Assembly (NCBI RefSeq): GCF_050320075.1
Contig: NZ_CP190018.1
From: Escherichia coli
Lineage (GTDB): Bacteria > Pseudomonadota > Gammaproteobacteria > Enterobacterales > Enterobacteriaceae
Length of the DNA: 64,000 nucleotides
Reading direction: 5' to 3' (one strand)
Shown: positions 1 through 64,000 of the stretch, piece by piece
Numbering within the stretch: position 1 is the stretch's first letter
Layout of the letters: each line of letters opens with the position of its first letter
Program-made: the position numbers and the translations under genes
The notes under the pieces: generated by a model
Told to the model about the DNA's origin: nothing
What the model saw: the letters and a program-made list of their open reading frames with translations, nothing else
Database searches by the model: none

Positions 1-771
1 TATTCGAACCACCCGGATCTGGTGCGTCCGATTGCGTCTATCAGCAAATTAATGACCGCGATGGTTGTGCTGGATGCACGACTGCCGCTGGATGAAAAAC
101 TAAAAGTGGATATCAGCCAGACGCCGGAGATGAAAGGGGTCTATTCGCGCGTACGACTGAATAGCGAAATCAGCCGTAAAGATATGCTGTTGCTGGCGCT
201 GATGTCTTCAGAAAACCGCGCGGCGGCAAGCCTTGCGCACCATTATCCCGGTGGTTACAAAGCCTTTATTAAGGCAATGAATGCGAAAGCGAAATCGCTC
301 GGAATGAACAACACGCGCTTTGTTGAACCTACCGGATTGTCGGTGCATAACGTTTCAACTGCCCGTGACTTAACCAAACTGCTCATTGCCAGCAAACAAT
401 ATCCGTTGATCGGGCAGTTAAGTACTACCCGGGAAGATATGGCAACCTTCTCTAATCCGACGTATACGCTGCCGTTCCGCAATACTAATCATCTGGTGTA
501 TCGCGATAACTGGAATATTCAGTTAACCAAAACCGGCTTTACCAATGCGGCGGGCCATTGTCTGGTGATGCGTACGGTTATCAATAATAAACCGGTGGCG
601 CTGGTAGTGATGGACGCGTTTGGCAAATATACCCATTTTGCCGATGCCAGCCGCCTGCGTACCTGGATTGAAACCGGTAAAGTGATGCCTGTGCCGGCAG
701 CAGCGTTGAGCTATAAAAAACAAAAAGCCGCCCAAATGGCGGCGGCGGGGCAGACGGCACAGAACGATTAA
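1..771 (+). CDS. pbpG: D-alanyl-D-alanine endopeptidase (PBP7), 5'-truncated by window edge
   Basis: ORF 22..771 is open back to position 1. Class C PBP motifs SEN and KTG present. Sits next to dld as in E. coli. Identity from recall. Confidence 0.85.
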
Positions 772-808
772 GTGAATTCGGATGGCGATACTCTGCCATC
801 CGTAATTT

Positions 809-2524
809 TTACTCCACTTCCTGCCAGTTTTTCCGTTTACTGGTTTTACCGATCCCCGGATTCATGCTGTTGGTCGGATCGTTCTCGCGATAGAACTTCT
901 GCAACGTCTCCGGTGCTTTATACAAATGACCGACGTTATGCTCGGCAGGGTACTGCGCGCCGCGCTGCTGTAGCAGTTCCAGCATCTGTTCTTTTAACGC
1001 ATGCACATCCACGCCTTTTTTCACTATGTAATCCTGATGGAAGACATAGCACATAAAATGGCCGTAATAGAGCTTGTGCACCAGCTGGCTGTCGATCTCC
1101 GGCGGTAAATGCTCATACCACTCGGTGTCGTTACGCCGCAGAGCGATATCCAACGCCAGAATGTCTTCGACTTCATCGGAATGCACCGCCTGATAACGAA
1201 TTGCTGCGCCCGCAGCGGCGAAACGGTGTAAAAACGCTTTGCTGCCTTCCTCCGGCGTACAGACAAAGAAATCGCCTTCGGCCTGTTTGAAATAATCCAC
1301 CAGCCACGATTTGGCTTCGCCCACGCCATCGCCCGCCATTTTTAACAGCAGATGATGCTCGTATTTATCGCGCCAGTTTTTCATGCGCGGCGGTAAATGG
1401 CTGGGGAACAGGTGACCGAATTTTTGCATCGCACGGTCAGTAAAATGCGGACGGAAGAATTTCACTTTCTCCAGCATCGCATCGGTGCGTCCCTTGAGAT
1501 TAAAGAAGAACGGCATCTTGTCGGTGCCTAACTTATCAATCATCAGGAAGGTGTCTTTGCCGTATTTTTCCGCAATATCGTAGATATCCCGGTGCATATA
1601 TTCCCCGGCAACCGGCAGATTTTCGAAGTTAGCCAGAATATGACGGCGGATTTCGGTCAGCACTTCCGGCTGGTTGGTGCCGATATAAAACACCTGCTGA
1701 TTTTTTTCCGCTTCGAAGGTATCAAGACGTACTGCAAAGACCGCCAGCTTCCCGGCGCAACCAGAAGATTCAAATAACCGATCAGGATCGGCGTTATAAC
1801 GTGCGGGCGTGTCGGCTTCAATATCACGAACGCGGTGGACATAGTCATAATCGTGGGCGTGACGACCATCGTGACGCACATCGTCATCTTTGATGCGATC
1901 ATCATCCAGCTTGCTAAGGATCTGCTCCGGCGTTTCGCCCAGATCAATCCCCAGATGGTTCACCAGCGTCAGTTTGCCGTCTTCATTTATACGCGCGAAT
2001 AACGACATTTCGGTATACGCCGGGCCACGTTGCACCAGCGAGCCGCCGGAGTTGTTACAAATACCGCCGATGACCGATGCGCCTATACACGATGATCCAA
2101 TCACTGAGTGCGGTTCGCGTCCCAGCGGTTTGAGGGCTTTTTCCAGCGAATAGAGCGTGGTGCCCGGATAGGCCAGCACCTGTTCGCCCTTGCCAAGAAC
2201 GTGCAGCTTGTCGAGACGCAGGGTGCTGATGATAACGACATCGCGATCATAATCGTTACCGTTTGGCGTCGATCCTTCGGTCAGGCCTGTATTGGCGGCC
2301 TGCATCAGAATAATTTTGTCGGCGGTGACGCAGGCTTTCAGCACCCGCCACAATTCTAGTAGTGAGCCAGGGAAAACGACAGCCAGCGCGTCGCCCTGAC
2401 CAGAACGGAAGCCCTTGCGATAGCGGGCCGTTTTTGCGGGATCGGTGAGCAGGTGTGAAGAACCCACCAGACGAGCAAGTTCATTCAAAAAGGCTTTATT
2501 ATCAGTTGTTGTCATGGAAGACAT
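809..2524 (-). CDS. dld: FAD-dependent D-lactate dehydrogenase
   Basis: ORF track 809..2557. Start placed at internal Met (MSSMTTTDNK), giving 571 aa, the length I recall for E. coli Dld. Confidence 0.9.
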   Translation of the reverse strand: MSSMTTTDNKAFLNELARLVGSSHLLTDPAKTARYRKGFRSGQGDALAVVFPGSLLELWRVLKACVTADKIILMQAANTGLTEGSTPNGNDYDRDVVIISTLRLDKLHVLGKGEQVLAYPGTTLYSLEKALKPLGREPHSVIGSSCIGASVIGGICNNSGGSLVQRGPAYTEMSLFARINEDGKLTLVNHLGIDLGETPEQILSKLDDDRIKDDDVRHDGRHAHDYDYVHRVRDIEADTPARYNADPDRLFESSGCAGKLAVFAVRLDTFEAEKNQQVFYIGTNQPEVLTEIRRHILANFENLPVAGEYMHRDIYDIAEKYGKDTFLMIDKLGTDKMPFFFNLKGRTDAMLEKVKFFRPHFTDRAMQKFGHLFPSHLPPRMKNWRDKYEHHLLLKMAGDGVGEAKSWLVDYFKQAEGDFFVCTPEEGSKAFLHRFAAAGAAIRYQAVHSDEVEDILALDIALRRNDTEWYEHLPPEIDSQLVHKLYYGHFMCYVFHQDYIVKKGVDVHALKEQMLELLQQRGAQYPAEHNVGHLYKAPETLQKFYRENDPTNSMNPGIGKTSKRKNWQEVE

Positions 2525-2719
2525 TTTCCACTCCTTGTGGTGGCGAAAAAATATCACAAACTAGAATAGCGCCTTGTATAACAATTCAGCGAGTGAATAT
2601 TTTGAAAATTCAGACAATAAACTGAGCATTCTTTTTCTCTCTCCATCATGCTTATGGCAAACTACGGTTTTTGCACCATTTTCGCTGCCACGTCGGGCAA
2701 CAAAGGAAGAAAAATCCAT

Positions 2720-5017
2720 ATGAAATGGCTATGTTCAGTAGGAGTCGCGGTGAGTCTGGCCCTGCAGCCAGCACTGGCGGATGATTTATTCGGCAACCAT
2801 CCATTAACGCCCGAAGCGCGGGATGCGTTCGTCACCGAACTGCTTAAGAAAATGACAGTTGATGAGAAAATTGGTCAGCTGCGCTTAATCAGCGTCGGCC
2901 CGGATAACCCGAAAGAGGCGATCCGCGAGATGATCAAAGACGGTCAGGTTGGGGCGATTTTCAACACCGTAACCCGTCAGGATATCCGCGCCATGCAGGA
3001 TCAGGTGATGGAATTAAGCCGCCTGAAAATTCCTCTTTTCTTTGCTTACGACGTGCTGCACGGTCAGCGCACGGTGTTCCCGATTAGCCTCGGTCTGGCC
3101 TCGTCTTTTAACCTCGATGCAGTGAAAACGGTCGGACGTGTCTCTGCTTATGAAGCGGCAGATGATGGCCTGAATATGACCTGGGCACCGATGGTCGATG
3201 TCTCGCGCGATCCGCGCTGGGGACGTGCTTCCGAAGGTTTTGGCGAAGATACGTATCTCACCTCAACAATGGGTAAAACCATGGTGGAAGCGATGCAGGG
3301 TAAAAGCCCGGCAGATCGCTACTCGGTGATGACCAGCGTCAAACACTTTGCCGCATACGGCGCGGTAGAAGGCGGTAAAGAGTACAACACCGTCGATATG
3401 AGTCCGCAGCGCCTGTTTAATGATTATATGCCGCCGTACAAAGCGGGGCTGGACGCAGGCAGCGGCGCGGTGATGGTGGCGCTGAACTCGCTGAACGGCA
3501 CGCCAGCCACCTCCGATTCCTGGCTGCTGAAAGATGTTCTGCGCGACCAGTGGGGCTTTAAAGGCATCACCGTTTCCGATCACGGTGCAATCAAAGAGCT
3601 GATTAAACATGGCACGGCGACAGACCCGGAAGATGCGGTGCGCGTGGCGCTGAAATCCGGAATCAACATGAGCATGAGCGACGAGTACTACTCGAAGTAT
3701 CTGCCTGGGTTGATTAAATCCGGCAAAGTGACGATGGCAGAGCTGGACGATGCTGCCCGCCATGTACTGAACGTTAAATATGATATGGGGTTGTTTAACG
3801 ACCCATACAGCCATTTGGGGCCGAAAGAGTCTGACCCGGTGGATACCAATGCCGAAAGCCGCCTGCACCGTAAAGAAGCGCGTGAAGTGGCGCGCGAAAG
3901 CTTGGTGTTGCTGAAAAACCGTCTCGAAACGTTACCGCTGAAAAAATCGGCCACCATTGCGGTGGTTGGGCCACTGGCGGACAGTAAACGTGACGTGATG
4001 GGCAGCTGGTCCGCAGCCGGTGTTGCCGATCAATCCGTGACCGTACTGACCGGGATTAAAAATGCCGTCGGTGAAAACGGTAAAGTGCTGTATGCCAAAG
4101 GGGCGAACGTTACCAGTGACAAAGGCATTATCGATTTCCTGAATCAGTATGAAGAAGCGGTCAAAGTCGATCCGCGTTCGCCGCAAGAGATGATTGATGA
4201 AGCGGTGCAGACGGCGAAACAATCTGATGTGGTGGTGGCTGTAGTCGGTGAAGCACAGGGGATGGCGCACGAAGCCTCCAGCCGGACCGATATCACTATT
4301 CCGCAAAGCCAACGTGACTTGATTGCGGCGCTGAAAGCCACCGGTAAACCGCTGGTGCTGGTGCTGATGAACGGGCGTCCGCTGGCGCTGGTGAAAGAAG
4401 ATCAGCAGGCTGATGCGATTCTGGAAACCTGGTTTGCGGGGACTGAAGGCGGTAATGCAATTGCCGATGTATTGTTTGGCGATTACAACCCGTCCGGCAA
4501 GCTGCCAATGTCCTTCCCGCGTTCTGTCGGGCAGATCCCGGTGTACTACAGCCATCTGAATACCGGTCGCCCGTATAATGCCGACAAGCCGAACAAATAC
4601 ACTTCGCGTTATTTTGATGAAGCTAACGGGGCGTTGTATCCGTTCGGCTATGGGCTGAGCTACACCACTTTCACCGTCTCTGATGTGAAACTTTCTGCGC
4701 CGACCATGAAGCGTGACGGCAAAGTGACTGCCAGCGTGCAGGTGACGAACACCGGTAAGCGCGAGGGTGCCACGGTAGTGCAGATGTACTTGCAGGATGT
4801 GACGGCTTCCATGAGTCGCCCTGTGAAACAGCTGAAAGGCTTTGAGAAAATCACCCTGAAACCGGGCGAAACTCAGACTGTCAGCTTCCCGATCGATATT
4901 GAGGCGCTGAAGTTCTGGAATCAACAGATGAAATATGACGCCGAGCCTGGCAAGTTCAATGTCTTTATCGGCACTGATTCCGCACGCGTTAAGAAAGGCG
5001 AGTTTGAGTTGCTGTAA
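2720..5017 (+). CDS. bglX: Periplasmic beta-glucosidase (GH3)
   Basis: ORF 2648..5017. Start moved to MKWLCSVGVAVSLALQPALA signal peptide, giving 765 aa. GH3 family sequence. Confidence 0.9.
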   Translation: MKWLCSVGVAVSLALQPALADDLFGNHPLTPEARDAFVTELLKKMTVDEKIGQLRLISVGPDNPKEAIREMIKDGQVGAIFNTVTRQDIRAMQDQVMELSRLKIPLFFAYDVLHGQRTVFPISLGLASSFNLDAVKTVGRVSAYEAADDGLNMTWAPMVDVSRDPRWGRASEGFGEDTYLTSTMGKTMVEAMQGKSPADRYSVMTSVKHFAAYGAVEGGKEYNTVDMSPQRLFNDYMPPYKAGLDAGSGAVMVALNSLNGTPATSDSWLLKDVLRDQWGFKGITVSDHGAIKELIKHGTATDPEDAVRVALKSGINMSMSDEYYSKYLPGLIKSGKVTMAELDDAARHVLNVKYDMGLFNDPYSHLGPKESDPVDTNAESRLHRKEAREVARESLVLLKNRLETLPLKKSATIAVVGPLADSKRDVMGSWSAAGVADQSVTVLTGIKNAVGENGKVLYAKGANVTSDKGIIDFLNQYEEAVKVDPRSPQEMIDEAVQTAKQSDVVVAVVGEAQGMAHEASSRTDITIPQSQRDLIAALKATGKPLVLVLMNGRPLALVKEDQQADAILETWFAGTEGGNAIADVLFGDYNPSGKLPMSFPRSVGQIPVYYSHLNTGRPYNADKPNKYTSRYFDEANGALYPFGYGLSYTTFTVSDVKLSAPTMKRDGKVTASVQVTNTGKREGATVVQMYLQDVTASMSRPVKQLKGFEKITLKPGETQTVSFPIDIEALKFWNQQMKYDAEPGKFNVFIGTDSARVKKGEFELL

Positions 5018-5034
5018 TGCTTTAGTAAGGGCGC

Positions 5035-5100
5035 GACGTTTGCGCCCTTTGTAGGCCGGATAAGGCGCTCGCGCCGCATCCGGCAGGAAACGCCGGACCG
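5035..5100. repeat. REP (repetitive extragenic palindrome) element
   Basis: gtaggccggataaggcgctcgcgccgcatccggca downstream of bglX is a typical REP consensus-like palindrome. Confidence 0.7.
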
Positions 5101-5227
5101 AATATGCCTCTTAAGTATTTATCTGATTCTGCAACTGAATCCTTCCGCTCAAGCTAACCCCGCCATTATCAACTATGCTTTTCTCTTAATTCGCTGAAAA
5201 CAACAGTAAAAGAATGAGGAAAGCATC

Positions 5228-6145
5228 ATGCCACTCTTAAAGCTCTGGGCAGGTTCACTGGTTATGTTGGCAGCCGTGAGCCTGCCGCTACAGGCGGCTT
5301 CCCCCGTTAAAGTCGGTTCAAAAATCGATACCGAAGGTGCGCTACTCGGCAATATCATTTTGCAGGTGCTGGAAAGCCACGGCGTACCGACGGTGAATAA
5401 AGTGCAACTCGGAACGACTCCTGTGGTGCGCGGGGCGATTACTTCCGGTGAACTGGATATCTATCCGGAATATACCGGCAATGGCGCTTTCTTCTTTAAA
5501 GATGAAAACGATGCAGCGTGGAAAAACGCGCAGCAAGGTTACGAGAAAGTCAAAAAGCTCGATTCGGAGCACAACAAGTTAATCTGGCTGACGCCCGCGC
5601 CTGCAAATAACACCTGGACTATCGCCGTGCGTCAGGATGTGGCAGAGAAAAATAAACTCACTTCGCTTGCCGACCTGAGTCGTTATCTGCAAGAGGGCGG
5701 CACCTTCAAACTGGCAGCCTCGGCAGAGTTTATCGAACGCGCCGATGCGTTACCCGCGTTTGAAAAAGCCTATGGCTTTAAGCTCGGTCAGGATCAGTTG
5801 CTGTCACTGGCTGGTGGCGACACGGCGGTGACGATCAAAGCCGCTGCCCAGCAAATCTCTGGCGTTAATGCTGCAATGGCTTACGGCACTGACGGCCCGG
5901 TAGCGGCGCTGGGGCTGCAAACCTTAAGCGATCCGCAAGGTGTGCAACCTATCTACGCGCCTGCACCAGTGGTGCGTGAGTCGGTGTTGAGGGAGTATCC
6001 GCAAATGGCACAGTGGCTACAGCCAGTCTTCGCCAGCCTCGATGCAAAAACATTGCAGCAACTGAATGCCAGCATTGCTGTGGAAGGACTGGATGCCAAA
6101 AAAGTGGCTGCCGACTACCTGAAACAAAAAGGGTGGACGAAGTAA
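5228..6145 (+). CDS. osmF: Osmoprotectant ABC transporter periplasmic binding protein
   Basis: 305 aa with signal peptide. First gene of a four-gene ABC transporter block (yehZYXW). Identity from recall. Confidence 0.85.
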   Translation: MPLLKLWAGSLVMLAAVSLPLQAASPVKVGSKIDTEGALLGNIILQVLESHGVPTVNKVQLGTTPVVRGAITSGELDIYPEYTGNGAFFFKDENDAAWKNAQQGYEKVKKLDSEHNKLIWLTPAPANNTWTIAVRQDVAEKNKLTSLADLSRYLQEGGTFKLAASAEFIERADALPAFEKAYGFKLGQDQLLSLAGGDTAVTIKAAAQQISGVNAAMAYGTDGPVAALGLQTLSDPQGVQPIYAPAPVVRESVLREYPQMAQWLQPVFASLDAKTLQQLNASIAVEGLDAKKVAADYLKQKGWTK

Positions 6146-6151
6146 TTTCCC

Positions 6152-7309
6152 GTGACTTATTTCCGTATTAATCCTGTTCTGGCGCTGCTGCTGTTGCTGA
6201 CGGCAATCGCAGCGGCGCTGCCGTTTATCAGTTACGCGCCTAATCGTTTAGTTTCGGGTGAGGGGCGTCATCTCTGGCAGCTGTGGCCGCAAACGATCTG
6301 GATGCTGGTGGGCGTTGGTTGCGCCTGGCTGACGGCCTGTTTTATTCCCGGTAAAAAAGGCAGCATTTGTGCACTCATTCTGGCGCAATTCGTCTTCGTA
6401 TTGCTGGTGTGGGGAGCTGGAAAGGCGGCGACCCAACTGGCGCAAAATGGCAGTGCGCTGGCGCGTACCAGCCTCGGCAGTGGTTTCTGGCTGGCTGCGG
6501 CGCTGGCATTGCTGGCCTGTAGCGATGCCATCCGCCGAATCTCCACGCATCCGCTGTGGCGCTGGTTGTTGCATATGCAGATTGCCATTATTCCGCTGTG
6601 GTTGCTGTACTCCGGCACGCTTAACGATCTCTCACTAATGAAAGAATACGCCAACCGTCAGGATGTGTTTGACGACGCGCTGGCACAACATCTGACGTTG
6701 CTGTTTGGTGCGGTGCTGCCTGCGTTAGTGATTGGTGTGCCGTTGGGCATCTGGTGCTACTTTTCCACTGCTCGGCAGGGGGCAATTTTTTCTCTGCTCA
6801 ATGTGATTCAGACCGTGCCTTCGGTGGCGCTCTTTGGCCTGTTGATTGCGCCGCTTGCCGCGCTGGTTACGGCCTTTCCGTGGCTGGGGACGCTCGGCAT
6901 AGCAGGAACCGGAATGACACCCGCACTGATTGCGCTGGTGCTCTATGCCTTGCTGCCGCTGGTGCGCGGCGTGGTAGTCGGTTTGAACCAGATCCCGCGC
7001 GATGTGCTGGAAAGCGCCAGAGCGATGGGGATGAGCGGGGCGCAGCGTTTCCTGCATGTTCAGTTACCGCTGGCGTTACCGGTATTTCTGCGCAGCCTGC
7101 GGGTGGTGATGGTGCAAACTGTAGGTATGGCGGTGATTGCGGCGTTAATCGGCGCAGGCGGTTTTGGTGCGCTGGTTTTCCAGGGGCTGCTAAGCAGTGC
7201 CATTGATTTAGTGTTGCTGGGGGTGATCCCGGTAATTGTTCTGGCGGTGCTGATCGATGCGCTGTTCGATTTGCTTATCGCACTGCTGAAGGTGAAACGT
7301 AATGATTGA
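6152..7309 (+). CDS. yehY: Osmoprotectant ABC transporter permease
   Basis: 385 aa polytopic membrane protein, 7 nt after osmF. Confidence 0.85.
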
Positions 7310-8228
7310 ATTTAGCCATGTCAGCAAACTGTTCGGCGCACAAAAAGCCGTTAACGATCTCAATCTCAATTTTCAGGAGGGGAGTTTTTCGGTGCTGATT
7401 GGTACATCAGGCTCCGGTAAATCCACCACCCTGAAAATGATTAACCGCCTGGTGGAGCATGACAGCGGCGTGATCCGCTTTGCCGGAGAAGAAATTCGCT
7501 CGCTGCCAGTGCTGGAGTTGCGCCGCCGGATGGGCTATGCCATTCAATCTATTGGCCTGTTTCCCCACTGGAGCGTGGCGCAAAATATTGCCACCGTGCC
7601 GCAATTACAAAAATGGTCGCGGGCGCGGATTGACGATCGTATCGACGAATTAATGGCGCTACTGGGGCTGGAGCCAAATTTGCGTGAGCGTTATCCGCAT
7701 CAGCTTTCTGGCGGTCAGCAGCAACGTGTGGGAGTGGCGCGCGCACTGGCTGCCGATCCGCAAGTCTTACTGATGGATGAACCTTTTGGCGCGCTGGACC
7801 CGGTAACGCGCGGCGCGTTGCAACAAGAGATGACGCGCATACACCGTTTGCTGGGGCGTACCATTGTGCTGGTCACTCATGATATTGATGAGGCGCTACG
7901 ACTGGCAGAACATCTGGTGTTGATGGATCACGGTGAAGTGGTGCAGCAGGGCAATCCGCTGACGATGCTGACTCGTCCGGCGAATGATTTTGTCCGCCAG
8001 TTTTTTGGGCATAGTGAACTGGGTGTCCGCCTGCTTTCGTTACGTAGCGTGGCGGATTACGTGCGTCGCGAAGAACGGGCAGAAGGTGAGGCGCTGGCAG
8101 AAGAGATGACTCTACGCGATGCGCTCTCCCTGTTTGTCGCGCGGGGATGCGAGGTGCTGCCGGTGGTGAACACGCAGGGCCAGCCTTGCGGCACGCTGCA
8201 TTTTCAGGATCTGCTGGTGGAGGCGTAA
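7302..8228 (+). CDS. yehX: Osmoprotectant ABC transporter ATP-binding protein
   Basis: Walker [10 protein letters not shown] and ABC signature LSGGQQQR. Overlaps yehY by 8 nt. Confidence 0.9.
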
Positions 8229-8232
8229 ACGT

Positions 8233-8964
8233 ATGAAGATGTTGCGCGATCCGCTGTTCTGGCTCATTGCTCTGTTTGTGGCGCTGATTTTCTGGCTGCC
8301 TTACAGCCAGCCGCTGTTTGCTGCCTTGTTCCCACAACTGCCACGACCCGTTTATCAGCAAGAAAGTTTTGCTGCTCTGGCACTGGCTCATTTCTGGCTG
8401 GTGGGAATTTCGAGTTTGTTTGCGGTGATCATTGGCACTGGTGCAGGAATTATTGTTACTCGCCCGTGGGGCGCGGAATTTCGCCCACTGGTGGAAACTA
8501 TTGCCGCCGTTGGACAGACTTTTCCGCCCGTCGCGGTGCTGGCGATTGCCGTTCCGGTGATTGGGTTTGGTCTGCAACCCGCGATTATCGCCTTGATCCT
8601 TTATGGTGTGCTGCCCGTCCTGCAGGCAACACTTGCCGGGCTGGGAGCGATTGATGCCAGCGTGACAGAAGTTGCGAAAGGTATGGGAATGAGCCGTGGT
8701 CAGCGACTGCGTAAGGTCGAGCTACCGCTGGCGGCTCCGGTGATTCTGGCGGGCGTGCGAACTTCGGTGATTATCAACATTGGTACGGCGACGATCGCCT
8801 CAACGGTAGGGGCCAGCACGCTGGGTACGCCGATCATCATCGGGCTTAGCGGATTTAATACCGCGTATGTGATCCAGGGGGCGTTACTGGTGGCACTGGC
8901 GGCGATCATTGCAGACCGCCTGTTTGAAAGGCTGGTGCAGGCGCTTAGCCAGCACGCAAAATAA
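8233..8964 (+). CDS. yehW: Osmoprotectant ABC transporter permease
   Basis: 243 aa membrane protein, 4 nt after yehX. Confidence 0.85.
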
Positions 8965-9052
8965 AGGTATAACCTGCGAGCATGACGCCACCAATTCCGC
9001 CTAACGCCATAAACAGGAACAGGGCGATGACCCCAATTTTAGCTATGCGCAT
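8945..9052 (-). CDS. yohO: Small membrane protein (35 aa)
   Basis: Hand-translated minus-strand [38 protein letters not shown], below the ORF-track size cutoff. Matches recalled YohO. Its 3' end overlaps the yehW 3' end antisense. Confidence 0.7.
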
Positions 9053-9111
9053 AATGCACTCCTTATGTTAACGAAAGGATTGTACAGTAAAGCGCATTTG
9101 TTAACGAATCA

Positions 9112-9843
9112 TTAAATGCCGAGTGGGAAAATATCATGGCCTTGTTCCTGCCAACTGGTGAGTTGCTGCTGTTGGGCGGAGGTTCGATTTTCACCGCACC
9201 ACACCAGCAATGTACGGCCTTCGAACAGTTCAGGGCGTAGTTGATTGAGCGAGTGGGCGAGGACATCAATGCGCCATCCTTGTTGACTGGCAATCCAGCC
9301 CTCCAGCCACAGACGGGTGGTATCATGAATATTCCAGCCAACCACCAACGCATCTTTACCCTGTTTTTTACGTGCCGAAGCCAGGCAAATGGCGATGTAG
9401 TTGATCAGTACGCCGTCGAGGATCGCCAGCAGCGCCTGGAGAGTCGGTTGTTGGCACTGAAGTCGTCGGCGCAGAGGAATAAACAGATGTGTGGTGAGCG
9501 TCTGGGCGGGGTAATCCTGACCGCGCTCTTTGATCCACGTTCGCAGGCTATGCAGATTGCCGCTTTGCAGGTAAGTCAGTAATGTTTCTTGCTGATCGCG
9601 CCAGCCGTTCTGCACATCAACATTTTCATTACTGAGCAGCATTTTAACTTTGCTGACCTGCACGCCGTTGTCGATCCAGCGTTTGATCTCGCGGATCCGG
9701 TCAATATCGGCATCGTTGAACAGCCGATGGCCGCCGTCTGTCCGTTGCGGTTTCAGCAATCCGTAACGCCTCTGCCACGCGCGTAACGTGACAGGGTTAA
9801 TATCACAAAGCAACGCCACTTCACCAATTGTGTAAAGCGCCAT
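9112..9843 (-). CDS. mlrA: MerR-family transcriptional regulator
   Basis: 243 aa with N-terminal MerR-type HTH (YTIGEVALLCDINPVTLRAWQRRYGL). Position between yehW and btsS. Confidence 0.85.
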   Translation of the reverse strand: MALYTIGEVALLCDINPVTLRAWQRRYGLLKPQRTDGGHRLFNDADIDRIREIKRWIDNGVQVSKVKMLLSNENVDVQNGWRDQQETLLTYLQSGNLHSLRTWIKERGQDYPAQTLTTHLFIPLRRRLQCQQPTLQALLAILDGVLINYIAICLASARKKQGKDALVVGWNIHDTTRLWLEGWIASQQGWRIDVLAHSLNQLRPELFEGRTLLVWCGENRTSAQQQQLTSWQEQGHDIFPLGI

Positions 9844-10064
9844 CGTCTCACCCTTGCTCGCGAGGTCCCGGTTTAACTTTAGACGCAGTTTTGCGAACCA
9901 GGTAGTTTTGCCCGTTTTTTGTGCATCTATAGGGTGATTTTATTTTTGCCAGGCGATTTTGAGTGATCGTACTCACGAATTCTCATTTTTCTGCAAGAGT
10001 TCAAAGAAAGTTAAACGCAGGCAATGTATGTTACGCGTTTTAAAGGGAAGTGTGGTTTGCGGGT

Positions 10065-11750
10065 ATGTACGATTTTAATCTGGTGTTGCTGCTGCTTCAG
10101 CAGATGTGCGTTTTTTTAGTCATTGCGTGGTTAATGAGTAAAACGCCATTATTCATACCGTTAATGCAGGTCACGGTTCGTCTGCCGCATAAATTTCTCT
10201 GCTACATCGTCTTTTCCATCTTCTGCATCATGGGCACCTGGTTTGGGTTGCACATTGACGATTCTATTGCCAATACCCGTGCGATAGGCGCGGTAATGGG
10301 CGGCTTACTCGGCGGTCCGGTCGTCGGTGGGCTGGTTGGTCTGACCGGCGGGTTACATCGATATTCGATGGGGGGCATGACCGCGCTAAGTTGCATGATC
10401 TCGACCATCGTTGAAGGGTTGCTCGGCGGCCTGGTACACAGCATCCTGATCCGTCGCGGGCGCACTGATAAAGTCTTTAACCCCATTACCGCCGGTGCCG
10501 TCACGTTCGTCGCTGAAATGGTGCAAATGTTGATCATCCTGGCAATCGCCCGACCTTATGAAGATGCGGTGCGTCTGGTGAGTAATATTGCTGCGCCAAT
10601 GATGGTCACCAATACCGTCGGCGCGGCGCTGTTTATGCGTATATTGCTCGATAAACGCGCGATGTTTGAAAAATACACTTCGGCTTTTTCTGCCACTGCG
10701 CTAAAAGTGGCTGCCTCGACGGAAGGCATTTTGCGCCAGGGGTTTAACGAAGTGAACAGCATGAAAGTGGCACAGGTGCTGTATCAGGAGCTGGATATTG
10801 GTGCAGTCGCGATTACCGATCGAGAGAAATTGCTGGCCTTTACCGGAATTGGTGACGATCACCATTTACCCGGCAAACCGATTTCTTCGACTTACACCTT
10901 AAAAGCGATTGAAACCGGTGAAGTGGTCTACGCTGATGGCAACGAAGTACCTTATCGTTGCTCTTTGCATCCGCAATGCAAACTGGGGTCGACGCTGGTA
11001 ATTCCGTTGCGTGGTGAAAATCAGCGGGTGATGGGTACCATCAAATTGTATGAAGCCAAAAACCGTTTATTCAGTTCAATCAATCGCACGCTGGGTGAGG
11101 GGATTGCGCAACTGCTTTCGGCGCAGATCCTCGCCGGGCAATATGAGCGGCAAAAAGCGATGCTCACCCAGTCAGAGATCAAACTGCTTCACGCCCAGGT
11201 GAACCCCCATTTTTTGTTTAATGCGCTTAACACCATTAAAGCGGTGATCCGCCGCGACAGCGAACAGGCCAGCCAGCTGGTGCAGTATCTTTCCACTTTT
11301 TTCCGCAAAAACTTAAAGCGGCCTTCGGAGTTTGTTACTCTCGCCGACGAAATTGAACATGTGAACGCTTATCTGCAAATTGAAAAGGCGCGCTTCCAGT
11401 CGCGGTTGCAGGTCAACATTGCTATTCCGCAAGAATTATCCCAGCAGCAATTGCCCGCGTTTACCCTGCAACCGATAGTGGAAAACGCTATTAAACATGG
11501 GACATCACAACTGCTGGATACAGGGCGAGTGGCAATCAGCGCCCGACGTGAGGGGCAACATTTGATGCTGGAGATCGAAGACAACGCCGGTTTGTATCAA
11601 CCGGTAACCAATGCCAGTGGGCTGGGGATGAATCTGGTGGATAAGCGTTTACGTGAACGGTTTGGCGATGACTATGGGATAAGCGTCGCCTGTGAGCCTG
11701 ATAGTTACACCCGAATAACGTTACGACTACCATGGAGGGACGAGGCATGA
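10065..11750 (+). CDS. btsS: LytS-type sensor histidine kinase (pyruvate-sensing)
   Basis: ORF 10050..11750. Start at MYDFNLV gives 561 aa. Membrane N-terminal domain plus histidine kinase core ([14 protein letters not shown]). Confidence 0.85.
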
Positions 11751-21060: not shown

Positions 21061-24000
21061 TTAATGGAAAATGACGTCGGGTGCGCTTAACGCTTCACTC
21101 AAATCAAACACATCAAGTTCGGCAAAAGTGACAGATTTATTGTCACGGTATACATGAAGAGAACGGAAGCTCATTAGCGCTTTGCTATCAACATTGTAGT
21201 GGTTAAAACCGGATGAAAACTTAAGGACCAGCCGGTACTCGCCCAGGTCATAGACAAATGCATTCTCATAGCCTGACTCCCAGCCTTTGTATCGCATTCC
21301 CATAAGTTGCCCAACGGTAGCAGATTTACCTTCCCAGCGATTCAAACTATTACTGGCTGACTCGTCAGGCGTGAGCAGTACTGTGCGCCGTGCCAATTGG
21401 CGAAAAGGCGGCATAATTTCGTAATCGGCAAAAAGCTGTGCAAACTCACTGCGCATTTCTGCTGCCATTTCTAACGGGTGGGCAATGCCAATCAGAGCAT
21501 CGGCAGGCAGGTCAATTGGCTCATCTTGCTCATTGCAGAACTCCCCCTCAGCGGCCACACGAAAGGCGTTGAGTAAACGACGCGGTTCATTTGCCGGATA
21601 AACACCCCATATTAATCGCTGAGTAACCAGACGGGTAAAGGGATGATTAACAAACAGAGAATGAAAATCTGCCAGCGACCAGCGTCGGGTGGTGCGCAGG
21701 GCAGTTTCAAGACGCGGGAGCAGGTTTTTGCTCACCTGAGTGGCATCTTTTTTTAGCCCTTTTAGTCGGGCCAGTGCCTCGGGTGCTTTCAGTTGATCGT
21801 CATCGGCGCGCAACCGGGGAACGCTTTTCTGGCGAACGTTTTGCTGATCAAAGATAACCGGGTTAAGGTTTTCATCGAAGCGAACGGTAAATTGCCGTGG
21901 ACCAAAATCAAAAATCAACGCCTGCGGATCATCAAGACCCAGTGTTGGGACTAATCTGTCCGCTAACTGTTCCTGGCTTAGCCCTCGATTTTCTGCGACC
22001 ACCTGAAGAAATTCCGCCGCGTTATCACGTAAGGGGCGGGATTTCGCCCGTTGCGATATATGATGCAGCTGTATCAGTGCCATATCATTATTCATCTGAG
22101 TAAGTATGTTCAGGCCGCTGACGGCACGGGCAGATTTGCCTTCCTGTGGCCAGGCAAGGATCTGTGTCGTCAGATCCCGTGCCGTGCTTTCGTCGCCAAA
22201 GAGACTTAACGCCAGAAATGCCCAGTTGTCTTTTGCGGGAGCACCAGCTTGTTGCCACGCGGTGAAAAGATCCCAGGCAAAAGCTGCCAGCGTTTGCGGC
22301 TGGCAGAAAGTTTTCAGTTGTTCCAGTCCGCTATAAAAACGTCCGCCCTGGGTAAAGCGCAGCATTTCGCCGATAATTTCCAGTGCGTCATCGGTAACAG
22401 GCTGATTATTCGTGATAAGGCGCGGCCTGGACCACATTGCCGGCTGCCAGAAATCAGGGGCTTTTGGAATGCGTGTCGGGTAAATCTCTATTGGACTCTG
22501 TTTAAGTAAATGCTCCAGGGCAGGCCATACATCTGTACGCTGCCAGCGGTTTGCCGCGGTTTGCAGCAATTCACCATGTCCCTGTTCGTAAAGTAAACGT
22601 AGGGCAAGTAATGCAGCTTCGCTATTATCGCTGGATTTGGTGAAGACAAGAGGGATAAGTGCAGTAGCCGTATGTTCCGGCCATTGTAAAATCCACTGGC
22701 GAGCCAGATCACGCTGCGCCGCGAAACGTCGCCAGACGCGGGCAACGGGCAGGGCCAGTTCTGTTGCGCCAAAATTTAAAATTAACGGAAATGTTTCTTT
22801 TGGACGATATGAAAAAGCCAACAGCAGACCTGGTAGAGCATCCAATCCGAAGATACTGAGAAAATAGTCCTCACCCGCGAACAGATGCTTTTTCTCATTG
22901 ATACGTAGCCAGAAAGTCAAAGCTATCTCACGCGGCAACTGTGCCAATAAATACAGGTTCCAGATACTCTTTTCCCGACGATAGCGTGAGTAGCTGTCAT
23001 TTTCCCATATGTTAATTAACACTTCTACGTGACCGCTGCGAAGCGCCTGTTCTGCTAATTGTGCTTCCGGGGAGTTCCAGCCATTCAGGATCTCTTCAAC
23101 CCGCCCCTGGTAGTAATGCCACTGAACAATGAGTGAATTGCGTGCAGCATCCAGTTTTCCGGGGAGTATATAATTCAGAAACAGCCATACATCATCTCCA
23201 AAACCCAGCTCCTGTAGTACAACTCGTCCACTTTTATGTTCCATGCGTTCCGCAAGAGATTCCGTGCTGAAATAACGGGCAGACTCAGTGGCGGCAAGCC
23301 TCTCTCGTTCGCCTGGTTGCCAGTAAACTTGCGGCGTTAATTCGAACGGTGCCAAATCAAGACGTGGAACTGTCATTTTTTTCTTACTACGCCACGGTGG
23401 TGAAACGAGGATTTCAGGCATTTGGCTGTTATCGGTGCTATCAATAACCGTTTTAGGCGGTGCCGATAAATAACTATTCAGCACTGACCGGGCTTGAGTA
23501 CTTAACCACGGCATCACCTCTTCTGCCAGTTGTGGCTGCGATGCCATCAGCGTTTGTAACAGCGTACGCCAGTATTCATCACGTGCTTTTTGCTGTGCAG
23601 GCAGCTTTTTGTCTTCGATGATTGGATAACCAGGGCGCGTAGGTGGTTCTTTTAGCGCCAGCAGTTCTGCCAGTGCGGCAAGCGTCGCATGGGGGAAATT
23701 TTTACTGTATTTAGCTACACGTTGCAGGCTGGGTTTGTTTTTATCAGCAACTAACAGCAGGGTGCGGATGACCTGCGGATGGTTAATTTGTACCAGCAGA
23801 CTGCCGCAATCTTCTTTATGGGCATACATTGCCAGGCGTGGAACGGCTGCCAGTCCTTGTTCGCGCAAAAGGGCAGCGCAGGCCGCGTAGCCGAAGTGGT
23901 TTTCATGCGACATGTAGCTGGCTTCCCGATCGCTAAATATATCCTGGCTCCAGTAGCGTTCGAGTTTTCTCACCGCTCTGGGGTCAATAGCAACAACTTT

Positions 24001-24693
24001 TAACCACTCCTTAGAATGAAAATGAGTCCACGGGCATTCAAGGCTTACCAACTCATTGGCGATTTCTGGTTTTTCCGGGAGGATCAGAGCAATAAAAGGG
24101 CGGCGAACTTTGGTTATTCCTGGCAGTGCGGCAATGAGTTTGTCGGCGCAACGCTGCCAGCTGCTTTCCTCTGCCAGAGAGAGATGCTTACGCAGTCGGA
24201 GATCGAATTCGTTATAGGTTTCTGATCGATAACCATAGCCATAATCCTCGTTCTGATACTGCAATGTCACTAGCAGAGGATCACTTTCATAACATCGTGT
24301 AATAAACTGGCGTGCAATCACCACCTCAGTCGCATATTCCAGTCCCTCTTGTTGGACGATTTCGTCGAGCAACTGTTGGCTATCATTTTGCGCGATACAG
24401 GCTAGCGCCGCCATTGTCCGGGCCGGAACTGAGGGTTTGTGTTCGCCAATCAAGTTGATGGCCTGCGTAATGGCCGACTGCCACTCCAGTGAAAAATTTT
24501 CATAACGCCAGACAATGTTTTTTTTCTTCTCAGCTTTTTGTAGCAATTCATCACCCAGTGTCTGGATGAGGCTTTCAGTGATAACAGGCACCGGTTCGCC
24601 CGGCCAACTGCGATGGCTGAGCGGCGTTTTGCCTTTTTTATATTTCAGTTCCACTTGGGCGTTATCCGCCAGCCACGGTAATTCCTTGTCCAT
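21061..24693 (-). CDS. yehI: Large uncharacterised protein YehI (DUF4132-type, no WGR domain)
   Basis: 1210 aa. Shares conserved blocks with the two upstream paralogs (HLSLAEES.WQ.C..K, LIWGVY, C-terminal region) but lacks their N-terminal WGR-like domain. Confidence 0.85.
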   Translation of the reverse strand: MDKELPWLADNAQVELKYKKGKTPLSHRSWPGEPVPVITESLIQTLGDELLQKAEKKKNIVWRYENFSLEWQSAITQAINLIGEHKPSVPARTMAALACIAQNDSQQLLDEIVQQEGLEYATEVVIARQFITRCYESDPLLVTLQYQNEDYGYGYRSETYNEFDLRLRKHLSLAEESSWQRCADKLIAALPGITKVRRPFIALILPEKPEIANELVSLECPWTHFHSKEWLKVVAIDPRAVRKLERYWSQDIFSDREASYMSHENHFGYAACAALLREQGLAAVPRLAMYAHKEDCGSLLVQINHPQVIRTLLLVADKNKPSLQRVAKYSKNFPHATLAALAELLALKEPPTRPGYPIIEDKKLPAQQKARDEYWRTLLQTLMASQPQLAEEVMPWLSTQARSVLNSYLSAPPKTVIDSTDNSQMPEILVSPPWRSKKKMTVPRLDLAPFELTPQVYWQPGERERLAATESARYFSTESLAERMEHKSGRVVLQELGFGDDVWLFLNYILPGKLDAARNSLIVQWHYYQGRVEEILNGWNSPEAQLAEQALRSGHVEVLINIWENDSYSRYRREKSIWNLYLLAQLPREIALTFWLRINEKKHLFAGEDYFLSIFGLDALPGLLLAFSYRPKETFPLILNFGATELALPVARVWRRFAAQRDLARQWILQWPEHTATALIPLVFTKSSDNSEAALLALRLLYEQGHGELLQTAANRWQRTDVWPALEHLLKQSPIEIYPTRIPKAPDFWQPAMWSRPRLITNNQPVTDDALEIIGEMLRFTQGGRFYSGLEQLKTFCQPQTLAAFAWDLFTAWQQAGAPAKDNWAFLALSLFGDESTARDLTTQILAWPQEGKSARAVSGLNILTQMNNDMALIQLHHISQRAKSRPLRDNAAEFLQVVAENRGLSQEQLADRLVPTLGLDDPQALIFDFGPRQFTVRFDENLNPVIFDQQNVRQKSVPRLRADDDQLKAPEALARLKGLKKDATQVSKNLLPRLETALRTTRRWSLADFHSLFVNHPFTRLVTQRLIWGVYPANEPRRLLNAFRVAAEGEFCNEQDEPIDLPADALIGIAHPLEMAAEMRSEFAQLFADYEIMPPFRQLARRTVLLTPDESASNSLNRWEGKSATVGQLMGMRYKGWESGYENAFVYDLGEYRLVLKFSSGFNHYNVDSKALMSFRSLHVYRDNKSVTFAELDVFDLSEALSAPDVIFH

Positions 24694-24702
24694 GCTCTTT
24701 CC

Positions 24703-27700
24703 TTATTCAAACAGGGCTTCAATATCGTTAATGAGTTCGCTGGCGGTGATGTCGTCGAGCACGGAGAACTGCGCTTCCTGAGTTGAATTACTCCCCCAGC
24801 CATAGCTTTCCGCTTTGCCTTCCCATAGCCACAGCTTGCTTAAGACCTGCTCAGCGCTAAGATCGGCTGGTGACATACCCACCGCAAAACCTTCGTCGAT
24901 TTCCATGATTAACGACCAGCGACCGAGAGGTTTGATCATCCATCCGATCCAGCCTCCATCCTGTGGTTCGCCCTTTATCCAGCCTTTATTTGCCAGCCCC
25001 ATGACCCGGCCGCTCGGGCATTTTCTGCCTGCCCAGCGGGTCAGTTCGCTGGCGTTGCGCTCGGCTTCTGTCAGGGCGTAACTGTTACGTTCAAGCTGAC
25101 GGAACGGTGGTAGCAGTTCGTAGTCGGCAAAAAGCTGACCAAAGGCGACAGCATCCGTCGGTGATATTTCCAGAACGTGAGGAATGCCAACAGAGATATC
25201 GCCTTCCTGCAAGGTGAAAAGATCATCGTCAGCGGTGCTGTAGCTGTTATCTTCCGCCACCCTAAAGCACGCCTGTAGCTGGTTTTCGGCGCTATAAACG
25301 CCCCAAATCAGACGGCGGGTTAAGTGACGAACCAGCGGATGCTCAACCAGGAAGAGCTGAAAGTTTTCCGGCGACCAGCGGCGGCGCAGGCACATGGCGG
25401 ATTCCAGCCTTGCTACCTGCTGGGCGGCGACGGTACGCGCATCTTTTTTCAGCAATTTGTAGCGGTTAACAGCATCGTTTGCCTGTGATTCATCATCGCT
25501 TTTATTGGGTTTAGGTAAGTCTTTCAGGCGGCTGCCGGAAACATCGCGCACAAACGGTTTTAAGGTTTCATCAAAGCTGACGGTGAACTGCCGTGGGCCA
25601 AAATCCAGCAGCAGCGAACCGTTATCATCCAGACCGAGAGCCGGTGCTAACCGATCTTCAAGCTCCGCTACCGTCAGTTCGCGACTTTCGGCAATGTCGG
25701 CAATTTTCTCTTTCGCCCGCTCCTGTAATGCTTTGAATTTCAGTTTCTGGGCAATGCCGTTAAGCTGCATCAGGGCGATATCACTACTGATAGCGGCGAG
25801 GATATCCAGCCCGACGGTGGCGCGTTTATGCTGGGATTCACCAGGCCAGGCGCGTATTAATGGCGTCAGTTTGCGGGCGGTGTCATCGTTACCGAGAACG
25901 CCTAACGCAGTGAACGCCCAACTCTCTTTCGACGGCGCGCCAGCGGTCTGCCAGGCGGTAAACAGATCCCAGGCAAATTCAGCCAGTGAGTCGGCGGTAC
26001 AGGCATCTTTCACCTGCAATAATCCCGGATACAGCGCCTCCTCCTGATGGAAGCGGAGCATTTCACCGAGGTGCTGGAGTGCGCTATCGGGCAGTGATTG
26101 GGCATTTGCTTTTAATACCGGGCGGGTCCAGATCGATGGCTGATAAAAGGCCGGAAGAGTGGGGATTTTTGTCGGGTGATTATCTAAGGGATCGAGCGCA
26201 AGCATAGCGTTCACCGCATCTGTTACTTCCGGCTGGTTATAACGCCGGGCGATTTCTTGCAGTAATGGTTGATGACCGTTTTCGGTAAGCATACGCAATG
26301 CAGCGCGGGCGTTATCCTGTGCTTCACCGGCTTTGCCGAGCGCCGCAGACAGCAGGCCGGTAATGGCGTGTTCCGGGTATTTCAGCAGCCAGGTGCGGGC
26401 GTCTTGTCGTAGGGTTTTGAGTTTGTTGAAGGCGCGGGCGACGGCAGGTGCCAGCTCACTCGCTGCGAAGTAATTCGTTATGGGCAAGGCTTCCTGTGGA
26501 TAGCGTGCAAGTGAGTTTACTAACCCAGGTAATCCTTTGAGTCCAAAATGTAACATGGCGTATTCGGTATCGGTATGCGGAGATAGAGTAAGGGCATTCC
26601 ATGCTCTTACTGCTTTCTCCAGCGGCAATGTTGTCAAAATCCCCAAATGCCAATAATGCCCGGTAGGTGAATGAAACACCTTAAATTCACTTATTAAAGT
26701 TGAATAATCTTCATTTAGCCATGCCTCAACTACCGCTTCGGGAGCTTTAATATATGTACCAGCGATCCGTCGTTGAAAACCCATCCTTGCCAACAGATTG
26801 GCAGTACTTTCTTCATGACTAACCGTGATGTGTTTTGAATACCAGATATATTTCGCCAAAAGTTGATTACTGATTTCTTCTGTCAGATAACTGATTGGCT
26901 CAATACCTAATGGTGCTAAATCAAGCACTGGAATCGGCGATTTTTTCTTTTTCGAAAGCCATGGTGGGGAGACTACTATGGCCGGCAGTAGATCGGCGCT
27001 GGCATGGTTTGAGGGCTGTGTCAGTTGTTGCTGGCATGATTTCAGCACTGCAACTGCGGGTGTCGAAAGCCAGGGAATGACCTGTTCTGCTAGTGTCGGT
27101 TGCGAGATAAGCATCGTCATTAGCATAATGCGCCAACTATTCTCTTCTTTTTGCACTAGAAGTTCCGCCAGTGCTGCCAGTGCTGCGTGTGGGAACGCAG
27201 CGCAGGCTTTCGTCATTCGATCGTGACAGCGTTTAGTATGCCCTGCTACACGTATAAGCAGTGTTAATGCGAACGGATGATTGATATGACGCAACACATC
27301 GGCGCAGTAGTCACTTGCGACATAGGGAGCAAATCGGGGCAGGGCCGCAACACCTTGCTCCTGTAATACGGTGGCTGACCATATCGCACCACAATAGTAA
27401 TCATCAAAAATGGCATATGGCTCGTGATATTTTTCTAATGAGGCAAGAATGTGCTCATCAGTCGCCACTATTTTTAGCCACTCCAGCGAGGGTAATTTCT
27501 TTTGCCCCAGTAGACGCTGGGCAATTTCATGTGCAATTTCTGGTTTTTCGGGCAATAACAAAGCAATTAATGGTTGCCGCCATTCTGGAATATGTGGAAC
27601 TGCGGCAATAAGTTTTTGTGCACATTTTTGCCAGAGAGACTCTTCCGCCAGTGATAAATGTTTACGTAGGCGTAATTCAAAGCTGGAATATTGCTGCAAA

Positions 27701-28497
27701 TAATCAGGTGAAATGCCAGACGACAGGAAAACAATATTATTGTTGACATAATCCCATTCAATAGATATTTGTTGAAGATGTATTATTACATCAGTAGCAT
27801 ATTCCAGACCGCCTTCCTGAATAATCTGATCCATAACATCCGCACGCTCTTTATATCTCGTGCAGTGCAGTTCAAGTGCCGCGAGTACAGCCATTACCGG
27901 TGATGGTAATTTTGTCGTTTTCGGGCTGTTAATCAGATCGATCGCCTGAGCGATGAAGTTTTGCCACTCTAAAGTACAGGCGCTGAAGTCAAATGTAGCT
28001 GTTTTGTTATCCCGTTGCGACACGCCACAGGCTAAGCGACGTAACTGGGTTAATTTATCTACAGGTGTAACAGGATCTCCGGGAAAGCGGCGATGGCTTA
28101 AGGTGGTGGGTACGACTTCAAGCGGAAAAACGACAGCAATATCTTTTGCCAGCCACGGTAAAATAACGTCTGTATTTTTGTCAGCCACGTAGAATTCTGG
28201 TGTAACTGAGGGCTGTTCCTGAATGATGGTAGAAAAGTCAGATAATTCGAGAGATTTCGTTACCGTTCGAGTATGTTTCGATGTAGCATTCTCCGCATGT
28301 TCCACATACCCCTTTTTCGTTTTCTCCGCAATCAGCTTGAGTTCCGCTTTTTCCGCCGCCGCAGCATCTGCAAAGCTTTTTACCTGACTTTGCCCGTTGG
28401 TGCCGACTTTGCCCCAACTGATATTCAGTTCGTTTCCCTGCTGCTCCACCGCCCAGAATTTATGTGATTTTTCGTCCTGATAAATATAGGTTTTCAT
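24703..28497 (-). CDS. molR: WGR-domain / DUF4132 protein (MolR family), intact 1264 aa
   Basis: N-terminus MKTYIYQDEKSHKFWAVEQQGNELNISWGKVGT is WGR-like. Length equals the K-12 molR pseudogene product as I recall it. 9-nt gap to yehI. Confidence 0.8.
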   Translation of the reverse strand: MKTYIYQDEKSHKFWAVEQQGNELNISWGKVGTNGQSQVKSFADAAAAEKAELKLIAEKTKKGYVEHAENATSKHTRTVTKSLELSDFSTIIQEQPSVTPEFYVADKNTDVILPWLAKDIAVVFPLEVVPTTLSHRRFPGDPVTPVDKLTQLRRLACGVSQRDNKTATFDFSACTLEWQNFIAQAIDLINSPKTTKLPSPVMAVLAALELHCTRYKERADVMDQIIQEGGLEYATDVIIHLQQISIEWDYVNNNIVFLSSGISPDYLQQYSSFELRLRKHLSLAEESLWQKCAQKLIAAVPHIPEWRQPLIALLLPEKPEIAHEIAQRLLGQKKLPSLEWLKIVATDEHILASLEKYHEPYAIFDDYYCGAIWSATVLQEQGVAALPRFAPYVASDYCADVLRHINHPFALTLLIRVAGHTKRCHDRMTKACAAFPHAALAALAELLVQKEENSWRIMLMTMLISQPTLAEQVIPWLSTPAVAVLKSCQQQLTQPSNHASADLLPAIVVSPPWLSKKKKSPIPVLDLAPLGIEPISYLTEEISNQLLAKYIWYSKHITVSHEESTANLLARMGFQRRIAGTYIKAPEAVVEAWLNEDYSTLISEFKVFHSPTGHYWHLGILTTLPLEKAVRAWNALTLSPHTDTEYAMLHFGLKGLPGLVNSLARYPQEALPITNYFAASELAPAVARAFNKLKTLRQDARTWLLKYPEHAITGLLSAALGKAGEAQDNARAALRMLTENGHQPLLQEIARRYNQPEVTDAVNAMLALDPLDNHPTKIPTLPAFYQPSIWTRPVLKANAQSLPDSALQHLGEMLRFHQEEALYPGLLQVKDACTADSLAEFAWDLFTAWQTAGAPSKESWAFTALGVLGNDDTARKLTPLIRAWPGESQHKRATVGLDILAAISSDIALMQLNGIAQKLKFKALQERAKEKIADIAESRELTVAELEDRLAPALGLDDNGSLLLDFGPRQFTVSFDETLKPFVRDVSGSRLKDLPKPNKSDDESQANDAVNRYKLLKKDARTVAAQQVARLESAMCLRRRWSPENFQLFLVEHPLVRHLTRRLIWGVYSAENQLQACFRVAEDNSYSTADDDLFTLQEGDISVGIPHVLEISPTDAVAFGQLFADYELLPPFRQLERNSYALTEAERNASELTRWAGRKCPSGRVMGLANKGWIKGEPQDGGWIGWMIKPLGRWSLIMEIDEGFAVGMSPADLSAEQVLSKLWLWEGKAESYGWGSNSTQEAQFSVLDDITASELINDIEALFE

Positions 28498-28509
28498 TGC
28501 AAAGTCCTT

Positions 28510-31500
28510 TTAATCAAAAAGTGATTCGATGTCGTTAATGAGTTCGCTGGCGGTGATGGCATCAAGCGCGGAGAACGTGAGCGAGGGCTGTGTACTGTAG
28601 CGTTCCCCTGGTGAAGTGATTTTTACGCTTTCAACAGGTAGCAGGTCGCTATACCCCGTTTCGCCATAAATTAATGAAAAATGTTCTGTTTCAAGTTCGA
28701 GAGCGCCATAAGGGGTAGATTTGCGCATCGCATAGACGCTGCCGCTTTCTTCCAGACGTTGCCAGCCTCGACGTTCCAGCCCGACAATGCGCCCGGCCTG
28801 GCAAAGACGTCCTTGCCAGCGTATCAATTCATGGGTATCACGTTCATTATCAGTAAGGTGGTAATAACCACGATCGAGTTGGCGAAAGGGAGGAAGCTTT
28901 TCGTAATCAGCATAAATTTGCCCAAATGCAGTGGCGGATTCAGGAGATATTTCCAGCACATGCGGTATACCGATGTTTCCTGCTGGCAGCGTGAATAACT
29001 CATCCTGCGCATCGCTGTAAGTGCTGTCTTCTGCGACCCGGAAGCAGGCGATCAGCGTGTTTTCCTCAGTATATACCCCCCATAACACCCGTCGGGTTAA
29101 GTGACGTACCAGCGGATGCTCCACCAGAAACAGGCGGAACTGCTCTGCCGTCCAGCGTCTGCGCTGGCACATATCCTGCTCCAGACGATCAATCTGCTGG
29201 CTGGCAATGGCGTGCACATCTTTCTTCAATTGTTTGAAGAGGTTAACGGAGTCAGTTGCCAGTGTTTGATCATCGCTCTGATTTGGTTTGGGTAAATCTT
29301 TCAGGACTTTGCCGTTTGCATCGTGCACTACAGGTTTTAAGGTTTCGTCAAAACCAACGGTGAATTGACGTGGGCCGAAATCCAGTATCAGCGAGCCACT
29401 GTTATCAAGCCCTAAATCTGGAGCCAGGCGGTCTTCCAGTTCAGCCATAGTCAGCCCACGGTTTTCAGCAACTATGTTGATTTTCTCGCGGGCATGTTCC
29501 TGTAATGCTTTGAATTTAATTTTTCGCGCGATGCCATTAAGCAGCATTAGCGCAACATCGCTGCCAATATCAGCTAATACATCCAGCCCGTAAACCGCGC
29601 GTTTATGCTGGGATTCACCCGGCCAGGCACGGATAAGCGGGGTTAATTTACGTGCGGTGTCGTCATTGCCTAAAATCCCAAGCGAAGTAAATGCCCAGTT
29701 TTCTTTTGCGGGTGCGCCAGCTTCTGTCCATGCCGTGTAGAGATCCCAGCCAAAGTCAGCCAGTGATTCGTGGGTGAAGGTCTCTTTGATGGTCGCCAGC
29801 CCAGCGTAGGAGGTAATGTCGCGTGGAAAGCTCAACATTGTGCCCAGGTGGCGCATAGCGTCATCTGGCAGAGGCAGGTTGTTACTTTTAAGCCGTGGTC
29901 TGCGCCATAAGGTGAACTGATAAAAGCCGGGCAGTGGGGCGATTTTAGCGGGATATTCTTCCAGCGGATCGCTATCGAACAATGTTGCCAGCGCAGCTAA
30001 AACATCAGGTTGGTTGTATCTCCGGCCGATTTCTTCAATCGTTTCTCGCTGGTTTAATTTCACTAGCAGGCGGAATGCCTGGCGGGCATATTCCCGATTT
30101 TGGCACGGTTTGCCCAGCGCCAAAGGCAGTAGCCCGGCGGCGGCATGGCGCGGGTTATTTGCCAGCCAATTAATGGCATCCTTGTAAGCCATTTTTTTCT
30201 GTAACCGCTGCGCCATTGGTAAGGCTAGTTCACTGGCCCCAATAAAGAGGGTGAATATCCACAGTCGTTGATGATCTCGTTGCAAGCAGGTCATAAACGC
30301 AGGAATGGCCGTACTACCAAAAACTGCCAGAATCTCTTTCTCACCTGAATATCGCTCCTCAATGATTATTTGGTTGAGAAATGAAATCGCCTGTTGTCCC
30401 GGTAAGTAACAAAGCGCAGATAGATTCCAGCTTTTGTTGGCATTGTTGTGATATTTCGCAAACTCAGCTTTTAGTGCTGGAAAATCAAAGCGCAACAAGG
30501 CATCAACAGCGCTTTGCGGTATATATTTTTTTTCATGTAAGTCATCTTCGCAATGCAGCCATTCATTAAAACCTAATTGCCAAAGGATTTGTTGTTCTGG
30601 TGTAAAAGGAATGAAAGATGTCTCCCAGCTTTCTTTTTCAATTAGTGGCAGGTCGGTAAATAAGGTTTGCTGTGATGACTGATATTGCGCGATTTCACTG
30701 AATCTGGATATGTCAGTATGACTGATTAACTCTGTAATTCCTGGCGTGATGTCAGTGACTGCAGGGATGGGAAGCACCGGTAAATCAAATACGGGTATTA
30801 CATTCGTTTTCTTATTTATTACCCACGGTGGAGCGACAAACAGCTCCGGCAACATATCCGCAGTGGCGTATTCACATTCTTCAGCGACTAACTGAGTACG
30901 ACATTCAGATAAGATGCCTGCCGCTTTAGCATTAACCCAGGGAATGACGTCAGTGACTAAATCTGGCGTGGCGGTAATCAGTTTGACAAGCGCTTTACGC
31001 CACTGTGCATCTTCATGTATTGCCAGTAAAGTTGCATAAGCGGCAAGAGCCGCAGCGGGATGTTTTTGACAGGCTTTGCTTAAGTATTCCAGGTGCTTTT
31101 TCTTGCCAATTACACCGAGGATCAGAATTTGAATCGCATCCGGGTGATTCGTTTTCCATAGCCATTTGACAAGATCTTCAGTCTCGCTGATGCGCTCGAA
31201 GAGATAAGTGGGATTGTCAGAATGCTCTTCCGTAAACTCAAGAAGTATCCGGCTTACACCGCGCACCCCATTATTTGCCAGCAACATTGCCAGATAAGCG
31301 CGAAAATCATGATACAACGGTGGGAAGTCGTATTTTTCTGCTGTAGTCAGAGCGGCGTCATCGGTTACCACCAGTCTTAACCAGGTCATCGCCGGAACGT
31401 TTTGATCTGCATAACGTAGCGCCATAGCATTGGCAATATCCGGGCGTTCAGGGAGCAGTAACGCCGCAAAAGGTTGCCGTGCTGGGGATAGCGAGGGAAT

Positions 31501-32307
31501 AGCAGCGAGAACTTTATCTACACAGCGTTGCCACTCATCTTCTGAAGCGAGTGAAAGATGATGACATAGACGTTGATGCCAGTTCGGTAGTGATTCTGCT
31601 TTGAGATCAGGGGGAATAATGGTGGTGACGTCGGCTTTTACTGGTTTATATTTGAGTTGAAGAGCGAGAAGGGCGATTTCAACGGTAGTTTCCAGACCAC
31701 AGCGAATGACTAAGTCATCGACCAGTTCATCTGTAGAGTAAGAGTTCCATAAATTCCAGAGCAATGCCGCATCAGATTGTATACTTCCTGTTTGTTGATT
31801 ATTCAGAATTCGCCTTTGTAACTCGGCAAACGCCAGCTGCCAGTTTTCAGGATAAGAGCGGTAATTATTGTCGGGGTCATATGCCCTGGTGTTATTCGCG
31901 ATGCGCTTCCATATTTGGCCATCTTTGTACAGATAATTGATCTCTCTGGGGCGAGAGCGATGAGGAAAAGCAAATCGATTAATATCGCCAGTTACCGGAA
32001 TGACTGCATCATCAGCCACCCATGGGCGTTTGTTTTTACTCTCAGGGGAGGTTTCAACTTCAGGAGTGGCTTTGGTGATGGGGGGGATATGCACGTTTGC
32101 TAAAGCATTTTCCACATAGCCTTTTTTCGTTTTCTCTGCGATCAGCTTAAGCTCCGCTTTTGCCGCTGCCGCAGCATCCGCAAAACTTTTTACCTGGTTT
32201 TGCCCTTTGGTGCCAACTTTTCCCCAACAGATATGCAACTCGTTTCCCTGTTGCTCCACCGCCCAGAATTTATGTGATTTTTCGTCCTGAAAGATAAAGT
32301 GCCTCAT
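28510..32307 (-). CDS. Second WGR-domain / DUF4132 paralog (MolR-like), 1265 aa
   Basis: N-terminus MRHFIFQDEKSHKFWAVEQQGNELHICWGKVGT. Same architecture as molR, diverged in the middle. 12-nt gap to molR. I do not recall a second copy in K-12. Confidence 0.8.
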   Translation of the reverse strand: MRHFIFQDEKSHKFWAVEQQGNELHICWGKVGTKGQNQVKSFADAAAAAKAELKLIAEKTKKGYVENALANVHIPPITKATPEVETSPESKNKRPWVADDAVIPVTGDINRFAFPHRSRPREINYLYKDGQIWKRIANNTRAYDPDNNYRSYPENWQLAFAELQRRILNNQQTGSIQSDAALLWNLWNSYSTDELVDDLVIRCGLETTVEIALLALQLKYKPVKADVTTIIPPDLKAESLPNWHQRLCHHLSLASEDEWQRCVDKVLAAIPSLSPARQPFAALLLPERPDIANAMALRYADQNVPAMTWLRLVVTDDAALTTAEKYDFPPLYHDFRAYLAMLLANNGVRGVSRILLEFTEEHSDNPTYLFERISETEDLVKWLWKTNHPDAIQILILGVIGKKKHLEYLSKACQKHPAAALAAYATLLAIHEDAQWRKALVKLITATPDLVTDVIPWVNAKAAGILSECRTQLVAEECEYATADMLPELFVAPPWVINKKTNVIPVFDLPVLPIPAVTDITPGITELISHTDISRFSEIAQYQSSQQTLFTDLPLIEKESWETSFIPFTPEQQILWQLGFNEWLHCEDDLHEKKYIPQSAVDALLRFDFPALKAEFAKYHNNANKSWNLSALCYLPGQQAISFLNQIIIEERYSGEKEILAVFGSTAIPAFMTCLQRDHQRLWIFTLFIGASELALPMAQRLQKKMAYKDAINWLANNPRHAAAGLLPLALGKPCQNREYARQAFRLLVKLNQRETIEEIGRRYNQPDVLAALATLFDSDPLEEYPAKIAPLPGFYQFTLWRRPRLKSNNLPLPDDAMRHLGTMLSFPRDITSYAGLATIKETFTHESLADFGWDLYTAWTEAGAPAKENWAFTSLGILGNDDTARKLTPLIRAWPGESQHKRAVYGLDVLADIGSDVALMLLNGIARKIKFKALQEHAREKINIVAENRGLTMAELEDRLAPDLGLDNSGSLILDFGPRQFTVGFDETLKPVVHDANGKVLKDLPKPNQSDDQTLATDSVNLFKQLKKDVHAIASQQIDRLEQDMCQRRRWTAEQFRLFLVEHPLVRHLTRRVLWGVYTEENTLIACFRVAEDSTYSDAQDELFTLPAGNIGIPHVLEISPESATAFGQIYADYEKLPPFRQLDRGYYHLTDNERDTHELIRWQGRLCQAGRIVGLERRGWQRLEESGSVYAMRKSTPYGALELETEHFSLIYGETGYSDLLPVESVKITSPGERYSTQPSLTFSALDAITASELINDIESLFD

Positions 32308-32402
32308 TCTGCATCCCTGTAATTTTATCCAGTTGAATGCTGATGCTACCAGTATTTATGCGGGTTAGAGAGAGACAAAATCGCAAGAAAACAACTTTAG
32401 GA

Positions 32403-32437
32403 ATTTATAAAGAAAAGGCGCTGTCGATACAGCGCCT
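32403..32437 (-). terminator. Intrinsic terminator of metG
   Basis: Hairpin ggcgctgt-cgat-acagcgcc followed by a U-rich tract on the minus strand, 10-45 nt after the metG stop. Confidence 0.6.
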
Positions 32438-32447
32438 TGAAAGGAGA

Positions 32448-34481
32448 TTATTTCACCTGATGACCCGGTTTAGCACCGGCATCCGGGCTTAGCAGGAAAA
32501 TATCTTTCCCGCCAGGACCGGCAGCCATCACCATGCCTTCGGAGATACCGAAGCGCATTTTACGTGGTGCCAGGTTAGCCACCATAATGGTGTGACGACC
32601 AATCAGTGCCTGCGGATCCGGGTAAGCAGAACGAATGCCGGAGAAGACATTGCGTTTTTCACCGCCGAGATCCAGCGTCAGGCGCAGCAGTTTGTCGGAA
32701 CCTTCAACAAACTCTGCGTTTTCAATCAGTGCCACGCGCAGGTCAACTTTGGCGAAGTCATCAAAGGTGATAGTTTCCTGGATTGGATCGTCAGCCAGCG
32801 GGCCAGTTACCGGCGCGGCAGCGGCTTTTACTTCTTCTTTAGATGCTTCCACCAGTGCTTCAACCTGCTTCATATCGATGCGGTTATACAGCGCCTTGAA
32901 CGGATTCACTTTATGGCCCAACAGCGGTTGCTGGATACCATGCCAGGTCAGTTCTGTATTGAGGAATGCTTCTGCACGCTCGGTCAGTTTCGGCAGTACC
33001 GGCTTCAGGTAAGTCATCAGCACGCGGAACAGGTTGATGCCCATCGAGCAAATTGCCTGCAGGTCGGCATCGCGGCCTTCCTGTTTCGCCACCACCCACG
33101 GAGCCTGTTCATCGACATAGCGGTTAGCCAGGTCAGCCAGCGCCATAATTTCGCGTACTGCTTTACCAAATTCGCGGCTTTCCCACGCTTCACCAATCAC
33201 TTCAGCGGCATCCGTGAAGGTTTTGTACAACTGCGGGTCAGCCAGTTCGCTTGCCAGCACGCCGTCAAAACGCTTGTTGATAAAGCCAGCGTTACGGGAT
33301 GCCAGGTTAACCACTTTATTCACGATATCGGCATTCACACGCTGAACGAAATCTTCCAGGTTGAGATCGATATCATCAATGCGCGAAGAGAGTTTCGCAG
33401 TGTAGTAGTAACGCAGGCTGTCAGCATCAAAATGATTCAGCCAGGTACTGGCTTTAATAAAGGTGCCGCGAGACTTGGACATCTTCGCGCCGTTCACCGT
33501 CACATAGCCATGAACAAACAGGTTAGTCGGCTTGCGGAAGTTGCTGCCTTCCAGCATGGCAGGCCAGAACAGGCTGTGGAAGTAAACGATATCTTTACCG
33601 ATGAAGTGGTACAGCTCGGCGGTGGAATCTTTCTTCCAGTATTCATCGAAGCTGGTGGTGTTGCCGCGTTTGTCGCACAGATTCTTGAAGGAACCCATGT
33701 AGCCAATCGGTGCGTCCAGCCAGACGTAGAAATATTTGCCCGGCGCGTTCGGAATTTCAAAACCGAAGTAAGGGGCGTCGCGGGAGATATCCCACTGTTG
33801 CAGGCCGGATTCAAACCACTCCTGCATTTTGTTTGCCACCTGCTCCTGCAACGCACCGCTGCGGGTCCATGCCTGCAACATTTCGCTGAAAGAGGGCAGA
33901 TCAAAGAAGAAGTGTTCAGAATCACGCATTACCGGGGTAGCGCCAGAAACCACCGATTTCGGCTCGATCAGTTCAGTCGGGCTGTAGGTCGCACCGCAGA
34001 CTTCGCAGTTATCGCCGTATTGATCCGGGGATTTACATTTCGGGCAGGTGCCTTTTACAAAACGGTCCGGCAGGAACATGCCTTTTTCCGGATCGTAAAG
34101 CTGAGAGATGGTGCGGTTTTTAATAAAACCGTTTTCTTTCAGGCGAGAGTAGATAAGTTCTGACAACTGGCGGTTCTCTTCGCTGTGCGTCGAGTGATAG
34201 TTGTCATAGCTGATGTTAAAGCCTGCGAAATCAGTCTGATGCTCCTGACTCATTTCGCCAATCATCTGCTCCGGGGTGATACCGAGCTGCTGAGCTTTCA
34301 GCATGATCGGTGTGCCGTGGGCATCGTCGGCGCAGATGAAGTTGACCTCGTGGCCGCGCATTCGCTGGTAACGGACCCAGACATCAGCCTGGATGTGCTC
34401 CAGCATATGGCCGAGGTGGATTGAGCCGTTAGCGTACGGCAGTGCGCACGTCACCAGAATTTTCTTCGCGACTTGAGTCAT
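32448..34481 (-). CDS. metG: Methionyl-tRNA synthetase
   Basis: ORF 32448..34490. Start at [25 protein letters not shown] gives 677 aa. Class I aaRS HIGH motif and KMSKS present. Confidence 0.95.
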
Positions 34482-34612
34482 AGTAGGCATTACTTCTTAA
34501 TAGTGAAAAGGGGTTAGATAGTACCAAATGGAAAAATGTTAAGTAAGTACTTCTCTATATTCTTCAGGTAAACTATCAGCTGATGGTTTATCTATACAAA
34601 AAAGGAGTCGGG

Positions 34613-35722
34613 ATGAACGAACAATCCCAGGCCAAATCACCAGAAGCCTTGCGCGCAATGGTCGCCGGGACACTGGCCAATTTTCAGCACCCAACCCTGA
34701 AGCATAACCTCACCACGCTGAAAGCGTTGCACCATGTCGCCTGGATGGATGACACGTTGCATGTGGAACTGGTTATGCCATTCGTCTGGCATAGCGCGTT
34801 CGAAGAGTTAAAAGAGCAATGTAGCGCCGAACTGCTGCGCATCACCGGGGCGAAAGCTATCGACTGGAAACTGTCGCACAATATCGCCACCTTAAAACGC
34901 GTGAAGAATCAGCCGGGAATTAACGGCGTGAAGAACATCATTGCGGTCAGCTCCGGTAAAGGCGGCGTGGGTAAATCCTCCACGGCGGTAAACCTGGCGC
35001 TGGCACTGGCGGCGGAAGGGGCGAAAGTCGGCATTCTGGACGCCGATATCTATGGCCCATCAATACCCACCATGCTGGGTGCAGAAAATCAGCGTCCAAC
35101 TTCGCCGGACGGTACCCATATGGCACCGATTATGTCTCATGGACTGGCAACCAATTCAATTGGTTATCTGGTCACTGACGACAATGCGATGGTGTGGCGT
35201 GGTCCGATGGCGAGCAAGGCGTTAATGCAGATGTTGCAGGAAACCTTGTGGCCGGATCTCGACTATCTGGTGCTTGATATGCCGCCAGGCACCGGTGACA
35301 TTCAATTGACACTGGCACAAAACATACCAGTAACTGGCGCGGTAGTGGTCACCACTCCGCAGGACATTGCGTTGATCGATGCGAAAAAAGGCATTGTGAT
35401 GTTCGAGAAAGTCGAGGTTCCGGTGCTCGGTATTGTCGAGAACATGAGTGTGCATATTTGCAGTAACTGTGGTCACCATGAACCGATTTTCGGTACCGGT
35501 GGTGCAGAGAAACTGGCCGAGAAATATCACACGCAGTTGCTGGGGCAGATGCCGTTACACATCTCCTTACGTGAAGATCTCGATAAAGGCACGCCAACGG
35601 TTATCAGCCGTCCGGAGAGCGAATTTACCGCTATCTACCGCCAGCTGGCTGACCGCGTTGCAGCCCAGCTTTATTGGCAGGGAGAAGTCATTCCTGGCGA
35701 GATTTCCTTCCGCGCGGTCTAA
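34613..35722 (+). CDS. mrp: Fe-S cluster carrier ATPase Mrp/ApbC
   Basis: Start MNEQSQ preceded by AAGGAG. 369 aa. P-loop GKGGVGKS. Confidence 0.9.
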   Translation: MNEQSQAKSPEALRAMVAGTLANFQHPTLKHNLTTLKALHHVAWMDDTLHVELVMPFVWHSAFEELKEQCSAELLRITGAKAIDWKLSHNIATLKRVKNQPGINGVKNIIAVSSGKGGVGKSSTAVNLALALAAEGAKVGILDADIYGPSIPTMLGAENQRPTSPDGTHMAPIMSHGLATNSIGYLVTDDNAMVWRGPMASKALMQMLQETLWPDLDYLVLDMPPGTGDIQLTLAQNIPVTGAVVVTTPQDIALIDAKKGIVMFEKVEVPVLGIVENMSVHICSNCGHHEPIFGTGGAEKLAEKYHTQLLGQMPLHISLREDLDKGTPTVISRPESEFTAIYRQLADRVAAQLYWQGEVIPGEISFRAV

Positions 35723-35984
35723 CGCGTATTAACCTTTTTGGTTGTTTTTCATACACCGCAGAGATGTTACATTGATGCGGTGTATTTGTTTTTGCCGCAT
35801 TAATGAACACTTATTTAATGCTGCAAATATTCTGCGGACCTTCGTCCGAAACTCTATAAAGTCGATTGATCGTACAGGCAATGCTTCATTATCATCCTTC
35901 GTGGCTGTGTAGTGGATGTACAGCTATAGTTTGTTATGCACTCATTCTATCCAGGCATAACCTTTACTACAGGGATAACGTTCA

Positions 35985-36266
35985 ATGAATAAGTACTGGC
36001 TGTCAGGAATTATTTTTCTTGCCTATGGAATGGCTTCTCCCGCGTTCTCTTCACAGACTGCCACATTAACGATTAATGGCAGGATCAGTCCCCCAACATG
36101 CAGTATGGCTATGGTTAATGGTCAACCTCAACAGTATTGTGGTCAGTTAACGTATGATGTTGATACCCGTCATCAGGTTTCTTCGCCAGTCAAAGGTGTA
36201 ACGACAGAAGTGGTTGTTGCAGGTAGCGATAGCAAACGTCGAATCGTGTTAAATCGCTACGATTAA
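35985..36266 (+). CDS. yehE: Small secreted protein YehE
   Basis: 93 aa with signal peptide, upstream of the fimbrial genes. Confidence 0.7.
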   Translation: MNKYWLSGIIFLAYGMASPAFSSQTATLTINGRISPPTCSMAMVNGQPQQYCGQLTYDVDTRHQVSSPVKGVTTEVVVAGSDSKRRIVLNRYD

Positions 36267-36561
36267 TTTGCCACCCTGGTTTTTTAATCGGATTTAGAAA
36301 GCTGAAATCATTCGTGTGAATGATTTCAGCTTTTTTATTTATATCAATAATACCACTTACAAAAATCTGCATTAATTAATAGATGTGATAAATATTTAAT
36401 ATGCTTAAGTATTTGTTGTGTTTATATTGCAATAGTTAATTTGTTTTAAATCAATAAAACAATATGTTTACATTGCGGCAACTTTTTTGATGTGAGAAAT
36501 TTGTTTCCAAGAGATACAGACTCTTAACAACCAAAAAATAAATTTTATTAAGGAACATATT

Positions 36562-37104
36562 ATGAAACGTTCAATTATTGCTGCCGCTGTCTTTTCTTCT
36601 TTTTTTATGAGCGCTGGGGTATTTGCCGCAGACGTTGATACCGGAACATTAACCATTAAAGGGAATATTGCAGAATCTCCGTGTAAATTCGAAGCGGGTG
36701 GCGATTCAGTAAGTATTAATATGCCAACTGTACCAACCACTGTCTTTGAAGGTAAAGCTAAATACTCGACCTATGATGATGCAGTCGGTGTAACCAGCAG
36801 CATGTTAAAAATTAGCTGTCCGAAAGAAGTTGCTGGTGTAAAACTCTCGTTGATTACCAACGATAAAATAACCGGAAACGATAAGGCGATAGCCAGTAGC
36901 AACGATACCGTGGGGTACTATCTCTATTTAGGTGATAACAGCGATGTCCTGGATGTTTCTGCACCTTTTAACATTGAGAGTTATAAAACAGCGGAAGGTC
37001 AATATGCTATTCCGTTTAAAGCAAAATACCTGAAGCTGACAGATAATTCAGTGCAATCAGGTGATGTGTTATCTTCTCTGGTTATGCGTGTGGCGCAGGA
37101 TTAA
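36562..37104 (+). CDS. yehD: Chaperone-usher fimbrial major subunit
   Basis: 180 aa, signal peptide, fimbrial subunit fold. First gene of yehDCBA. Confidence 0.8.
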   Translation: MKRSIIAAAVFSSFFMSAGVFAADVDTGTLTIKGNIAESPCKFEAGGDSVSINMPTVPTTVFEGKAKYSTYDDAVGVTSSMLKISCPKEVAGVKLSLITNDKITGNDKAIASSNDTVGYYLYLGDNSDVLDVSAPFNIESYKTAEGQYAIPFKAKYLKLTDNSVQSGDVLSSLVMRVAQD

Positions 37105-37184
37105 TAAATAAAACTTCAAGTTTCTCCAGGTAATAAACATGGCCGCTATCCCCATGGCGGCCTTTTAATTTAAGAGGCATTAAG

Positions 37185-37859
37185 ATGAAAGGATTATTAG
37201 CTTTACTCATTTCTTCTATGGTCCTTCCTGCACATGCCGGTATTGTTATCTACGGGACGCGTATTATTTACCCGGCAGAAAATAAAGAAGTGATGGTGCA
37301 GTTGATGAATCAGGGAAACCGTTCTTCGCTGCTGCAGGCGTGGATTGATGATGGCGATACGTCGTTACCACCAGAAAAAATTCAGGTTCCTTTCATGTTA
37401 ACGCCACCAGTGGCAAAAATAGGGGCAAATTCCGGGCAGCAAGTAAAAATCAAAATTATGCCGAATAAACTGCCCACTAATAAAGAGAGCATTTTTTATC
37501 TGAATGTTCTGGATATTCCACCAAATAGTCCAGAGCAAGAGGGCAAGAATGCACTGAAATTTGCAATGCAAAACAGAATTAAATTGTTTTACCGGCCTGC
37601 GGGTATTGCGCCAGTAAATAAAGCGACATTTAAAAAGTTACTGGTAAATCGCAGTGGCAATGGATTGGTGATAAAAAATGACTCAGCAAATTGGGTAACG
37701 ATTTCGGATGTCAAAGCTAATAATGTCAAAGTCAATTATGAAACTATTATGATTGCCCCCTTAGAAAGTCAGAGTATTAATGTCAAAAGTAATAATGCGA
37801 ATAACTGGTATCTGACCATTATCGATGACCATGGCAACTATATTAGTGACAAAATTTAA
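37185..37859 (+). CDS. yehC: Periplasmic fimbrial chaperone (PapD-like)
   Basis: 224 aa, signal peptide. Start may differ. Confidence 0.8.
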   Translation: MKGLLALLISSMVLPAHAGIVIYGTRIIYPAENKEVMVQLMNQGNRSSLLQAWIDDGDTSLPPEKIQVPFMLTPPVAKIGANSGQQVKIKIMPNKLPTNKESIFYLNVLDIPPNSPEQEGKNALKFAMQNRIKLFYRPAGIAPVNKATFKKLLVNRSGNGLVIKNDSANWVTISDVKANNVKVNYETIMIAPLESQSINVKSNNANNWYLTIIDDHGNYISDKI

Positions 37860-37874
37860 TTGCAGGAGCTGCCT

Positions 37875-40355
37875 ATGTTGAGAATGACCCCACTTGCATC
37901 AGCAATCGTAGCGTTATTGCTCGGCATTGAAGCTTATGCAGCTGAAGAAACCTTTGATACCCATTTTATGATAGGTGGAATGAAAGACCAGCAGGTTGCA
38001 AATATTCGTCTTGATGATAATCAACCCTTGCCGGGGCAGTATGACATCGATATTTATGTCAATAAGCAATGGCGCGGGAAATATGAGATCATTGTTAAAG
38101 ACAACCCGCAAGAAACATGTATATCAAGGGAAATTATCAAGCGGTTAGGCATTAATACCGATAACTTTGCCAGCGGTAAGCAATGTTTAACATTTGAGCA
38201 ACTTGTTCAGGGTGGGAGCTATACCTGGGATATCGGAGTTTTTCGTCTCGATTTCAGTGTCCCGCAGGCGTGGGTGGAAGAACTGGAAAGTGGCTATGTT
38301 CCACCGGAAAACTGGGAGCGGGGTATTAATGCGTTTTATACCTCTTATTATGTGAGTCAGTATTACAGCGACTATAAAGCGTCGGGTAATAGCAAGAGTA
38401 CATATGTACGTTTTAACAGCGGGTTAAACTTACTGGGGTGGCAACTGCATTCTGATGCCAGTTTCAGTAAAACAAATAGCAATCCAGGGGGGTGGAAAAG
38501 CAATACCCTGTATCTGGAACGTGGATTTGCCCAACTTCTCGGCACGCTTCGCGTGGGTGATATGTACACATCAAGCGATATTTTTGATTCTGTTCGCTTC
38601 AGCGGTGTGCGGTTGTTTCGTGATATGCAGATGTTGCCTAACTCGAAACAGAATTTTACTCCACGGGTGCAGGGGATTGCTCAGAGTAACGCGCTGGTAA
38701 CTATTGAACAGAACGGTTTTGTGGTTTATCAGAAAGAGGTTCCTCCTGGCCCGTTTGCGATTACAGATTTGCAGTTGGCCGGTGGTGGAGCAGATCTTGA
38801 TGTCAGCGTGAAAGAGGCGGACGGTTCGGTAACCACCTATCTGGTGCCTTATGCAGCGGTGCCGAATATGCTGCAACCTGGCGTGTCGAAATATGATTTT
38901 GCGGCGGGTCGTAGCCATATTGAAGGGGCGAGCAAACAAAGTGATTTTGTCCAGGCGGGTTATCAGTATGGTTTTAATAACTTATTGACGCTGTATGGCG
39001 GATCGATGGTCGCGAATAATTATTACGCGTTCACTTTGGGGACTGGCTGGAATACACGCATTGGTGCCATTTCCGTCGATGCCACGAAGTCGCATAGTAA
39101 ACAAGACAACGGCGATGTGTTTGACGGGCAAAGTTATCAAATTGCCTACAACAAATTTGTGAGCCAAACGTCGACGCGTTTTGGTCTGGCGGCCTGGCGT
39201 TATTCGTCGCGTGATTACCGGACATTTAACGATCATGTTTGGGCAAACAATAAAGATAATTATCGCCGTGATGAAAACGATATCTATGACATTGCCGATT
39301 ATTACCAGAACGATTTTGGCCGTAAAAATAGCTTTTCTGCCAATATGAGCCAGTCATTGCCAGAAGGCTGGGGTTCTGTGTCCTTAAGTACGTTATGGCG
39401 AGATTACTGGGGGCGTAGCGGCAGCAGTAAGGATTATCAGTTGAGTTATTCCAACAACCTGCGACGGATAAGCTATACCCTCGCGGCAAGCCAGGCTTAT
39501 GACGAGAATCATCATGAAGAGAAACGTTTTAATATTTTTATATCGATTCCCTTTGATTGGGGTGATGACGTTACGACGCCTCGTCGGCAAATATATATGT
39601 CTAACTCAACGACGTTTGATGATCAGGGTTTTGCCTCAAATAATACGGGATTATCGGGAACCGTTGGAAGCCGGGATCAATTTAACTATGGGGTCAACCT
39701 GAGTCATCAGCATCAGGGAAATGAAACGACAGCTGGAGCGAATTTAACCTGGAACGCGCCGGTTGCGACAGTGAATGGCAGTTATAGTCAGTCGAGTACT
39801 TATCGACAGGCTGGAGCCAGTGTTTCAGGGGGCATTGTCGCCTGGTCGGAGGGCGTTAATCTGGCGAACCGTCTTTCCGAAACGTTTGCAGTGATGAATG
39901 CGCCAGGAATTAAAGATGCTTATGTCAATGGGCAAAAATATCGCACAACAAACCGTAATGGAGTGGTGGTATACGACGGAATGACACCTTATCGGGAAAA
40001 TCACCTGATGCTGGATGTGTCGCAAAGCGATAGCGAAGCAGAATTGCGCGGTAACCGGAAAATTGCCGCACCTTATCGCGGCGCGGTTGTACTGGTTAAT
40101 TTTGATACCGATCAGCGCAAGCCCTGGTTTATAAAAGCGTTAAGAACGGATGGGCAACCATTAACGTTTGGTTATGAAGTCAATGATATCCATGGTCATA
40201 ATATTGGCGTTGTCGGCCAGGGAAGCCAGTTATTTATTCGCACCAATGAAGTACCGCCGTCGGTTAATGTGGCAATTAATAAGCAACAAGGACTTTCATG
40301 CACAATCACCTTCGGTAAAGAGATTGATGAAAGTAGAAATTATATTTGCCAGTAA
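37875..40355 (+). CDS. yehB: Outer-membrane fimbrial usher
   Basis: ORF 37860..40355. Start at MLRMTPLAS gives 826 aa. Usher-family sequence. Confidence 0.85.
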   Translation: MLRMTPLASAIVALLLGIEAYAAEETFDTHFMIGGMKDQQVANIRLDDNQPLPGQYDIDIYVNKQWRGKYEIIVKDNPQETCISREIIKRLGINTDNFASGKQCLTFEQLVQGGSYTWDIGVFRLDFSVPQAWVEELESGYVPPENWERGINAFYTSYYVSQYYSDYKASGNSKSTYVRFNSGLNLLGWQLHSDASFSKTNSNPGGWKSNTLYLERGFAQLLGTLRVGDMYTSSDIFDSVRFSGVRLFRDMQMLPNSKQNFTPRVQGIAQSNALVTIEQNGFVVYQKEVPPGPFAITDLQLAGGGADLDVSVKEADGSVTTYLVPYAAVPNMLQPGVSKYDFAAGRSHIEGASKQSDFVQAGYQYGFNNLLTLYGGSMVANNYYAFTLGTGWNTRIGAISVDATKSHSKQDNGDVFDGQSYQIAYNKFVSQTSTRFGLAAWRYSSRDYRTFNDHVWANNKDNYRRDENDIYDIADYYQNDFGRKNSFSANMSQSLPEGWGSVSLSTLWRDYWGRSGSSKDYQLSYSNNLRRISYTLAASQAYDENHHEEKRFNIFISIPFDWGDDVTTPRRQIYMSNSTTFDDQGFASNNTGLSGTVGSRDQFNYGVNLSHQHQGNETTAGANLTWNAPVATVNGSYSQSSTYRQAGASVSGGIVAWSEGVNLANRLSETFAVMNAPGIKDAYVNGQKYRTTNRNGVVVYDGMTPYRENHLMLDVSQSDSEAELRGNRKIAAPYRGAVVLVNFDTDQRKPWFIKALRTDGQPLTFGYEVNDIHGHNIGVVGQGSQLFIRTNEVPPSVNVAINKQQGLSCTITFGKEIDESRNYICQ

Positions 40356-40370
40356 TAGTCAGGTGGTTCT

Positions 40371-41405
40371 ATGAAAATTCGCATAATGCTATTTATATTA
40401 ATGATGATGGTTATGCCAGTGAGCTATGCAGCATGTTATAGTGAGTTATCTGTTCAGCACAATTTGGTTGTTCAGGGGGATTTTGCACTTACTCAAACAC
40501 AAATGGCGACCTATGAGCATAATTTTAATGATTCGTCATGCGTGAGTACAAATACTATCACCCCTATGAGCCCGTCGGATATTATTGTTGGACTTTATAA
40601 CGATACCATTAAATTAAATTTACATTTTGAATGGACCAATAAAAATAACATCACGTTGTCAAATAATCAGACCAGTTTCACCAATGGTTATTCGGTAACG
40701 GTGACACCTGCAGCCAGTAATGCAAAAGTGAATGTTTCTGCGGGGGGCGGCGGTTCAGTGATGATTAATGGAGTTGCGACATTATCCAGTGCTTCATCAT
40801 CGACACGCGGGAGTGCCGCAGTACAATTTCTACTGTGTTTATTAGGTGGCAAGTCATGGGATGCATGTGTAAATAGCTACAGAAATGCATTGGCACAAAA
40901 TGCAGGTGTCTATTCCTTTAATCTGGCATTGTCATATAACCCGATAACAACGACCTGCAAACCGGACGATTTATTAATTACTTTAGAGAGTACTCCCGTT
41001 TCACAATTACCAGCCACAGGTAACAAAGCAACAATAAATAGTAAAAAAGGAGATATTATTCTGCGTTGTAAAAATTTATTAGGTCAACAAAATCAAACAT
41101 CACGAAAAATGCAGGTGTATTTATCAAGTTCTGATTTGTGGGGCAGTAGTAACACGATCCTGAAAGGTGCGGAAGATAATGGCGTAGGGTTTATTCTTGA
41201 AAGTAATGGTTCGCCAGTCACACTTTTAAATATCACTAACAGCAGTAAAGGATATACAAATTTAAAGGAAGTTGCTGCGAAGTCAAAACTTACAGATACA
41301 ACGGTTTCAATTCCGATAACTGCCAGTTACTACGTCTACGATACAAACAAAGTTAAATCTGGCGCACTGGAGGCAACCGCATTAATCAACGTGAAATACG
41401 ACTAA
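40371..41405 (+). CDS. yehA: Fimbrial adhesin-like subunit
   Basis: 344 aa, signal peptide. Last gene of the fimbrial operon. Confidence 0.8.
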   Translation: MKIRIMLFILMMMVMPVSYAACYSELSVQHNLVVQGDFALTQTQMATYEHNFNDSSCVSTNTITPMSPSDIIVGLYNDTIKLNLHFEWTNKNNITLSNNQTSFTNGYSVTVTPAASNAKVNVSAGGGGSVMINGVATLSSASSSTRGSAAVQFLLCLLGGKSWDACVNSYRNALAQNAGVYSFNLALSYNPITTTCKPDDLLITLESTPVSQLPATGNKATINSKKGDIILRCKNLLGQQNQTSRKMQVYLSSSDLWGSSNTILKGAEDNGVGFILESNGSPVTLLNITNSSKGYTNLKEVAAKSKLTDTTVSIPITASYYVYDTNKVKSGALEATALINVKYD

Positions 41406-41454
41406 TAACAAGCAAGACGAGCAAGTGGCTAATAATAAAAAATAACAAGGTGTC

Positions 41455-41487
41455 TGCATTTCCCCCTCATGATGAGGGGGCTTTTTT
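41455..41487 (+). terminator. Intrinsic terminator after yehA
   Basis: Hairpin tccccctcatgatgaggggg followed by ttttttt. Abuts the rcnB stop on the opposite strand. Confidence 0.7.
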
Positions 41488-41825
41488 TAGCGATGATAAA
41501 AAATCTCACCGTCGTAGGCTTTAATGATTTTACCGTCGGTGTCGCTGATCAACACGTACGCGCCACCCATATAGGTCCAGTGCGTCCCGGCATCAGGCGC
41601 GGGCAGGTTACGTAACTGCCACTGCTTAATGTTGTACTCATCGGTGCGGTACATCTCTGGGACGGTATCGCCTGGTTTGAAATGCTTAAAGTCAGCAATG
41701 AAACTGCTTAACTCATACTTAGAAATTCCCGAGGTATTGGTCGAACCCGCGGTGGCTGGTGCGGCCCAGGCGGCACTGGTAACCAGCAAAAGCGCACCCA
41801 GCAACATCTTATTTTTAATGGTCAT
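41487..41825 (-). CDS. rcnB: Periplasmic nickel/cobalt homeostasis protein
   Basis: ORF 41487..42005. Start at MTIKNKMLLGALLLVTSAAWA signal peptide gives 112 aa. Confidence 0.8.
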   Translation of the reverse strand: MTIKNKMLLGALLLVTSAAWAAPATAGSTNTSGISKYELSSFIADFKHFKPGDTVPEMYRTDEYNIKQWQLRNLPAPDAGTHWTYMGGAYVLISDTDGKIIKAYDGEIFYHR

Positions 41826-42043
41826 AAACTCTCCACTTTGGGGATCTGTAATATCAGTCGCATATCTTTCCTGCCATACAATATAACTGGCAAGCGATAT
41901 TTTGTTAGTGATCCCATGATTTCGTAAAAAGTGTAAATGAAAGGATGCCCTAAAAGCATCCTTAGCGAGCAGAGAGTCAGCGGAAATAGCTGATTTAAGA
42001 ATCATCCTGGGCTGAAGATAACATGCAAGCCTAAAGGATTGAG

Positions 42044-42868
42044 TTATCGCATTATGCCCATGAAGCCATGTACGCCCATATACACACCAACTAAGCCAAT
42101 CAACAGACTGGAAAAATAGGGGGCGCGTTTAGCGAGAGTGTTAAATCCGCTCCAGCGTTTTGCGACCTGCTGAACGCTGATTGCTGCGCCAACGCCTACG
42201 GTGACAAGCGTTAACGCCAGGCCAATGCTGAAACTGACGACCAGTGTTGCGCCCAGTGTCAGGGCTTTCAACTGAATGCATATCAACAGCACGGTAATTG
42301 CTGCCGGGCAGGGGATAAGGCCACCGGTTAAGCCAAATAGCAAAATTTGCCAGTTGGTGACCTCTCTACCATCAAAGCGTCGTTTAATGTCATTGGCATG
42401 GGCTCGTGCATGGGCATCCTGATACTCGCCATGTTCGTGATGGTGATGATGTCCATGGTCGTGGTGATCTTCGTGATCGTGGTGATGATGCTCATGATCA
42501 TGCTCGTGCATATTCTCCAGCCAGTTTCGTTCGCCGCGCCAGGTACGCCAGAACATCCAGAACGCGGTGCCAATAATGATCACTGCGGAAATCAACTGGA
42601 GCCACGGTTCTGCTGATTGAGCAGTAAAGCGCTTGCTGATCACCATCCCGCCAAAGGCAATCAACCAGACCACTGCGGTATGCGAAATGGTTGCTGCCAG
42701 TCCGAGCATCACCGCCTGTTTAATGGTGCCTTTGATGGCGATGATAAACGCCGCCATCATCGTTTTTGAGTGCCCTGGTTCCAGGCCATGAAGCGCACCA
42801 AGTAAGATGGCGCTGGGGATGAAGAACCAGGCGTTTCCTTGCTGAAGAAGAGTTGTAAATTCGGTCAT
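42044..42868 (-). CDS. rcnA: Nickel/cobalt efflux pump with His-rich loop
   Basis: 274 aa. Membrane protein with HEHDHEHHHHDHEDHHDHGHHHHHEH loop. Confidence 0.9.
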   Translation of the reverse strand: MTEFTTLLQQGNAWFFIPSAILLGALHGLEPGHSKTMMAAFIIAIKGTIKQAVMLGLAATISHTAVVWLIAFGGMVISKRFTAQSAEPWLQLISAVIIIGTAFWMFWRTWRGERNWLENMHEHDHEHHHHDHEDHHDHGHHHHHEHGEYQDAHARAHANDIKRRFDGREVTNWQILLFGLTGGLIPCPAAITVLLICIQLKALTLGATLVVSFSIGLALTLVTVGVGAAISVQQVAKRWSGFNTLAKRAPYFSSLLIGLVGVYMGVHGFMGIMR

Positions 42869-42905
42869 GATAATAATTCTTAGTATTAATTTGGCAATCT
42901 GATTC

Positions 42906-42940
42906 TACTCCCCCCCAGTACCTGATACTACCCCCCAGTA
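42906..42940. promoter_or_regulatory. Tandem RcnR operator sites in the rcnA-rcnR divergent region
   Basis: Two TACT-C/G tract-AGTA palindromes (tactcccccccagta and tactaccccccagta), matching the described RcnR TACT-G6-N-AGTA site. Confidence 0.75.
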
Positions 42941-42988
42941 GATTAATAGTGCTATGATTTTTCATATTCTTATTAACCAGGTGTTGCC

Positions 42989-43261
42989 ATGTCTCATACC
43001 ATCCGTGATAAACAGAAACTGAAAGCGCGTGCCAGTAAGATTCAGGGCCAGGTCGTGGCGCTCAAGAAAATGCTCGACGAGCCGCACGAATGTGCTGCAG
43101 TTTTACAACAGATTGCTGCTATCCGTGGCGCGGTAAACGGTCTGATGCGGGAAGTGATTAAAGGTCATCTGACGGAACACATCGTTCACCAGGGGGATGA
43201 GCTAAAACGTGAAGAAGATCTGGATGTCGTTCTGAAGGTGCTGGATTCTTATATCAAATAA
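42989..43261 (+). CDS. rcnR: Ni/Co-responsive repressor (CsoR/RcnR family)
   Basis: 90 aa, divergent from rcnA. Confidence 0.9.
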
Positions 43262-43359
43262 TTTATTAACGCGATTGTAAAACTGCGGTTTTTACTCGTT
43301 TACAACGCGTGCGCTGGACATTACCATCCTCCTCTGCGATTTATCATCGCAATCAAACG

Positions 43360-43483
43360 ACTCGGGGTGCCCTTCTGCGTGAAGGCTGAGAAATACCCGT
43401 ATCACCTGATCTGGATAATGCCAGCGTAGGGAAGTCACGGACCACCAGGTCATTGCTTCTTCACGTTATGGCAGGAGCAAACT
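43360..43483 (+). promoter_or_regulatory. TPP (thi-box) riboswitch in thiM leader
   Basis: ggggtgcccttctgcgtgaaggctgagaaatacccgtatcacctgatctggataatgccagcgtagggaagtc carries the conserved CUGAGA and thi-box elements. Ends at the thiM SD/start. Confidence 0.9.
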
Positions 43484-44272
43484 ATGCAAGTCGACCTGCT
43501 GAGTTCCGCGCAATCTGCGCACGCGTTACATCTTTTTCACCAACATTCCCCTCTTGTGCACTGCATGACCAACGATGTGGTGCAAACCTTTACTGCCAAT
43601 ACCTTGCTGGCGCTCGGTGCATCCCCAGCGATGGTTATCGAAACCGAAGAGGCCAGTCAGTTTGCGGCTATCGCCAGTGCGTTGCTGATTAACGTTGGCA
43701 CGCTGACGCAGCCACGCGCACAGGCGATGCGTGCCGCCATTGAACAGGCAAAACGCTCTCAAACACCCTGGACGCTTGATCCAGTAGCGGTGGGTGCACT
43801 CGATTATCGCCGCCGTTTTTGTCTGGAACTTCTGTCTCATAAGCCAACCGCCATACGTGGTAATGCTTCGGAAATCATGGCATTAGCTGGCGTTGCTAAT
43901 GGTGGACGGGGAGTGGATACCACTGACGCCGCAGCTAATGCGATACCCGCTGCACAAACACTGGCACGGGAAACTGGCGCAATCGTCGTGGTCACTGGCG
44001 AGATGGATTATGTTACCGATGGACATCGTATCATTGGTATTCACGGTGGCGATCCGTTAATGACCAAAGTGGTAGGAACTGGCTGTGCATTATCGGCGGT
44101 TGTCGCTGCCTGTTGTGCGCTACCAGGCGATACGCTGGAAAATATCGCATCTGCCTGTCACTGGATGAAACAAGCCGGAGAACGCGCAGTCGCCAGTAGC
44201 GAGGGGCCAGGCAGTTTTGTTCCACATTTCCTTGATGCGCTCTGGCAATTGACGCCGGAGGTGCAGGCATGA
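43484..44272 (+). CDS. thiM: Hydroxyethylthiazole kinase
   Basis: 262 aa, downstream of the TPP riboswitch. Confidence 0.9.
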
Positions 44273-45069
44273 AACGAATTAACGCTCTGACGATTGCCGG
44301 TACTGATCCGAGTGGTGGTGCGGGGATTCAGGCCGATCTTAAAACCTTCTCGGCACTTGGCGCTTATGGTTGCTCAGTGATTACTGCACTGGTGGCGCAA
44401 AATACCCGTGGCGTACAGTCGGTGTATCGCATTGAGCCTGATTTTGTCGCTGCCCAGCTCGATTCGGTGTTCAGCGATGTGCGAATCGACACCACTAAAA
44501 TCGGTATGTTGGCGGAAACCGATATTGTTGAAGCGGTGGCAGAACGGTTGCAACGTTATCAGATCCAAAACGTGGTACTCGACACCGTTATGCTGGCAAA
44601 AAGCGGCGACCCGCTGCTTTCACCTTCGGCGGTTGCTACGCTGCGCAGTCGATTATTGCCACAGGTTTCATTAATAACGCCAAACTTGCCCGAAGCTGCT
44701 GCCTTGCTCGACGCGCCACACGCGCGCACCGAACAGGAAATGCTGGAACAAGGGCGATCGCTGTTGGCGATGGGCTGTGGCGCAGTGCTAATGAAAGGTG
44801 GTCATCTGGATGATGAGCAAAGCCCTGACTGGCTGTTTACTCGTGAGGGGGAACAACGATTTACTGCACCGCGCATTATGACCCAAAACACCCACGGCAC
44901 TGGTTGTACGCTCTCTGCGGCGTTGGCTGCACTACGCCCGCGCCATACAAACTGGGCTGACACCGTACAGGAGGCAAAAAGCTGGCTTTCATCGGCGTTA
45001 GCCCAGGCCGACACGCTGGAAGTTGGTCACGGTATTGGTCCGGTTCACCACTTCCACGCCTGGTGGTGA
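44269..45069 (+). CDS. thiD: Hydroxymethylpyrimidine/phosphomethylpyrimidine kinase
   Basis: 266 aa. ATGA overlap with thiM. Confidence 0.9.
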
Positions 45070-45124
45070 GCACCGTACTATAGCTGCTTTGGTTATTGTC
45101 AGCCTTTGGCACTGACATTCAGGG

Positions 45125-45952
45125 ATGAAACCAATGCAGCTAAGAATCACCAGTCGAAAAAAACTCACCGCTTTATTATGCGCTCTTGGGCTAATTTCCA
45201 TCGTTGCGATTCATCCGCGTCAGACGGTGAATTTTTTCTATTCGACAGCAATTCAGATTAAAGACTACATCCACTTCTACGGTTATCGCCCGGTTAAATC
45301 TTTCGCTATTCGCATTCCTGCCAGTTACACCATTCACGGAATAGATGTTTCGCGCTGGCAGGAGCGAATCGACTGGCAGCGGGTGGCAAAAATGCGCGAT
45401 AACGGTATTCGCTTGCAATTTGCCTTTATCAAGGCGACGGAAGGCGAAAAGCTGGTGGACCCCTATTTTTCGCGTAACTGGCAACTAAGCCGCGAAAATG
45501 GCCTGCTGCGCGGGGCGTATCATTATTTTTCCCCGTCGGTATCCGCTTCAGTTCAGGCGAGATTATTTCTGCAAACGGTGGATTTCTCACAAGGCGATTT
45601 CCCTGCCGTGCTGGACGTAGAAGAACGGGGAAAATTATCGGCAAAAGAATTACGCAAGCGGGTAAGTCAGTGGCTAAAAATGGTCGAAAAAAGTACGGGG
45701 AAAAAGCCGATTATTTACTCAGGAGCCGTTTTTTATCACACGAATCTGGCGGGCTATTTCAATGAATATCCGTGGTGGGTGGCTCATTACTATCAACGTC
45801 GTCCGGACAATGACGGAATGGCCTGGCGCTTCTGGCAGCATTCCGACCGTGGACAGGTAGATGGCATCAATGGTCCGGTGGATTTTAATGTATTTAATGG
45901 CACGGTGGAGGAGTTGCAGGCATTCGTTGATGGGATTAAAGAAACGCCTTAA
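45125..45952 (+). CDS. yegX: GH25 (lysozyme-like) family hydrolase
   Basis: 275 aa. GH25-like sequence with N-terminal hydrophobic segment. Confidence 0.75.
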   Translation: MKPMQLRITSRKKLTALLCALGLISIVAIHPRQTVNFFYSTAIQIKDYIHFYGYRPVKSFAIRIPASYTIHGIDVSRWQERIDWQRVAKMRDNGIRLQFAFIKATEGEKLVDPYFSRNWQLSRENGLLRGAYHYFSPSVSASVQARLFLQTVDFSQGDFPAVLDVEERGKLSAKELRKRVSQWLKMVEKSTGKKPIIYSGAVFYHTNLAGYFNEYPWWVAHYYQRRPDNDGMAWRFWQHSDRGQVDGINGPVDFNVFNGTVEELQAFVDGIKETP

Positions 45953-46003
45953 ATAAGAAGCAGTGATATACTCCCACCAGACTCCCTGGCAGGAAAAAGA
46001 CAA

Positions 46004-46750
46004 ATGGAACAAGCGCATACCCAGCTGATTGCCCAACTGAACGAACGTATTTTAGCGGCGGATAACACGCCGCTTTATATTAAGTTTGCCGAAACGGTAA
46101 AAAATGCCGTGCGCAGCGGGGTGCTGGAGCATGGCAATATTTTGCCCGGTGAGCGTGATTTAAGTCAGTTAACCGGCGTTTCGCGCATTACGGTGCGCAA
46201 GGCGATGCAGGCGCTGGAAGAAGAGGGCGTGGTGACGCGTTCGCGTGGTTACGGTACGCAGATCAACAACATCTTCGAATACTCGTTGAAAGAAGCGCGA
46301 GGTTTTTCTCAGCAGGTGGTATTGCGCGGGAAAAAGCCCGATACACTATGGGTTAACAAGCGTGTCGTGAAATGTCCCGAAGAAGTCGCGCAGCAGCTAG
46401 CGGTCGAAGCAGGAAGTAATGTCTTTTTGCTTAAGCGTATTCGCTATGTCGATGAAGAAGCGGTATCAATTGAGGAATCGTGGGTTCCTGCGCATTTAAT
46501 TCATGATGTTGATGCCATCGGAATTTCTCTTTATGACTACTTCCGCAGCCAGCACATTTACCCACAACGTACGCGTTCCCGCGTTAGCGCCCGGATGCCG
46601 GATGCCGAGTTTCAGTCACATATTCAGTTAGATAGCAAAATACCGGTGCTGGTGATCAAGCAAGTGGCGCTTGACCAACAGCAACGGCCTATTGAGTACA
46701 GCATCAGCCACTGTCGCAGCGATCTATACGTTTTTGTGTGCGAGGAGTAG
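46004..46750 (+). CDS. yegW: GntR-family transcriptional regulator
   Basis: 248 aa. N-terminal GntR HTH with UTRA-type C-terminal domain. Confidence 0.8.
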   Translation: MEQAHTQLIAQLNERILAADNTPLYIKFAETVKNAVRSGVLEHGNILPGERDLSQLTGVSRITVRKAMQALEEEGVVTRSRGYGTQINNIFEYSLKEARGFSQQVVLRGKKPDTLWVNKRVVKCPEEVAQQLAVEAGSNVFLLKRIRYVDEEAVSIEESWVPAHLIHDVDAIGISLYDYFRSQHIYPQRTRSRVSARMPDAEFQSHIQLDSKIPVLVIKQVALDQQQRPIEYSISHCRSDLYVFVCEE

Positions 46751-47689
46751 TTCCTCGCGCGTTGGCGCACAATCACCGCCCCGATGCCCGACAACCCACG
46801 ACGCCACTGCATTGCCCAGTAATACGGCATCCGCCAGTGGCAGACCAGAGGCTAGCCCGGCAAGTACGCCACCTGCATGACTGTCGCCCGCCCCAATGGT
46901 GTCTACTACTTGCGTTGGAAATGCCGGAATGCAGCCAGAAGCGTCGTTGCTGAAATACCATGCGCCCTCTTTATCGAGACGAATGATCAACGGCGCGGCA
47001 AATTTCTCCTGCCATTGCTTGCCAAGTGTTGTTATCTCTGCGGATAAAGCAAAACGTTCGGCGGCAATCTCAGCCTCCTGACGATTGAGTGACACTAAAG
47101 GTCGACAGGCCATGATCCGCGCCAGCAATGCATCCGGGATATCGCCAATACGTGGGCCAAAATCGATAAACGGCGTCACGTCTTGCAGCTTTTCCAGCCA
47201 TTCCACTAATAATTCGCCGCAGGGCGAGGCCAGTTGATAACCGGAAAAATAGAGCAGGCTGCCAGGCGCAACGGTTAATCGCGCCAGCCACTGGCGATTC
47301 CACTGATTTTCCACACCGCTGAATGACATAAAAGTGCGTTCGCCATCCGGCTCAACCAGCGCCAGACACCAGCCGTTATCACCTTCGGCGTTATCGATCA
47401 GGCTGATTAAGCCCTCTTTTGCCATCCGGTTGCGAATAATCTCCGCCCACACGCCCTGACCGAGCGGCAAGGCGTTACCCGCTTCGATGCCGAGGCGCTT
47501 TAACGCCACGGCAATATTCAGTGCGCAGCCGCCAACGTTAACGCTCTGCTGTTTCAGTTCGATATCGCACCCACGCCAGGGGAGGGCATAAGCGTCGGCG
47601 ATCACATCAATGACCGCCGCGCCAATCACCATAACTGGCTGACGCGTGGTTAATTCAGGCAGCAGCGTGTGTAATCGAGCGCCGCTCAT
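46724..47689 (-). CDS. yegV: PfkB/ribokinase-family sugar kinase
   Basis: 321 aa. PfkB motifs (GGCALN, DTIGAGD). 3' end overlaps convergent yegW by 27 nt. Confidence 0.8.
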   Translation of the reverse strand: MSGARLHTLLPELTTRQPVMVIGAAVIDVIADAYALPWRGCDIELKQQSVNVGGCALNIAVALKRLGIEAGNALPLGQGVWAEIIRNRMAKEGLISLIDNAEGDNGWCLALVEPDGERTFMSFSGVENQWNRQWLARLTVAPGSLLYFSGYQLASPCGELLVEWLEKLQDVTPFIDFGPRIGDIPDALLARIMACRPLVSLNRQEAEIAAERFALSAEITTLGKQWQEKFAAPLIIRLDKEGAWYFSNDASGCIPAFPTQVVDTIGAGDSHAGGVLAGLASGLPLADAVLLGNAVASWVVGHRGGDCAPTREELLLAHKNV

Positions 47690-48690
47690 ACCGCCTCCCG
47701 TTGTTGACGATATTTCGCCAGCGCTGTGGCATAGCGGTTGAAATCAAGCTGATTTACCGCATCCAGCTCCGCCTTTAACGCAGGATCGATAGCGTTAATG
47801 CCATGCAACGCGCCGCAGATTGCCGTCGCCATAGCACCGATGGTGTCTGTATCGCCGCCAAGGTTAGCGCAGAGGACGGCGCAACGGTTCGGATCGGTTT
47901 GTGCCAGTTCAACCAGCGCAATGGCGCACGGAACGGACTCAATAGTGCTGGTACCTGCGCCAACGACCTGGTAAAGCTGTTCGCTGGCGGATTCGGTGCC
48001 GTCGGCATTGCGCACAATTTTCAGCGCAATCTCCAGCCGCGCCGCCAGTGAGGCGCTGAAGGTGGTGATGCGTTTTTGCTGTGCATGTCGCGCAATCGAG
48101 GGTAGAGAATCAACAATCGCTGACCAGCTTTCTCCGTCAATGGCACGGGAAATCGCCCATGCGATGACTACCGCACCTGCAACCGCCAGATCGGATTTAT
48201 GGGTCGGGCTGGACGCCAGCGCCACATCATCAATAAAGGAATCAACATCGCGCGCCGGAAGCAAACAACCTAATGGCGAGACGCGCATCGCTGCGCCGTT
48301 GGTCACGCCATTGTTTTCCAGTTCAGCAACGGGTTTACCGTCGCGAATGGCGTTAAGCGCAATCTTCGAGGTCGGACCTAGTACGTTTTTGTTAAAGGCG
48401 TCGAAACGCAGCGCCCAGTCGAGAATATTACGCCCAATCAGATCCGGATCGATCTTGCCTTTACGTTCCAGTAACGCATCCGCCAGACACAGCGCCATCG
48501 AGGTATCGTCGGTGAATTCGGCGCGGTTAAAATAACAGGCCGCGTTATTCTCCTTTGGTCCAGGCAGAAAACGGTCAATACAGCCAAAGTGTGCTTTAAC
48601 GCGGCTGCGTGGCCAAAGCTCGGAGGGCATCCCCATCGCATCCCCTAACGCCTGCCCATAAAGAGCACCGAGAATACGTTCTGTTTTCAT
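47686..48690 (-). CDS. yegU: ADP-ribosylglycohydrolase family protein
   Basis: 334 aa. DraG/ARH-like sequence. ATGA overlap with yegV. Confidence 0.8.
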   Translation of the reverse strand: MKTERILGALYGQALGDAMGMPSELWPRSRVKAHFGCIDRFLPGPKENNAACYFNRAEFTDDTSMALCLADALLERKGKIDPDLIGRNILDWALRFDAFNKNVLGPTSKIALNAIRDGKPVAELENNGVTNGAAMRVSPLGCLLPARDVDSFIDDVALASSPTHKSDLAVAGAVVIAWAISRAIDGESWSAIVDSLPSIARHAQQKRITTFSASLAARLEIALKIVRNADGTESASEQLYQVVGAGTSTIESVPCAIALVELAQTDPNRCAVLCANLGGDTDTIGAMATAICGALHGINAIDPALKAELDAVNQLDFNRYATALAKYRQQREAV

Positions 48691-49964
48691 TTAACTTCCC
48701 CTTGTGTCAACGCAATATCGCGATCATCGACCTTGATAGCCGTAATTTCGTTGTCGGATTCGCGGAAAAAAATCATGAACAGCACGGCGATAATGGCAAT
48801 CATCACCGCGCCAAAAGTCCACATCCCGGCCCAGTTGAAAGTCAGTCCGTTTACCGGTTCCTGATAAGCGAACATCTTTTCCATCATCACACCGCCAAGA
48901 CGATAGCCGAGCAAACTGCCGAAGCCCTGGCAGCAGAGCGTGATCAGCCCCTGCGCGGCGGTACGCATATGCACGGGGGCTTTTTTATCGACATAGATGT
49001 AAGCGGTAACGTAGTAAAAATCGTAACTTACGCCGTGAAGCAAAATGCCGAGGAACAGTAACGCGTAGGTGAAATATTCATCCGCACTACCGTAAATAAA
49101 GAAGCCATAGCGGATCGCAGCGGTGACCAGACCAAGTAATAATACCTTTTTGATACCAAAGCGTTTGGTAAAAAACGGCAATGCCAGCATAAAGAAGATT
49201 TCAGAGAACTGGCCGAGCGTCATCCAGCCAGTGGCGTTTTTCATGCCAACTTCGGTCAGATAACCGTTGGCAAAGATGTAATAGAACGCCAGTGGCATCG
49301 CAAACAGAAATGAACAGAAGAAAAAGACGAGGAAGTTTTTATCGCGCAGCAGGATCAGCGCATCCAGGCCGAGCATGACTTTAATGTCCATTTTGCCGGT
49401 GCTTTTTGGCGGCGTGTCGGGCAGGAAAAACGCAAACACACCGAGCAGAGCAGAACTTCCGGCGGTAATCAGCAGCGGGATGTTAGTCGGAGAGATATCG
49501 GCATAACCCAGCATTTGCGGCAAAAATCCACATGCCAGACCGGAGGCAATCCAGCCGATAGTGCCCATCACACGAATGCGTGGGAAATCACGCTCCACAT
49601 CCGGCACGTTGGCAAAAGCGATACTGTTAGTCAGCGCAATGGTCGGCATATAGGTTAGCGAGTAGGCCAGCAGTAACGGGAAGAACCCGGCAAAAGTGGT
49701 CTGTTGCGCAGCGAAATACATCAGCGCCGCACCAGCGAACATCAATACCGCCAGCACTTTCTGCGCCGAGAAAAAGCGGTCAGTGATGGAGCCAACCAGA
49801 ATTGGCGACAGGATCGCCGCAATGGCGGTACAGGCATACGACCAGCCAATTTCTCCGGCACTAAAACCGCTTTTACTTAACCACAACCACAATGGCACAA
49901 ACCACGCGCCCCAGATAAACCATTCAACAAACATCATGAACGACAGCTTTGCTGTTGTTTTCAT
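48687..49964 (-). CDS. yegT: Nucleoside:H+ symporter family transporter (MFS)
   Basis: 425 aa polytopic membrane protein. ATGA overlap with yegU. Confidence 0.8.
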   Translation of the reverse strand: MKTTAKLSFMMFVEWFIWGAWFVPLWLWLSKSGFSAGEIGWSYACTAIAAILSPILVGSITDRFFSAQKVLAVLMFAGAALMYFAAQQTTFAGFFPLLLAYSLTYMPTIALTNSIAFANVPDVERDFPRIRVMGTIGWIASGLACGFLPQMLGYADISPTNIPLLITAGSSALLGVFAFFLPDTPPKSTGKMDIKVMLGLDALILLRDKNFLVFFFCSFLFAMPLAFYYIFANGYLTEVGMKNATGWMTLGQFSEIFFMLALPFFTKRFGIKKVLLLGLVTAAIRYGFFIYGSADEYFTYALLFLGILLHGVSYDFYYVTAYIYVDKKAPVHMRTAAQGLITLCCQGFGSLLGYRLGGVMMEKMFAYQEPVNGLTFNWAGMWTFGAVMIAIIAVLFMIFFRESDNEITAIKVDDRDIALTQGEVK

Positions 49965-50219
49965 CTTTTAATTCCTTCATGACAGGTAATGTAAGGTACG
50001 CGATGACAATACCATTTAATAATACCTTTTAAATACCTTTGCGGTGAAAACTTGACCGCGATAACATTTTTTCTGATGAATCGAGCCAACAGAAAACGCT
50101 GAAAAACATCCAAAAGATGGAAAAACTCGCCTGTAACGACCAGGATTATGATTGCCCGCAAAAGGCGGGCCAGGACAATCCATAGCCGATATCCAATCGG
50201 AATTTACGGGAGCATAGTA

Positions 50220-51272
50220 ATGACAGATATTGCGCAGTTGCTTGGCAAAGACGCCGACAACCTTTTACAGCACCGTTGTATGACTATTCCTTCTGACCAG
50301 CTTTATCTCCCCGGGCATGACTACGTAGACCGCGTGATGATTGACAATAATCGCCCGCCAGCGGTGTTACGTAATATGCAGACGTTGTACAACACTGGGC
50401 GTCTGGCTGGCACAGGATATCTTTCTATTCTGCCGGTTGACCAGGGCGTTGAGCACTCTGCCGGAGCTTCATTTGCTGCTAACCCGCTCTACTTTGACCC
50501 GAAAAACATTGTTGAACTGGCGATCGAAGCGGGCTGTAACTGTGTGGCGTCAACTTACGGCGTGCTGGCATCGGTATCGCGGCGTTACGCGCATCGCATT
50601 CCATTCCTCGTCAAACTTAATCACAACGAGACGCTAAGTTACCCGAATACCTACGATCAAACGCTGTATGCAAGCGTGGAGCAGGCCTTCAACATGGGCG
50701 CGGTGGCGGTTGGTGCGACTATCTATTTTGGTTCGGAAGAGTCACGTCGCCAGATTGAAGAAATTTCTGCGGCTTTTGAACGTGCGCACGAGCTGGGCAT
50801 GGTGACAGTGCTGTGGGCCTATTTGCGTAACTCCGCCTTTAAGAAAGATGGCGTTGATTACCATGTTTCCGCCGACCTGACCGGTCAGGCAAACCATCTG
50901 GCGGCGACCATAGGTGCAGATATCGTTAAACAAAAAATGGCGGAAAATAACGGCGGCTATAAAGCGATTAATTACGGTTATACCGACGATCGCGTGTACA
51001 GCAAGTTGACCAGCGAAAACCCGATTGATCTGGTGCGTTATCAGTTAGCTAACTGCTATATGGGCCGCGCAGGGTTGATAAACTCCGGCGGTGCTGCAGG
51101 CGGTGAAACTGACCTCAGCGATGCAGTGCGTACTGCGGTTATCAACAAACGCGCTGGCGGAATGGGGCTGATTCTTGGACGTAAGGCGTTCAAGAAATCG
51201 ATGGCTGACGGCGTGAAACTGATTAACGCCGTGCAGGACGTTTATCTCGATAGCAAAATTACTATCGCCTGA
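50220..51272 (+). CDS. fbaB: Class I fructose-bisphosphate aldolase
   Basis: ORF 50148..51272. Start at [10 protein letters not shown] gives 350 aa. Confidence 0.9.
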
Positions 51273-51279
51273 TACGCCT

Positions 51280-51350
51280 TATACGAACAGCACTACCCCG
51301 TATGACGGAAAAGGCGTTTACGTCGCATCCGGCATAAAAACACGCGCACT
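51280..51350. repeat. REP-like element downstream of fbaB
   Basis: gcctgatacgccttatacg ... cgtcgcatccggcat resembles REP palindromes. Confidence 0.5.
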
Positions 51351-51354
51351 TTGC

Positions 51355-51387
51355 TACGGCTTCCCTATCGGGAGGCCGTTTTTTTGT
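51355..51387 (+). terminator. Intrinsic terminator (fbaB)
   Basis: Hairpin ggcttccc-tatc-gggaggcc followed by gttttttt. Confidence 0.6.
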
Positions 51388-51389
51388 GC

Positions 51390-52095
51390 ACAGAAAACCC
51401 CCAGCTAGGCTGGGGGTTCCGGAAAGCTTTCAGCTTTGAGCCAGTTATTCAAACCCCTTTTGATTTGTTAAAACACCTTGCGGTCTGGCAACTGCAAGTG
51501 TCAAACAAGAAATCAAAAGGGGGTCCCAATGGGGGACGAAAAGAGCTTAGCGCACACCCGCTGGAACTGTAAATATCACATAGTTTTTGCGCCGAAATAC
51601 CGAAGACTGGCGTTTTACGGAGAGAAGCGTAGGGCGATAGGCAGTATTTTGAGAAAGCTGTGTGAGTGGAAAAGCGTACGGATTCTGGAAGCAGAGTGCC
51701 GCGCAGATCATATCCATATGCTTGTGGAAATCCCACCCAAAATGAGCGTATCCGGCTTTATGGGATATCTGAAAGGGAAAAGCAGTCTGATGCTTTACGA
51801 GCAGTTTGGGGATTTGAAATTCAAATACAGAAACAGGGAGTTCTGGTGCCGAGGGTACTATGTCGATACGGTGGGTAAGAACACGGCGAAGATACAGGAC
51901 TACATAAAGCACCAGCTTGAAGAGGATAAAATGGGGGAGCAGTTATCGATTCCATATCCGGGCAGCCCGTTTACGGGCCGTAAGTAACGAAGTTGAATGC
52001 AAATGTCAGATCGTATGCGCCTGTTAGGGCGCGGCTGGTAACAGAGCCTTACAGGCGCATTTGAAAAACCTCCGGCTATGCCGGAGGATATTTAT
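51390..52095 (+). mobile_element. IS200-family insertion sequence (boundaries approximate)
   Basis: Contains an IS200 TnpA gene. Left-end perfect hairpin aacccccagc-tag-gctgggggtt (51396-51418) and subterminal hairpins 52015-52060 and 52069-52090. About 0.7 kb, as expected for IS200. Confidence 0.75.
51529..51987 (+). CDS. tnpA: IS200 transposase TnpA (HUH/Y1 family)
   Basis: MGDEKSLAHTRWNCKYHIVFAPKYRR ... HIHMLVEIPPK (HuH motif), 152 aa. Near-identical to recalled Salmonella/E. coli IS200 TnpA. Confidence 0.9.
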   Translation: MGDEKSLAHTRWNCKYHIVFAPKYRRLAFYGEKRRAIGSILRKLCEWKSVRILEAECRADHIHMLVEIPPKMSVSGFMGYLKGKSSLMLYEQFGDLKFKYRNREFWCRGYYVDTVGKNTAKIQDYIKHQLEEDKMGEQLSIPYPGSPFTGRK

Positions 52096-52156
52096 TGCCT
52101 GTCATTCTGATTAATTTTCGAATTGTCGTTTTTGTGATCGTTATCTCGACATTTAA

Positions 52157-54356
<2,200 letters not shown>

Positions 54357-54365
54357 GGACGGTAT

Positions 54366-54818
54366 ATGACTAACCTGTTTGTTCGTAGCGGAATTTCTTT
54401 TGTCGATCGTAGCGAAGTTTTAACCCATATCGGTAATGAGATGCTCGCGAAAGGTGTGGTTCATGATACCTGGCCACAGGCATTAATTGCCAGAGAAGCA
54501 GAATTCCCTACCGGGATAATGCTTGAGCAGCACGCCATTGCAATACCGCATTGTGAGGCGATTCATGCTAAGTCGTCAGCCATTTATCTGTTAAGGCCAA
54601 CAAATAAAGTTCATTTTCAGCAAGCGGATGATGATAACGACGTGGCGGTATCGTTGGTTATTGCGTTAATTGTGGAAAATCCGCAGCAGCAATTGAAACT
54701 TTTACGCTGTTTATTTGGCAAGTTACAACAGCCCGAGATCGTCGAGACACTAATCACTCTTCCTGAAACCCAGTTAAAGGAATACTTCACAAAGTATGTT
54801 TTAGATTCAGACGAATAA
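54366..54818 (+). CDS. gatA: Galactitol PTS EIIA
   Basis: 150 aa PTS EIIA-type. Confidence 0.85.
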   Translation: MTNLFVRSGISFVDRSEVLTHIGNEMLAKGVVHDTWPQALIAREAEFPTGIMLEQHAIAIPHCEAIHAKSSAIYLLRPTNKVHFQQADDDNDVAVSLVIALIVENPQQQLKLLRCLFGKLQQPEIVETLITLPETQLKEYFTKYVLDSDE

Positions 54819-54848
54819 ATCCCTCTGTAACAATAAAAAGGACTATTT

Positions 54849-55133
54849 ATGAAACGCAAGATTATTGTCGCTTGCGGAGGCGCGGTTGCGACCTCCACGA
54901 TGGCGGCGGAAGAAATTAAAGAGTTGTGTCAGAGTCATAATATTCCTGTTGAATTAATCCAGTGTCGGGTTAATGAAATAGAAACCTATATGGATGGCGT
55001 GCATTTGATATGTACTACCGCCAAAGTTGACCGTAGTTTTGGCGATATTCCGTTAGTTCACGGCATGCCTTTTGTTTCTGGTGTCGGTATCGAAGCATTA
55101 CAAAATAAAATTCTGACTATCTTACAGGGGTGA
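54849..55133 (+). CDS. gatB: Galactitol PTS EIIB
   Basis: 94 aa with Cys near N-terminus ([11 protein letters not shown]). Confidence 0.85.
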
Positions 55134-55136
55134 CCT

Positions 55137-56492
55137 ATGTTTTCAGAAGTCATGCGTTATATTCTCGACCTCGGCCCTACGGTGATGCTGCCGATTGTCA
55201 TCATTATTTTTTCTAAAATATTAGGCATGAAGGCAGGCGATTGCTTTAAAGCGGGTCTGCATATCGGGATTGGCTTTGTTGGCATTGGCCTTGTGATTGG
55301 CTTAATGCTGGATTCCATTGGCCCGGCGGCGAAAGCGATGGCGGAAAATTTCGACCTGAATCTGCATGTGGTCGATGTCGGTTGGCCGGGCTCTTCACCA
55401 ATGACCTGGGCGTCGCAAATTGCGCTGGTGGCGATTCCGATTGCGATTCTGGTTAACGTGGCGATGCTACTGACCCGTATGACGCGGGTGGTAAATGTTG
55501 ATATCTGGAATATCTGGCATATGACCTTCACCGGCGCGTTGCTGCATCTGGCAACCGGTTCATGGATGATAGGGATGGCGGGTGTGGTAATTCACGCGGC
55601 GTTTGTTTATAAGCTCGGCGACTGGTTTGCCCACGATACCCGAAATTTCTTTGAGCTGGAAGGCATTGCTATTCCGCACGGTACGTCGGCGTATCTGGGG
55701 CCAATTGCGGTGCTGGTGGATGCTATCATCGAGAAAATCCCAGGCGTTAACCGTATTAAATTTAGCGCCGACGATATTCAGCGCAAATTTGGCCCATTTG
55801 GCGAACCTGTCACCGTGGGCTTTGTGATGGGGCTGATTATCGGCATCCTCGCGGGTTACGATGTCAAAGGTGTATTGCAGCTGGCGGTAAAAACGGCGGC
55901 AGTTATGCTGCTGATGCCACGGGTGATTAAACCTATCATGGATGGTTTAACGCCCATCGCTAAGCAGGCCCGTAGTCGTTTACAGGCGAAGTTCGGCGGT
56001 CAGGAGTTCCTGATTGGCCTTGATCCGGCGTTGCTGCTGGGGCATACGGCGGTGGTATCGGCAAGCCTGATTTTTATCCCGCTCACCATTTTAATTGCTG
56101 TTTGTGTTCCGGGTAATCAGGTACTGCCGTTTGGCGATCTTGCCACCATCGGCTTCTTTGTGGCGATGGCAGTTGCCGTGCATCGTGGAAATCTGTTCCG
56201 CACCTTAATCTCGGGTGTCATCATTATGAGCATCACCCTGTGGATCGCGACGCAAACTATTGGTTTGCACACCCAACTGGCGGCTAATGCTGGGGCGTTA
56301 AAAGCCGGGGGTATGGTGGCTTCAATGGATCAGGGCGGTTCTCCCATTACCTGGTTACTGATTCAGGTTTTCTCCCCGCAAAATATTCCCGGTTTCATTA
56401 TTATCGGCGCAATTTATCTGACCGGTATTTTCATGACCTGGCGTAGAGCGCGCGGCTTTATTAAACAAGAGAAAGCCGTTCTCGCAGAATAA
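55137..56492 (+). CDS. gatC: Galactitol PTS EIIC permease
   Basis: 451 aa polytopic membrane protein. Confidence 0.9.
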   Translation: MFSEVMRYILDLGPTVMLPIVIIIFSKILGMKAGDCFKAGLHIGIGFVGIGLVIGLMLDSIGPAAKAMAENFDLNLHVVDVGWPGSSPMTWASQIALVAIPIAILVNVAMLLTRMTRVVNVDIWNIWHMTFTGALLHLATGSWMIGMAGVVIHAAFVYKLGDWFAHDTRNFFELEGIAIPHGTSAYLGPIAVLVDAIIEKIPGVNRIKFSADDIQRKFGPFGEPVTVGFVMGLIIGILAGYDVKGVLQLAVKTAAVMLLMPRVIKPIMDGLTPIAKQARSRLQAKFGGQEFLIGLDPALLLGHTAVVSASLIFIPLTILIAVCVPGNQVLPFGDLATIGFFVAMAVAVHRGNLFRTLISGVIIMSITLWIATQTIGLHTQLAANAGALKAGGMVASMDQGGSPITWLLIQVFSPQNIPGFIIIGAIYLTGIFMTWRRARGFIKQEKAVLAE

Positions 56493-56539
56493 TTTTTACC
56501 TGAGGGGGAGGTAATCCCCCTTAACAATCAGGAGTTTTT

Positions 56540-57580
56540 ATGAAATCAGTGGTGAATGATACTGATGGTATCGTGCGCATTGCAGAAAGCGTCATTCCTG
56601 AAATTAAACATCAGGATGAGGTACGGGTAAAAATTGCCAGCTCGGGCTTATGTGGTTCCGATTTACCCAGGATATTTAAAAATGGTGCACATTATTATCC
56701 AATAACGTTAGGCCATGAATTTAGCGGCTATATTGATGCGGTGGGATCCGGTGTTGATGATTTACACCCTGGCGATGCGGTTGCCTGTGTGCCGTTATTA
56801 CCCTGTTTTACTTGTCCAGAGTGTTTGAAAGGGTTTTATTCCCAGTGCGCAAAATATGATTTTATTGGCTCGCGGCGTGATGGTGGATTTGCTGAATATA
56901 TTGTCGTTAAGCGAAAAAATGTCTTTGCTCTACCCACGGATATGTCTATTGAGGATGGGGCTTTTATTGAGCCGATTACCGTTGGCCTGCATGCTTTTCA
57001 TTTAGCGCAAGGTTGTGAGAATAAAAACGTTATTATTATTGGTGCCGGAACCATTGGCCTGCTGGCTATTCAGTGCGCTGTCGCGCTGGGAGCAAAGAGT
57101 GTGACGGCTATCGACATTAGCTCAGAAAAACTGGCACTGGCAAAATCTTTCGGGGCGATGCTAACATTTAACAGCCTTGAAATGAGCGCGCCGCAAATGC
57201 AGGGCGTTTTACGCGAGCTGCGCTTTAATCAGCTTATCCTCGAGACGGCTGGTGTCCCGAAAACCGTCGAACTGGCGGTAGAGATTGCCGGGCCTCATGC
57301 CCAGCTGGCGCTGGTGGGCACGTTGCATCAGGATCTGCATTTAACATCGACAACGTTTGGCAAAATATTACGTAAAGAGCTGACGGTTATCGGCAGCTGG
57401 ATGAACTACTCCAGCCCTTGGCCGGGGCAGGAGTGGGAAACGGCGAGCCGGTTGCTGACAGAACGTAAGTTAAGCCTGGAGCCATTAATCGCTCACCGTG
57501 GAAGCTTTGAAAGCTTCGCCCAGGCGGTGCGTGACATCGCTCGTAATGCTATGCCGGGCAAAGTGTTGCTCATTCCCTGA
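56540..57580 (+). CDS. gatD: Galactitol-1-phosphate 5-dehydrogenase (Zn-dependent MDR)
   Basis: 346 aa. Zn-ADH motifs (GHEFSG, GAGTIG). Confidence 0.9.
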   Translation: MKSVVNDTDGIVRIAESVIPEIKHQDEVRVKIASSGLCGSDLPRIFKNGAHYYPITLGHEFSGYIDAVGSGVDDLHPGDAVACVPLLPCFTCPECLKGFYSQCAKYDFIGSRRDGGFAEYIVVKRKNVFALPTDMSIEDGAFIEPITVGLHAFHLAQGCENKNVIIIGAGTIGLLAIQCAVALGAKSVTAIDISSEKLALAKSFGAMLTFNSLEMSAPQMQGVLRELRFNQLILETAGVPKTVELAVEIAGPHAQLALVGTLHQDLHLTSTTFGKILRKELTVIGSWMNYSSPWPGQEWETASRLLTERKLSLEPLIAHRGSFESFAQAVRDIARNAMPGKVLLIP

Positions 57581-57679
57581 AACCGCGGGCCAGCGTGATG
57601 CTGGCCCGGTATTGTGCAAAACAGATCATTCACCAATGGTCCCCCTTCGTTTACACTAGCCACAATTGAATATGGGTAA

Positions 57680-58459
57680 ATGACGATGAATTCATTCGAG
57701 CGAAGGAATAAGATCATCCAATTAGTGAATGAACAGGGAACCGTGCTTGTTCAGGATCTGGCGGGAGTATTTGCTGCCTCGGAAGCGACAATCCGTGCCG
57801 ATTTGCGCTTTCTCGAACAAAAAGGCGTGGTTACGCGCTTTCATGGCGGTGCGGCGAAAATAATGTCCGGTAATAGTGAAACCGAGACCCAGGAAGTTGG
57901 GTTTAAAGAGCGATTTCAGCTCGCCAGCGCGCCAAAAAACAGAATAGCGCAGGCGGCAGTCAAAATGATCCACGAAGGGATGACCGTTATTCTCGACAGC
58001 GGAAGTACGACAATGCTTATCGCCGAAGGATTAATGACCGCCAAAAATATCACGGTGATTACCAACAGTCTCCCGGCAGCATTTGCCCTTTCCGAAAATA
58101 AAGACATTACTCTGGTCGTCTGTGGTGGGACCGTCCGCCATAAAACACGCTCGATGCATGGTTCCATTGCCGAGCGTTCATTGCAGGATATTAATGCCGA
58201 TTTAATGTTTGTCGGTGCTGATGGTATTGATGCGGTTAATGGTATTACGACCTTTAATGAAGGTTATTCGATTAGCGGGGCGATGGTTACAGCCGCAAAT
58301 AAAGTGATTGCCGTTCTCGATTCATCGAAATTTAATCGTCGCGGTTTTAATCAGGTACTGCCAATCGAAAAAATTGACATTATTATTACCGATGATGCCG
58401 TGTCAGAGGTGGATAAACTGGCATTGCAGAAGACACGGGTGAAATTAATTACGGTGTAG
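57680..58459 (+). CDS. gatR: DeoR-family repressor of the gat operon, apparently intact
   Basis: 259 aa uninterrupted ORF with DeoR HTH and sugar-binding domain. In K-12, as I recall, this gene is split by an IS element. Confidence 0.8.
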   Translation: MTMNSFERRNKIIQLVNEQGTVLVQDLAGVFAASEATIRADLRFLEQKGVVTRFHGGAAKIMSGNSETETQEVGFKERFQLASAPKNRIAQAAVKMIHEGMTVILDSGSTTMLIAEGLMTAKNITVITNSLPAAFALSENKDITLVVCGGTVRHKTRSMHGSIAERSLQDINADLMFVGADGIDAVNGITTFNEGYSISGAMVTAANKVIAVLDSSKFNRRGFNQVLPIEKIDIIITDDAVSEVDKLALQKTRVKLITV

Positions 58460-58464
58460 TATTG

Positions 58465-58510
58465 CTCTGTATGCCGGATAAAGTTTTTACACCGCATCCG
58501 GCATTACGGA
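58465..58510. repeat. REP-like palindrome between gatR and yegS
   Basis: atgccggataaag...acaccgcatccggcat inverted repeat. Confidence 0.5.
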
Positions 58511-58540
58511 TTCTCCCTGGTTCAAGAGAGAATAGTGTGA

Positions 58541-59440
58541 TTAACGCAACAATGGGCAATCTGGTGGTAATCGACAACGCAACGCCGCCGGAAGTATTTC
58601 AATATGAAAGTTTTGTCCGCTCAACGGTTCGCCATCAAGATTAAAAGTGATTTCGTGTGGGGCTTGTATATCAAACCACGACGAAGCGCCTTCGATAATA
58701 TTCGGGTTATCTTCGTCAGATTTTAATGTTGATACGAGAGCCGGAAGAATTTCATCGCCGGTAAAAATGCGCAGTTGCAGCAAGCCATCGTTAATTAACG
58801 CGTTCGGGCACAATTGCTGACCGCCACCGGCCTGACGCCCGTTACCAATACCAATGACCAGGGCGTCACCTTGCCAGTGAAAGTTTTCACCGCGGATTTC
58901 ACAACGGTCCGGTTGCAGAGTATCCATACGCATTAAGCCATGAATGATGTAAGAGACGCTACCCAGCGCGGCTTTTAATTTTTCCGGCGTTTCTGTGGTA
59001 ATACGCGTCCCAAATCCGCCTGTCGCCATATTAATAAAACAGGTTTGTTTGTTGACCTGCGCCATATCTATCGCAATGGCGTCACCGGCAATTGCCAGTT
59101 TCAGCGCCTTATCCAGTGCCTCAGGAATCCCTACACTGGTGGCAAAATCATTGGCGGTTCCTAATGGCAAAATTCCCAGCGCGGGTATGTCATCCCCCTC
59201 ACACTGAATCAACGCCGTAGAAACTTCATTAATGGTGCCATCGCCACCACCGGCAATCACCGTTGCGACGCCCAACTTCCGGGCCTCCTCTACATATCGT
59301 GCGGCATCGCCTTTCTCCCAGGTGACCCGCACATGGATCGTCATTCCTTCCTCACGCAACAGCATAATTGCTTCGCGCAAGGGTAGATTGTCAGTACTTT
59401 TGCCATTAAGAATCAGTAAGCTGGCGGGAAATTCTGCCAT
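58541..59440 (-). CDS. yegS: Lipid kinase (DAGK_cat family)
   Basis: 299 aa. Diacylglycerol-kinase catalytic domain motifs (GGDGT). Confidence 0.85.
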
Positions 59441-59845
59441 GATCGTATGTGCCTTTATGATTGGTCTGTAGATAGTGTAGAGCAGAAAACAAAAGGTGGA
59501 GTCAGAACAGGATGAAAGTCGGAGGATAAAAAGTCAGTTCAAGTATGGAGGATTCAGTGGTTACCACCAGGAGCTTGCAATGGGGACAGCGAATACTAAC
59601 GGCTGCCACCGATAAATTTCAAAAAAGAGCATATACCTAATATTCAACTAAACAGTGGCATCTTCAATATAATATATTAAAGCCCCCATGGAGTTACCCT
59701 GAAGGGCCTCAATGTCCGTAATTCCTACTTATGTAGGAAATGTTGTACAGAACATTTATTATAATCCTATTCAATTATAATAATCATGCCATTATTATAT
59801 TTAAACACTAGAGAGTGTCGTTGGTATTTAATGGGGGAAGGTGAG

Positions 59846-60163
59846 ATGAAAAAGATAGCTGCTATATCATTAATTAGTATTTTTATTATGTCTGGTTGTG
59901 CTGTGCATAATGATGAGACAAGTATCGGTAAATTTGGTCTTGCATATAAAAGTAATATTCAGCGTAAACTCGATAACCAATACTACACCGAAGCCGAAGC
60001 TTCTTTAGCCAGGGGTAGAATATCTGGTGCAGAAAATATAGTAAAAAATGATGCAACTCATTTCTGTGTTACTCAGGGCAAAAAAATGCAAATAGTTGAG
60101 CTGAAGACAGAAGGTGTAGGATTACATGGTGTCGCTCGTCTGACATTCAAATGTGGAGAGTGA
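59846..60163 (+). CDS. yegR: Small lipoprotein YegR
   Basis: ORF 59786..60163. Start at MKKIAAISLISIFIMSGC (lipobox) gives 105 aa. Confidence 0.7.
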   Translation: MKKIAAISLISIFIMSGCAVHNDETSIGKFGLAYKSNIQRKLDNQYYTEAEASLARGRISGAENIVKNDATHFCVTQGKKMQIVELKTEGVGLHGVARLTFKCGE

Positions 60164-60322
60164 GAATATTTTTTGGTAAGCGTCAAATATGCGCGTTCTG
60201 GCTGTGCGTAGCCGGAACCTGTGGGAGCACGATGCCGATAAGTGAAAGGCATCGTGCTATGAAGGAGGATTCTATCGATGTGGTCAATGGAAGACGGTTA
60301 CCAGAGATAGGGCTTATGCATA

Positions 60323-60349
60323 AAAAAATAAGCCCGTGTAAGGGAGATT
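60323..60349. repeat. P2-type attachment-site core (attL)
   Basis: aaaaaataagcccgtgtaagggagatt matches the 27-bp P2 att core as I recall it. Lies ~80 bp from the integrase stop. Confidence 0.65.
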
Positions 60350-60428
60350 TAGGGTGTCACCAGTAGGGGCTTTCAACGGTACAATGCGGGTTTGAGCGGC
60401 ATAAATTACCACTGAAAGCCCTTAAACG

Positions 60429-61442
60429 TTACTCTACTGTGGACACTGTGTGGACACTCTCGACCTCAGTACCACCTCTTAGCGGATTAAGAGAAATGGC
60501 GTCCTGAAGGTACTCTGGCGCAAAATGAGCGTAAACCATAGTTTGCTCAATCCGCGTGTGACCTAGTATCCGTTGTAGCGTGATAATACTTCCTCCATTA
60601 ATCATGAAATGAGTGGCAAAGCTGTGCCTTAGTGCATGTGTAGCTTGCCCCATTGGCAAATCCGGTTTTATTGCTTTCATTGTTCGTCTGAAGCGAGGGT
60701 AATCAGCATCAGGGAATAAAAAACCTCGTTTGTTATCCGCGATCATTTTGGCAACAGCCTCTGAGATCGGGACGGTGCGTGGTTTGTTTGTTTTCGTTTT
60801 AACAAACGTGACGCGGTTATGGATGATATTTTCTGCTTTCAAACGAGCTGCTTCTCCCCAACGTGCTCCAGTACTCAGGCAAAGAATCGCAATCTTTTTG
60901 TTGTCGCCGTCAAGAGCAGCAAGCAGTAAGGCAATTTCTTCCTGCGTGAGATAGCCTGTGTCTGGTTTTTCCTCCTTAAGCCTTTTTGTCCCTCTGATAG
61001 GGTGCTCACCAAAGAATAACTCCGCTTCAATCAGGGCTGTAAACATGCCGCTAATACATGTTAAATCACGATTGATACTCGAAGGTTTAATACCCTGACT
61101 TCTTCGGGTGGCGCAGTACTGGCTGATAAGCGATTTCGTAATTTGAAATGCGCATGGGTCATTCGTTATTTTTGTGAAGATTTCAATTTTCCCAAGATTA
61201 GATTTCCCATGCTCTTCGTGTTTACCCTTTAAATCCCACCAGATCTGTGTCAGCTCCGACAGACGTCGCTTGTCTGTTGGTTTTGATAGCCATTCTTTAT
61301 TGTGGTGGTTGTACAACGTGTATTTCTCGAAAGCGACAGCTTCGCTTTTCTTATCAAACTTCCTACGGATGCGTTTTCCATTACGTCCAGTAGGGCGGAT
61401 GTCCACTTCATATCGACCATCATCGAGTTTTTTGATTGCCAT
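60429..61442 (-). CDS. int: P2-type tyrosine integrase
   Basis: 337 aa. Catalytic R..HxxR..Y region (HALRHSFATHF, MVYAHF). Confidence 0.9.
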   Translation of the reverse strand: MAIKKLDDGRYEVDIRPTGRNGKRIRRKFDKKSEAVAFEKYTLYNHHNKEWLSKPTDKRRLSELTQIWWDLKGKHEEHGKSNLGKIEIFTKITNDPCAFQITKSLISQYCATRRSQGIKPSSINRDLTCISGMFTALIEAELFFGEHPIRGTKRLKEEKPDTGYLTQEEIALLLAALDGDNKKIAILCLSTGARWGEAARLKAENIIHNRVTFVKTKTNKPRTVPISEAVAKMIADNKRGFLFPDADYPRFRRTMKAIKPDLPMGQATHALRHSFATHFMINGGSIITLQRILGHTRIEQTMVYAHFAPEYLQDAISLNPLRGGTEVESVHTVSTVE

Positions 61443-61557
61443 CAGAAAACCCTCCGAGTGGTGTGTTTTTTTGCGACTACTAATCGCTTTTTTCGTGGTG
61501 GCTGAAATTTAGCCACCAATAGTAGGCACTTGTGATGAATATATTCACGATGAATTG

Positions 61558-61857
61558 TTAACCAGTCTTTTGACCGGAGTGGGGCGACGTTGTTTCGTTT
61601 TGCCCAAAGTGTGCGAGAGCGGGCGCAATTTGCCCGGACTCAGGAGCGATCTGATTGGTCATGAACCATAAAGTGTATTTGGTGAATTGTGGGGTCTGCA
61701 GGATGTTCATCATGACATCTGTTGGAGGTGTTGAACGACCACTTTCATAGTAACTCAGCGTGCCATACGGAACCCCTGTTAAATCAGCAAGTTGTTGTCT
61801 GCTCAAATACTCTGATTTTCGCATTAAGACTATCTTCTCGCTTATCGTGTTTGACAT
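61558..61857 (-). CDS. C: P2-type immunity repressor C
   Basis: 99 aa. HTH (LSRQQLADLTGVPYGTLSYYESG). Divergent from cox. Confidence 0.85.
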   Translation of the reverse strand: MSNTISEKIVLMRKSEYLSRQQLADLTGVPYGTLSYYESGRSTPPTDVMMNILQTPQFTKYTLWFMTNQIAPESGQIAPALAHFGQNETTSPHSGQKTG

Positions 61858-61971
61858 GGTGTTTAGATCTCAATAGTATTTAGTTTAGATGTAGATTGTT
61901 TAGTGCTTGGATGTGGGCACTAAAAGGCATTATAAGACATTAAACGCAATTCATGAGGGCTAGAGGACGAC
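61858..61971. promoter_or_regulatory. Pe/Pc lysis-lysogeny switch region with direct-repeat operators
   Basis: Intergenic region between divergent C and cox with direct repeats tttagat (61862, 61884) and face-to-face promoters expected for P2. Confidence 0.55.
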
Positions 61972-62247
61972 ATGAGCAAGCAAGTAACACTCATGACTGA
62001 TGCGATTCCTTATCAGGAGTTCGCAAAACTAATAGGAAAATCGACAGGAGCGGTTCGTCGGATGATCGATAAAGGAAAGCTGCCTGTAATTAATATGACC
62101 GATCCACAATCAGCTTCAGGTCGTGCAGGTGAATATTGGGTATACCTTCCGGCATGGAATAACGGACTAAAACTGGCTTATGAAAGCCGCCCTAAAGAGA
62201 TTCGTGACGGCTGGTTGATGTGGTTAGGTCTCGGTGAACCACGTTAA
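61972..62247 (+). CDS. cox: P2-type Cox excisionase/repressor
   Basis: 91 aa, first gene of the early operon. Confidence 0.85.
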   Translation: MSKQVTLMTDAIPYQEFAKLIGKSTGAVRRMIDKGKLPVINMTDPQSASGRAGEYWVYLPAWNNGLKLAYESRPKEIRDGWLMWLGLGEPR

Positions 62248-62428
62248 GGAGAACCGTATGAATGAGCCTCGTTGTATTGCTCAGTTACTGCGTAACGAAA
62301 GCCCCAGGGCGATTGACTTCACCATCACCCACGGTAAGGGGCGTAAGGGAATCATTATCCGCACCAAAAAACAGAGTCCGTTAAAAAAGGCTCTGACCTT
62401 TCTGAAAAGCCGGAGGGTATGGAAATGA
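62234..62428 (+). CDS. P2 early small protein (orf78-like)
   Basis: 64-aa ORF overlapping the cox end. Position in early operon. Confidence 0.5.
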   Translation: MNHVKENRMNEPRCIAQLLRNESPRAIDFTITHGKGRKGIIIRTKKQSPLKKALTFLKSRRVWK

Positions 62429-62925
62429 CAGTGATGACGCTCAATCTCGTTGAAAAACAGCCAGCAGCTATGCGCCGGATAATTGGCAAGCATCTTGCCG
62501 TCCCTCGCTGGCAGGATACATGTGATTATTATAATCAGATGATGGAGCGCGAACGGCTAACGGTTTGCTTTCATGCACAGTTAAAACAGCGTCACGCAAC
62601 GATGCGTTTTGAAGAAATGAACGACGTCGAACGTGAACGGCTGGTTTGTGCAATTGATGAATTGCGTGGGGCATTCTCAAAACGCCGTCAGGTCGGTGCA
62701 AGTGAGTATGCATATATTAGTTTTTTAACAGTCAGCCAGCGACGTACTTTATTTATGCACGCACGACTGACAGAAAAAGAATTCAACCAGCCGTACTGGC
62801 GAATTAATGAAGAATCATGTTACTGGCGTGATGCTTTATTCCGTGCATTACGTGAATTATTCAGTCTGTTTGAGTATGCACCGACAATTCTGACGTCGGT
62901 AAAACCAGAGCAATATCTGCATTAA
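62419..62925 (+). CDS. B: P2-type replication protein B
   Basis: 168 aa. Position and size match P2 B. Confidence 0.75.
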   Translation: MEMTVMTLNLVEKQPAAMRRIIGKHLAVPRWQDTCDYYNQMMERERLTVCFHAQLKQRHATMRFEEMNDVERERLVCAIDELRGAFSKRRQVGASEYAYISFLTVSQRRTLFMHARLTEKEFNQPYWRINEESCYWRDALFRALRELFSLFEYAPTILTSVKPEQYLH

Positions 62926-62988
62926 ATAATTAACCAGATTTTTTAACGCACTTAATCGTGCGGGGCTTCTTTTTGCCTGGAGAAAGTC

Positions 62989-63213
62989 ATGCATACAGTT
63001 TCTGAAAATCAGTGCGGTAAATACGCATTACTGCTGCAACAGGCCAGAACCGAAGCACAGGCCGACGCTGCGACGCGCTTTTCTTCTCATCTTGACGCCA
63101 TGATTCGCCATATCACAAAGGCGGAGTTATCCCGCGTGGAGATAGTCGAGCTGCTCAGTCAGGAGTCGGAAAAATTTCACAATATCGGATTGTCTCGCGG
63201 GGAGGTGCTTTGA
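62989..63213 (+). CDS. P2 early small protein (orf80-like)
   Basis: 74-aa ORF in the early operon. Confidence 0.5.
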
Positions 63214-63515
63214 TGTCCTGTTCTCATTCAGTTGTATTACTGAATAACGCCTTAAAAATCGCCGTTATGGAAAATGGTGATTTATCTCTTATTCAACTTT
63301 GTCTTGATAAAGAAAAACGCGACATAACTGAATCTGTTATCGCGATTTATCAGAATGAATTAAACCTCCTGTCTGATGTGGTCAATTTACTTGTTAAACG
63401 CGCGGTATTCCACAAGCAAATTTCCTCCGTGGATGAACTGACAAAATTAACGACAGAAATCGTCAGCTATTGCGCTGATGAATTTAAGAAACTGAACGAC
63501 AAAAGGAACTGGTAA
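63210..63515 (+). CDS. P2 early small protein (orf81-like)
   Basis: 101 aa. ATGA overlap with the previous ORF. Confidence 0.5.
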
Positions 63516-63739
63516 TGCCGGACAACGTAGATTTCATTCAGGAACAACAGGCTGAATTACTGGAGCGCCAGATTAACGCGGCAAGGGTAAAACATTGCGG
63601 TGTTTCTGCGCTGGTTTGCGAAGAGTGTGACGTGCCAATACCTGCTGCCCGTCGTGCGGCTTATCCGTCAGCCACGCGTTGTGTTTCCTGTCAGTCAGTC
63701 TTTGAAGCAAAAAACAAACATTACCGGAGAACGGCATGA
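63515..63739 (+). CDS. DksA/TraR-type C4 zinc-finger protein (orf82-like)
   Basis: 74 aa with CxxC...CxxC (CEECDV...CVSCQ). Confidence 0.65.
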   Translation: MPDNVDFIQEQQAELLERQINAARVKHCGVSALVCEECDVPIPAARRAAYPSATRCVSCQSVFEAKNKHYRRTA

Positions 63740-64000
63740 GTATTCGTATTGAAATTGGCGAACGTTATGTCGTTACCAGTGACAGCTTTCAGTTTATTCT
63801 CCACGAGAAAAAGAGAGCGGAAAGCGGTAAAAACGCCGGTCAGGAATGGCTGTCGGTGGTTGGTTATTACCCGAAATTAAGCCAGCTCGTTTCCGGCCTG
63901 ATGCATCACGATATTCTGACCGGAAGCGCAAAGTCTTTTGCTGATTTAAACGCGCAGGTTGAGCAACTCAGCAAGCGTTGTTCAGAGGCTTTTGGCTCAT
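63736..64000 (+). CDS. P2 early protein (orf83-like), 3'-truncated by window edge
   Basis: ATG at 63736 with ATGA overlap. Open to the window end. Confidence 0.5.
   Translation, partial: MSIRIEIGERYVVTSDSFQFILHEKKRAESGKNAGQEWLSVVGYYPKLSQLVSGLMHHDILTGSAKSFADLNAQVEQLSKRCSEAFGS

Follow-up and report, generated by a model that had tools for sequence, protein, structure and literature searches.

The DNA analysed here (the window) is a 64,000-nucleotide stretch of Escherichia coli contig NZ_CP190018.1 (assembly GCF_050320075.1). Translation of the window revealed a 35-codon ORF with an ATG start on the minus strand at 8945..9052. The surroundings of this ORF, yohO, are the osmF-yehYXW / mlrA / btsSR region of E. 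coli. It overlaps yehW tail to tail, and its ATG lies 59 nt from the end of mlrA. The features of the locus are as follows, with the basis of each assignment.

8945..9052, minus strand: yohO coding sequence (35 aa plus stop; UPF0387 small membrane protein YohO); ORF and translation, RefSeq, NF010225 and exact YOHO_ECOLI match.
8969..9010, minus strand: yohO codons 15-28, the nearly invariant Gly-rich core, C-terminal half of the predicted transmembrane (TM) helix; column counts over 46 unique proteins and alignment.
9059..9064, minus strand: Shine-Dalgarno (SD) sequence AAGGAG, 6 nt 5′ of the yohO ATG; sequence, with spacing conserved across mlrA-anchored loci.
9079..9084, minus strand: putative yohO -10 box, TACAAT in E. 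coli; inference from cross-genus conservation.
8945..8964, no strand assigned: overlap of the yohO and yehW coding sequences, tail to tail, 20 nt; coordinates.
8233..8964, plus strand: yehW, last gene of osmF-yehYXW (glycine betaine ABC transporter permease), with its variable C-terminal tail in the overlap; annotation.
9112..9843, minus strand: mlrA, same-strand neighbour upstream of yohO; annotation.

An earlier note on this DNA had placed a 35-aa small membrane protein gene at 8945-9052 on the minus strand, with its last 20 nt overlapping the end of yehW on the opposite strand. Both placements were exact: the gene has an ATG start and an SD sequence and is annotated in RefSeq, and the overlap occupies 8945..8964, the same as in RefSeq. 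In locus L001, the RefSeq coordinates of yohO are 3646..3753. The note had also described the gene as missed by the ORF track. It is indeed absent from the default ORF list, because the minimum length for that list is 60 aa; there is no gap in annotation.

Several other features were observed elsewhere in the window. A full-length Rfam match to the OrzO-P antitoxin RNA (101.3 bits; gathering score 60) lies at 20216..20291 on the minus strand and indicates that this strain has a type I toxin-antitoxin locus of the zor-orz kind, which K-12 is not known to have. At 43353..43449 (plus strand), a TPP riboswitch directly precedes two ORFs, probably thiMD, at 43484..45069. The Hfq-binding sRNA STnc490 gave a full-length match of 143.9 bits at 51396..51519 (plus strand). 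Three consecutive very large ORFs (1210, 1264 and 1265 aa; 21061..32307, minus strand) separate the yeh genes from a 680-aa ORF at 32448..34490; from their size and tandem order, they would appear to be paralogues.

Identification of the ORF as yohO

The 451-bp yohO region had matches in 5423 of the 5426 complete E. coli genomes searched, with coverage of 80% or more in 5420. The RefSeq annotation under the matched region reads "yohO: protein YohO". In a genome with 100% identity, the annotated gene order is osmF, yehY, yehX, yehW, yohO (opposite strand, 20-nt overlap with yehW), mlrA, btsS, btsR; the yehW, yohO, mlrA order and the overlap found in the window are the same as in the RefSeq Escherichia annotation, i.e., the ORF occupies the orthologous position. 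The peptide scored 80.1 bits (cut-off 57) against the NCBIfam equivalog NF010225 "protein YohO", with residues 1-35 aligned on profile positions 1-35, and exact-sequence look-up of the 35-aa peptide returned YOHO_ECOLI, "UPF0387 membrane protein YohO". Relatives of YohO are labelled Pfam PF27791 (UPF0387_membrane). A Pfam-A search with YohO gave just a sub-threshold B12D match and no match to the YohO family, because PF27791 is newer than the Pfam copy used. When the gene was compared with that of E. coli K-12 (YOHO_ECOLI; UPF0387; NF010225; PF27791), no difference was seen in the 35-aa sequence, in the location between mlrA and yehW or in the length of the overlap (20 nt). These findings indicate that the ORF at 8945..9052 is yohO itself, not a yohO-like gene. 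The earlier note had described it as "yohO-like".

yohO is already known: it is a long-standing entry in the E. coli annotation, curated models exist for its family, and both ribosome profiling and mass spectrometry have detected its product. Published ribosome profiling shows coverage of yohO in the correct frame, and native YohO was detected by top-down mass spectrometry in a 2025 proteomics paper. Hemm et al. (2008) is cited in the literature for YohO as a membrane-bound small protein. In Shigella flexneri, the yohO transcript was lowered by 2.96 log2 units under anaerobiosis. An ASKA clone overexpressing yohO was a first-round survivor of an Ala-Ala toxicity screen and was later lost from it; its presence among the survivors indicates that YohO overexpression is at least tolerated.

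Conservation of the yohO reading frame

Short ORFs are common in this region. Because the 6 kb around yohO contain 94 ORFs of at least 20 aa, a 35-codon ORF is by itself unremarkable, and 8945..9052 could in principle be an ORF that arose by chance between yehW and mlrA and is no gene. Conservation of the frame was analysed in a set of 80 species loci from ~25 genera that was anchored on MlrA instead of YohO. A YohO match was present directly downstream of mlrA in all 80 loci, and 79 of them contained an intact ORF of 34-37 aa with an ATG start and an (A/C)AGGAG SD sequence. The nucleotide sequences of yohO were all distinct. Mean pairwise differences at codon positions 1, 2 and 3 were 7.5, 3.0 and 15.6, respectively. 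Relative to E. coli, dN/dS was 0.07-0.25 for most genera, with dS of about 1-2.

Metagenome loci were retrieved with a degenerate DNA pattern for the YohO core (residues 15-28). All 120 contigs that matched the pattern were YohO loci; the ORF was complete (34-37 aa) in 118, and the other two (L145 and L159) were cut off by the contig end. An exhaustive search of cluster representatives gave 17 YohO representatives, many of which were frameshifted or chimeric gene calls. By source names, the family ranges over Enterobacteriaceae and Erwiniaceae. These findings indicate that the yohO frame is under strong purifying selection across Enterobacteriaceae and Erwiniaceae. The counts of intact frames, the third-position variation and the dN/dS values place the ORF above chance. 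A gene that is annotated, translated, conserved and under purifying selection leaves a negligible probability to a chance ORF.

The single exception among the 80 loci was Citrobacter amalonaticus AUH_CA_2023_1 (L008 3770..3905), in which a one-base insertion in a T run breaks the yohO frame. In Leclercia adecarboxylata NCTC13032 (L043 3870..4700), yehW is frameshifted and its 3′ end is intact. Since both are long-read assemblies, sequencing error is as likely as pseudogenization. Two public YohO records are labelled "Pseudomonas graminis" and "Enterococcus faecalis" (P0175, P0196). Their sequences are identical or nearly identical to YohO of Erwinia and of Klebsiella/Raoultella, and these assemblies are therefore likely to be contaminated or mislabelled.

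Predicted structure of YohO

YohO is predicted to be a protein of ~35 aa with a single TM helix, as the earlier note had also proposed. The best 19-residue Kyte-Doolittle window (residues 8-26) had a hydropathy of 2.41, and AlphaFold2 gave a single helix spanning residues 3-34 (pLDDT 88.9). A PDB search revealed no YohO homologue.

Constraint was distributed unevenly along the helix. Among 46 unique proteins, residues 15-28, MA(I/V/L)(G/S)GI(G/S)GVML(A/M/V/T)GY, were invariant or nearly so; the N-terminal half of the helix varied among hydrophobic residues only. K5 was retained in 45 of the 46. This nearly invariant lysine and the frequent K/R2, set against R/H33, would favour an N-in topology. 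The Gly-rich residues 15-28 show GGxGG and small-xxx-small spacing: invariant G19, G22 and G27, together with G/S at 18 and 21 and A26, produce (G/A/S)xxxG spacings. They resemble transmembrane glycine-zipper/GxxxG sequences, a likeness by motif alone. The full constraint on this glycine-rich half of the helix points to close packing against another helix. Like other bacterial microproteins, YohO would act through such packing of its glycine-rich face, in a homo-oligomer or on a larger membrane protein.

Transcription of yohO

A -10 box was found ~30-45 nt upstream of the yohO ATG in every lineage compared. Most genera have TATAAT; the E. coli sequence is TACAAT, and that of both Salmonella arizonae and Erwinia is TATACT. 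The box was kept whatever the upstream gene (mlrA, metG, a fepA-like gene, roxA or a DUF3833 gene), and in Mangrovibacter it comes after an evident metG terminator. Because the box is conserved regardless of the upstream gene, we infer a yohO-specific promoter; yohO would be transcribed from this putative promoter just upstream, with a 5′ UTR of roughly 20-25 nt. A consensus promoter scan called no yohO promoter, because the -35 element is weak. RNA folding of the leader gave a non-significant z-score, in accordance with a short, unstructured leader. An anti-SD pairing (CCUUU/AAGGAG) present in E. coli was dropped as a candidate, since the other genera do not share it.

Two copies of the decamer TTCGTTAACA lie between mlrA and yohO, at 9099..9108 and 9066..9075 (minus strand), one on either side of the putative -10 box. 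Both positions carry a (G/A)TTAACA element that is conserved in most Enterobacteriaceae. The repeat may be a regulator site, or a part of the promoter and initial transcribed region.

The 3′ ends of the two convergent genes were also analysed. RNA folding of the E. coli sequence revealed no significant hairpin after either stop codon (z = -1.2 and +0.3). A consensus terminator scan found only weak terminator-like sites: 4, vs. 2.6 ± 1.8 in shuffled sequences. One of these weak sites, within chance expectation, is a hairpin TGGGGTCATCGCCCTG with a T-rich tail inside yohO on the sense strand (9020..9035, minus strand). At loci where the yehW overlap is absent (L208, L173, L211), a GC-rich hairpin directly follows the yohO stop; in L173 it is formed by GGCCCGGCGGCA...TGCCGCCGGGCC. 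This arrangement suggests that a terminator was gained, or unmasked, when the overlap was lost.

Overlap of yohO and yehW

Wherever yehW adjoins yohO, in species and metagenome loci alike, the two coding sequences overlap by 14, 17, 20, 23 or 26 nt, a length that is always 2 mod 3. On the yohO strand, the yehW stop always reads TTA or TCA, across yohO codons 30/31. Shifts in overlap length reflect in-frame indels that extend both tails, e.g., YohO of 37 aa with YehW of 245 aa, and 35 aa with 243 aa. In this phase, the wobble positions of yohO lie opposite the second codon positions of yehW. The YehW tail past its FERL motif had a mean pairwise identity of 0.22-0.39, vs. 0.62 for YohO residues 31-34. 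The part of YehW within the overlap thus looks dispensable, and selection there is dominated by the yohO frame. Judged from the loci compared, the overlap is ancestral and phase-locked.

The gene upstream of yohO is variable. mlrA is absent from this position in Mangrovibacter, Shimwellia, Erwinia and a Cedecea-like lineage. The 20-nt overlap with yehW persists in Mangrovibacter, which has metG or a regulator upstream of yohO, and in Shimwellia, which has a fepA-like receptor gene there. Thus, the linkage of yohO is to yehW, not to mlrA, and mlrA is no obligate partner. The adjacency to yehW is itself lost in two lineages. In the Cedecea-like lineage, which includes "Klebsiella sp. BIGb0407", the order is roxA, yohO, convergent bglX; in Erwinia amylovora/persicina-type genomes, yohO is flanked by a DUF3833 gene and a glycosyltransferase gene. 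YohO is intact in both, and osmF-yehYXW was not found at the yohO locus of either. Other Erwinia genomes retain a 14-nt overlap. A search for YehW homologues gave close relatives only, among the matches listed. The presence of intact yohO without adjacent yehW in two lineages indicates that the overlap is not essential to YohO function.

Because the coding sequences overlap and no convincing terminator follows either stop, the yohO and osmF-yehYXW transcripts would be complementary at their 3′ ends. If both promoters fired, mutual interference (a convergent excludon) would be expected, rather than co-expression. The pair is explicitly included in a published list: yohO-yehW is one of the 165 convergent excludons of E. 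coli MG1655 identified from RNA-seq coverage (ExcludonFinder map). It is, like the others, a convergent pair with obligatory transcript overlap; at yohO-yehW, however, the coding regions themselves overlap, beyond the 3′ UTRs. Regulatory coupling of yohO and yehW through the overlap, which the earlier note had suggested as a possibility, is plausible in view of this listing, and any such coupling would be antagonistic interference, not co-expression.

A further proposal is that the overlap has been selected for regulation, as a true excludon through which a single cell would express either YohO or the transporter and not both. The coding overlap guarantees complementary 3′ ends, neither stop is followed by a terminator-like structure, the pair is among the published MG1655 excludons, and phase and overlap have been maintained over long evolutionary distances. 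However, conservation of the overlap would be expected even if it were neutral, because its removal requires duplication or changes in both protein tails. Its length has drifted between 14 and 26 nt, the tail of YehW shows no constraint, and the arrangement was lost in two lineages with no visible change in YohO. We regard selection of the overlap as a regulatory device as possible, though doubtful.

Possible functions of YohO

osmF-yehYXW (yehZYXW) and mlrA are RpoS-dependent, and OsmF-YehYXW transports glycine betaine with low affinity. Modulation of transporters is a role of many E. coli microproteins, and single-TM proteins suitable for comparison include AcrZ (AcrB), KdpF (KdpABC), MgtS (MgtA), CydX (CydAB) and MgrB (PhoQ). 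YohO resembles these in size, in its one hydrophobic helix with a conserved face suited to packing, and in being missed by length-thresholded gene finders. It differs in that it is present without the neighbouring transporter in some lineages. KdpF and CydX are co-transcribed with their partners, whereas YohO is not co-transcribed with its candidate partner.

This comparison bears on the possibility that YohO serves OsmF-YehYXW as a dedicated subunit, accessory or regulatory, like KdpF for KdpABC or AcrZ for AcrB, and that the overlap reflects this partnership. yohO stays attached to the 3′ end of yehW when its upstream neighbour switches from mlrA to metG or a fepA-like gene, the overlap is kept across ~25 genera, and modulation of transporters by E. 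coli microproteins is frequent. However, a KdpF-like subunit would be encoded within the transporter operon and co-transcribed with it; yohO is encoded on the other strand, has a conserved -10 box and a putative promoter of its own, and so lies outside the operon. Strict co-occurrence was likewise not found at the locus: yohO is intact and equally constrained where the locus has no osmF-yehYXW (Erwinia amylovora/persicina-type and Cedecea-like genomes). In addition, the overlap itself resists separation of the two genes, which makes synteny weak evidence of function. A dedicated subunit is, on balance, unlikely. The same low probability applies to a composite of the two preceding proposals, in which the overlap, retained in Enterobacteriaceae and some Erwiniaceae, is a working excludon that makes YohO and OsmF-YehYXW expression reciprocal, and YohO docks through its invariant Gly-rich half-helix on YehW/YehY as a modulator.

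A further possibility is that YohO is a type I toxin, i.e., a membrane-damaging hydrophobic peptide held in check by antisense RNA from the yehW 3′ end. YohO is small and hydrophobic, an antisense transcript would run across the yohO 3′ end, and the OrzO-P RNA represents a genuine type I system in the same window. However, yohO belongs to the syntenic core, is present in one copy and is under strong purifying selection in both families; a strong SD sequence precedes it, and its leader is short and unstructured; native YohO is detectable in ordinary cultures; and the ASKA overexpression clone survived a selection. PADLOC gave no defence-system match for yohO, and an Rfam search of 8600..9400 at permissive thresholds gave no match. 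Membership in a type I toxin-antitoxin system was rejected on the basis of the single-copy core status, short leader, lack of Rfam and PADLOC matches, and viable overexpression clone. We consider the toxin reading highly improbable.

The evidence fits best with YohO as a single-pass microprotein of the inner membrane that is transcribed independently. Taken as a whole, the locus is very probably explained by the known gene yohO, encoding a conserved single-pass microprotein that would be transcribed from its own putative promoter, act through helix packing and be subject to convergent interference with yehW.

Discussion

As a discovery, the gene is of little consequence: yohO and its convergent overlap with yehW were both already catalogued. 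The case nevertheless demonstrates that reading of the sequence alone can recover genuine genes of less than 50 aa that are dropped by a length-thresholded ORF track. The checks put forward in the earlier note supported its reading. The reading frame is kept across Enterobacteriaceae and Erwiniaceae (79/80 species loci, 118/120 metagenome loci), the overlap is 14-26 nt with constant phase wherever yehW adjoins, and the ribosome footprint that it named as evidence of translation is present in published profiling, together with the top-down mass spectrometry result. For YohO itself, the possible functions are narrowed by four features: a putative promoter of its own, a helix of which only the C-terminal half is invariant, an ancient overlap with yehW, and no dependence on an adjacent transporter operon.

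Follow-up and report, generated by a model that had tools for sequence, protein, structure and literature searches.

Our analysis of a 64,000-nucleotide stretch of Escherichia coli DNA (the window) shows that three tandem genes, here called B, A and yehI, are a three-paralogue array in its full, ancestral state, and that molR of K-12 is a derived B(5')::A deletion fusion that arose through the WGR-coding repeat of the two genes. Furthermore, we show that the array is the variable leading part of a conserved operon composed of one or more DUF4132 genes, yehL, yehM, yehP and yehQ. As a sequence feature the array is ordinary and already annotated, the exact proteins being held in RefSeq (B as WP_001215556.1, in an identical genome, and A as WP_000860770.1). 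We believe that an ancestral trio, a fusion in K-12 and a role of the three proteins as adaptor or sensor subunits of a YehL-YehP machine together probably give the best explanation of the region as a whole.

The B-A-yehI array and its counterpart in K-12

The genes described here all lie on the minus strand, and the array reads B, A, yehI in the direction of transcription. B (28510-32307, 1265 aa) and A (24703-28497, 1264 aa) are intact ORFs separated by 12 nt, and a further 9 nt separate A from the ORF of the third paralogue, yehI (21061-24693, 1210 aa). A terminator-like hairpin 3' of metG (32415..32438, minus strand, a 10 bp stem followed by a T-run), found by consensus scan only, implies that B-A-yehI begins its own transcription unit. 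Pfam searches placed a WGR domain (PF05406) at residues 7-69 of A (E 1.1e-17; coding segment 28291..28479) and residues 5-67 of B (E 1.1e-17; 32107..32295), and a DUF4132 domain (PF13569) at residues 988-1173 of A (E 3e-51; 24979-25536) and 999-1182 of B (E 9e-48; 28762..29313). YehI also matched DUF4132 (E 1e-46; 21280..21834, coordinates corrected for 10 residues trimmed from the query) and gave no WGR match in the Pfam search. In all three proteins the match lies near the C-terminus and covers positions 1-179 or 3-179 of the DUF4132 model. The WGR domains belong to the PARP-like WGR fold, with a motif that reads W-G-K, not W-G-R, in both A and B.

A and B are built alike: a PARP-like WGR head is joined by a disordered linker to a variable module of ~600 residues, all of it helical, and a strongly conserved C-terminal module follows; YehI is the same body minus the WGR head. 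In A, the linker (~residues 70-110) and the helical module (~110-700) together span 26398..28200, as delimited by the AlphaFold model, dS/dN by segment and class frequencies. The C-terminal module of A (residues ~700-1264; 24706..26397) is modelled at a pLDDT of 88 as HEAT-like helices, an alpha/beta DUF4132 domain and an invariant acidic tail. Pairwise alignment of A and B gave 47% protein identity overall, distributed as 82% in the WGR domain, 16-45% in the middle and 72-82% in alignment columns 951-1250. Both proteins end in ...ITASELINDIE(A/S)LF(E/D), and the tail motif D.I.ASEL..D.E.L is kept across phyla. The first-pass annotation had described two uninterrupted WGR paralogues with conserved ends and a divergent middle, next to a WGR-less yehI, and our alignments and domain searches agree with it on each of these points. 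The legacy label [quoted passage not shown] persists in some sources. Pfam and NCBIfam searches returned no HTH or other transcription-factor domain in A or B, which does not support the transcriptional-regulator part of this label.

K-12 MG1655 carries one pseudogene between metG and yehI, annotated as "frameshifted; internal stop" and DUF4132 domain-containing, and its molR locus, between metG and yehK, has the same position as the array in the window. The yehI gene of the window is the direct orthologue of K-12 yehI, and A is the orthologue of the molR body, both falling within a 7819-bp collinear block (yehK-yehI-A) of 93.5% nucleotide identity. Of B, on the other hand, K-12 retains no more than the first ~15-156 nt. 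The expectation that K-12 has a single broken molR where this strain has an intact pair was therefore correct, and the gene content of the two strains is not identical. B-diagnostic bases occur at nt 5-15 of both the K-12 pseudogene and one intact single-copy allele, the pseudogene is also B-type at nt 156, and from nt 168 onward both carry A-diagnostic bases. In addition, the metG-side upstream flank of the K-12 gene is continuous with the flank of B. Unequal recombination at the 5' ends of the two genes, where the WGR domain is encoded, removed the body of B and left B(5')::A; the substrate of this K-12-type deletion is the ~195-bp direct repeat (87.7% identity) that the WGR-coding segments of A and B form. 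The K-12 lineage afterwards broke the fusion by a frameshift and a stop codon, and the fusion is still unbroken in many strains.

The copy-number and intactness survey that the first-pass annotation had called for found a B-type gene, at a query coverage of >=80%, in 1629 of 5426 complete E. coli genomes, which means that B is missing in ~70% of E. coli; K-12 differs from the window in this respect. The B-A-yehI trio is also present in E. whittamii, two cryptic Escherichia clades, K. oxytoca and K. spallanzanii, and phylogenetic trees resolve three orthologue groups that match the three paralogues. The Klebsiella trio shares ~60% amino acid identity with that of Escherichia, not near-identical DNA. 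Because these other Escherichia and the Klebsiella oxytoca group share the trio, it is ancestral, and the paralogues pre-date the Escherichia/Klebsiella split. The polarity assumed at first is thus reversed, the trio being ancestral and common and the single gene of K-12 a derived deletion fusion. Likewise, orthologous triplets in Klebsiella and saturated synonymous sites between A and B do not bear out the picture of a recently diversifying array. The core of the conserved C-terminal module is kept in 2566 cluster representatives at E<=1e-30.

A conserved MoxR/VWA operon behind the array

Downstream of the array, a small gene found only in Escherichia, yehK (20680..21000), is followed by four partner genes, again all on the minus strand. 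These are yehL (19027..20104), which encodes a MoxR-type AAA+ ATPase (AAA_5); yehM (16737..19016; DUF5682); yehP (15608..16744), an intact VWA gene with the MIDAS motif DQSGS; and yehQ (13611..15611), which is intact and encodes a SWIM zinc-finger protein. An intact YehL allele matches AAA_5 at E 1e-33 in Pfam, its nearest NCBIfam matches being GvpN and MadB-type AAA_5 ATPases, and YehQ matches SWIM at E 0.0013 and carries two CxC..CxH motifs. The signature motifs are invariant among homologues: the P-loop GEPGTAKS together with the VRFEE motif in 57/57 YehL proteins, the MIDAS DxSxS in 54/54 YehP proteins and CxC..CxH in 50/50 YehQ proteins.

To define the operon we used 74 loci from GTDB species of the Gamma-, Beta- and Deltaproteobacteria and the Actinobacteria, which represent three phyla. 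Homologues of YehL, YehM, YehP and YehQ were directly adjacent to, and co-directional with, DUF4132 genes in 59 of them; the remaining 15 comprise seven array interiors or contig ends and eight extra, solitary Massilia copies, whose genomes also hold linked arrays. Three metagenomic contigs labelled with Pfam domains show the order WGR/DUF4132, AAA_5, DUF5682, VWA_CoxE, SWIM. Most taxa have one DUF4132 copy, several have two or three and Massilia has at least five, while the four partner genes stay single-copy. This variation of DUF4132 copy number (from 1 to at least 5) against single-copy partners fits a variable adaptor or sensor role. By analogy, A, B and YehI most likely serve a YehL-YehP remodelling machine as adaptor or sensor subunits that take each other's place. 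The conserved C-terminal module would dock on the YehL-YehP machine, where, by analogy, the invariant Ser-Glu of the tail may serve as ligand of the YehP MIDAS site. The target that each paralogue recognises could similarly be set by its WGR head and its variable helical module; WGR domains in PARPs recognise nucleic-acid ends. YehL would then hydrolyse ATP to remodel the bound target or set it free, and the machine may act in surveillance or conflict, or in the maturation of a client complex. Three observations sit less easily with this adaptor model. The motif of the WGR head is W-G-K rather than W-G-R, and some family members occur without MoxR genes, namely the solitary Massilia copies and a protein of 1673 aa whose neighbour is a DinG-like helicase. 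Moreover, the ATPase and YehM are dead in the window while the trio is intact, which is hard to square with a strict need of the trio for them.

In the window yehL is a pseudogene with a frameshift near 19650-19680 that splits the ORF, and yehM is a pseudogene with an in-frame stop at 18345-18347. Both lesions recur in two other assemblies of the lineage, in which yehL is annotated as frameshifted. The trio is therefore probably orphaned in this strain, unless it acts without the ATPase.

Possible roles of the operon and selection on the paralogues

Among the alternatives to the adaptor model as such, a role in conflict or immunity is possible but on balance unlikely. According to this explanation, the DUF4132 proteins and YehLMPQ would form an uncharacterised system directed against phages or mobile DNA, in which the paralogues sense foreign nucleic acid or proteins and MoxR-VWA acts as the switch. 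In line with such a role, 11 of 18 sampled lineages carry independent inactivating lesions that affect different cluster genes, deep allele classes occur together with recombination, and the putative sensor has multiplied into tandem copies. The cluster contains a zorO-orzO type I toxin-antitoxin module, one metagenomic locus has an AbiEii gene on its upstream side, and YehL has a weak match to bpMoxR (E 0.0022). The silencing of yehL and yehM by H-NS/StpA in K-12 (PMC3686432) and the precedent of MoxR-vWA ternary conflict systems (PMC7159879) point in the same direction. However, none of A, B, YehI, YehK, YehL, YehM, YehP and YehQ matches a model of PADLOC-DB v2, the system does not appear in the MoxR-vWA conflict-system survey (PMC7159879), and no effector domain (nuclease, protease, TIR, Sir2 or pore former) is recognisable. 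The cluster also occupies a fixed chromosomal site between housekeeping genes, not a mobile island, it has no match among 50,697 phage records and is seldom plasmid-borne, and omega is ~0.2. The wider proposal that the operon is a widespread surveillance or immune system that senses nucleic acid and has so far gone unnoticed, with the DUF4132 paralogues and their deeply diverged N-terminal allele cassettes as interchangeable sensors and MoxR-VWA as an ATP-driven switch, is less likely than not. If it were true, the function would have been overlooked partly because K-12 deleted one sensor and broke another.

We consider it unlikely that the machine has a housekeeping or conditional maturation role, in which its task would be the assembly or activation of one particular complex or metal centre, with the DUF4132 proteins as large scaffold or client subunits. 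Every component is under purifying selection (omega 0.05 for YehL and 0.11-0.12 for YehM, YehP and YehQ), the trio is apparently vertically inherited in Escherichia and Klebsiella, its location is chromosomal and non-mobile, and the nearest NCBIfam matches of YehL, GvpN and MadB-type ATPases, would suit such a role. The name "molybdate metabolism regulator", which goes back to 1990s genetics that linked molR to molybdate, would then be a distant echo, but in the strain from which the phenotype took its name molR is itself a pseudogene. MoxR-VWA precedents are available in NorQ/D, CbbQ/O, CoxD/E, RavA/ViaA and CobS/T with the ~140-kDa CobN (MoxR family: PMC3893208, PMC7159879). On the other hand, only the five families recur across the 74 loci and no client enzyme is conserved beside the operon, the frequent pseudogenisation and the widespread loss of B argue against an important housekeeping role, and a WGR head is unexpected in a metal-insertion chaperone.

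The first-pass annotation had interpreted the paralogues as a specificity or sensor array under diversifying selection. Their middle regions are indeed strongly divergent, allelic diversity is very high (B down to 84% nucleotide identity and intact A down to 86% amino acid identity), copy number differs among taxa, and in E. coli the N-terminal ~650 residues of A occur as two allele classes that diverged long ago, with saturated dS. We estimated dN/dS among alleles by the Nei-Gojobori method, both gene-wide and in 60-codon windows, and detected no diversifying selection (dN/dS > 1) at either scale. Gene-wide omega was 0.21 for A, 0.21 for B and 0.17 for YehI; it ranged from 0.02 to 0.15 in the C-terminal third and from 0.2 to 0.48 in the N-terminal two-thirds, and the highest 60-codon value, 0.48, lies inside the linker that AlphaFold predicts to be disordered. 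The paralogues are, moreover, older than the Escherichia/Klebsiella split, and the similarity of A and B in their C-terminal parts reflects purifying selection, since dS is saturated. The dimorphism of A, with an omega of ~0.17, looks, from the sequences, like ancient alleles exchanged by recombination rather than rapid change. We therefore think that ongoing positive selection on a sensor array in E. coli is quite improbable. The selection part of the original interpretation is not borne out, and what stands is the fit of the A dimorphism and the varying copy number to a variable adaptor or sensor.

It is similarly doubtful that this strain keeps the trio only as a relic without function, heading to decay with its dead partners, despite the yehL and yehM lesions shared with two other assemblies and the frequency of decay within the species. 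All three ORFs exceed 1200 codons without interruption and omega across alleles is well below 1. Strain A20, furthermore, keeps all three array genes intact with yehM and yehQ broken, which hints at a machine-independent function or at recent partner lesions. Finally, an assembly duplication artefact or very recent tandem duplication, which the first-pass annotation had listed for checking and which only the tandem layout and similar lengths suggest, is refuted and has a probability close to nil, given the 47% protein identity, the saturated synonymous divergence outside WGR, a best shared DNA segment of 195 bp at 87.7% with no long near-identical stretch, and the same arrangement in >1000 independent complete genomes and in other species.

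Implications and comparison with known systems

Our combined analyses show three ancient, individually conserved paralogues that belong to a YehL-type MoxR/VWA operon present in three phyla, in which the number of DUF4132 genes varies. K-12 serves badly as a model here, since its molR is what remains, after decay, of two genes fused by a deletion. E. coli strains with naturally all-intact clusters, e.g. AR_0086, REF1, strain 20 and 1008S19, provide a direct route to the system's function. A sensor-driven surveillance machine would constitute a new class, and a dedicated chaperone would close a gap in E. coli annotation. The three-gene "DUF4132 region" is already a landmark in ST131 genomics (PMC9334617).

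Compared with K-12, the window has the same locus, a direct yehI orthologue and an A gene orthologous to the molR body, and it differs in that its genes are complete, while K-12 lacks B and has a B-type 5' end followed by a frameshift and a stop. In a passage that cites Snider & Houry 2006, PMC3893208 presents YehL as the type member of a MoxR subfamily with function unknown. The window carries an operon of this YehL type, with AAA_5, VWA with MIDAS, DUF5682 and SWIM genes adjacent to one another, and it departs from the type in that yehL and yehM are pseudogenes. In the literature searched, we found no description of a DUF4132 component with variable copy number for the YehL subfamily. In contrast to PARP1/2/3, A and B combine the WGR domain, with its WGK motif in E. 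coli, with neither a PARP catalytic nor a helical regulatory domain. The MoxR-vWA ternary conflict systems (Kaur, Burroughs, Iyer & Aravind 2020, PMC7159879) are similar in that a MoxR AAA+ protein and a vWA protein are encoded alongside extra large, variable components, but no VMAP, beta-propeller, FtsH or effector-associated domains were detected in the yeh operon, and PMC7159879 makes no mention of SWIM, WGR, DUF4132 or YehL.

With regard to maturation machines, the DUF4132 proteins resemble neither CobN/BchH nor any other solved structure in sequence or fold, and YehM (DUF5682) and YehQ (SWIM) are additional in the yeh operon. Cobaltochelatase CobS/CobT/CobN and the CbbQ/CbbO-Rubisco system each combine a small MoxR-type ATPase, a MIDAS partner and a large third subunit. 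The likeness of the yeh operon to the CobS/CobT/CobN-type machines lies in a protein of ~140 kDa (~1250 aa) and in the several large-subunit paralogues that some organisms possess.

The three-gene locus and the K-12-type gene

In the window, two tandem genes, B (28510-32307, minus strand) and A (24703-28497, minus strand), are joined by a third paralogue, yehI (21061-24693, minus strand), and the resulting trio B-A-yehI lies downstream of metG (32448-34490) with intergenic gaps of only 12 and 9 nt. Pfam searches on 1200-residue pieces of the proteins, all longer than 1200 aa, assign a WGR and a DUF4132 domain to the ORFs of B (1265 aa) and A (1264 aa), and DUF4132 alone to that of yehI (1210 aa). 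RefSeq names the two larger products 'WGR and DUF4132 domain-containing protein' and 'DUF4132 domain-containing protein'. Protein identity between A and B is 47% overall; it reaches 82% in the WGR domain, falls to 16-45% in the middle and rises again to 72-82% across some 300 columns at the C-terminus. The two have the tail ...ITASELINDIE.LF. in common. In K-12 MG1655, the single molR pseudogene is annotated as 'frameshifted; internal stop' and its ORF map falls into three pieces. The factual description in the first-pass annotation, namely two intact WGR paralogues with conserved ends and a divergent middle, a WGR-less yehI and a single broken gene in K-12, is therefore correct. It had also named an assembly duplication as a possible source of the pair, and this artefact is excluded, as is a recent duplication, given the low A/B identity, a longest similar DNA stretch of 195 bp at 87.7% identity and saturated synonymous sites outside that stretch. 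Strain YZLc1-3 is 100% identical to the window across 15.8 kb. A promoter scan returned no more sites than shuffled sequence, the metG terminator being its sole noteworthy element.

The first-pass interpretation holds only in part, and its polarity relative to K-12 is reversed. B-A-yehI followed by yehK and the partner genes yehLMPQ (coding for the MoxR AAA+ protein YehL, the DUF5682 protein YehM, the VWA protein YehP and the SWIM protein YehQ) also occurs in E. whittamii and two cryptic Escherichia lineages, and the trio with yehLMPQ, without yehK, is found in Klebsiella oxytoca and K. spallanzanii. Neighbour-joining trees, built separately for the middle region (A residues 100-700) and the C-terminal region, both resolve three orthologue groups, B, A and YehI pairing with Klebsiella copies 1, 2 and 3, respectively, so the triplication is older than the Escherichia-Klebsiella split. 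The gene of single-copy genomes begins with the B-type start ATGAGACACTTTATC (MRHFI...), unlike A's own start ATGAAAACCTATATT (MKTYI...). At the diagnostic sites it matches B over nt 5-15 (and, in K-12, at nt 156 too) and matches A at nt 168 and beyond, and its upstream flank is continuous with that of B. The K-12-type gene is thus a B(5')::A fusion, left when 3.8 kb was deleted by way of the direct repeat that encodes the WGR domain. Most single-copy strains still have an intact fusion; the K-12 frameshift and stop were gained after it arose. The trio is real but ordinary as a genome feature: at this polymorphic locus it represents the ancestral allele state, which annotation already covers. 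In practical terms, K-12 amounts to a natural partial knock-out of the YehL-type system.

The WGR-coding 5' ends (28291-28497 in A, 32107-32307 in B) are the sole part of the pair with unsaturated synonymous divergence, with an A-B dS of 0.67-0.94 and saturation everywhere else. A WGR tree, based on 70 residues only, clusters by genus and not by paralogue, which together with the lowered dS suggests that gene conversion between A and B keeps these ends similar; as a direct repeat, they also served as the crossover point for the K-12-type deletion. Gene conversion as the source of the C-terminal A/B similarity is rejected, since dS there is saturated.

Frequency, decay and allele classes in E. 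coli

Of 5426 complete E. coli genomes, 1629 gave a blastn match that covers at least 80% of gene B, so that about 30% of sequenced E. coli carry B, ST131 and O157:H7 included. Allele identities range from 100% down to about 84%, and genomes without B gave only a 31% cross-match to A. For a survey of intactness, annotations were sampled at intervals down the B hit ranking, covering 18 distinct lineages. B is intact in seven and A in five of the nine two-copy lineages; among the nine single-copy lineages, the single gene is intact in all except K-12 (8/9), and yehI in seven. Lesions across the cluster are scattered and independent among these lineages. For example, O157-type strains have B broken by a stop and A by an internal loss, with yehI and yehM broken as well in one of them, while frameshifts affect yehI in JSWP006 and CFS3246 and A in ES4, and stops affect yehM and yehQ in A20 and yehL in 1332KP. 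The whole cluster is intact in AR_0086/REF1, strain 20 and 1008S19. A population study of ST131 places the insertion of a blaCTX-M-15 transposon in the three-gene 'DUF4132 region' (PMC9334617). In E. coli THO-003 (L096 1-8691; L-numbers denote individual fetched loci), an IS26-bounded resistance region carrying aac(6')-Ib-cr, blaOXA-1, a catB remnant and aac(3)-IIe truncates A and replaces the downstream DNA, an insertion that matches the TnMB1860-type insertion of ST131 (PMC9334617).

The YehL-type system is incomplete in the window too, since both yehL (19027-20104; frameshift near 19650-19680) and yehM (16737-19016; in-frame stop at 18345-18347) are dead. The same lesions recur in two other assemblies (L002, L008) and are thus not sequencing errors; the trio is intact in this lineage. 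Between yehK and yehL lies a zorO-orzO type I toxin-antitoxin module (20216-20291, minus strand, and 20537-20626, plus strand), made up of a 29-aa ORF (MDTLTQKLTVLIAVLELLVALLRLIDLLK) and an OrzO-P RNA (Rfam RF02083, 101 bits). The stretch at about 20396-20681 is missing from K-12, a difference reported for O157:H7 in PMC2887945. The small, Escherichia-specific yehK, between yehI and this module, is frameshifted in B2-type strains (L003, L009 11982-12298) and truncated by IS1 in CFS3246 (L092 598-798); PADLOC and NCBIfam scans gave no family match for it.

We next consider selection, as the array had initially been read as a set of specificity or sensor components under diversifying selection. 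Codons were aligned for each gene across 8-11 intact alleles from E. coli and other Escherichia species, and Nei-Gojobori estimates gave dN/dS values of 0.21 for A, 0.21 for B, 0.17 for YehI, 0.11-0.12 for YehM, YehP and YehQ, and 0.05 for YehL. In pooled 60-codon windows, omega reaches a maximum of 0.48 at A residues 45-134, coinciding with AlphaFold-predicted disorder (pLDDT <50, residues 70-109), and is 0.02-0.15 in the C-terminal third. These gene-wide and windowed values show that purifying selection, though relaxed, is clear, and at 60-codon resolution they carry no sign of diversification. The notion of a variable component stands, but omega gives no evidence of ongoing diversifying selection.

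Within E. coli, A residues about 45-700 (window 26398-28360; L003 17663-19600) fall into two allele classes, class 1 being the window, K-12 and E. whittamii type, and class 2 the AR_0086, JSWP006 and cryptic-clade type. In this segment the two classes differ by a dS of 1.6-2.6 and a dN of 0.34, but over residues 701-1264 of the same genes by a dS of only 0.07-0.26. The N-terminal module of A is thus a cassette whose polymorphism is ancient, and the recombination breakpoint lies near codon 700, which is also where the family-wide conserved core starts. By Megablast, class 1 is present at 80% coverage or more in 3384 and class 2 in 679 of the 5426 genomes, and the partial matches in about 1360 genomes suggest that further mosaics probably exist.

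The YehL-type operon across bacteria

Searching 1.84 billion cluster representatives without a profile returned 2566 relatives at E<=1e-30, most of them about 1200-1300 aa long and conserved mainly at A residues about 620-1190. We collected 74 loci from GTDB species genomes and labelled their ORFs by E. coli YehL, YehM, YehP, YehQ, A, B and YehI. At 59 of these, one or more DUF4132 genes are followed directly, on the same strand, by homologues of all or several of the four partners; in Burkholderia the partners come first instead. The linked loci span Enterobacterales, Neisseriales-type Betaproteobacteria, Burkholderiales, Xanthomonadales, Trichlorobacter, Mycolicibacterium and one Propionibacteriaceae MAG. 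Seven of the remaining 15 loci are array interiors or contig ends, and the other eight are additional copies standing alone in Massilia genomes, which have linked arrays as well (L048, L065, L070, L073, L074, L078, L081, L087). Moreover, precomputed Pfam labels on three metagenomic contigs give the order WGR/DUF4132, AAA_5, DUF5682, VWA_CoxE, SWIM.

The partners are single-copy, and the DUF4132 component occurs once in most taxa, two to three times in several and at least five times in Massilia; WGR-less copies are often closest to yehL, as in E. coli. Arrays of three to at least five tandem full-length WGR-DUF4132 genes before one yehLMPQ-like operon were seen in Massilia (L035/L064, L055, L062, L069/L080) and Duganella (L029, L058). 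Other architectures include a 1776-aa HATPase_c, WGR and DUF4132 fusion adjoining a response regulator and an AAA_5 gene (L014 6883-12213), a DUF4132 protein of 1673 aa that lacks WGR and lies next to a DinG-like helicase, with no MoxR genes (L100 10001-15022), and an operon directly preceded by an AbiEii gene, in which the SWIM gene is followed by a second DUF4132 gene that lacks WGR (L098 866-1870 and 12362-15202).

Key motifs are retained throughout: the YehL P-loop GEPGTAKS and VRFEE in 57/57 homologues (L003 10192-11280; L015-L088), the YehP MIDAS DxSxS in 54/54 and the YehQ CxC..CxH in 50/50, and the DUF4132 protein tail D.I.ASEL..D.E.L is kept across phyla. The YehL nucleotide-binding motifs are non-canonical yet invariant, with Ala for the usual Gly in the P-loop and Glu-Glu for Asp-Glu in the Walker-B-like motif.

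Structure and possible roles

AlphaFold models based on alignments of 31-33 homologues reached good confidence. The N-terminal model (residues 1-700, pLDDT 81) predicts a WGR beta-sheet-plus-helix head, a disordered linker and helical domains, and the C-terminal model (residues 690-1264, pLDDT 88) predicts a run of paired helices, then an alpha/beta domain in which a long central helix accompanies several beta-sheets, and at the end the conserved tail helix. Fold searches with both models matched only WGR and generic HEAT/ARM-like repeats, with no match for the alpha/beta DUF4132 domain, and a PDB sequence search gave WGR matches only.

The N-terminal part is variable and recombining, with a nucleic-acid-sensor-type head, and the C-terminal part is invariant among members encoded beside the four partners, a division that fits an adaptor or sensor subunit. 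The conserved C-terminal module would dock on a YehL-YehP machine, and alternative recognition surfaces would come from the different paralogues and, for A, from its allele cassettes.

A surveillance or conflict role is possible for such an adaptor system. It is suggested by decay that is both frequent and independent, by the deep split into allele classes, by expansion in tandem, by the embedded zorO-orzO module and by the H-NS silencing of yehL and yehM (PMC3686432). However, PADLOC and NCBIfam scans gave no defence match for any of the eight proteins (the other results were similarity to a Leptospira family confined to the WGR and, for YehL, weak matches to GvpN/MadB), there is no effector domain, and omega is about 0.2. 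The location is also fixed and non-mobile, with the family absent from phage collections and present in plasmid collections only on megaplasmids or mislabelled chromosomes. A dedicated-chaperone role, the default for MoxR-VWA pairs, is possible as well, but no conserved client gene accompanies the operon and the system is dispensable in much of E. coli. The legacy name 'molybdate metabolism regulator' finds no support in Pfam or NCBIfam domain content.

Our literature searches on DUF4132, yehI/L/M/P/Q, molR, DUF5682, and WGR with MoxR/SWIM/vWA or anti-phage terms found no functional study, and a survey of MoxR-vWA conflict systems does not cover the YehL-type system. We believe that the residual interest lies in this uncharacterised system as a whole, whose YehL is the namesake of one of seven MoxR AAA+ subfamilies, of unknown function (PMC3893208). 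Within the adaptor or sensor reading, the invariant Ser-Glu of the DUF4132 tail may be a ligand of the YehP MIDAS, by analogy with other MIDAS-ligand pairs.

Follow-up and report, generated by a model that had tools for sequence, protein, structure and literature searches.

Escherichia coli K-12 carries at its molR (yehH) locus a single gene that is broken by a stop codon and a frameshift, whereas the window analyzed here, a stretch of 64,000 nucleotides from the E. coli contig NZ_CP190018.1 (assembly GCF_050320075.1), holds two adjacent paralogs, designated B and C, both of which are intact. The question raised by this locus is how the one-gene and two-gene states are related. A first-pass annotation of the same DNA had pointed to near-identical blocks at the ends of the two paralogs, and had proposed that these direct repeats could recombine or undergo gene conversion, and that deletion between them to a single chimeric copy may explain the single-copy or pseudogenized states of other strains. 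Literature searches on the genes and domains of this locus turned up no work on recombination or function, the sole relevant paper being a study of the BglJ-RcsB-activated molR promoter, which sits in the K-12 region upstream of molR (PMC3950696).

On the minus strand of the window the genes run in the order metG, C, B, yehI (Table 1), with C the first gene past the metG-side promoter. Overall, B and C are 47% identical in amino acid sequence and 56% in nucleotide sequence. Both match the WGR domain (PF05406; 64.5 bits for B and 65.3 for C, against a gathering cut-off of 22) and DUF4132 (PF13569; 175 and 164 bits, cut-off 27). The third paralog, yehI, also matches DUF4132 (161 bits), while the Pfam scan returned no WGR match in it; given that yehI lacks both this domain and either of the end blocks, it stands outside the exchanges between B and C. 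When B, C, yehI, yehK, yehL, yehM, yehP and yehQ were compared with the defence models of PADLOC-DB v2.0.0, none of them gave a match.

Table 1. Coordinates in the window of the paralogs, their shared end blocks and the K-12-type junction intervals.
Feature	Position	Strand	Basis or remark
Paralog C (1265 aa, WGR + DUF4132)	28510-32307	-	ORF list, Pfam, annotation
Paralog B (1264 aa, WGR + DUF4132)	24703-28497	-	ORF list, Pfam
yehI, third paralog (DUF4132, without WGR)	21061-24693	-	ORF list, Pfam
Spacer, 12 nt, C stop to B start	28498-28509	-	ORF coordinates
metG-C intergenic region	32308-32447	-	97-99% identical to sequence upstream of K-12 molR
5' homology block, C copy (CDS nt 1-197, encodes WGR domain)	32111-32307	-	repeat family, 86%
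5' homology block, B copy (CDS nt 1-197)	28301-28497	-	repeat family, 86%
Exact 39-nt run, C copy (CDS nt 18-56)	32252-32290	-	Rb-50 deletion crossover interval
Exact 39-nt run, B copy (CDS nt 18-56)	28442-28480	-	exact match
3' homology block, C copy (last 67 nt including stop; 27-nt run 28532-28558)	28510-28576	-	repeat family
3' homology block, B copy (67 nt; 27-nt run 24725-24751)	24703-24769	-	repeat family
K-12-type junction interval in C (CDS nt 142-167)	32141-32166	-	site typing vs two-copy alleles
Matching junction interval in B	28331-28356	-	site typing vs two-copy alleles

The near-identity of the B and C ends is confirmed. The 5' repeat (28295-28498 and 32105-32308) spans 204 nt at 86% identity, within the 85-90% first estimated, with a spacing of 3810 nt, and the 3' repeat spans 67 nt at 85% identity with a spacing of 3807 nt and a longest exact run of 27 nt, so that the separation of about 3.8 kb also agrees with what had been noted. 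Both pairs are in direct orientation and bracket the segment that is deleted in the hybrids described below. The 37-nt string reported at both 5' ends is real and occurs exactly twice (28444-28480 and 32254-32290), 3-4 nt away from the coordinates originally given and within a maximal run of 39 nt; the shared 3' sequence, a 25-nt string, is likewise present exactly twice (24727-24751 and 28534-28558), inside the 27-nt run. From shuffled sequence, 0 matches to either string are expected.

The body of K-12 molR is 92% identical in nucleotide sequence to window B and 59% to C, which makes it an ortholog of B, not a gene that predates the duplication. Its start and promoter, on the other hand, are orthologous to those of window C (94-99%). 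The K-12-type gene is thus a C start joined in frame to a B body, with the junction at about CDS nt 142-167: the last C-type site falls at nt 141-159, varying with the reference allele, and every K-12-type hybrid is B-type from nt 168 on. In comparison with the closest two-copy haplotype, 22 C-type sites are followed by B-type sites (p=1e-7), and the first 145 nt are those of the C gene of G3X16-2. The two-gene window thus holds both intact parents of what in K-12 is one broken hybrid. All nine single-copy loci with a 5' junction open with the C-specific first 17 nt and turn B-type within the 5' block, and every one of the ten single-copy loci that were read has an in-frame junction inside the blocks, as the chimera envisaged in the first-pass annotation would have. 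Of 5426 complete E. coli genomes, 3720 (about 69%) contain, in unbroken form, a query that spans the K-12-type junction.

The suggestion that the repeats account for both the single-copy and the pseudogene state therefore holds in its first half, the junctions lying in the blocks, but not in its second. K-12 molR is interrupted by a stop at codon 275 and, near nt 2845, by the insertion of 1 nt. Both lesions are distant from the junction, and the reading frame is intact in many hybrids (loci L005, L006, L008, L009, L050, L051, L052 and L053), so the pseudogene state of K-12 is unrelated to the deletion. K-12 molR should accordingly be re-read as a fusion of two paralogs, and as more than a decayed gene, and the BglJ-RcsB-activated molR promoter as one that originally belonged to the other paralog, C.

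The majority status of the single copy, together with the fact that no sampled two-copy strain carries the full K-12-type B allele, could be taken to mean that the K-12 type is ancestral and that some E. coli later gained a second gene by insertion of a foreign C body, which is present in only 1643 of the 5426 genomes (about 30% with two genes; the 3' half of B is present in 5327). Against this, the metG-C-B-yehI tandem is found in E. whittamii, Escherichia sp. E1V33 and K. oxytoca, metG itself being seen in the last two, and in E. albertii metG-C runs to the contig end. In a tree of the gene bodies, moreover, all C sequences are monophyletic and all B sequences are monophyletic, Klebsiella included, with 100% bootstrap for each. 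Finally, the B gene of the two-copy locus L013 has K-12-type sequence from about nt 330, and so the K-12-type allele circulates among two-copy strains. We consider a single-copy ancestor with later gain of C very improbable; on the evidence of the trees and gene order the two-copy state is ancestral, and B and C are older than the split between Escherichia and Klebsiella. For pangenome and GWAS work the consequence is that, with two genes in some 30% of genomes and the fusion in some 69%, the locus mis-clusters unless the hybrid is recognized.

Two further natural deletion hybrids, each represented by a single assembly, have junctions of their own. In Rb-50 (GCF_022846255.1) the junction lies within the 39-nt run, with C-type sequence at nt 5-17 and B-type sequence from nt 57; over 2 kb its B-derived part matches window B at 99.5% identity. 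This hybrid was found in 1 genome. EC190759 (GCF_036287725.1), also 1 genome, is the 3'-block deletion product that the first-pass annotation had foreseen, a C body with the last 34 nt of B, its junction falling where the two 3' blocks agree over 15 nt (equivalent to 28544-28558 in the C copy and 24737-24751 in the B copy). Up to nt 3767 it is the C gene of the two-copy strain 1439 with 1 SNP, followed by the B tail; the tail is identical to that of strain 1439 over the last 34 nt, 3642 of 3642 bases downstream are identical, and the flanks of the locus are likewise identical to those of strain 1439. The reading frame is kept at all three junction types (K-12 type, Rb-50 and EC190759), and the 12-nt spacer is gone from the 5'-block and 3'-block products alike. 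These data support three distinct natural in-frame deletion junctions, the single-copy genes being B/C chimeras, and place old, recent and independent deletion events within one species.

The reciprocal product, a duplication with two C bodies that unequal sister-chromatid exchange would be expected to leave, was present in 0 of the 5426 genomes, the maximum being one C-body place per genome. Intramolecular deletion and later loss of a duplication are both compatible with this result. A hypothetical 5'-block hybrid constructed from the haplotype of strain 1439 (ST131-like) matched 0 genomes, which indicates that this lineage produced none. The single copy of K. grimontii, which passes from C-like to B-like near nt 111-132, was considered as a fourth independent case and left uncounted, being weakly supported (best-cut p=0.013, uncorrected). 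Locus L010 shows a loss of another kind, an IS1 truncation unlike the block junctions.

Given that the blocks encode conserved protein segments, it was not unreasonable to consider that they are alike through purifying selection alone, play no role in recombination, and that C was lost by unrelated deletions. The WGR motif DEKSHKFW is kept as protein as far as Chitinophaga and Bacteroides, the C-terminal SELINDI is conserved in Klebsiella, and the 39-nt run is unaltered in K. oxytoca C, so the perfection of that run owes much to selection besides conversion; its occurrence within the block is only mildly unexpected (P about 0.04). A universal constraint on its nucleotides beyond enterobacteria was rejected, as distant phyla encode the same motif with other codons. 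Selection alone, however, does not account for the in-frame junctions within blocks at ten of ten loci, and the one unrelated loss seen, the IS1 truncation, looks quite different. Nor does it account for the raised synonymous identity: a body window of equal amino acid conservation (83%) has just 73% nucleotide identity, and where the amino acids agree, the codons agree as well at 72% of positions within the 5' block vs 47% elsewhere. Taken with the conflicting trees and shared polymorphisms presented below, these observations leave selection without recombination as a very remote prospect.

The tree of the 5' block contradicts that of the bodies. Here the Escherichia B and C sequences fall together with 100% bootstrap, and the ortholog groupings receive 0%. 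In eight two-copy strains, CDS nt 57-197 show 0 fixed differences between B and C and 18 shared polymorphisms, whereas nt 1-17 show 5 fixed differences and 0 shared polymorphisms; past nt 197 the B and C sequences are unalignable. Local mosaics are also seen, the C gene of L013 being B-like at nt 159-205 and both B and C of L004 having AAC at nt 79-81. The discordant trees and shared polymorphisms bear out the earlier suggestion of gene conversion between the paralog ends, and support concerted evolution of the B/C 5' block as the probable history of this segment. A test for frequent conversion gave no excess of within-genome over between-genome B-C identity (0.845 vs 0.840), suggesting that conversion is episodic, or is masked by allelic recombination relative to which it is infrequent.

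One might accept the deletions as real and still ascribe the likeness of the 5' blocks to something other than conversion, either convergence of composition and codon usage within each genus or co-evolution of the two WGR domains with a shared partner. Klebsiella is richer in G+C than Escherichia, the genus-specific amino acid replacements found in both paralogs (codons 21, 26, 39 and 41) could be co-adaptation, and one body control window, a DUF4132 stretch, also groups by genus (0.84). The remaining five of the six control windows of equal length nevertheless group by ortholog; base composition alone is thus no explanation for the genus grouping of the 5' block, and its convergence was rejected as the main cause. 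Composition is, moreover, constant within E. coli, and yet the 18 shared polymorphisms with 0 fixed differences occur there, as do the local mosaics. We therefore regard convergence or co-evolution without conversion as improbable.

The reading we consider very likely is that the repeats persist by conversion and selection, and that crossovers between them delete 3.8 kb and leave a hybrid gene. B and C are ancient head-to-tail paralogs whose first 197 nt and last 67 nt would act as direct repeats. Non-reciprocal exchange would homogenize CDS nt 18-197, with protein-level selection adding to its effect, and the two together would explain why the repeats persist though the bodies have diverged to 47% amino acid identity. 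Exchange within the 5' block would join the C promoter and C start to the B body, giving K-12 molR, a hybrid then driven from the metG-C intergenic promoter region; exchange within the 3' block would join the C body to the B tail. As a mechanism this is ordinary: deletion by homologous recombination, and gene conversion. As to the enzymology, RecA-dependent recombination may be seeded in the 39- and 27-nt runs, and slippage or annealing is possible at the 15-nt junction of EC190759. The minimal processing segment of E. coli is roughly 20-27 bp, which the 39- and 27-nt runs exceed. A point against the reading as a whole is that the common K-12-type junction sits at the block's far end, outside the exact run.

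The locus invites comparison with Lepore-type delta-beta globin fusions, which arise by unequal or intrachromosomal crossover between paralogs in tandem. In both, the paralogs are arranged head to tail and the crossover falls within homology that they have retained; the intervening DNA is lost, and the fused gene, still in frame, takes its promoter and 5' end from the upstream paralog and its 3' part from the downstream one. Unlike the globin case, the molR locus lies on a bacterial chromosome that is haploid, its homology is limited to two short blocks at the ends of genes that have otherwise diverged strongly, the fusion is the majority allele of the species, and no reciprocal (anti-Lepore) duplication was found.

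A second parallel is offered by tufA and tufB of Salmonella and E. coli, which undergo concerted evolution by RecA-dependent gene conversion. There, as here, the paralogs of one lineage resemble each other more than orthologs from different lineages do, and the copies have polymorphisms in common. The tuf genes, however, are homogenized over their whole length and are dispersed, while at B/C homogenization is limited to CDS nt 18-197, with perhaps a short tract of DUF4132 in addition; and because the B and C copies are adjacent direct repeats, deletion competes with conversion. The locus is in this respect a natural case of short terminal homology that is kept by conversion and yet causes gene loss.

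Conserved ends around divergent middles, and mosaic alleles, are also features of type I hsdS target-recognition domains, Rhs and polymorphic-toxin tips, and pilE/pilS, loci at which homologous recombination swaps cassettes. At B/C, in contrast, neither silent cassettes nor invertases nor programmed switching were observed, and exchange is ordinary allelic and paralog recombination. Within the species, B alleles drop to 45-70% nucleotide identity at nt 150-1200 and 1650-2000, and the B alleles of E. coli are mosaics. A bolder reading is that the end blocks serve as handles for swapping hypervariable, sensor-like middles among strains, as well as between the B and C slots, diversifying a putative conflict or surveillance system that would include yehL, yehM, yehP and yehQ, with the K-12-type hybrid as a bridge that mixes C-type and B-type 5' polymorphisms. 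We regard this as speculative and unlikely; the extreme divergence of B within the species nonetheless makes the locus, with its partner genes, worth experimental work. The proteins concerned are a MoxR-type ATPase (yehL), a DUF5682 protein (yehM), a vWA protein (yehP) and a SWIM protein (yehQ).

Downstream of metG the window carries three large paralogs arranged head to tail, with a spacer of 12 nt between C and B, and the region 20500-33000 is 100% identical to strain CFSAN061768. None of the eight locus proteins tested matched a PADLOC defence model. Both yehM (DUF5682; 16737-19184) and yehL (MoxR-type ATPase; 19027-20170) are split into two ORFs in the window strain by a frameshift or stop, and B and C are intact; related strains that have the same B and C proteins, strain 2900 among them, carry a deletion from within yehI to within yehM.

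Genes of the metG-yehI interval in the window
Gene	Coordinates	Strand	Protein	Domains or position
metG	32448-34490	minus		C, B and yehI downstream
C	28510-32307	minus	1265 aa	N-terminal WGR, C-terminal DUF4132
B	24703-28497	minus	1264 aa	N-terminal WGR, C-terminal DUF4132
yehI	21061-24693	minus	1210 aa	DUF4132 only

The first-pass annotation had described an identical 37-nt run at the 5' ends of B and C inside a longer near-identical stretch, a shared sequence at their 3' ends, and direct repeats about 3.8 kb apart, all of which we recovered. The 37-nt string occurs exactly twice (28444-28480 and 32254-32290, 3-4 nt from the positions first assigned), and the longest exact run is 39 nt (CDS nt 18-56 in both genes; 28442-28480 and 32252-32290), embedded in a direct repeat of 204 nt (86% identity, spacing 3810). 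At the 3' ends a 25-nt string lies at 24727-24751 and 28534-28558, and the longest exact run is 27 nt, within a repeat of 67 nt (85% identity, spacing 3807). Overall, B and C share 56% nucleotide and 47% amino acid identity, with long stretches at 30-50% nucleotide identity. Where B and C have the same residue, the codon is also the same at 72% of positions in the 5' block (CDS nt 1-197) versus 47% elsewhere, four-fold sites match at 15/22 versus 92/242, and a body window with equal amino acid conservation (83%) has a nucleotide identity of only 73%. Given the divergence of the rest of the genes, the codon matching and this body window, the repeat blocks are real, and their similarity exceeds what is expected from protein conservation alone. 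In the DUF4132 region (25721-25842 and 29498-29619) B and C also match exactly over 23 nt and over 20 nt.

Escherichia sp. E1V33 and Klebsiella oxytoca share the order metG-C-B-yehI, while E. whittamii and K. spallanzanii show C-B-yehI; in E. albertii metG-C is present as far as the contig end. Neighbour-joining of the gene bodies (1118 ungapped positions, bootstrapped) placed all C genes in one clade and all B genes in another, each including a Klebsiella copy, with 100% support. Together with the tandem in other species, these clades indicate that the B/C duplication is older than the Escherichia-Klebsiella split, and thus that the single copy is derived.

Among 5426 E. coli genomes the C body is present in 1643 and the B 3' half in 5327, while a 740-nt query spanning the K-12 junction (K-12 molR CDS nt 1-600 and the preceding 140 nt) was contiguous in 3720, a count in which small variants of the junction, like that of strain Rb-50, may be included. 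In two-copy genomes the match to this query ended at CDS nt 197, the end of the block. Two C bodies in one genome, the reciprocal duplication, were found in 0 of the 5426.

We read nine single-copy genes that have a 5' junction, K-12 molR among them. All start with the C-specific first 17 nt, are preceded by the C-side upstream region (94-100% identity), and then turn B-type. Besides K-12 molR, seven have the K-12-type junction, and the remaining one is Rb-50. Compared with G3X16-2, the closest two-copy haplotype, the K-12-type gene has 22 consecutive C-type sites and then B-type ones, and the cut is best placed after nt 141 (p=1.2e-7); compared with the window's own alleles, it is C-type to nt 159 and B-type from nt 168. 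The hybrids of this type are near-identical to one another at nt 168-300, just past the junction, and their C-like 5' parts resemble different C alleles. The uniform sequence past the junction combined with the varied C-like 5' parts is what a single old deletion would leave after later allelic exchange entering from the metG side, although repeated deletions may also have occurred.

Informative sites in the Rb-50 gene are C-type over nt 5-17 and all B-type from nt 57, which places its crossover within the exact 39-nt run; the gene has about 9 differences from window B over the next 2 kb, and its junction sequence is unique in the 5426 genomes (one public assembly). We also built the predicted 3'-block junction (yehI start, B tail, C body) and found it contiguous in exactly one genome, EC190759 (one public assembly); like the Rb-50 deletion, this is a recent event. 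Up to nt 3767 the single EC190759 gene is the C gene of two-copy strain 1439 with one SNP, its last 34 nt are the B tail, and the downstream 3642 bases are identical to strain 1439, with the crossover placed in a 15-nt identity, CATCACCGCCAGCGA. A hypothetical 5' hybrid modelled on the haplotype of strain 1439 had no match in any genome.

Three natural in-frame junctions therefore lie inside the repeats, as anticipated by the earlier proposal that single-copy strains carry a chimera with its breakpoint in the conserved blocks. That proposal had also linked repeat deletion to both single-copy and pseudogenised states; the former link stands, but the latter is not supported for K-12, where molR is broken by a stop (codon 275) and a single inserted nucleotide (near nt 2845), lesions unrelated to the junction. 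Many hybrids retain an intact ORF.

In K. grimontii (L018 9857-13717) a single B-clade gene lies between metG and yehI, a position that holds both C and B in K. oxytoca and K. spallanzanii. The region upstream of this gene and its early CDS look C-like, and the change to B-like sequence near nt 111-132 is weakly supported (p=0.013, uncorrected); this is no more than suggestive, but an independent deletion of the same kind may have occurred in this other genus. The locus in E. coli SY3626 (L010 5288-6893), in which IS1A truncates C about 890 nt in, with B, yehI and yehK absent, is an IS-mediated loss by a different route, unrelated to the homology blocks; hit lists show IS4, IS5 and IS3 insertions at the locus in other strains. 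In strain AH19F006 (NZ_CP196243.1, 4364226-4383637) the B 3' half and C body are about 15 kb apart rather than adjacent, indicating an insertion or rearrangement between them.

The tree of CDS nt 1-195 conflicts with the body tree, grouping Escherichia B and C together at 100% with ortholog groupings at 0%. Of six equally long control windows taken from the conserved body, five group by ortholog, so genus-specific base composition is not the general cause. Across eight two-copy E. coli genomes, nt 1-17 hold 5 fixed B/C differences and 0 shared polymorphisms, nt 18-56 hold 0 fixed differences, and nt 57-197 hold 0 fixed differences and 18 shared polymorphisms; the homogenised tract is sharply bounded at nt 17 and nt 197. 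Local mosaics occur, C of one two-copy strain (L013) being B-like across nt 159-205 and AAC at nt 79-81 being common to O157 B and C. B-C conversion is not rapid, since identity within a genome (0.845) equals that between genomes (0.840). One 195-nt DUF4132 body window (alignment columns 951-1016, not window coordinates) grouped by genus with a bootstrap of 0.84, which makes it a candidate for a second conversion tract and for a further site of crossover.

Selection contributes to the 5'-block similarity as well. The DEKSHKFW motif is retained in other phyla with other codons, and Chitinophaga and Bacteroides encode the same motif as the 39-nt run with different codons. Within enterobacteria, K. 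oxytoca C (L017 6267-6306) shows no change at any synonymous site of the run (codons 7-19, QDEKSHKFWAVE), and other Klebsiella copies are nearly unchanged there, which suggests an extra nucleotide-level constraint, or exchange.

The minimal processing segment in E. coli recombination is roughly 20-27 bp, which the 39- and 27-nt runs exceed, and from such knowledge exchange would be seeded in these exact runs. The far-edge site of the common K-12-type junction could reflect branch migration to the homology boundary, and the 15-nt junction of EC190759 could form without RecA. A 5'-block deletion puts the B body directly under the metG-side promoter, which for K-12 molR is BglJ-RcsB-activated (PMC3950696). 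The hybrids follow the same mode as Lepore-type fusions between tandem paralogs, and the homogenised 5' block is of the same kind as tuf-type concerted evolution. In the literature on molR we found no paper describing B/C fusion or concerted evolution there, and the locus is a new, well-documented case of a known process.

Within E. coli, B alleles are extremely diverged and C alleles are also unusually diverse. B alleles have a mean pairwise nucleotide identity of 0.63-0.73 (minimum 0.45) over CDS nt 150-1200 and 1650-2000 (window ~27300-28350 and ~26500-26850) and 0.92-0.96 in the 3' third, and C alleles 0.81-0.95. Alleles are mosaics of one another; B of L013, for example, is of window-B type up to about nt 330 and of K-12 type beyond it. 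A short class of B allele measures about 3.0 kb, some 760 nt of the middle being absent; it is intact in PapRG-06-5 (L049 12954-15986) and Escherichia sp. E1V33 (L020 8456-11485) and frameshifted in O157:H7 (L004 4755-7740). The C-slot gene of Escherichia sp. MOD1-EC7003 (L015 98-3541), within which the contig ends, has 39% amino acid identity to window C and 45% to B, so the metG-side slot can hold a third, very different paralog type.

Follow-up and report, generated by a model that had tools for sequence, protein, structure and literature searches.

In Escherichia coli K-12 the fragment upstream of molR (yehH) is one of the ten BglJ-RcsB targets described by Salscheider, Jahn and Schnetz (2014, Nucleic Acids Res; PMC3950696). 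According to the text of that study, constitutive BglJ raised the expression of chromosomal lacZ fusions to the intergenic fragments 4- to 73-fold, provided that RcsB was present, and 5'-RACE of primary molR transcripts yielded a strong and specific product in the presence of BglJ and a "very weak" one in its absence. The same text places the centre of the BglJ-RcsB box 65-68 bp upstream of the molR start site, and reports that mutation of the box abolished activation, as did the insertion of 5 bp between the box and the core promoter, an insertion of 10 bp restoring 25%. In class I-type targets of BglJ-RcsB (ynbA, ynjI, ygiZ and sfsB) the centre of the box likewise lies 65-68 bp upstream, and the box acts in a phase-dependent manner and has its RcsB-like half-site facing the promoter. 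On the other hand, bgl, leuO, yidL and chiA are described there as H-NS-repressed, whereas molR mRNA was not raised in an hns stpA mutant, indicating that the molR promoter is not repressed by H-NS. All published promoter experiments were performed in K-12, which carries a disrupted hybrid gene at this place and not three intact paralogs.

The molR gene is also a member of the LexA regulon. The SOS review PMC6590174 enters it in Table 1 as LexA-regulated and having a "known SOS box", with reference to Fernandez de Henestrosa (2000) and Courcelle (2001), and the LexA-repressed SOS promoters of that table likewise have a 20-bp CTG-N10-CAG operator adjoining the core promoter. Classic SOS promoters need no activator, whereas the molR promoter discussed here adds an obligatory one, BglJ-RcsB. 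The regulation of this region is therefore already known, its SOS box since 2000 and the dissection of its BglJ-RcsB promoter since 2014.

We analyzed a 64,000-nucleotide stretch of the E. coli chromosome (the window), in which metG is followed, after a gap of 140 nt, by the first of three tandem paralogs carrying WGR and/or DUF4132 domains. All features of the gap are on the minus strand (Table 1). The equivalent gap of K-12 MG1655 (NC_000913.3 2196334-2196473) is also 140 nt long and has 4 differences from the window (97% identity), all of them outside the BglJ-RcsB core, the TGnTAGCAT element and the LexA box. Since the window is E. coli and its gap differs from that of K-12 at only these 4 positions, the K-12 experiments can be transferred to it. 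It is very probable that the gap is the metG-molR (yehF/yehH) region of E. coli, with a weak, BglJ-RcsB-dependent and LexA-gated promoter located after the metG terminator. In K-12 this promoter precedes a single disrupted hybrid (yehF plus yehH, formerly molR), while in the window it precedes an intact paralog of 1265 amino acids followed by a second intact WGR paralog.

Table 1. Features of the metG-WGR gap and of its surroundings (window coordinates)
Feature	Position	Strand	Remarks
metG (methionine-tRNA ligase) CDS	32448..34490	minus	stop codon TAA 32450-32448; from the ORF list and the RefSeq annotation of an identical E. coli locus and of K-12
metG-internal start sites 32549 and 32544, with -10-like TAAAAT (32562-32557)	32544..32562	minus	K-12 U00096.2 positions 2194254 and 2194259
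metG intrinsic terminator	32405..32438	minus	stem 32438-32429 / 32424-32415, loop AUCG, T tract 32414-32405
BglJ-RcsB activator box, core AATTCCTA	32398..32405	minus	fits the published central wwTTCykA; abuts the terminator T tract; predicted placement
Core promoter, extended -10 TGgTAGCAT	32343..32351	minus	TG 32351-32350, hexamer 32348-32343; no recognisable -35; putative assignment
molR transcription start site, predicted	32333..32337	minus	5' UTR of about 27-30 nt
LexA box AACTGGATAAAATTACAGGG, CTG-N10-CAG	32315..32334	minus	predicted; spans the predicted start site, the leader and the Shine-Dalgarno region
Shine-Dalgarno-like AGGGA (32318-32314) and start codon ATG (32307-32305) of paralog 1	32305..32318	minus	RefSeq start; conserved
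WGR + DUF4132 paralog 1, 1265 aa	28510..32307	minus	ORF list, Pfam
WGR + DUF4132 paralog 2, 1264 aa	24703..28497	minus	12 nt after paralog 1; body of K-12 molR/yehH
yehI, 1210 aa, DUF4132 only	21061..24693	minus	9 nt after paralog 2
zorO toxin ORF MDTLTQKLTVLIAVLELLVALLRLIDLLK	20537-20626	plus	type I toxin-antitoxin, between yehK and yehL
OrzO-P antitoxin RNA	20291-20216	minus	Rfam, 101 bits

The terminator begins 9 nt past the metG TAA. Its stem has 10 bp, including 6 G-C pairs, with a 4-nt loop, and the T tract TTCTTTATAA lies directly 3' of it; in the RNA the U tract reads UUCUUUAU, or UUUUCUUUAU when the last two U residues of the stem are included. The structure thus shows what is expected of an intrinsic terminator, that is, a G+C-rich hairpin with a short loop and a U tract, just past a stop codon and conserved in relatives. 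It ranked within the best six hairpin-plus-T-tract sites of both strands of the 64-kb window, and its stem was intact in all 10 aligned Escherichia sequences, with nine pairs invariant. The uppermost stem position is a U-A pair in the window and a C-A mismatch in K-12, and the calculated hairpin energy was -16.3 kcal/mol for the window as against -14.9 kcal/mol for the K-12 allele. The Term-seq supplement of Adams 2021 (PMC7815308) holds no entry for metG or molR. An earlier note on this DNA had placed a terminator at 32403-32437, after metG, and the first WGR gene 96 nt further on; the hairpin and T tract found here (32438-32405) agree with that position to 1-2 nt, and the start codon lies 96-98 nt past the terminator end.

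Immediately after the terminator, the published central motif of BglJ-RcsB boxes occurs once in the gap, and we take this single match to be the probable activator box. Its core lies about 65-68 bp upstream of the start predicted from the -10 element, as in the published arrangement, and the K-12 sequence used for the molR-box mutagenesis is identical to the window in this core. The contact of the box with the T tract of the metG terminator distinguishes it from other BglJ-RcsB targets.

No -35/-10 pair for sigma-70 was found in the gap by a consensus scan. With a promoter matrix the best score in the gap was 8.4 bits, and 25% of random 161-nt windows from the genome and 70% of shuffled gap sequences also reached this value. 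The gap does contain TGgTAGCAT, that is, a TGn followed by a hexamer that keeps the A at position 2 and the T at position 6 of an extended -10; this is a resemblance in sequence and not in function, and the -10 is putative. The lack of a usable -35 at this element is as expected for an activator-dependent promoter. Two lines converge on the putative start site: it would lie 7-9 nt past the -10 hexamer, and its distance from the centre of the BglJ-RcsB core, which is upstream of it, would be 65-68 bp. A start at about 32334-32336 of the window would correspond to about 2196445-2196447 of K-12 NC_000913.3. The placement of these elements rests on the published text, on motifs and on conservation. 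Two bases past the -10, the window has an A where K-12 has a T.

Other promoter candidates were considered and set aside. The top candidate of the matrix scan, TTGTCT-16-AATACT, would start transcription about 57 bp from the BglJ-RcsB core and not at 65-68 bp. By eye, TAAAGTTG fits the -35 element of a sigma-28 promoter and its -10 does not, a possible sigma-54 site has the wrong GG-to-GC spacing, and no match to sigma-E or sigma-H motifs was seen in the gap. An in-vitro RpoE-holoenzyme SELEX-chip peak (8.6-fold) is assigned to the "metG > > yehI" spacer in PMC5493296, but its coordinate, 2196338, follows the U00096.2 numbering (checked against W3110), which puts it about 1.84 kb inside the molR pseudogene and not in the gap; in the window this is roughly the middle of paralog 2.

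The earlier note had seen no obvious strong promoter in the gap, and our consensus and matrix scans, which did not rise above chance, give the same picture. Its suggestion that a weak, condition-specific promoter in the gap would leave the genes quiet under standard conditions is supported by the K-12 data, in which, by the text of PMC3950696, lacZ expression depended on BglJ and the basal 5'-RACE signal was weak. The promoter-reporter fusion that it had proposed is already published for K-12 in the same source and was active only with BglJ-RcsB.

A matrix built on a set of 20 classical SOS boxes (training scores 12.3-26.7 bits, median 20.6) was used to score every 20-mer on both strands of the 64-kb window. 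The top 20-mer was AACTGGATAAAATTACAGGG, at 17.9 bits, the next best reaching 13.7 bits. With 13 of 20 matches to TACTG(TA)5CAGTA the box is of middling quality. It has the attributes of a LexA operator at 32334-32315, namely CTG-N10-CAG, an A/T-rich centre and a position near the core promoter, and CTG-N10-CAG was kept in 10 of 10 Escherichia sequences. Since the box covers the predicted start site, the short leader and AGGGA, bound LexA would block initiation.

The distribution of conserved positions was in agreement with these assignments. In Escherichia sp. E1V33, whose paralog 1 is 73% identical to that of E. coli over the first 300 residues, the sequence between the elements has diverged from that of E. 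coli at about half of its positions. The blocks kept are the terminator and the 28 nt that follow it, with the BglJ-RcsB core among them, then CTGnTAGCATC, and finally a stretch of 30 nt that reaches from the LexA box to the start codon. The same pattern of conserved blocks was seen in E. whittamii and in eight E. coli alleles, and the block that holds the BglJ-RcsB core is without differences in both E. whittamii and Escherichia sp. E1V33. Across the three Escherichia species the TG and the TAGCAT of TGnTAGCAT are invariant, the middle base being G, C or T. This footprint covers three Escherichia species, among which the conserved elements carry no informative variation, and the conservation of the islands can be taken as supporting evidence for the elements of the gap, not as proof.

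The same islands could also act in RNA, UAGCAUC and GGGAUGCA forming a leader hairpin that hides the ribosome-binding site instead of serving as DNA elements. GCAUC (32346-32342) can indeed pair with GAUGC (32315-32311), which shares bases with the 3' end of the Shine-Dalgarno region, and the fold of the single gap sequence was more stable than that of its shuffles (z = -2.6). However, the helix has only 5 bp, the covariation term of the alignment fold was unfavourable (+1.13), with no covariation support beyond the terminator, and the pairs outside the terminator break in divergent species. Moreover, with a start at about 32334-32336 the 5' arm would lie upstream of the start and outside the transcript made from the promoter, and the 3' island fits a LexA box far better than chance. 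Control at the RNA level is therefore very improbable.

The arrangement proposed for the gap is thus a metG terminator followed by a BglJ-RcsB site, an extended -10 without a -35, a LexA operator and the first WGR/DUF4132 gene. By itself the core promoter is nearly inactive, and it fires when BglJ-RcsB, bound in the right helical phase about 66 bp further upstream, recruits RNA polymerase. The bglJ gene is itself silenced by H-NS. LexA bound at +1 to +20 would add a second level of repression, to be relieved when DNA damage triggers LexA cleavage. The transcript would most likely cover the three paralogs; yehK and yehLMPQ have promoters of their own.

A different origin of the WGR transcripts is suggested by the K-12 start-site map of Kim et al. 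2012 (Table S1, mid-exponential phase), which assigns to molR_1 only two start sites, both inside metG, with 19 and 12 reads, and has none in the gap. These sites precede the WGR start codon by 242 and 237 nt and are upstream of the terminator, in sequence that is identical in the window. The WGR genes might then be transcribed mainly by read-through of the terminator, from the metG promoter or from the internal starts at 32549/32544, the gap promoter being minor. The reads at the internal sites are similar in number to those at the metG promoter (18), the mean in this map being 107.8 reads per start site, and the K-12-type hairpin is slightly weaker because of the C-A mismatch at the stem top. 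On the other hand, the assignment in this map was automatic, each start site being given to the next annotated gene, and the terminator has a canonical, conserved hairpin and T tract. That the gap holds a promoter of its own was demonstrated by reporter fusion, 5'-RACE and mutagenesis, as set out in the text of PMC3950696. The TAAAAT of the internal sites is a by-product of the codons CGT AAA ATG (Arg-Lys-Met); in Escherichia sp. E1V33 the synonymous codon CGC turns it into CAAAAT, with loss of the T of the -10. Since this -10 is made by codons and becomes CAAAAT in E1V33, we regard the internal sites as probably incidental, and we consider it unlikely that read-through is the main source of WGR expression; read-through is not needed to explain that expression, although some contribution from it is possible.

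With the activator-dependent gap promoter as the preferred reading, the lack of a gap start site in mid-exponential K-12 is as expected of a promoter that is silent in standard culture. The earlier note had predicted such silence and had named a mapped strong constitutive start in the gap as what would speak against it; the mid-exponential map shows no such start. The table of Yan 2018 has no start-site or 3'-end entry for the metG-molR gap.

Transcripts from the metG-internal sites should end mostly at the metG terminator. The predicted RNA from the 3' end of metG, of about 145 nt and ending at the terminator, folds with -57 kcal/mol (z = -3.5). A search of Rfam at permissive and gathering thresholds gave nothing relevant in 31500-35000 and no family for this RNA, which could be a 3'-end-derived RNA or noise. 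Small RNAs of the DapZ/MicL type, which come from 3' UTRs, start within a coding sequence, use the terminator of the mRNA and have a promoter conserved at synonymous sites. The metG RNA might belong to this type: its start sites are mapped and it is predicted to fold well, but the T of its -10 is lost at a synonymous site in E1V33.

The earlier note had further assumed that expression of the whole block may depend on the gap. This is not supported, and a single operon from the WGR genes to yehQ is contradicted by internal promoters and by a gene on the opposite strand. Table S5 of the EDL933 Cappable-seq study gives yehK a start at -188/-187 and yehL one at -194, in both K-12 and EDL933. Starts were also found within the paralogs of EDL933. 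The one at 2961563, inside paralog 1, was present in all eight Cappable-seq conditions; it corresponds to about 31276 (minus strand) of the window, about 1 kb inside the gene, where the upstream sequence has one base different. Another, at +21 of paralog 2, appeared in two conditions. Between yehK and yehL the zorO/orzO locus occupies 20216-20626 of the window, a locus that is absent from K-12 (Fozo et al. 2010). Ueda et al. 2013 use yehL/yehM to illustrate H-NS sites of the "intergenic" kind, and expression of the two genes rises only in hns/stpA mutants. The spacings of 12 and 9 nt between the three paralogs are compatible with one transcript, and the gap promoter most plausibly serves these three tightly packed genes only.

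In the window yehL (MoxR-type AAA ATPase) shows a change of reading frame near codon 119-120 (about 19745-19761), and yehM (DUF5682) has an in-frame stop at 18345-18347; the yehM of EDL933 also contains an internal stop. Both genes look disrupted in this strain.

The gap and its flanks were present in 5412 of 5426 complete E. coli genomes at 95-100% identity, always in the order metG to DUF4132/WGR gene. A search for divergent gap alleles within E. coli returned essentially a single allele. Close orthologs of paralog 1 were confined to Escherichia in the genome-collection scan, which had three usable Escherichia loci; other matches were distant WGR N-termini in other phyla. In paralog 1 the WGR domain covers residues 5-67 and DUF4132 residues 999-1182 (Pfam). 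Two of the three tandem paralogs have the WGR domain and YehI has DUF4132 alone.

Between strains, the paralog region is 90-93.5% identical, compared with about 97% for the stretch that holds metG. A comparison of window 28301-32307 with 4474-4671 of the K-12 locus sequence showed K-12 molR (yehF+yehH) to be a hybrid, similar to paralog 1 over its first ~197 nt (91%) and formed by paralog 2 over the remainder; apart from these ~197 nt, paralog 1 is absent from K-12. Since the 5' ends of paralogs 1 and 2 have in common a stretch of 195 nt with 88% identity, K-12 probably lost paralog 1 by recombination at this shared stretch. In E. coli GDSC2227PM an IS1 lies just past the first half of the gap, and the three paralogs and yehK are gone. 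In sublineage L1a of ST131 the blaCTX-M-15 transposon TnMB1860 is inserted in the "metG/DUF4132/yeh region" (PMC9334617). The array of paralogs is dispensable and forms a hotspot of mobile DNA. Assemblies labelled Collinsella sp. MAG (91% identity) and Xanthobacter autotrophicus (where the match is a 433-nt contig with 0.78x coverage) also contained fragments of the locus, probably as contamination.

A further alternative is that the array is a decaying piece of horizontally acquired DNA, with no working promoter in the gap of this strain. The paralog genes are pseudogenes in K-12 and EDL933, some lineages have them deleted or broken by IS1 or by a resistance transposon, and the window itself has disrupted yehL and yehM. 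In contrast, paralogs 1 and 2 and yehI are long intact reading frames in the window, the gap is kept in nearly all of the complete genomes counted above, and the regulatory elements are conserved in other Escherichia species. Promoter activity was measured for K-12, according to the text of PMC3950696. That the gap promoter is a silent remnant is thus extremely improbable.

Annotation of the promoter, the activator box and the SOS operator, coordinates included, can be carried over to strains with intact WGR/DUF4132 genes. In such strains the genes are predicted to be off in ordinary culture and to be induced when DNA is damaged or bglJ is derepressed, and this predicted inducibility offers a handle for finding the function of the large WGR/DUF4132 proteins. 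The WGR domain is known from nick-sensing poly(ADP-ribose) polymerases; to our knowledge, no repair role has been described for a product with WGR and DUF4132. A speculative reading, which we hold to be possible but doubtful, is that in strains with intact genes the LexA/BglJ-RcsB-gated promoter switches on a DNA-damage-responsive WGR array that works, together with the H-NS-silenced MoxR-ATPase/DUF5682/VWA/SWIM module (yehLMPQ), as a damage- or phage-sensing conflict system. PADLOC assigned none of the proteins of the block to a known defence family, and two genes of the module, yehL and yehM, are themselves disrupted in the window. If this reading were true, the regulation would be known and the function new.

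The Rfam scan of the whole window also located the Hfq-binding sRNA STnc490 at 51396-51519 (plus strand, 144 bits) and the thiM TPP riboswitch at 43353-43449 (plus strand, 72 bits).

Follow-up and report, generated by a model that had tools for sequence, protein, structure and literature searches.

The region from position 35,985 to 41,405 of the 64-kb E. coli stretch analysed here (hereafter the window) is almost certainly an intact Yeh chaperone-usher pilus locus; the pilus is placed in the gamma-4 clade, with Stc of Salmonella reported as its orthologue. Five intact genes were found on the + strand, namely yehE, yehD, yehC, yehB and yehA (Table 1). The sequence-only reading had named the region a yehDCBA operon, and this identity was borne out: 5.8 kb is 100% identical in nucleotide sequence to an E. 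coli chromosome annotated with yehE/D/C/B/A, and the genes, their order, their lengths and the flanking apbC (apbC/mrp) and rcnB are as in K-12 (yehE plus yehDCBA, b2112-b2108), from which the locus diverges by ~3% at the nucleotide level. E. albertii and Citrobacter show the same apbC-rcnB synteny. Matches to the query were obtained in 5423 of 5426 complete genomes, and at least 80% of the query lay in one place in 5222. The locus, which is also GC-poor as a whole (41.8%), is an ordinary one, and nothing in the sequence speaks against its identification as Yeh.

Table 1. Features of the yeh locus in the window (nucleotide positions, unless given as residues of YehA).
Feature	Position	Strand	Description
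yehE	35985..36266	+	ORF, 93 aa; Pfam DUF2574 (E 9e-51); annotated YehE family protein
yehE-yehD intergenic region	36267..36561		25.1% GC; yehE terminator and yehD regulatory region/leader
yehE intrinsic terminator	36296..36341	+	terminator scan; 18-bp stem, 4-nt loop, T-run
conserved non-coding block	36411..36531	+	presumed yehD promoter, operator or 5' leader
yehD	36562..37104	+	major pilin subunit, 180 aa; Pfam Fimbrial
yehD-yehC stem-loop	37141..37162	+	GC-rich, then TTTTAATTT; folding energy -15.7 kcal/mol
yehC	37185..37859	+	periplasmic PapD-like chaperone, 224 aa; PapD_N E 3e-41, PapD_C E 3e-8
yehB	37875..40355	+	outer-membrane usher, 826 aa from ATG
yehA	40371..41405	+	two-domain tip adhesin, 344 aa
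yehA signal peptide	residues 1-20
yehA receptor-binding domain	residues 21-193, nt 40431-40949		match to 9N4G
yehA pilin domain	residues ~194-344		Pfam Fimbrial PF00419 over 189-344, E 1.5e-21
terminator hairpin	41462..41480		CCCCCTCATGATGAGGGGG and T-run; folding energy -14.7 kcal/mol

The five products are 92.6-99.4% identical to their K-12 counterparts with equal gene lengths, and their Pfam domains are complete; usher, chaperone, pilin and adhesin are all present, as had been claimed. Frameshifts or truncations on alignment to orthologues had been named as the evidence that would count against the claim; no frameshift, truncation or internal stop was seen in the five genes against K-12, and the claim stands. 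The dN/dS values of yehD, yehC and yehB (0.02-0.09) indicate purifying selection, and the genes of yehDCBA are spaced by 15-80 nt. Position 35,985, the boundary proposed earlier, is the start of yehE, which lies outside yehDCBA; its presence as a separate gene had been overlooked.

YehD (99.4% identical to K-12; dN/dS 0.02-0.07) scored 31.2 bits against PF00419 (cut-off 25.6) and carries Cys41 and Cys86. Before its gene lies AAGGAA as the ribosome-binding sequence, and this shares bases with the GGA core of a CsrA site described in the yehD leader of EHEC (PMC11287998). The stem-loop between yehD and yehC is conserved in Escherichia, with a compensatory change from G-C to A-U in E. albertii, and probably acts as an attenuator or stabilises the mRNA, and in this way sets how much pilin is made relative to the assembly machinery. 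The 239-aa YehC annotated in K-12 starts inside this hairpin. As the hairpin loop of the window has an extra C relative to K-12, that start is out of frame here, so the conserved form is that of 224 aa. YehC is 98.2% identical to K-12; numbered from an inferred signal-peptide cleavage site, its mature sequence GIVIYGTR supplies R8, and K115 in NRIKLFYRP is the Lys112-equivalent cleft residue. The best NCBIfam match of YehC was the StcB model at 347 bits, under the 500-bit cut-off, so that Stc is an orthologue at genus-level divergence. The Salmonella stcABCD cluster is described as orthologous and as occupying the identical chromosomal position (PMC3559732, PMC12778044), and Yeh as a minimal four-gene operon of the gamma-4 clade and a relative of Stc (PMC12778044); the gamma-4 ushers in the phylogeny of Nuccio and Baumler are reported to include Yad, Yeh and Stc (PMC7098969, PMC12778044). 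YehB, for which the ORF lister took TTG at 37860 as the start, is 97.9% identical to K-12, lacks internal stops, scored 1752 bits against NF011763 (cut-off 933) and holds PapC_N (E 3e-34), Usher (E 3e-196, profile 1-549 of 549) and PapC_C (E 9e-9). The hairpin downstream of yehA sits between the convergent yehA and rcnB.

The receptor of the adhesin had been called unknown in the sequence-only reading, a statement that has been overtaken by structural work on the Yeh pilus of strain UTI89 (PDB 9N4G/9N4H/9N4I; PMC12778044), in which the adhesin is named YehD by operon order. The naming is thus reversed, such that K-12 YehA is UTI89 YehD and K-12 YehD is UTI89 YehA. Residues 21-193 of the YehA in the window match 9N4G at 171 of 173 positions (E 3.5e-108) and differ from the crystallised domain only in N85 for S and A166 for T. 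All residues discussed in the structural paper are kept: the flap residues W143 and R151, the candidate pocket residues S49 and Y150, the hydrophobic patch I51/V102/I112, and both disulfides (C2-C37, C136-C146). The whole protein is 97.4% identical to K-12 and scored 679 bits against NF011788 (cut-off 395). Judging from the sequence of its 9N4G-type domain, the YehA of the window belongs to the Yeh type, the type reported to bind pectin. The crystallised domain was reported to bind pectin or pectic galactan, and also luminal dietary fibre of the colon (PMC12778044, PMC11784811), and to contribute to gut colonisation (Sci Adv 2026); neither S49A nor Y150A abolished the binding (PMC12778044). 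In UTI89, a fim yeh double mutant showed a competitive colonisation defect against the fim mutant, and this in vivo phenotype is small and reported only in the fim-negative background (PMC12778044).

We noticed that the adhesin published as "Yhl" is allelic to YehA at this locus, and that chimeric operons exist. Yhl of O157:H7 Sakai (PDB 8V9V) is likewise encoded between apbC and rcnB, in a set of five genes laid out as here, and the published structures agree in fold, helical flap included (PMC12778044). The Yhl adhesin shares only 35% identity with the YehA of the window over its whole length, and 10-30% over the receptor-binding domain. The rest of the O157 haplotype differs from the window with dS of 0.67-1.2, and Yhl reportedly binds the mucosa of the colon instead of luminal fibre (PMC12778044). 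The Sakai form of the locus gave thin flexible fibres in electron microscopy and increased adhesion to HeLa cells (PMC7098969). Among the 5426 complete genomes, 4606 carry the Yeh type, to which the window belongs, and 650 the Yhl type. A survey of fimbriae classed yeh as core-associated, intact in 92% of strains, and found the same locus in Salmonella and Citrobacter (PMC3559732).

The very AT-rich stretch of about 300 bp at 36270-36560, described earlier as lying upstream of the operon, was confirmed: its 291 bp have a GC content of 25.4% against 49.7% in the whole window, the lowest of all 291-bp stretches in the 64 kb, and the 0.11% of such stretches that are equally low all fall inside the same trough. 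It does precede yehD, but it sits between yehE and yehD, and the terminator hairpin of yehE falls within its first ~70 bp. Such AT-richness fits the H-NS-silenced class. A scan for the high-affinity H-NS motif TCGATAAATT showed no enrichment: only two matches, each with two mismatches, occur within or at the edge of the tract, and the motif has 88 matches across the 64-kb window (70 +/- 8 expected). In K-12, yehDCBA was reported as a cryptic operon of the H-NS regulon that is poorly expressed in standard culture and is lifted 3.6-fold by SlyA over-expression (PMC5797941); H-NS binding and derepression are attributed there to ChIP studies and Korea 2010. The earlier description of the operon as cryptic and H-NS-silenced agrees with this literature, and would apply to the strain of the window by analogy with K-12.

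A reading that we regard as somewhat favoured is that the locus is conditionally expressed, that the AT-rich region serves mainly as a regulated promoter and leader, together with the yehE terminator, and that "cryptic" applies to laboratory conditions only, with H-NS as one input among SlyA, BolA, CsrA, ethanolamine and low temperature. Expression from the native promoter has been described under particular conditions (Low 2006 as cited by PMC7098969; PMC11287998; PMC12778044): according to the account of Low 2006 in PMC7098969, yeh promoter fusions showed activity in static LB, which was higher at 28 C, and YehD-FLAG was induced by ethanolamine in EHEC, where CsrA was found to bind the yehD leader directly (PMC11287998). 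One paper found that BolA over-expression raises yeh expression (PMC4337573), and up-regulation in inflammatory bowel disease is cited by PMC12778044. The native promoter also fires in vivo, because the yeh deletion in UTI89 alters colonisation (PMC12778044). Within the tract, the non-coding block 5' of yehD is strongly conserved: it shows only ~3 differences in ~120 bp between the window and the O157 allele, while the adjacent genes have dS of 0.67-1.2, and its sub-blocks TATATTGCA, AATCAATAAAACAAT, TTACATTGCGG and TGTGAGAA are kept in Citrobacter too. That ~120 bp are near-invariant across such highly diverged alleles suggests specific sites rather than mere AT-richness. We failed to find a sigma-70 consensus in the block. 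The membership of the operon in the K-12 H-NS regulon, with its poor expression in standard culture, weighs on the other side; however, conditional expression and H-NS repression are compatible, not exclusive.

A phase-variable switch was also considered for the control region. Only short, AT-rich and imperfect inverted repeats were found as candidates for a fimS-type element, no recombinase gene is present in the yeh locus and no GATC site occurs in 36267-36561, so that the sequence gives no sign of either fimS-type inversion or pap-type Dam/Lrp control. Type 1 fimbriae (Fim) share with Yeh the classical chaperone-usher assembly and the two-domain tip adhesin, whereas Fim belongs to gamma-1, forms a rigid rod, includes FimF and FimG as minor tip subunits and is controlled through inversion of the fimS switch. 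Yeh, in contrast, belongs to gamma-4 and forms a thin, flexible fibre without minor subunits; it lacks a recombinase gene and convincing switch repeats, and no GATC sites occur in its control region.

It is rather improbable that yehE heads a yehEDCBA operon of five genes, with the AT-rich tract as an internal spacer. yehE is always adjacent to yehD and co-oriented with it, and Elpers and Hensel cloned ECs2914-2918 from the ATG of yehE onwards to obtain Yeh fimbriae (PMC7098969). Nevertheless, a strong hairpin (36296-36335; folding energy -23.6 kcal/mol) with a T-run stands directly 3' of yehE, and it is backed by covariation among five orthologous sequences: 90% of cells pair, five pairs carry compensatory changes, and none of 500 shuffles reached this level. 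Further, a conserved 225-bp non-coding region precedes yehD, yehD is treated as the first gene in two studies (PMC11287998, PMC5797941), and the pili of UTI89 come from a minimal operon of four genes (PMC12778044). yehE is a separate transcription unit directly 5' of yehD, encoding an exported DUF2574 protein that is 92.6% identical to K-12 with dN/dS of 0.29-0.52. Its position is the same in E. albertii and Citrobacter.

The gene looks partly derived from a pilin gene. Residues 1-41 of YehE are homologous to YehD 1-43 (hhalign probability 92.9%), and these 41 residues comprise the signal peptide, the first strand and the first Cys; by eye, and without statistical support, the C-terminus IVLNRYD resembles INVKYD of YehA. 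Because of this homology, the IVLNRYD end and the constant place of the gene before yehD in Escherichia, E. albertii and Citrobacter, we keep open the doubtful idea that YehE is a conserved pilin-derived mini-protein with a role in the biogenesis or control of the Yeh pilus. If so, it could occupy the chaperone or the groove of the last subunit, and could serve as a terminator, anchor or titrating regulator of the pilus.

That the operon is a decaying, non-functional remnant on its way to a pseudogene is hardly credible: the usher gene is disrupted by IS903B in H5 and yehA by IS1 in H17, yehB of O157:H7 Z563 has an internal stop at codon 782, and the 92% of strains with an intact locus (Wurpel et al., PMC3559732) fall below 100%, but all five ORFs of the window are full length with complete domains, the low dN/dS and the strongly constrained regulatory block speak of selection, a near-identical K-12 operon works when expressed (PMC5797941), and deletion of yeh in UTI89 has an in vivo phenotype (PMC12778044).

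Taken as an intact Yeh locus, the region would work as follows; the gene content and its intactness, the synteny, the purifying selection, the near-identity to the crystallised domain and the hairpins were read from the sequence, and the assembly order, pectin binding by this exact variant and H-NS silencing in this strain draw on the literature and on inference. An AT-rich, H-NS-bound control region would precede yehDCBA, a single operon with a stem-loop after the pilin gene. Expression would be low in laboratory culture through repression by H-NS and raised by over-expression of SlyA or BolA, with CsrA at the yehD leader and ethanolamine, leading to more YehD, as further inputs known from EHEC. 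By analogy with the family, Sec would export all products, YehC would fold and cap the subunits through donor-strand complementation, and YehB would recruit the two-domain adhesin YehA first and then polymerise YehD below it via donor-strand exchange. The predicted product is a thin, flexible fibre tipped by YehA. The receptor-binding domain of this adhesin, a beta jelly-roll with an alpha-helical flap, may attach to the pectin or pectic galactan of plant fibre within the gut lumen and contribute modestly to intestinal colonisation.

As a discovery the locus counts for little: essentially all E. coli genomes carry it as an annotated feature, work on its regulation has been published, and for the adhesin both a structure and a ligand have been reported. 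The practical use is in classification, as the strain carries an intact Yeh-type locus of the pectin-binding type, not the mucosa-binding "Yhl" allele. The side observations on Yeh and Yhl as alleles, on chimeric operons, on how yehE arose and on the invariant block upstream of yehD could help to tidy a confusing nomenclature, and the assignment to the Yeh type bears on the predicted attachment to plants and food and on luminal gut colonisation.

The five consecutive plus-strand ORFs filling 35985-41405 of the window are yehE, yehD, yehC, yehB and yehA. The sequence-only reading had called the region a yehDCBA chaperone-usher operon; the operon is real, its naming was right, and it is intact. 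The locus is an already known, core-associated pilus operon of E. coli: Wurpel et al. found Yeh to be core-associated and intact in 92% of strains, with the Salmonella Stc orthologue at the same locus (PMC3559732). By megablast, 35700-41500 was matched in 5423 of 5426 complete E. coli genomes, including CFSAN061763, which is 100% identical over this query and in which the five genes are annotated under the same names. Beyond the yeh region the window and CFSAN061763 share 95-99.7% identity and are collinear with one IS difference; since the two are not identical there, we used the CFSAN061763 annotation as a guide only. The gene order and flanks in K-12 are the same as those in the window, and the yehC-yehB and yehB-yehA gaps of the window are 15 nt each.

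Features of the yeh locus, its neighbours, the loci compared for the adhesin and the prophage at the window end (window coordinates unless a comparison locus is named)
Feature	Coordinates	Strand	Product	Remarks
metG		-		upstream neighbour
apbC/mrp		+		upstream neighbour
yehE	35985-36266	+	93 aa	Pfam DUF2574
yehE terminator hairpin	36296-36335			18-bp stem, -23.6 kcal/mol, then T-run
yehD	36562-37104	+	180 aa	Pfam Fimbrial
yehC	37185-37859	+	224 aa	Pfam PapD_N + PapD_C
yehB	37875-40355	+	826 aa, from its ATG	Pfam PapC_N + Usher + PapC_C
yehA	40371-41405	+	344 aa	Pfam Fimbrial at residues 189-344 only
Terminator	41462-41480			ends operon facing rcnB
rcnB, rcnA (- strand), then rcnR, thiM, thiD				downstream neighbours
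Locus compared for the adhesin, L003 (O157:H7 Z563)	5669-6703
Locus compared for the adhesin, L004	5667-6701
Locus compared for the adhesin, L005	4327-9029
P2-like prophage integrase	60429-61442	-
P2-like prophage repressor-like HTH gene	61558-61857	-
P2-like prophage cox	61972-62247	+

Frameshifts or truncations relative to orthologues had been set beforehand as the test of intactness, and none was found against K-12; the lengths are equal save for the annotation of YehC, and internal stops are absent. Identities to the K-12 proteins are 92.6% (YehE), 99.4% (YehD), 98.2% (YehC), 97.9% (YehB) and 97.4% (YehA), and dN/dS for yehD, yehC and yehB is 0.02-0.09 against K-12 and O157. In the chaperone YehC, Arg8 is present, as is the Lys within NRIKLFYRP. 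Its 224 aa, as opposed to 239 aa in K-12, is the sole length difference, and this is an annotation artefact. The K-12 start is an upstream ATG within a GC-rich hairpin between yehD and yehC (in the stretch 37141-37185 of the window and 6602-6646 of the comparison locus L002), and one extra C in the hairpin loop of the window places this ATG out of frame. As the 1-bp difference breaks the K-12 frame, the 224-aa protein is the conserved form. It begins with MKGLL, is associated with the ribosome-binding site AAGAGG, and is the length given by RefSeq in other strains. Disrupted copies occur elsewhere: yehB of O157:H7 Z563 (L003 3178-5658), a pseudogene by its annotation, is interrupted by an internal stop at codon 782, and two megablast matches carry IS903B in yehB (H5) or IS1 in yehA (H17).

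Outside the yeh locus, yehM and yehL are both split on the minus strand of the window (ORFs 16737-18287 and 18345-19184, and 19027-19677 and 19649-20170, respectively), and the close relative CFSAN061763 is flagged accordingly with "internal stop" and "frameshifted". CFSAN061763 also lacks ~780 bp between fbaB and gatY (within 51273-52204); this segment corresponds to an IS200/IS605-family tnpA element that other genomes carry in as many as 36 places each.

The very AT-rich region noted in the sequence-only reading is real, with 25.4% GC at 36270-36560 against 49.7% in the window and 41.8% in the whole yeh locus. The window-wide minimum for 291-bp stretches falls in this trough, and the 0.11% of stretches that are as low all belong to it. 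Its position, however, needs correcting: the tract follows yehE and precedes yehD, and the yehE terminator is contained in the first ~70 bp. Among the aligned sequences (window, K-12, O157:H7, E. albertii, Citrobacter), the terminator stem has 90% of its cells paired, with compensatory changes at five pairs, a number matched by none of 500 shuffles and no slid control. Given this strong, covarying terminator directly 3' of yehE, yehE is most likely its own transcription unit, with yehDCBA starting from the remaining ~225 bp. The sole Rfam match, Hrs1 at the terminator, scored 23.6 bits (cut-off 56.4) and was rejected; no credible RNA family was found over 35600-41700. Within 59597-64000, the window has its second AT-rich trough (59597-60011, ~31% GC), located at yegR; a P2-like prophage begins beside it and extends past the window end.

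The yehE product carries a signal peptide and two Cys, and its family is confined to Escherichia, Shigella and Citrobacter-like genomes. Searched exhaustively, 1.8 billion representatives yielded just 32 matches, most of them ~90 aa long, and a few that were long and repetitive were judged spurious. In each of the loci examined from E. coli, E. albertii and Citrobacter, yehE immediately precedes yehD. By profile-profile comparison, YehE 1-41 aligns with YehD 1-43 (probability 92.9%, E 3.7e-7) across the signal peptide, first strand and first Cys. This N-terminal homology was seen by profile-profile comparison only, BLASTP of YehE against YehD and YehA being not significant. The remainder of YehE gave no match, a sequence search of the PDB with YehE was also negative, and the AlphaFold2 model (12 sequences; mean pLDDT 49.6) was too poor for a fold search. 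The dN/dS values for yehE, 0.29-0.52, indicate weaker constraint than in the pilus genes.

The description of the operon as cryptic and H-NS-silenced is fair for laboratory culture according to published work, albeit sequence alone cannot demonstrate silencing. Scanning for the high-affinity H-NS motif was uninformative and revealed no enrichment. yehDCBA is a cryptic chaperone-usher operon of the H-NS regulon that is raised 3.6-fold by SlyA over-expression (PMC5797941); Korea et al. 2010, as cited there, found yeh poorly expressed, H-NS-repressed, and functional under constitutive drive. yehD and yehC are up on BolA over-expression (PMC4337573). Ethanolamine raises YehD in EHEC, in which CsrA also binds to the leader of yehD (PMC11287998). 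Low 2006, as cited in PMC7098969, reported yeh promoter fusions active in static LB and more strongly at 28 C, and expression of the O157 Sakai cluster, a divergent allele of the yeh locus, yielded thin, flexible Yeh fibres that were visualised (PMC7098969). Conditional expression is the better description of the operon.

Upstream of yehD, only ~3 differences separate the window from the O157 allele over the ~120 bp at 36411-36531, the adjoining genes having a synonymous divergence of 0.67-1.2, and several sub-blocks are kept in Citrobacter. Invariant sub-blocks lie at 36423-36431, 36450-36463, 36468-36478 and 36491-36498. The block is a conserved non-coding element. A sigma-70 scan gave a site count below that of shuffled sequences, with no site in this block. 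A phase-variation switch at the control region was rejected: only weak AT-rich repeats were present, with no recombinase, no GATC pair and no convincing invertible element. The ribosome-binding sequence AAGGAA, overlapping the GGA core of the CsrA site published for EHEC, is kept in the window, although the window differs from O157 just downstream of it.

The adhesin gene between yehB and rcnB in O157:H7 is 100% identical to PDB 8V9V, the Sakai "YhlD" of the sister "Yeh-like" pilus (PMC12778044). As this gene sits at the same apbC-rcnB locus, YhlD is an allele of yehA rather than a gene of a separate locus, albeit only 35% identical to the yehA product. We rejected the "yeh-like" O157 cluster listed by Low and Elpers, taken here as the one adjoining nhaR, as the origin of the Yhl adhesin: the adhesin gene there is a pseudogene resembling neither adhesin type, and the usher shows only 59% identity. 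Receptor-binding domains of the window type were found in 4606 and those of the Yhl type in 650 of 5426 complete genomes, with matches at a median of one place per genome, which is consistent with, but does not prove, mutually exclusive Yeh and Yhl alleles. The O157 haplotype diverges throughout yehE-yehA, and apbC and rcnB remain 93-99% identical. Strain 500010 is a chimera of window-like yehEDCB and a Yhl-type adhesin with breakpoints near 40300 and 41408: identity to the window is 96-100% over the apbC-yehB stretch and in rcnB, and only 40-65% in yehA, which is 90-94% identical to O157. The fully divergent haplotype occurs in only 323 genomes and the Yhl-type domain in 650, so that about half of the Yhl-type adhesins may reside on Yeh-type backbones, an estimate drawn from total counts and not a per-genome table.

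YehA, whose receptor the sequence-only reading described as unknown, has a published ligand. YehA 21-193 matches PDB 9N4G, 9N4H and 9N4I (E ~1e-107; 171 of 173 residues identical), structures of the receptor-binding domain of the UTI89 Yeh adhesin, which is called YehD in the operon-order naming of the Hultgren laboratory and YehA in K-12 (PMC12778044). The window protein differs only in having N85 for S and A166 for T, and keeps both disulfides and every residue named in the structural work. The UTI89 domain, folded as a beta jelly-roll that bears a novel alpha-helical flap, binds pectic galactan/pectin, hyaluronic acid and fibrous luminal matter of the mouse colon; W143K and R151E increase binding, and S49A and Y150A have no significant effect (PMC12778044). 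An earlier paper reported binding to dietary fibre, not mucosa (PMC11784811). In the mouse gut, a UTI89 fim yeh double mutant was outcompeted 1.6- to 3.9-fold by the fim mutant (PMC12778044). The window carries a known pilus operon, for whose adhesin both a structure and a ligand have been reported.

Follow-up and report, generated by a model that had tools for sequence, protein, structure and literature searches.

The gap between the divergent genes rcnA and rcnR of Escherichia coli contains two G/C-rich repeats that a sequence-only reading had taken for tandem operator palindromes of the repressor RcnR. The locus raises the question of whether the repeats are indeed that operator, and of what, beside the recognition motif itself, is held constant in and around them. 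We addressed this question in a window of 64,000 nucleotides, which is the whole stretch of DNA that was analysed. We consider it very likely (with a probability of about 0.96) that the pair is bound by RcnR and serves in E. coli as one tandem operator for both of the divergent promoters, that of rcnA(B) and that of rcnR.

Operator sites and flanking genes

The operator pair sits in a 120-bp gap between rcnA, on the minus strand, and rcnR, on the plus strand. [quoted passage not shown] From the rcnB side to the rcnR side, the genes and operator elements are the following:

41487-41825, minus strand: rcnB, periplasmic accessory protein, downstream of rcnA (Pfam RcnB PF11776, E = 7e-19; RefSeq)
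42044-42868, minus strand: rcnA, the repressed target, whose product exports Ni(II)/Co(II) and contains a His-rich loop (Pfam NicO PF03824, E = 6e-70; RefSeq annotation)
42906-42920, minus strand: RcnR site 1 (rcnA-proximal), TACTGGGGGGGAGTA, an exact match to the motif TACT-G6-N-AGTA with N = G
42921-42925: inter-site spacer of 5 bp, CCTGA on the plus strand, which sets the 20-bp register of the sites
42926-42940, minus strand: RcnR site 2 (rcnR-proximal), TACTGGGGGGTAGTA, an exact match to TACT-G6-N-AGTA with N = T
42989-43261, plus strand: rcnR, encoding the autoregulated Ni/Co-sensing repressor of the CsoR/RcnR family, 90 aa (Pfam PF02583, E = 3.5e-21)

The score of the rcnR product for PF02583 (DUF156) exceeds the gathering score, and its translation shows His3, Cys35, His60, and His64 as well as an R14-A-S-K17 motif. 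These four residues reportedly belong to the RcnR ligand set described by Iwig et al. in 2008. The RASK motif of RcnR is named in PMC3902906. Segment 42800-43060 of the window is 100% identical to the E. coli chromosome NZ_CP123240.1, whose annotation at the matching locus lists rcnB, rcnA, rcnR, a TPP riboswitch, thiM, and thiD.

Read directly from the sequence, the limits 42906-42940 first given for the pair are the exact site boundaries. On the plus strand, site 1 reads TACTCCCCCCCAGTA (42906-42920) and site 2 reads TACTACCCCCCAGTA (42926-42940), and the N positions of the motif fall at 42916 (site 1) and 42930 (site 2). In a repeat search, the two sites came out as a direct repeat of 15 nt with 93% identity, their starts lying 20 bp apart. 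The description of the repeats as two palindromic copies about 20 bp apart is right in part: the TACT/AGTA arms do form an inverted repeat, whereas the C/G tract between them is asymmetric; two sites are present, but in the same polarity, so that they make up a direct repeat of an interrupted palindrome; and the 20 bp hold from start to start or from centre to centre, whereas the actual gap is 5 bp. Throughout the 64 kb window, the pattern TACTGGGGGGNAGTA is matched exactly at these two sites and, with up to two mismatches allowed, nowhere else, for a chance expectation of 0.10, and two matches were reached in none of 100 dinucleotide-preserving shuffles; two exact matches against 0.10 expected indicate that the pair is real and not a product of chance. 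No third or degenerate RcnR site was found in the 64 kb window, in which allowing three mismatches added only two unrelated matches at background level.

The recognition motif published for RcnR is TACT-G6-N-AGTA, as quoted in three papers (PMC7055735, PMC3902906, PMC5146963) that cite Iwig & Chivers 2009 and Blaha et al. 2011 and that report direct binding of RcnR to this motif. Both sites match it exactly, in agreement with the proposal that they are consistent with the described RcnR operator, and the comparison with the published operator sequence, made with the motif as these citing papers quote it, revealed no mismatch in either site. The tandem arrangement is likewise found, in a register of 20 bp from start to start in the window and of 20 or 21 bp in 77 of the 78 species considered below. 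[quoted passage not shown] Judged by its sequence, the pair in the window is the known tandem RcnR operator at its native locus, intact and canonical, and as such is already known.

Conservation across species and predicted promoters

Of 100,044 species whose representative genomes were scanned for the exact pattern TACTGGGGGGNAGTA-N(0-30)-TACTGGGGGGNAGTA, 78 carry the tandem pair; they are spread over many Enterobacterales genera, Vibrio, Shewanella, and Chromobacterium. Because the search pattern fixed the motif, and the set was thus chosen by an exact match to both sites, the informative features are those that the pattern left free, namely N, the spacer, the flanks, and the neighbouring genes, and not the motif itself. 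By tblastn with the RcnR and RcnA of the window, an rcnR homologue (58-100% identity) was identified in 75 of the 78 loci and an rcnA homologue in 69; most loci that lack one of these matches have the pair near a border of the sequence retrieved. As far as the retrieved flanks extend, the tandem is bordered by divergent rcnR-like and rcnA-like genes, always in the same polarity. The distance between the rcnA ATG and the site closest to it is 32-44 bp (mostly 37-38 bp) in 68 of the 69 loci for which rcnA was matched.

In 61 species the spacer is 5 bp long and in 16 it is 6 bp long, with a single species at 24 bp; it occurs as 38 distinct sequences with a mean A+T content of 77%. The spacer is constrained in length, to 5-6 bp, and free in sequence. 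The N base follows the position of the site, being T in the rcnR-proximal site of all 78 species and G in the rcnA-proximal site of 77. Beyond the sites, the only conserved flank features are the spacer length, a TAnnnT hexamer on the rcnA side, and a TGn-extended -10 on the rcnR side.

Some loci carry a different number of sites. The locus with the 24-bp spacer, in Vibrio diabolicus, contains a tandem of three sites, of which the central one has a G5 tract. An apparent third RcnR-like site is seen on the rcnR side in 13 loci of Enterobacter, Klebsiella, and Lelliottia, in inverted orientation (TACTCCCCCTGAGTA; TACTCCCCCGGAGTA in the Klebsiella loci), and in five loci of Kosakonia and a related MAG, in the same sense as the pair (AACTGGGGGGGAGTT); the extra site is absent from one K. 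pneumoniae locus. On a Ralstonia megaplasmid, a locus (62% identical) retains one clear site, TACTCCCCCCTAGTA.

The two conserved flank elements may be assigned to the two promoters as follows:

42903-42908, minus strand: predicted rcnA(B) -10, TAGAAT, whose first two bases are the last two of the site 1 AGTA arm
42950-42958, plus strand: predicted TG-extended rcnR -10, TGcTATGAT, 10 bp beyond site 2

The hexamer at the rcnA -10 position conforms to TAnnnT in all 77 loci with sequence there and is TAGAAT in 39; its last T is invariant (information content 2.0 bits), and the 5'UTR beyond it is not conserved. On the other side, 42 of the 78 species have TGnTAnnnT at an offset of +10 from the rcnR-proximal site, and the T of this TG is the best-conserved column of the rcnR-side flank, excepting the two bases adjacent to the site. 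We infer that the rcnA -10 is TAGAAT and shares its TA with the operator arm, that site 2 would occupy the place of the rcnA -35, and that the rcnR promoter would consist of a TG-extended -10 with the site 2 G tract in place of a -35. The reported position of the sites between the two start sites (PMC4124493) agrees with this placement of both -10 elements.

Two other candidates were rejected. A generic sigma-70 scan called neither of the proposed hexamers but only TTGCCA-16-TATTAT, on the minus strand and ending 1 nt before the rcnA ATG; as the rcnA promoter, this element would leave the mRNA with practically no leader, and it is not shared by other species, whereas the TAnnnT that abuts site 1 is conserved. 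For rcnR, the sequence TAGATT at 42939-42944, which mirrors the rcnA -10, has an unconserved sixth position (about 0.3 bits), and the TG-extended TATGAT at 42950-42958 was favoured because it is better conserved.

The overlap of site 1 with the predicted rcnA -10 bears on the view that the repeats are mere promoter or DNA-structure elements, with their G tracts and -10-like AT-rich arms, and serve no dedicated repressor. The AGTA arm of site 1 does lie within the TAGAAT conserved across species, so that part of the conservation may be promoter-driven. However, the full 15-bp motif is present twice and exactly, far beyond the needs of a -10 hexamer; the tandem recurs in 78 species, with the rcnR and rcnA homologues counted above; and RcnR binding to precisely TACT-G6-N-AGTA is published (PMC7055735, PMC3902906, PMC5146963). 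A promoter-only role is therefore very improbable.

Within the reading of the pair as an RcnR operator, it is conceivable, though less likely than not, that the two sites are not interchangeable: the N base is fixed by position across at least 78 species, possibly because the operator and the rcnA promoter are co-encoded. Site 1 would then provide, with its AGTA arm, the first two bases of the -10 TAGAAT, and the T-AGTA-T of site 2, 16-17 bp upstream of this -10, would act as a weak -35 (TAGTAT). An overlap of site 2 with the rcnA -35 region may explain why N is fixed though the spacer varies freely. If N and the promoter are co-encoded in this manner, rare one-site deletions of 20 bp, such as those of the nine E. 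coli genomes described below, would change both repression and the promoter.

Related operators and variation within E. coli

The protein family to which RcnR belongs has other operators of similar build. That of FrmR in E. coli and Salmonella also consists of tandem type-1 sites, in Pfrm, but differs in having ATAC/GTAT arms, a 9-bp GC tract, and formaldehyde, not Ni/Co, as the effector (PMC5146963). The type-2 operators of CsoR, from the same family, for example in Streptomyces lividans, Mycobacterium tuberculosis, and Bacillus subtilis, resemble that of RcnR in being pseudopalindromes with a G/C tract and GTA-containing arms, in which A-form character is implicated; they differ in that each site has a pair of short interrupted G/C tracts and binds two tetramers, and in that Cu(I) is the effector, whereas the type-1 site of RcnR has one unbroken tract and one tetramer (PMC3902906). 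The possibility that the pair in the window serves such a paralogue instead of RcnR, for example the formaldehyde sensor FrmR, draws on the existence of FrmR-like genes about 40% identical to RcnR. It is extremely unlikely, given that the FrmR sites described in PMC5146963 have 9-bp GC tracts flanked by ATAC/GTAT and are located in Pfrm, whereas those of the window have TACT/AGTA arms with G6-N and adjoin rcnR itself, the product of which is 100% identical to K-12 RcnR. Similar modules are also found on IncHI2 and related Enterobacteriaceae plasmids, in which a divergent rcnR (92% identical) and rcnA frame both sites, with order and 20-bp register unchanged; the IncHI2 copy differs by an AAATA spacer in place of CCTGA, diverged flanks, and a longer RcnA.

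The locus can be compared most directly with the rcnA-rcnR operator of K-12, with which it shares the sites, the spacer, their position, and the RcnR protein. In an alignment of window 42859-43261 to NC_000913.3, the operator and spacer, together with the bases next to them on either side, are base-for-base the same as in K-12 MG1655. The only intergenic differences lie outside the operator: position 42892, T in the window and C in K-12, in the predicted rcnA leader, and position 42972, A in the window and G in K-12, which falls within the predicted 5' leader of rcnR, at a distance of 14 bp downstream from the predicted rcnR -10. RcnR footprinting has reportedly been published on the K-12 operator, with a sequence identical to that of the window, and the operator experiments of Iwig and Chivers in 2009 (J Mol Biol 393:514) and of Blaha et al. 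in 2011 are said to have used K-12 DNA.

Of 5426 complete E. coli genomes, 5363 contain a 261-bp segment that spans the intergenic region, and a search with the 120-bp intergenic region returned 5211 of 5344 records within the 95-99% identity band. In genomes sampled down the identity ranking, from which the variation was read, point changes located outside the operator account for the common differences. Single-base variation affects positions outside the motif, the spacer, N, or the length of the site 1 C tract: strain CS18F has the spacer CATTA in place of CCTGA, in CRE1493 the N of site 2 is altered from A to C, as read on the plus strand, and the site 1 tract is C8 in strain 64.1 and C6 in the laboratory strain DTU-1, two sampled genomes in which these single-base differences may be assembly or sequencing errors. 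That the C7 and C6 tracts are slippage-prone contingency switches, which would tune rcnA expression by tract length, is suggested by these two strains and is nevertheless scarcely credible, since C7 and C6 are kept in nearly all genomes, six or seven bases are short for phase variation, the differences are confined to two assemblies and are possibly sequencing errors, and tract lengths are fixed across the 78 species, in a set selected by the search pattern.

A larger change, a clean deletion of 20 bp between the repeats, leaves one hybrid site in nine complete E. coli assemblies, among them 97-3250 (two separate assemblies), 90-3040, 2013C-3492, YPE10, MS1657, and VTB96929v. The deletion allele consists of a hybrid RcnR site, TACTCCCCCCCAGTA, followed by GATTAATAG, in an intergenic region of 100 bp.

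Proposed regulation and neighbouring features

To describe how RcnR would act on the shared operator, we take the tetramer stoichiometry, same-face binding, wrapping, and metal release from the literature, and place them on the sites, gene context, K-12 identity, species conservation, and -10-like elements reported here, with exact promoter hexamers that are predictions. Binding by apo-RcnR and release by Ni(II)/Co(II) are published for a sequence identical to that of the window (PMC7055735, PMC3902906, PMC7105576, PMC5146963, PMC4124493). When metal is not in excess, one apo-RcnR tetramer would sit on each TACT-G6-N-AGTA site, contacting the TACT/AGTA arms and reading the A-form-like shape of the G tract. 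Site 1 would then overlap the PrcnA -10 and site 2 would cover its would-be -35, while the extended -10 of PrcnR would lie 10 bp beyond site 2. From these positions, over or near both promoters, bound RcnR would be expected to occlude both, its occupancy and the reported wrapping of flanking DNA shutting off transcription in the two directions. The binding of Ni(II) or Co(II) to RcnR, through ligands that would include the N-terminus, His3, Cys35, His60, and His64, would lower its affinity for DNA, and the release of RcnR would allow transcription of rcnAB, for efflux, and of rcnR.

The result confirms that the window carries an intact, canonical Ni/Co efflux module (rcnR-operator-rcnAB) with wild-type regulatory DNA, and correct annotation is its main value. 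Mildly new are the N base specific to each site and the -10 embedded in the operator, both seen across species, as well as the natural variants with a single site and the additional sites of some genera. For builders of promoter-based Ni/Co biosensors and for work on DNA recognition by CsoR/RcnR proteins, the invariance of site order, N base, and spacer length across species may be of modest use, as may the -10 within the operator arm, the single-site variants, and the loci with three sites or what look like three.

Other features of the window were noted on either side of the operator. The interval from rcnR to thiM holds a TPP riboswitch (43353-43449, plus strand; Rfam RF00059, 71.8 bits), in keeping with what one expects of the thiMD operon. 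Compared base for base with NZ_CP123240.1, the window shows only two mismatches before position 60350, from which the register is lost, and this loss implies an indel or rearrangement relative to the NZ_CP123240.1 strain near yegQ. Within the segments ~16737-20104 and 24703-32307 (both minus strand), yehM (internal stop) and yehL (frameshift) are pseudogenes in the near-identical RefSeq record, and two large intact DUF4132/WGR genes are found between yehI and metG. A zorO/orzO type I toxin-antitoxin locus (20216-20291, minus strand, and 20537-20626, plus strand) occupies an unannotated gap between yehL, which the RefSeq record that matches the window gives as a pseudogene with a frameshift, and yehK; it comprises a match to the Rfam OrzO-P antitoxin sRNA (101 bits) and a 29-aa ORF, MDTLTQKLTVLIAVLELLVALLRLIDLLK. 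An IS200/IS605 tnpA (~51529-51987) is inserted between fbaB and gatY, and immediately upstream of it lies a match to the Hfq-binding RNA STnc490 (51396-51519, plus strand, 144 bits), which probably corresponds to the IS200 leader region.

Follow-up and report, generated by a model that had tools for sequence, protein, structure and literature searches.

The thiM TPP riboswitch of Escherichia coli in the rcnR-thiMD-yegX region: identity with the K-12 element and two predicted folds

The thiM riboswitch of Escherichia coli K-12, which is reportedly the '165 thiM' RNA of Winkler, Nahvi and Breaker 2002 and whose aptamer crystal structures are said to be those of Serganov et al. 2006 and of Edwards and Ferre-D'Amare 2006, is among the riboswitches that have been studied most thoroughly: more than 20 years of work have yielded published crystal structures, probing data, folding kinetics and its coupling to Rho. 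Firmicute thi-box leaders, for example those of Bacillus subtilis tenA and thiC, have the same aptamer fold and the same ligand, with a terminator/antiterminator read-out; the thiM leader differs from them in being read out through sequestration of the SD, without a terminator. Within E. coli, PMC5499598, PMC5234074 and PMC11487190 describe the thiC and thiB (tbpA) TPP riboswitches as sharing with the thiM element the RF00059 class, the ligand and an OFF logic that operates via translation initiation and Rho, while their expression platforms and loci are different; neither is located in the DNA analysed here. For the thiC riboswitch, PMC5234074 also describes a regulatory pause at the start codon.

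The window (the whole stretch of DNA that was analysed, 64 kb in length) is E. coli chromosome from the rcnR-thiMD-yegX region. A search of both strands of the whole window with all Rfam families at their gathering thresholds returned a match to the TPP model, RF00059, at residues 43353–43449 of the plus strand; it scores 71.8 bits, where 54.3 is the gathering score, with an E-value of 3.6e-12 for that search space. The match is full-length (model positions 1–105 of 105) and is the sole TPP match within the window on either strand. The original prediction, which placed a TPP riboswitch with a thi-box aptamer at 43360–43483 and named a covariance-model search as the way to check it, is thereby borne out: that search has been run and gave a significant match. 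All 21 of the P1–P5 consensus pairs that were enforced in the folding described below are standard pairs, such that the three-way junction and the two sensor arms can form. Two more consensus pairs of the covariance model (CM) are mismatched, 43358/43437 in P1 and 43372/43383 in P3, and were omitted from the enforced set. The thiM aptamer lacks P3a, a hairpin that is optional in the Rfam consensus, with 11 model columns deleted in the CM alignment. Both cores that contact the ligand agree exactly with the model consensus, namely the CUGAGA of J3/2 and the ACCUGAUCUGGAUAAUGCCAGCGUAGGGAA of the P4/P5 arm.

The aptamer lies in the sense orientation in the 5' leader of thiM, with thiD as the next gene (Table 1). 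P1 closes at residue 43436, 47 nt ahead of the thiM ATG at 43484, and this gap constitutes an expression platform of about 47 nt. In an identical E. coli genome, RefSeq carries a feature named "TPP riboswitch" upstream of thiM, at the equivalent of 43353–43449. The element is almost certainly the thiM TPP riboswitch of E. coli, which acts in cis as an OFF switch and belongs to the leader, of about 150 nt, of the thiMD mRNA. The predicted range holds nearly the whole aptamer plus the platform, starting one base inside the 5' strand of P1 and ending at the base before the ATG. It had also been said that the aptamer immediately precedes the thiM SD; the order is right, the immediacy is not, as P1 ends 37 nt before the GGAG, and these 37 nt are the switching sequence rather than filler.

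Table 1. Positions of the features of the thiMD leader and its neighbourhood, in window numbering.
Feature	Position	Strand	Remarks
rcnR	42989–43261		upstream of the thiM leader
rcnA		opposite to rcnR	upstream
Candidate sigma-70 promoter	43299–43327	+	TTTACA, 17-nt spacer, TACCAT; 9 of 12 consensus matches
Putative transcription start of the thiMD leader	43335 (about ±2 nt)	+	mapped from the numbering of PMC5499598
Aptamer proper	43359–43436	+	pairs taken from the CM alignment
P1	43359–43362/43433–43436	+	
P2	43363–43366 and 43368 with 43393 and 43396–43399	+	
P3 hairpin	43369–43386	+	
J3/2	43386–43391	+	CUGAGA
P4	43405–43408/43427–43430	+	
P5	43411–43414/43421–43424	+	
Shared strand, aptamer 3' half	43419–43437	+	UGCCAGCGUAGGGAAGUCA; 3' strands of P5, P4 and P1; predicted partner of the anti-SD without TPP
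Small hairpin of the TPP-free fold	43440–43451	+	GACC-ACCA-GGUC; unconstrained MFE
Anti-SD (switching segment)	43453–43466	+	UUGCUUCUUCACGU; pairs in silico with the aptamer 3' half (free) or the SD (aptamer enforced)
SD region	43473–43480	+	AGGAGCAA, GGAG at 43474–43477; 3' strand of the predicted sequestering helix
thiM, hydroxyethylthiazole kinase	43484–44272	+	TIGR00694 (NCBIfam equivalog), 334 bits, cut-off 256.4; RefSeq
Likely rut (Rho loading) site	43520–43555	+	C-rich, G-poor stretch in thiM; 36–44% C and 0–12% G in 25-nt windows
thiD, hydroxymethylpyrimidine/phosphomethylpyrimidine kinase	44269–45069	+	TIGR00097 equivalog, 361.5 bits, cut-off 204.95

The start of thiD overlaps the stop of thiM by ATGA, an arrangement that fits a single operon. 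That the element controls thiMD, as had been predicted, is upheld by the equivalog matches of the two genes downstream, by the RefSeq annotation and by identity with the K-12 sequence for which TPP-dependent control has been published (PMC1920254, PMC5499598). An open reading frame track cannot show a riboswitch; the value of recognising it lies in a correct annotation, which accounts for the response of thiMD to vitamin B1 status. When residues 43262–43520 were compared by megablast with complete E. coli genomes, they were found in 5,424 of 5,426, in 761 of these at 99% identity or more; for the leader, identity is at least 95% in nearly all E. coli. Under the megablast matches, RefSeq annotates both "riboswitch" and thiM.

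Alignment to K-12 MG1655, with a base-by-base list of differences, shows residues 43354–43501 to be the same base for base. Within 43295–43501 the single difference is a T-for-C substitution at 43353, which falls in the 5' flank and is unpaired; others are at 43287 and 43294, upstream of the promoter region, and are scattered in thiM from 43502 and 43507 onwards. The element occupies the same intergenic position between rcnR and thiM as in K-12, with the same thiMD operon downstream. Residue N of PMC1920254 (Rentmeister et al. 2007) corresponds to window position 43348+N: all 15 residues named in that paper (G40, U46, G60, A61, A84–U87, A96, A99, G100, G101, G126, G127 and G129) agree, and the span G40–U46 also maps correctly onto the window. 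Since the window is identical to the K-12 element, the published probing and genetics of K-12 apply directly to it, including TPP binding, which has been published for the identical sequence (PMC1920254 and references cited there). The finding is thus already known: this is the reference thiM riboswitch itself, beyond mere membership of its class, and nothing new follows from the finding itself because the copy is identical to the one that has been studied. The basis provided here consists of the aptamer match, the genomic context, the identity with K-12, two in silico folds and the lack of an intrinsic terminator; for TPP binding, for the probing of the two states and for the part played by Rho, we draw on published work with the identical sequence.

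The transcription start can be placed by means of PMC5499598 (Bastet et al. 2017), which numbers from the start site and gives codons 9–40 as nt 174–271. This numbering puts the AUG near nt 150, and so the start would be at about residue 43335, 8 nt downstream of the candidate −10 box. The candidate sigma-70 promoter agrees in position with this start and is the only promoter-like site on the plus strand in 42900–45300; taken alone it is weak evidence, since the number of promoter-like sites is not above that expected from shuffled sequence.

Two alternative folds are predicted for residues 43349–43513. In the unconstrained MFE fold the aptamer is not formed; instead, residues 43419–43434 (nt 71–86) pair with 43456–43473 (nt 108–125, containing the anti-SD CUUC), and the SD is left partly open. 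For the second fold, the 21 aptamer pairs were enforced as a proxy for ligand binding. Residues 43453–43460 (UUGCUUCU) then pair in silico with the SD region, forming an 8-bp helix that buries the SD, and the mean probability that the GGAG is unpaired goes from 0.37 in the free fold to 0.00. Additionally, CAGGUC (43446–43451) pairs with GACCUG (43493–43498), which belongs to thiM codons 4–5. The aptamer-enforced fold costs 3.0 to 8.1 kcal/mol over the free fold, depending on the strictness of the aptamer constraint, an amount within what nanomolar TPP binding can pay. Enzymatic and chemical probing has revealed the same pairing of nt 71–86 with nt 108–125 in the TPP-free RNA (PMC1920254). According to the same paper, chemical modification of nt 126–129 of the SD occurs in the absence of TPP and is reduced in its presence, and nt 95–101 are an unpaired loop in the free form that becomes paired once TPP is present. 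The published two-state mechanism is reproduced by these folds at the level of the folding model.

With TPP scarce, the 3' half of the aptamer would pair with the anti-SD (43454–43473), so that the aptamer could not close and the GGAG would be open to ribosomes. With TPP bound, P1 to P5 would be locked, releasing the anti-SD, and UUGCUUCU would pair with AGGAGCAA; the second helix, 43446–43451/43493–43498, would shut around the start codon and translation initiation would be blocked. The ribosome-free message would then expose the C-rich stretch at about 43520–43555 to Rho, and termination by Rho within the first 40 codons or so would also lower the thiM and thiD mRNA.

Leaders of other species were compared as well. 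A scan of 100,044 species genomes with a TPP-core pattern gave at least 120 loci, from which those with thiM directly downstream were kept by tblastn with ThiM; 12 leaders, among the matches listed, were aligned, from Escherichia, Citrobacter, Enterobacter, Pseudescherichia, Superficieibacter, Serratia and one MAG. The aptamer, including CUGAGA and ACCUGAUCUGGAUAAUGCCAGCGUAGGGAA, is invariant in all 12 of these Enterobacterales thiM leaders, which is partly due to the search pattern having required those columns. In the platform, hardly any variation is seen in the anti-SD CUUCUU or in GGCAGGAGC, whereas the sequence between and around them varies. Core pairs are kept in 81% of the cells for the SD helix and in 79% for the anti-sequestering helix, while 78% of the cells are paired in the 43446–43451/43493–43498 helix, which has no both-sided changes. 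In the 12 leaders, both-sided changes in either alternative helix do not exceed those of shuffled controls, and no significant covariation was found. The platform pattern is one of conservation and not of covariation, and constitutes no independent proof of either helix. Upon folding, the contrast between an open and a closed SD is obtained for 4 of 14 leaders only (two E. coli types, E. albertii and Superficieibacter); in the remaining genera, other SD-covering helices or no change are predicted, and these genera seem to differ from E. coli in the details of the platform, as judged from the predicted folds.

Nucleotide-level conservation is also seen in thiM codons 3–6 of the same leaders (window residues 43490–43499, CCUGACCUGC in most genera), which in the aptamer-enforced fold of E. 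coli are complementary to residues 43446–43451. A sample of 12 leaders does not allow coding constraint to be told apart from RNA structure as the origin of this conservation.

A riboswitch of this class might instead act chiefly by premature, Rho-independent termination in the leader, as in many Firmicute thi-box leaders. The same aptamer class is indeed read out by intrinsic termination in other bacteria. The thiMD mRNA also falls with TPP (PMC5499598), which speaks for this alternative. However, a search of 42900–45300 for G+C-rich hairpins followed by a T-run found no intrinsic-terminator-like site (0, with 2.2 expected in shuffled sequences), which argues against classical attenuation as the read-out, and the thiM platform carries the anti-SD/SD helix instead. 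The fall in mRNA has been attributed to Rho acting inside the open reading frame, as a result of the translational block, and a translational fusion of 6 codons is still repressed (PMC5499598). An intrinsic terminator as the thiM read-out was rejected accordingly, and we regard this alternative as extremely improbable. The Rho step has its own counterpart in the window. PMC5499598 locates the rut site around nt 200 and reports that Rho ends transcription at nt 231, 237 and 262; by the numbering of that paper, these three points map to about 43565, 43571 and 43596. The C-rich stretch of Table 1, recognised from composition only, lies at nt 186–220 or so from the putative start and likely coincides with the published rut site. 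Because the published control includes, beyond SD occlusion, Rho termination inside the first 40 or so thiM codons, the functional unit reaches past residue 43483, the end of the predicted range.

It is no more credible that the match is a chance or decayed thi-box look-alike that plays no regulatory part. Nothing specific speaks for this, and the folding energy of the leader is ordinary: compared with shuffled sequence, the whole leader shows no excess stability (z = −0.33), a measure that is uninformative for a bistable RNA, in which two folds compete. Against it stand the E-value and the full-length match to the model given above, the ligand-contacting motifs, all of which are intact, a sequence identical to the experimentally validated K-12 element (PMC1920254, PMC5499598), conservation in nearly all E. 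coli at the level already mentioned and an aptamer that is unchanged across several genera. An equally slight chance attaches to the signal stemming from a coding or antisense feature, for which a minus-strand open reading frame of 53 amino acids (43292–43453) and an out-of-frame one of 79 amino acids (43453–43692) would be the candidates. Both are present in the mechanical list of open reading frames, but that list is explicitly no evidence of genes, and the conservation of the region tracks RNA motifs and helices, not codons. As genes, the two frames were rejected, being unannotated in RefSeq genomes of identical sequence. The thiM TPP riboswitch, working by SD sequestration coupled to Rho, is the reading retained, and none of the observations speaks against it.

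Around 700 genomes cover less than 80% of the 259-nt query (43262–43520), and two causes of this were identified, an insertion and an upstream variant. The insertion is present in E. coli ST131 strain 751 (NZ_CP103562.1), where homology to the window begins at residue 43389, inside the aptamer. Between rcnR and thiM of this strain, a 10,981-bp insert (occupied site at 1872258–1883252 of NZ_CP103562.1, residues 38259–49253 of the analysed piece, L125) is flanked by 14-nt direct repeats of AGAAATACCCGTAT. In the window, AGAAATACCCGTAT occurs once, at 43389–43402 in the aptamer core; this copy is unoccupied and the riboswitch is intact. The exact right-hand junction of the insert is found in 76 of the 5,426 complete E. 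coli genomes (about 1.4%). A tyrosine integrase (WP_077123661.1) adjoins the left repeat, and the insert also encodes a DUF6387 protein, an HTH regulator, an Icd-like protein, a D5-type primase/helicase, a ClpP-protease/major-capsid fusion and tail-assembly remnants; by its gene set it looks like a phage satellite. The 600 bp of the insert proximal to thiM gave no megablast match in the phage collection.

At both junctions of the insert a valid aptamer is lost (18.9 and 33.3 bits, compared with the gathering score of 54.3), and the insert comes between thiMD on one side and the promoter and 5' half of the sensor on the other. The leader that is left before thiM in the carriers still folds in silico into the SD-open helix. 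We lean slightly towards the view that the aptamer core AGAAATACCCGTAT doubles as the chromosomal attachment site of an integrase-bearing, phage-satellite-like element of about 11 kb. A shallow literature search returned no relevant paper on thiM as an integration site or on an insert in the riboswitch. If the view is correct, carriage of the element would turn thiMD from TPP-repressed to TPP-blind expression, and would provide a natural example of an integrase that splits a riboswitch and thereby deregulates the operon.

The upstream variant is found in about 515 genomes, O157:H7 and others, in which the DNA upstream of about residue 43350, up to some 3 nt before the Rfam match, is unrelated or diverged. 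Between rcnR and the riboswitch these genomes have an extra 2.2 kb or so, as in O157:H7 ATCC 43890 (residues 231–2503 of the analysed piece, L122), with three small open reading frames; their products are an outer-membrane protein, a hypothetical one and a fragment that is HTH-like. Because the upstream DNA (about 43262–43350) is polymorphic, the candidate promoter at 43299–43327 is not common to the upstream-variant genomes, and no consensus-like promoter was found on the plus strand of the O157:H7-type variant upstream region. The 50 nt or so of the variant proximal to the riboswitch resemble the region upstream of thiM in Pseudescherichia vulneris. In at least one genome, that of E. coli strain cM2a (NZ_CM176588.1), the leader match halts at query position 170, about window residue 43431 in the 3' strand of P1, and resumes elsewhere in the record, which suggests that the riboswitch is interrupted there in a different way, possibly by an IS element.

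Two other RNAs in the window were matched by the Rfam search, both over the full length of their models. The Hfq-binding sRNA STnc490 (RF01405) is located at 51396–51519 on the plus strand and scores 143.9 bits, where 56 is the gathering score. The antitoxin sRNA OrzO-P (RF02083) is at 20216–20291 on the minus strand, with 101.3 bits where 60 is the gathering score, and implies a type I toxin-antitoxin locus of the zorO/orzO type nearby.
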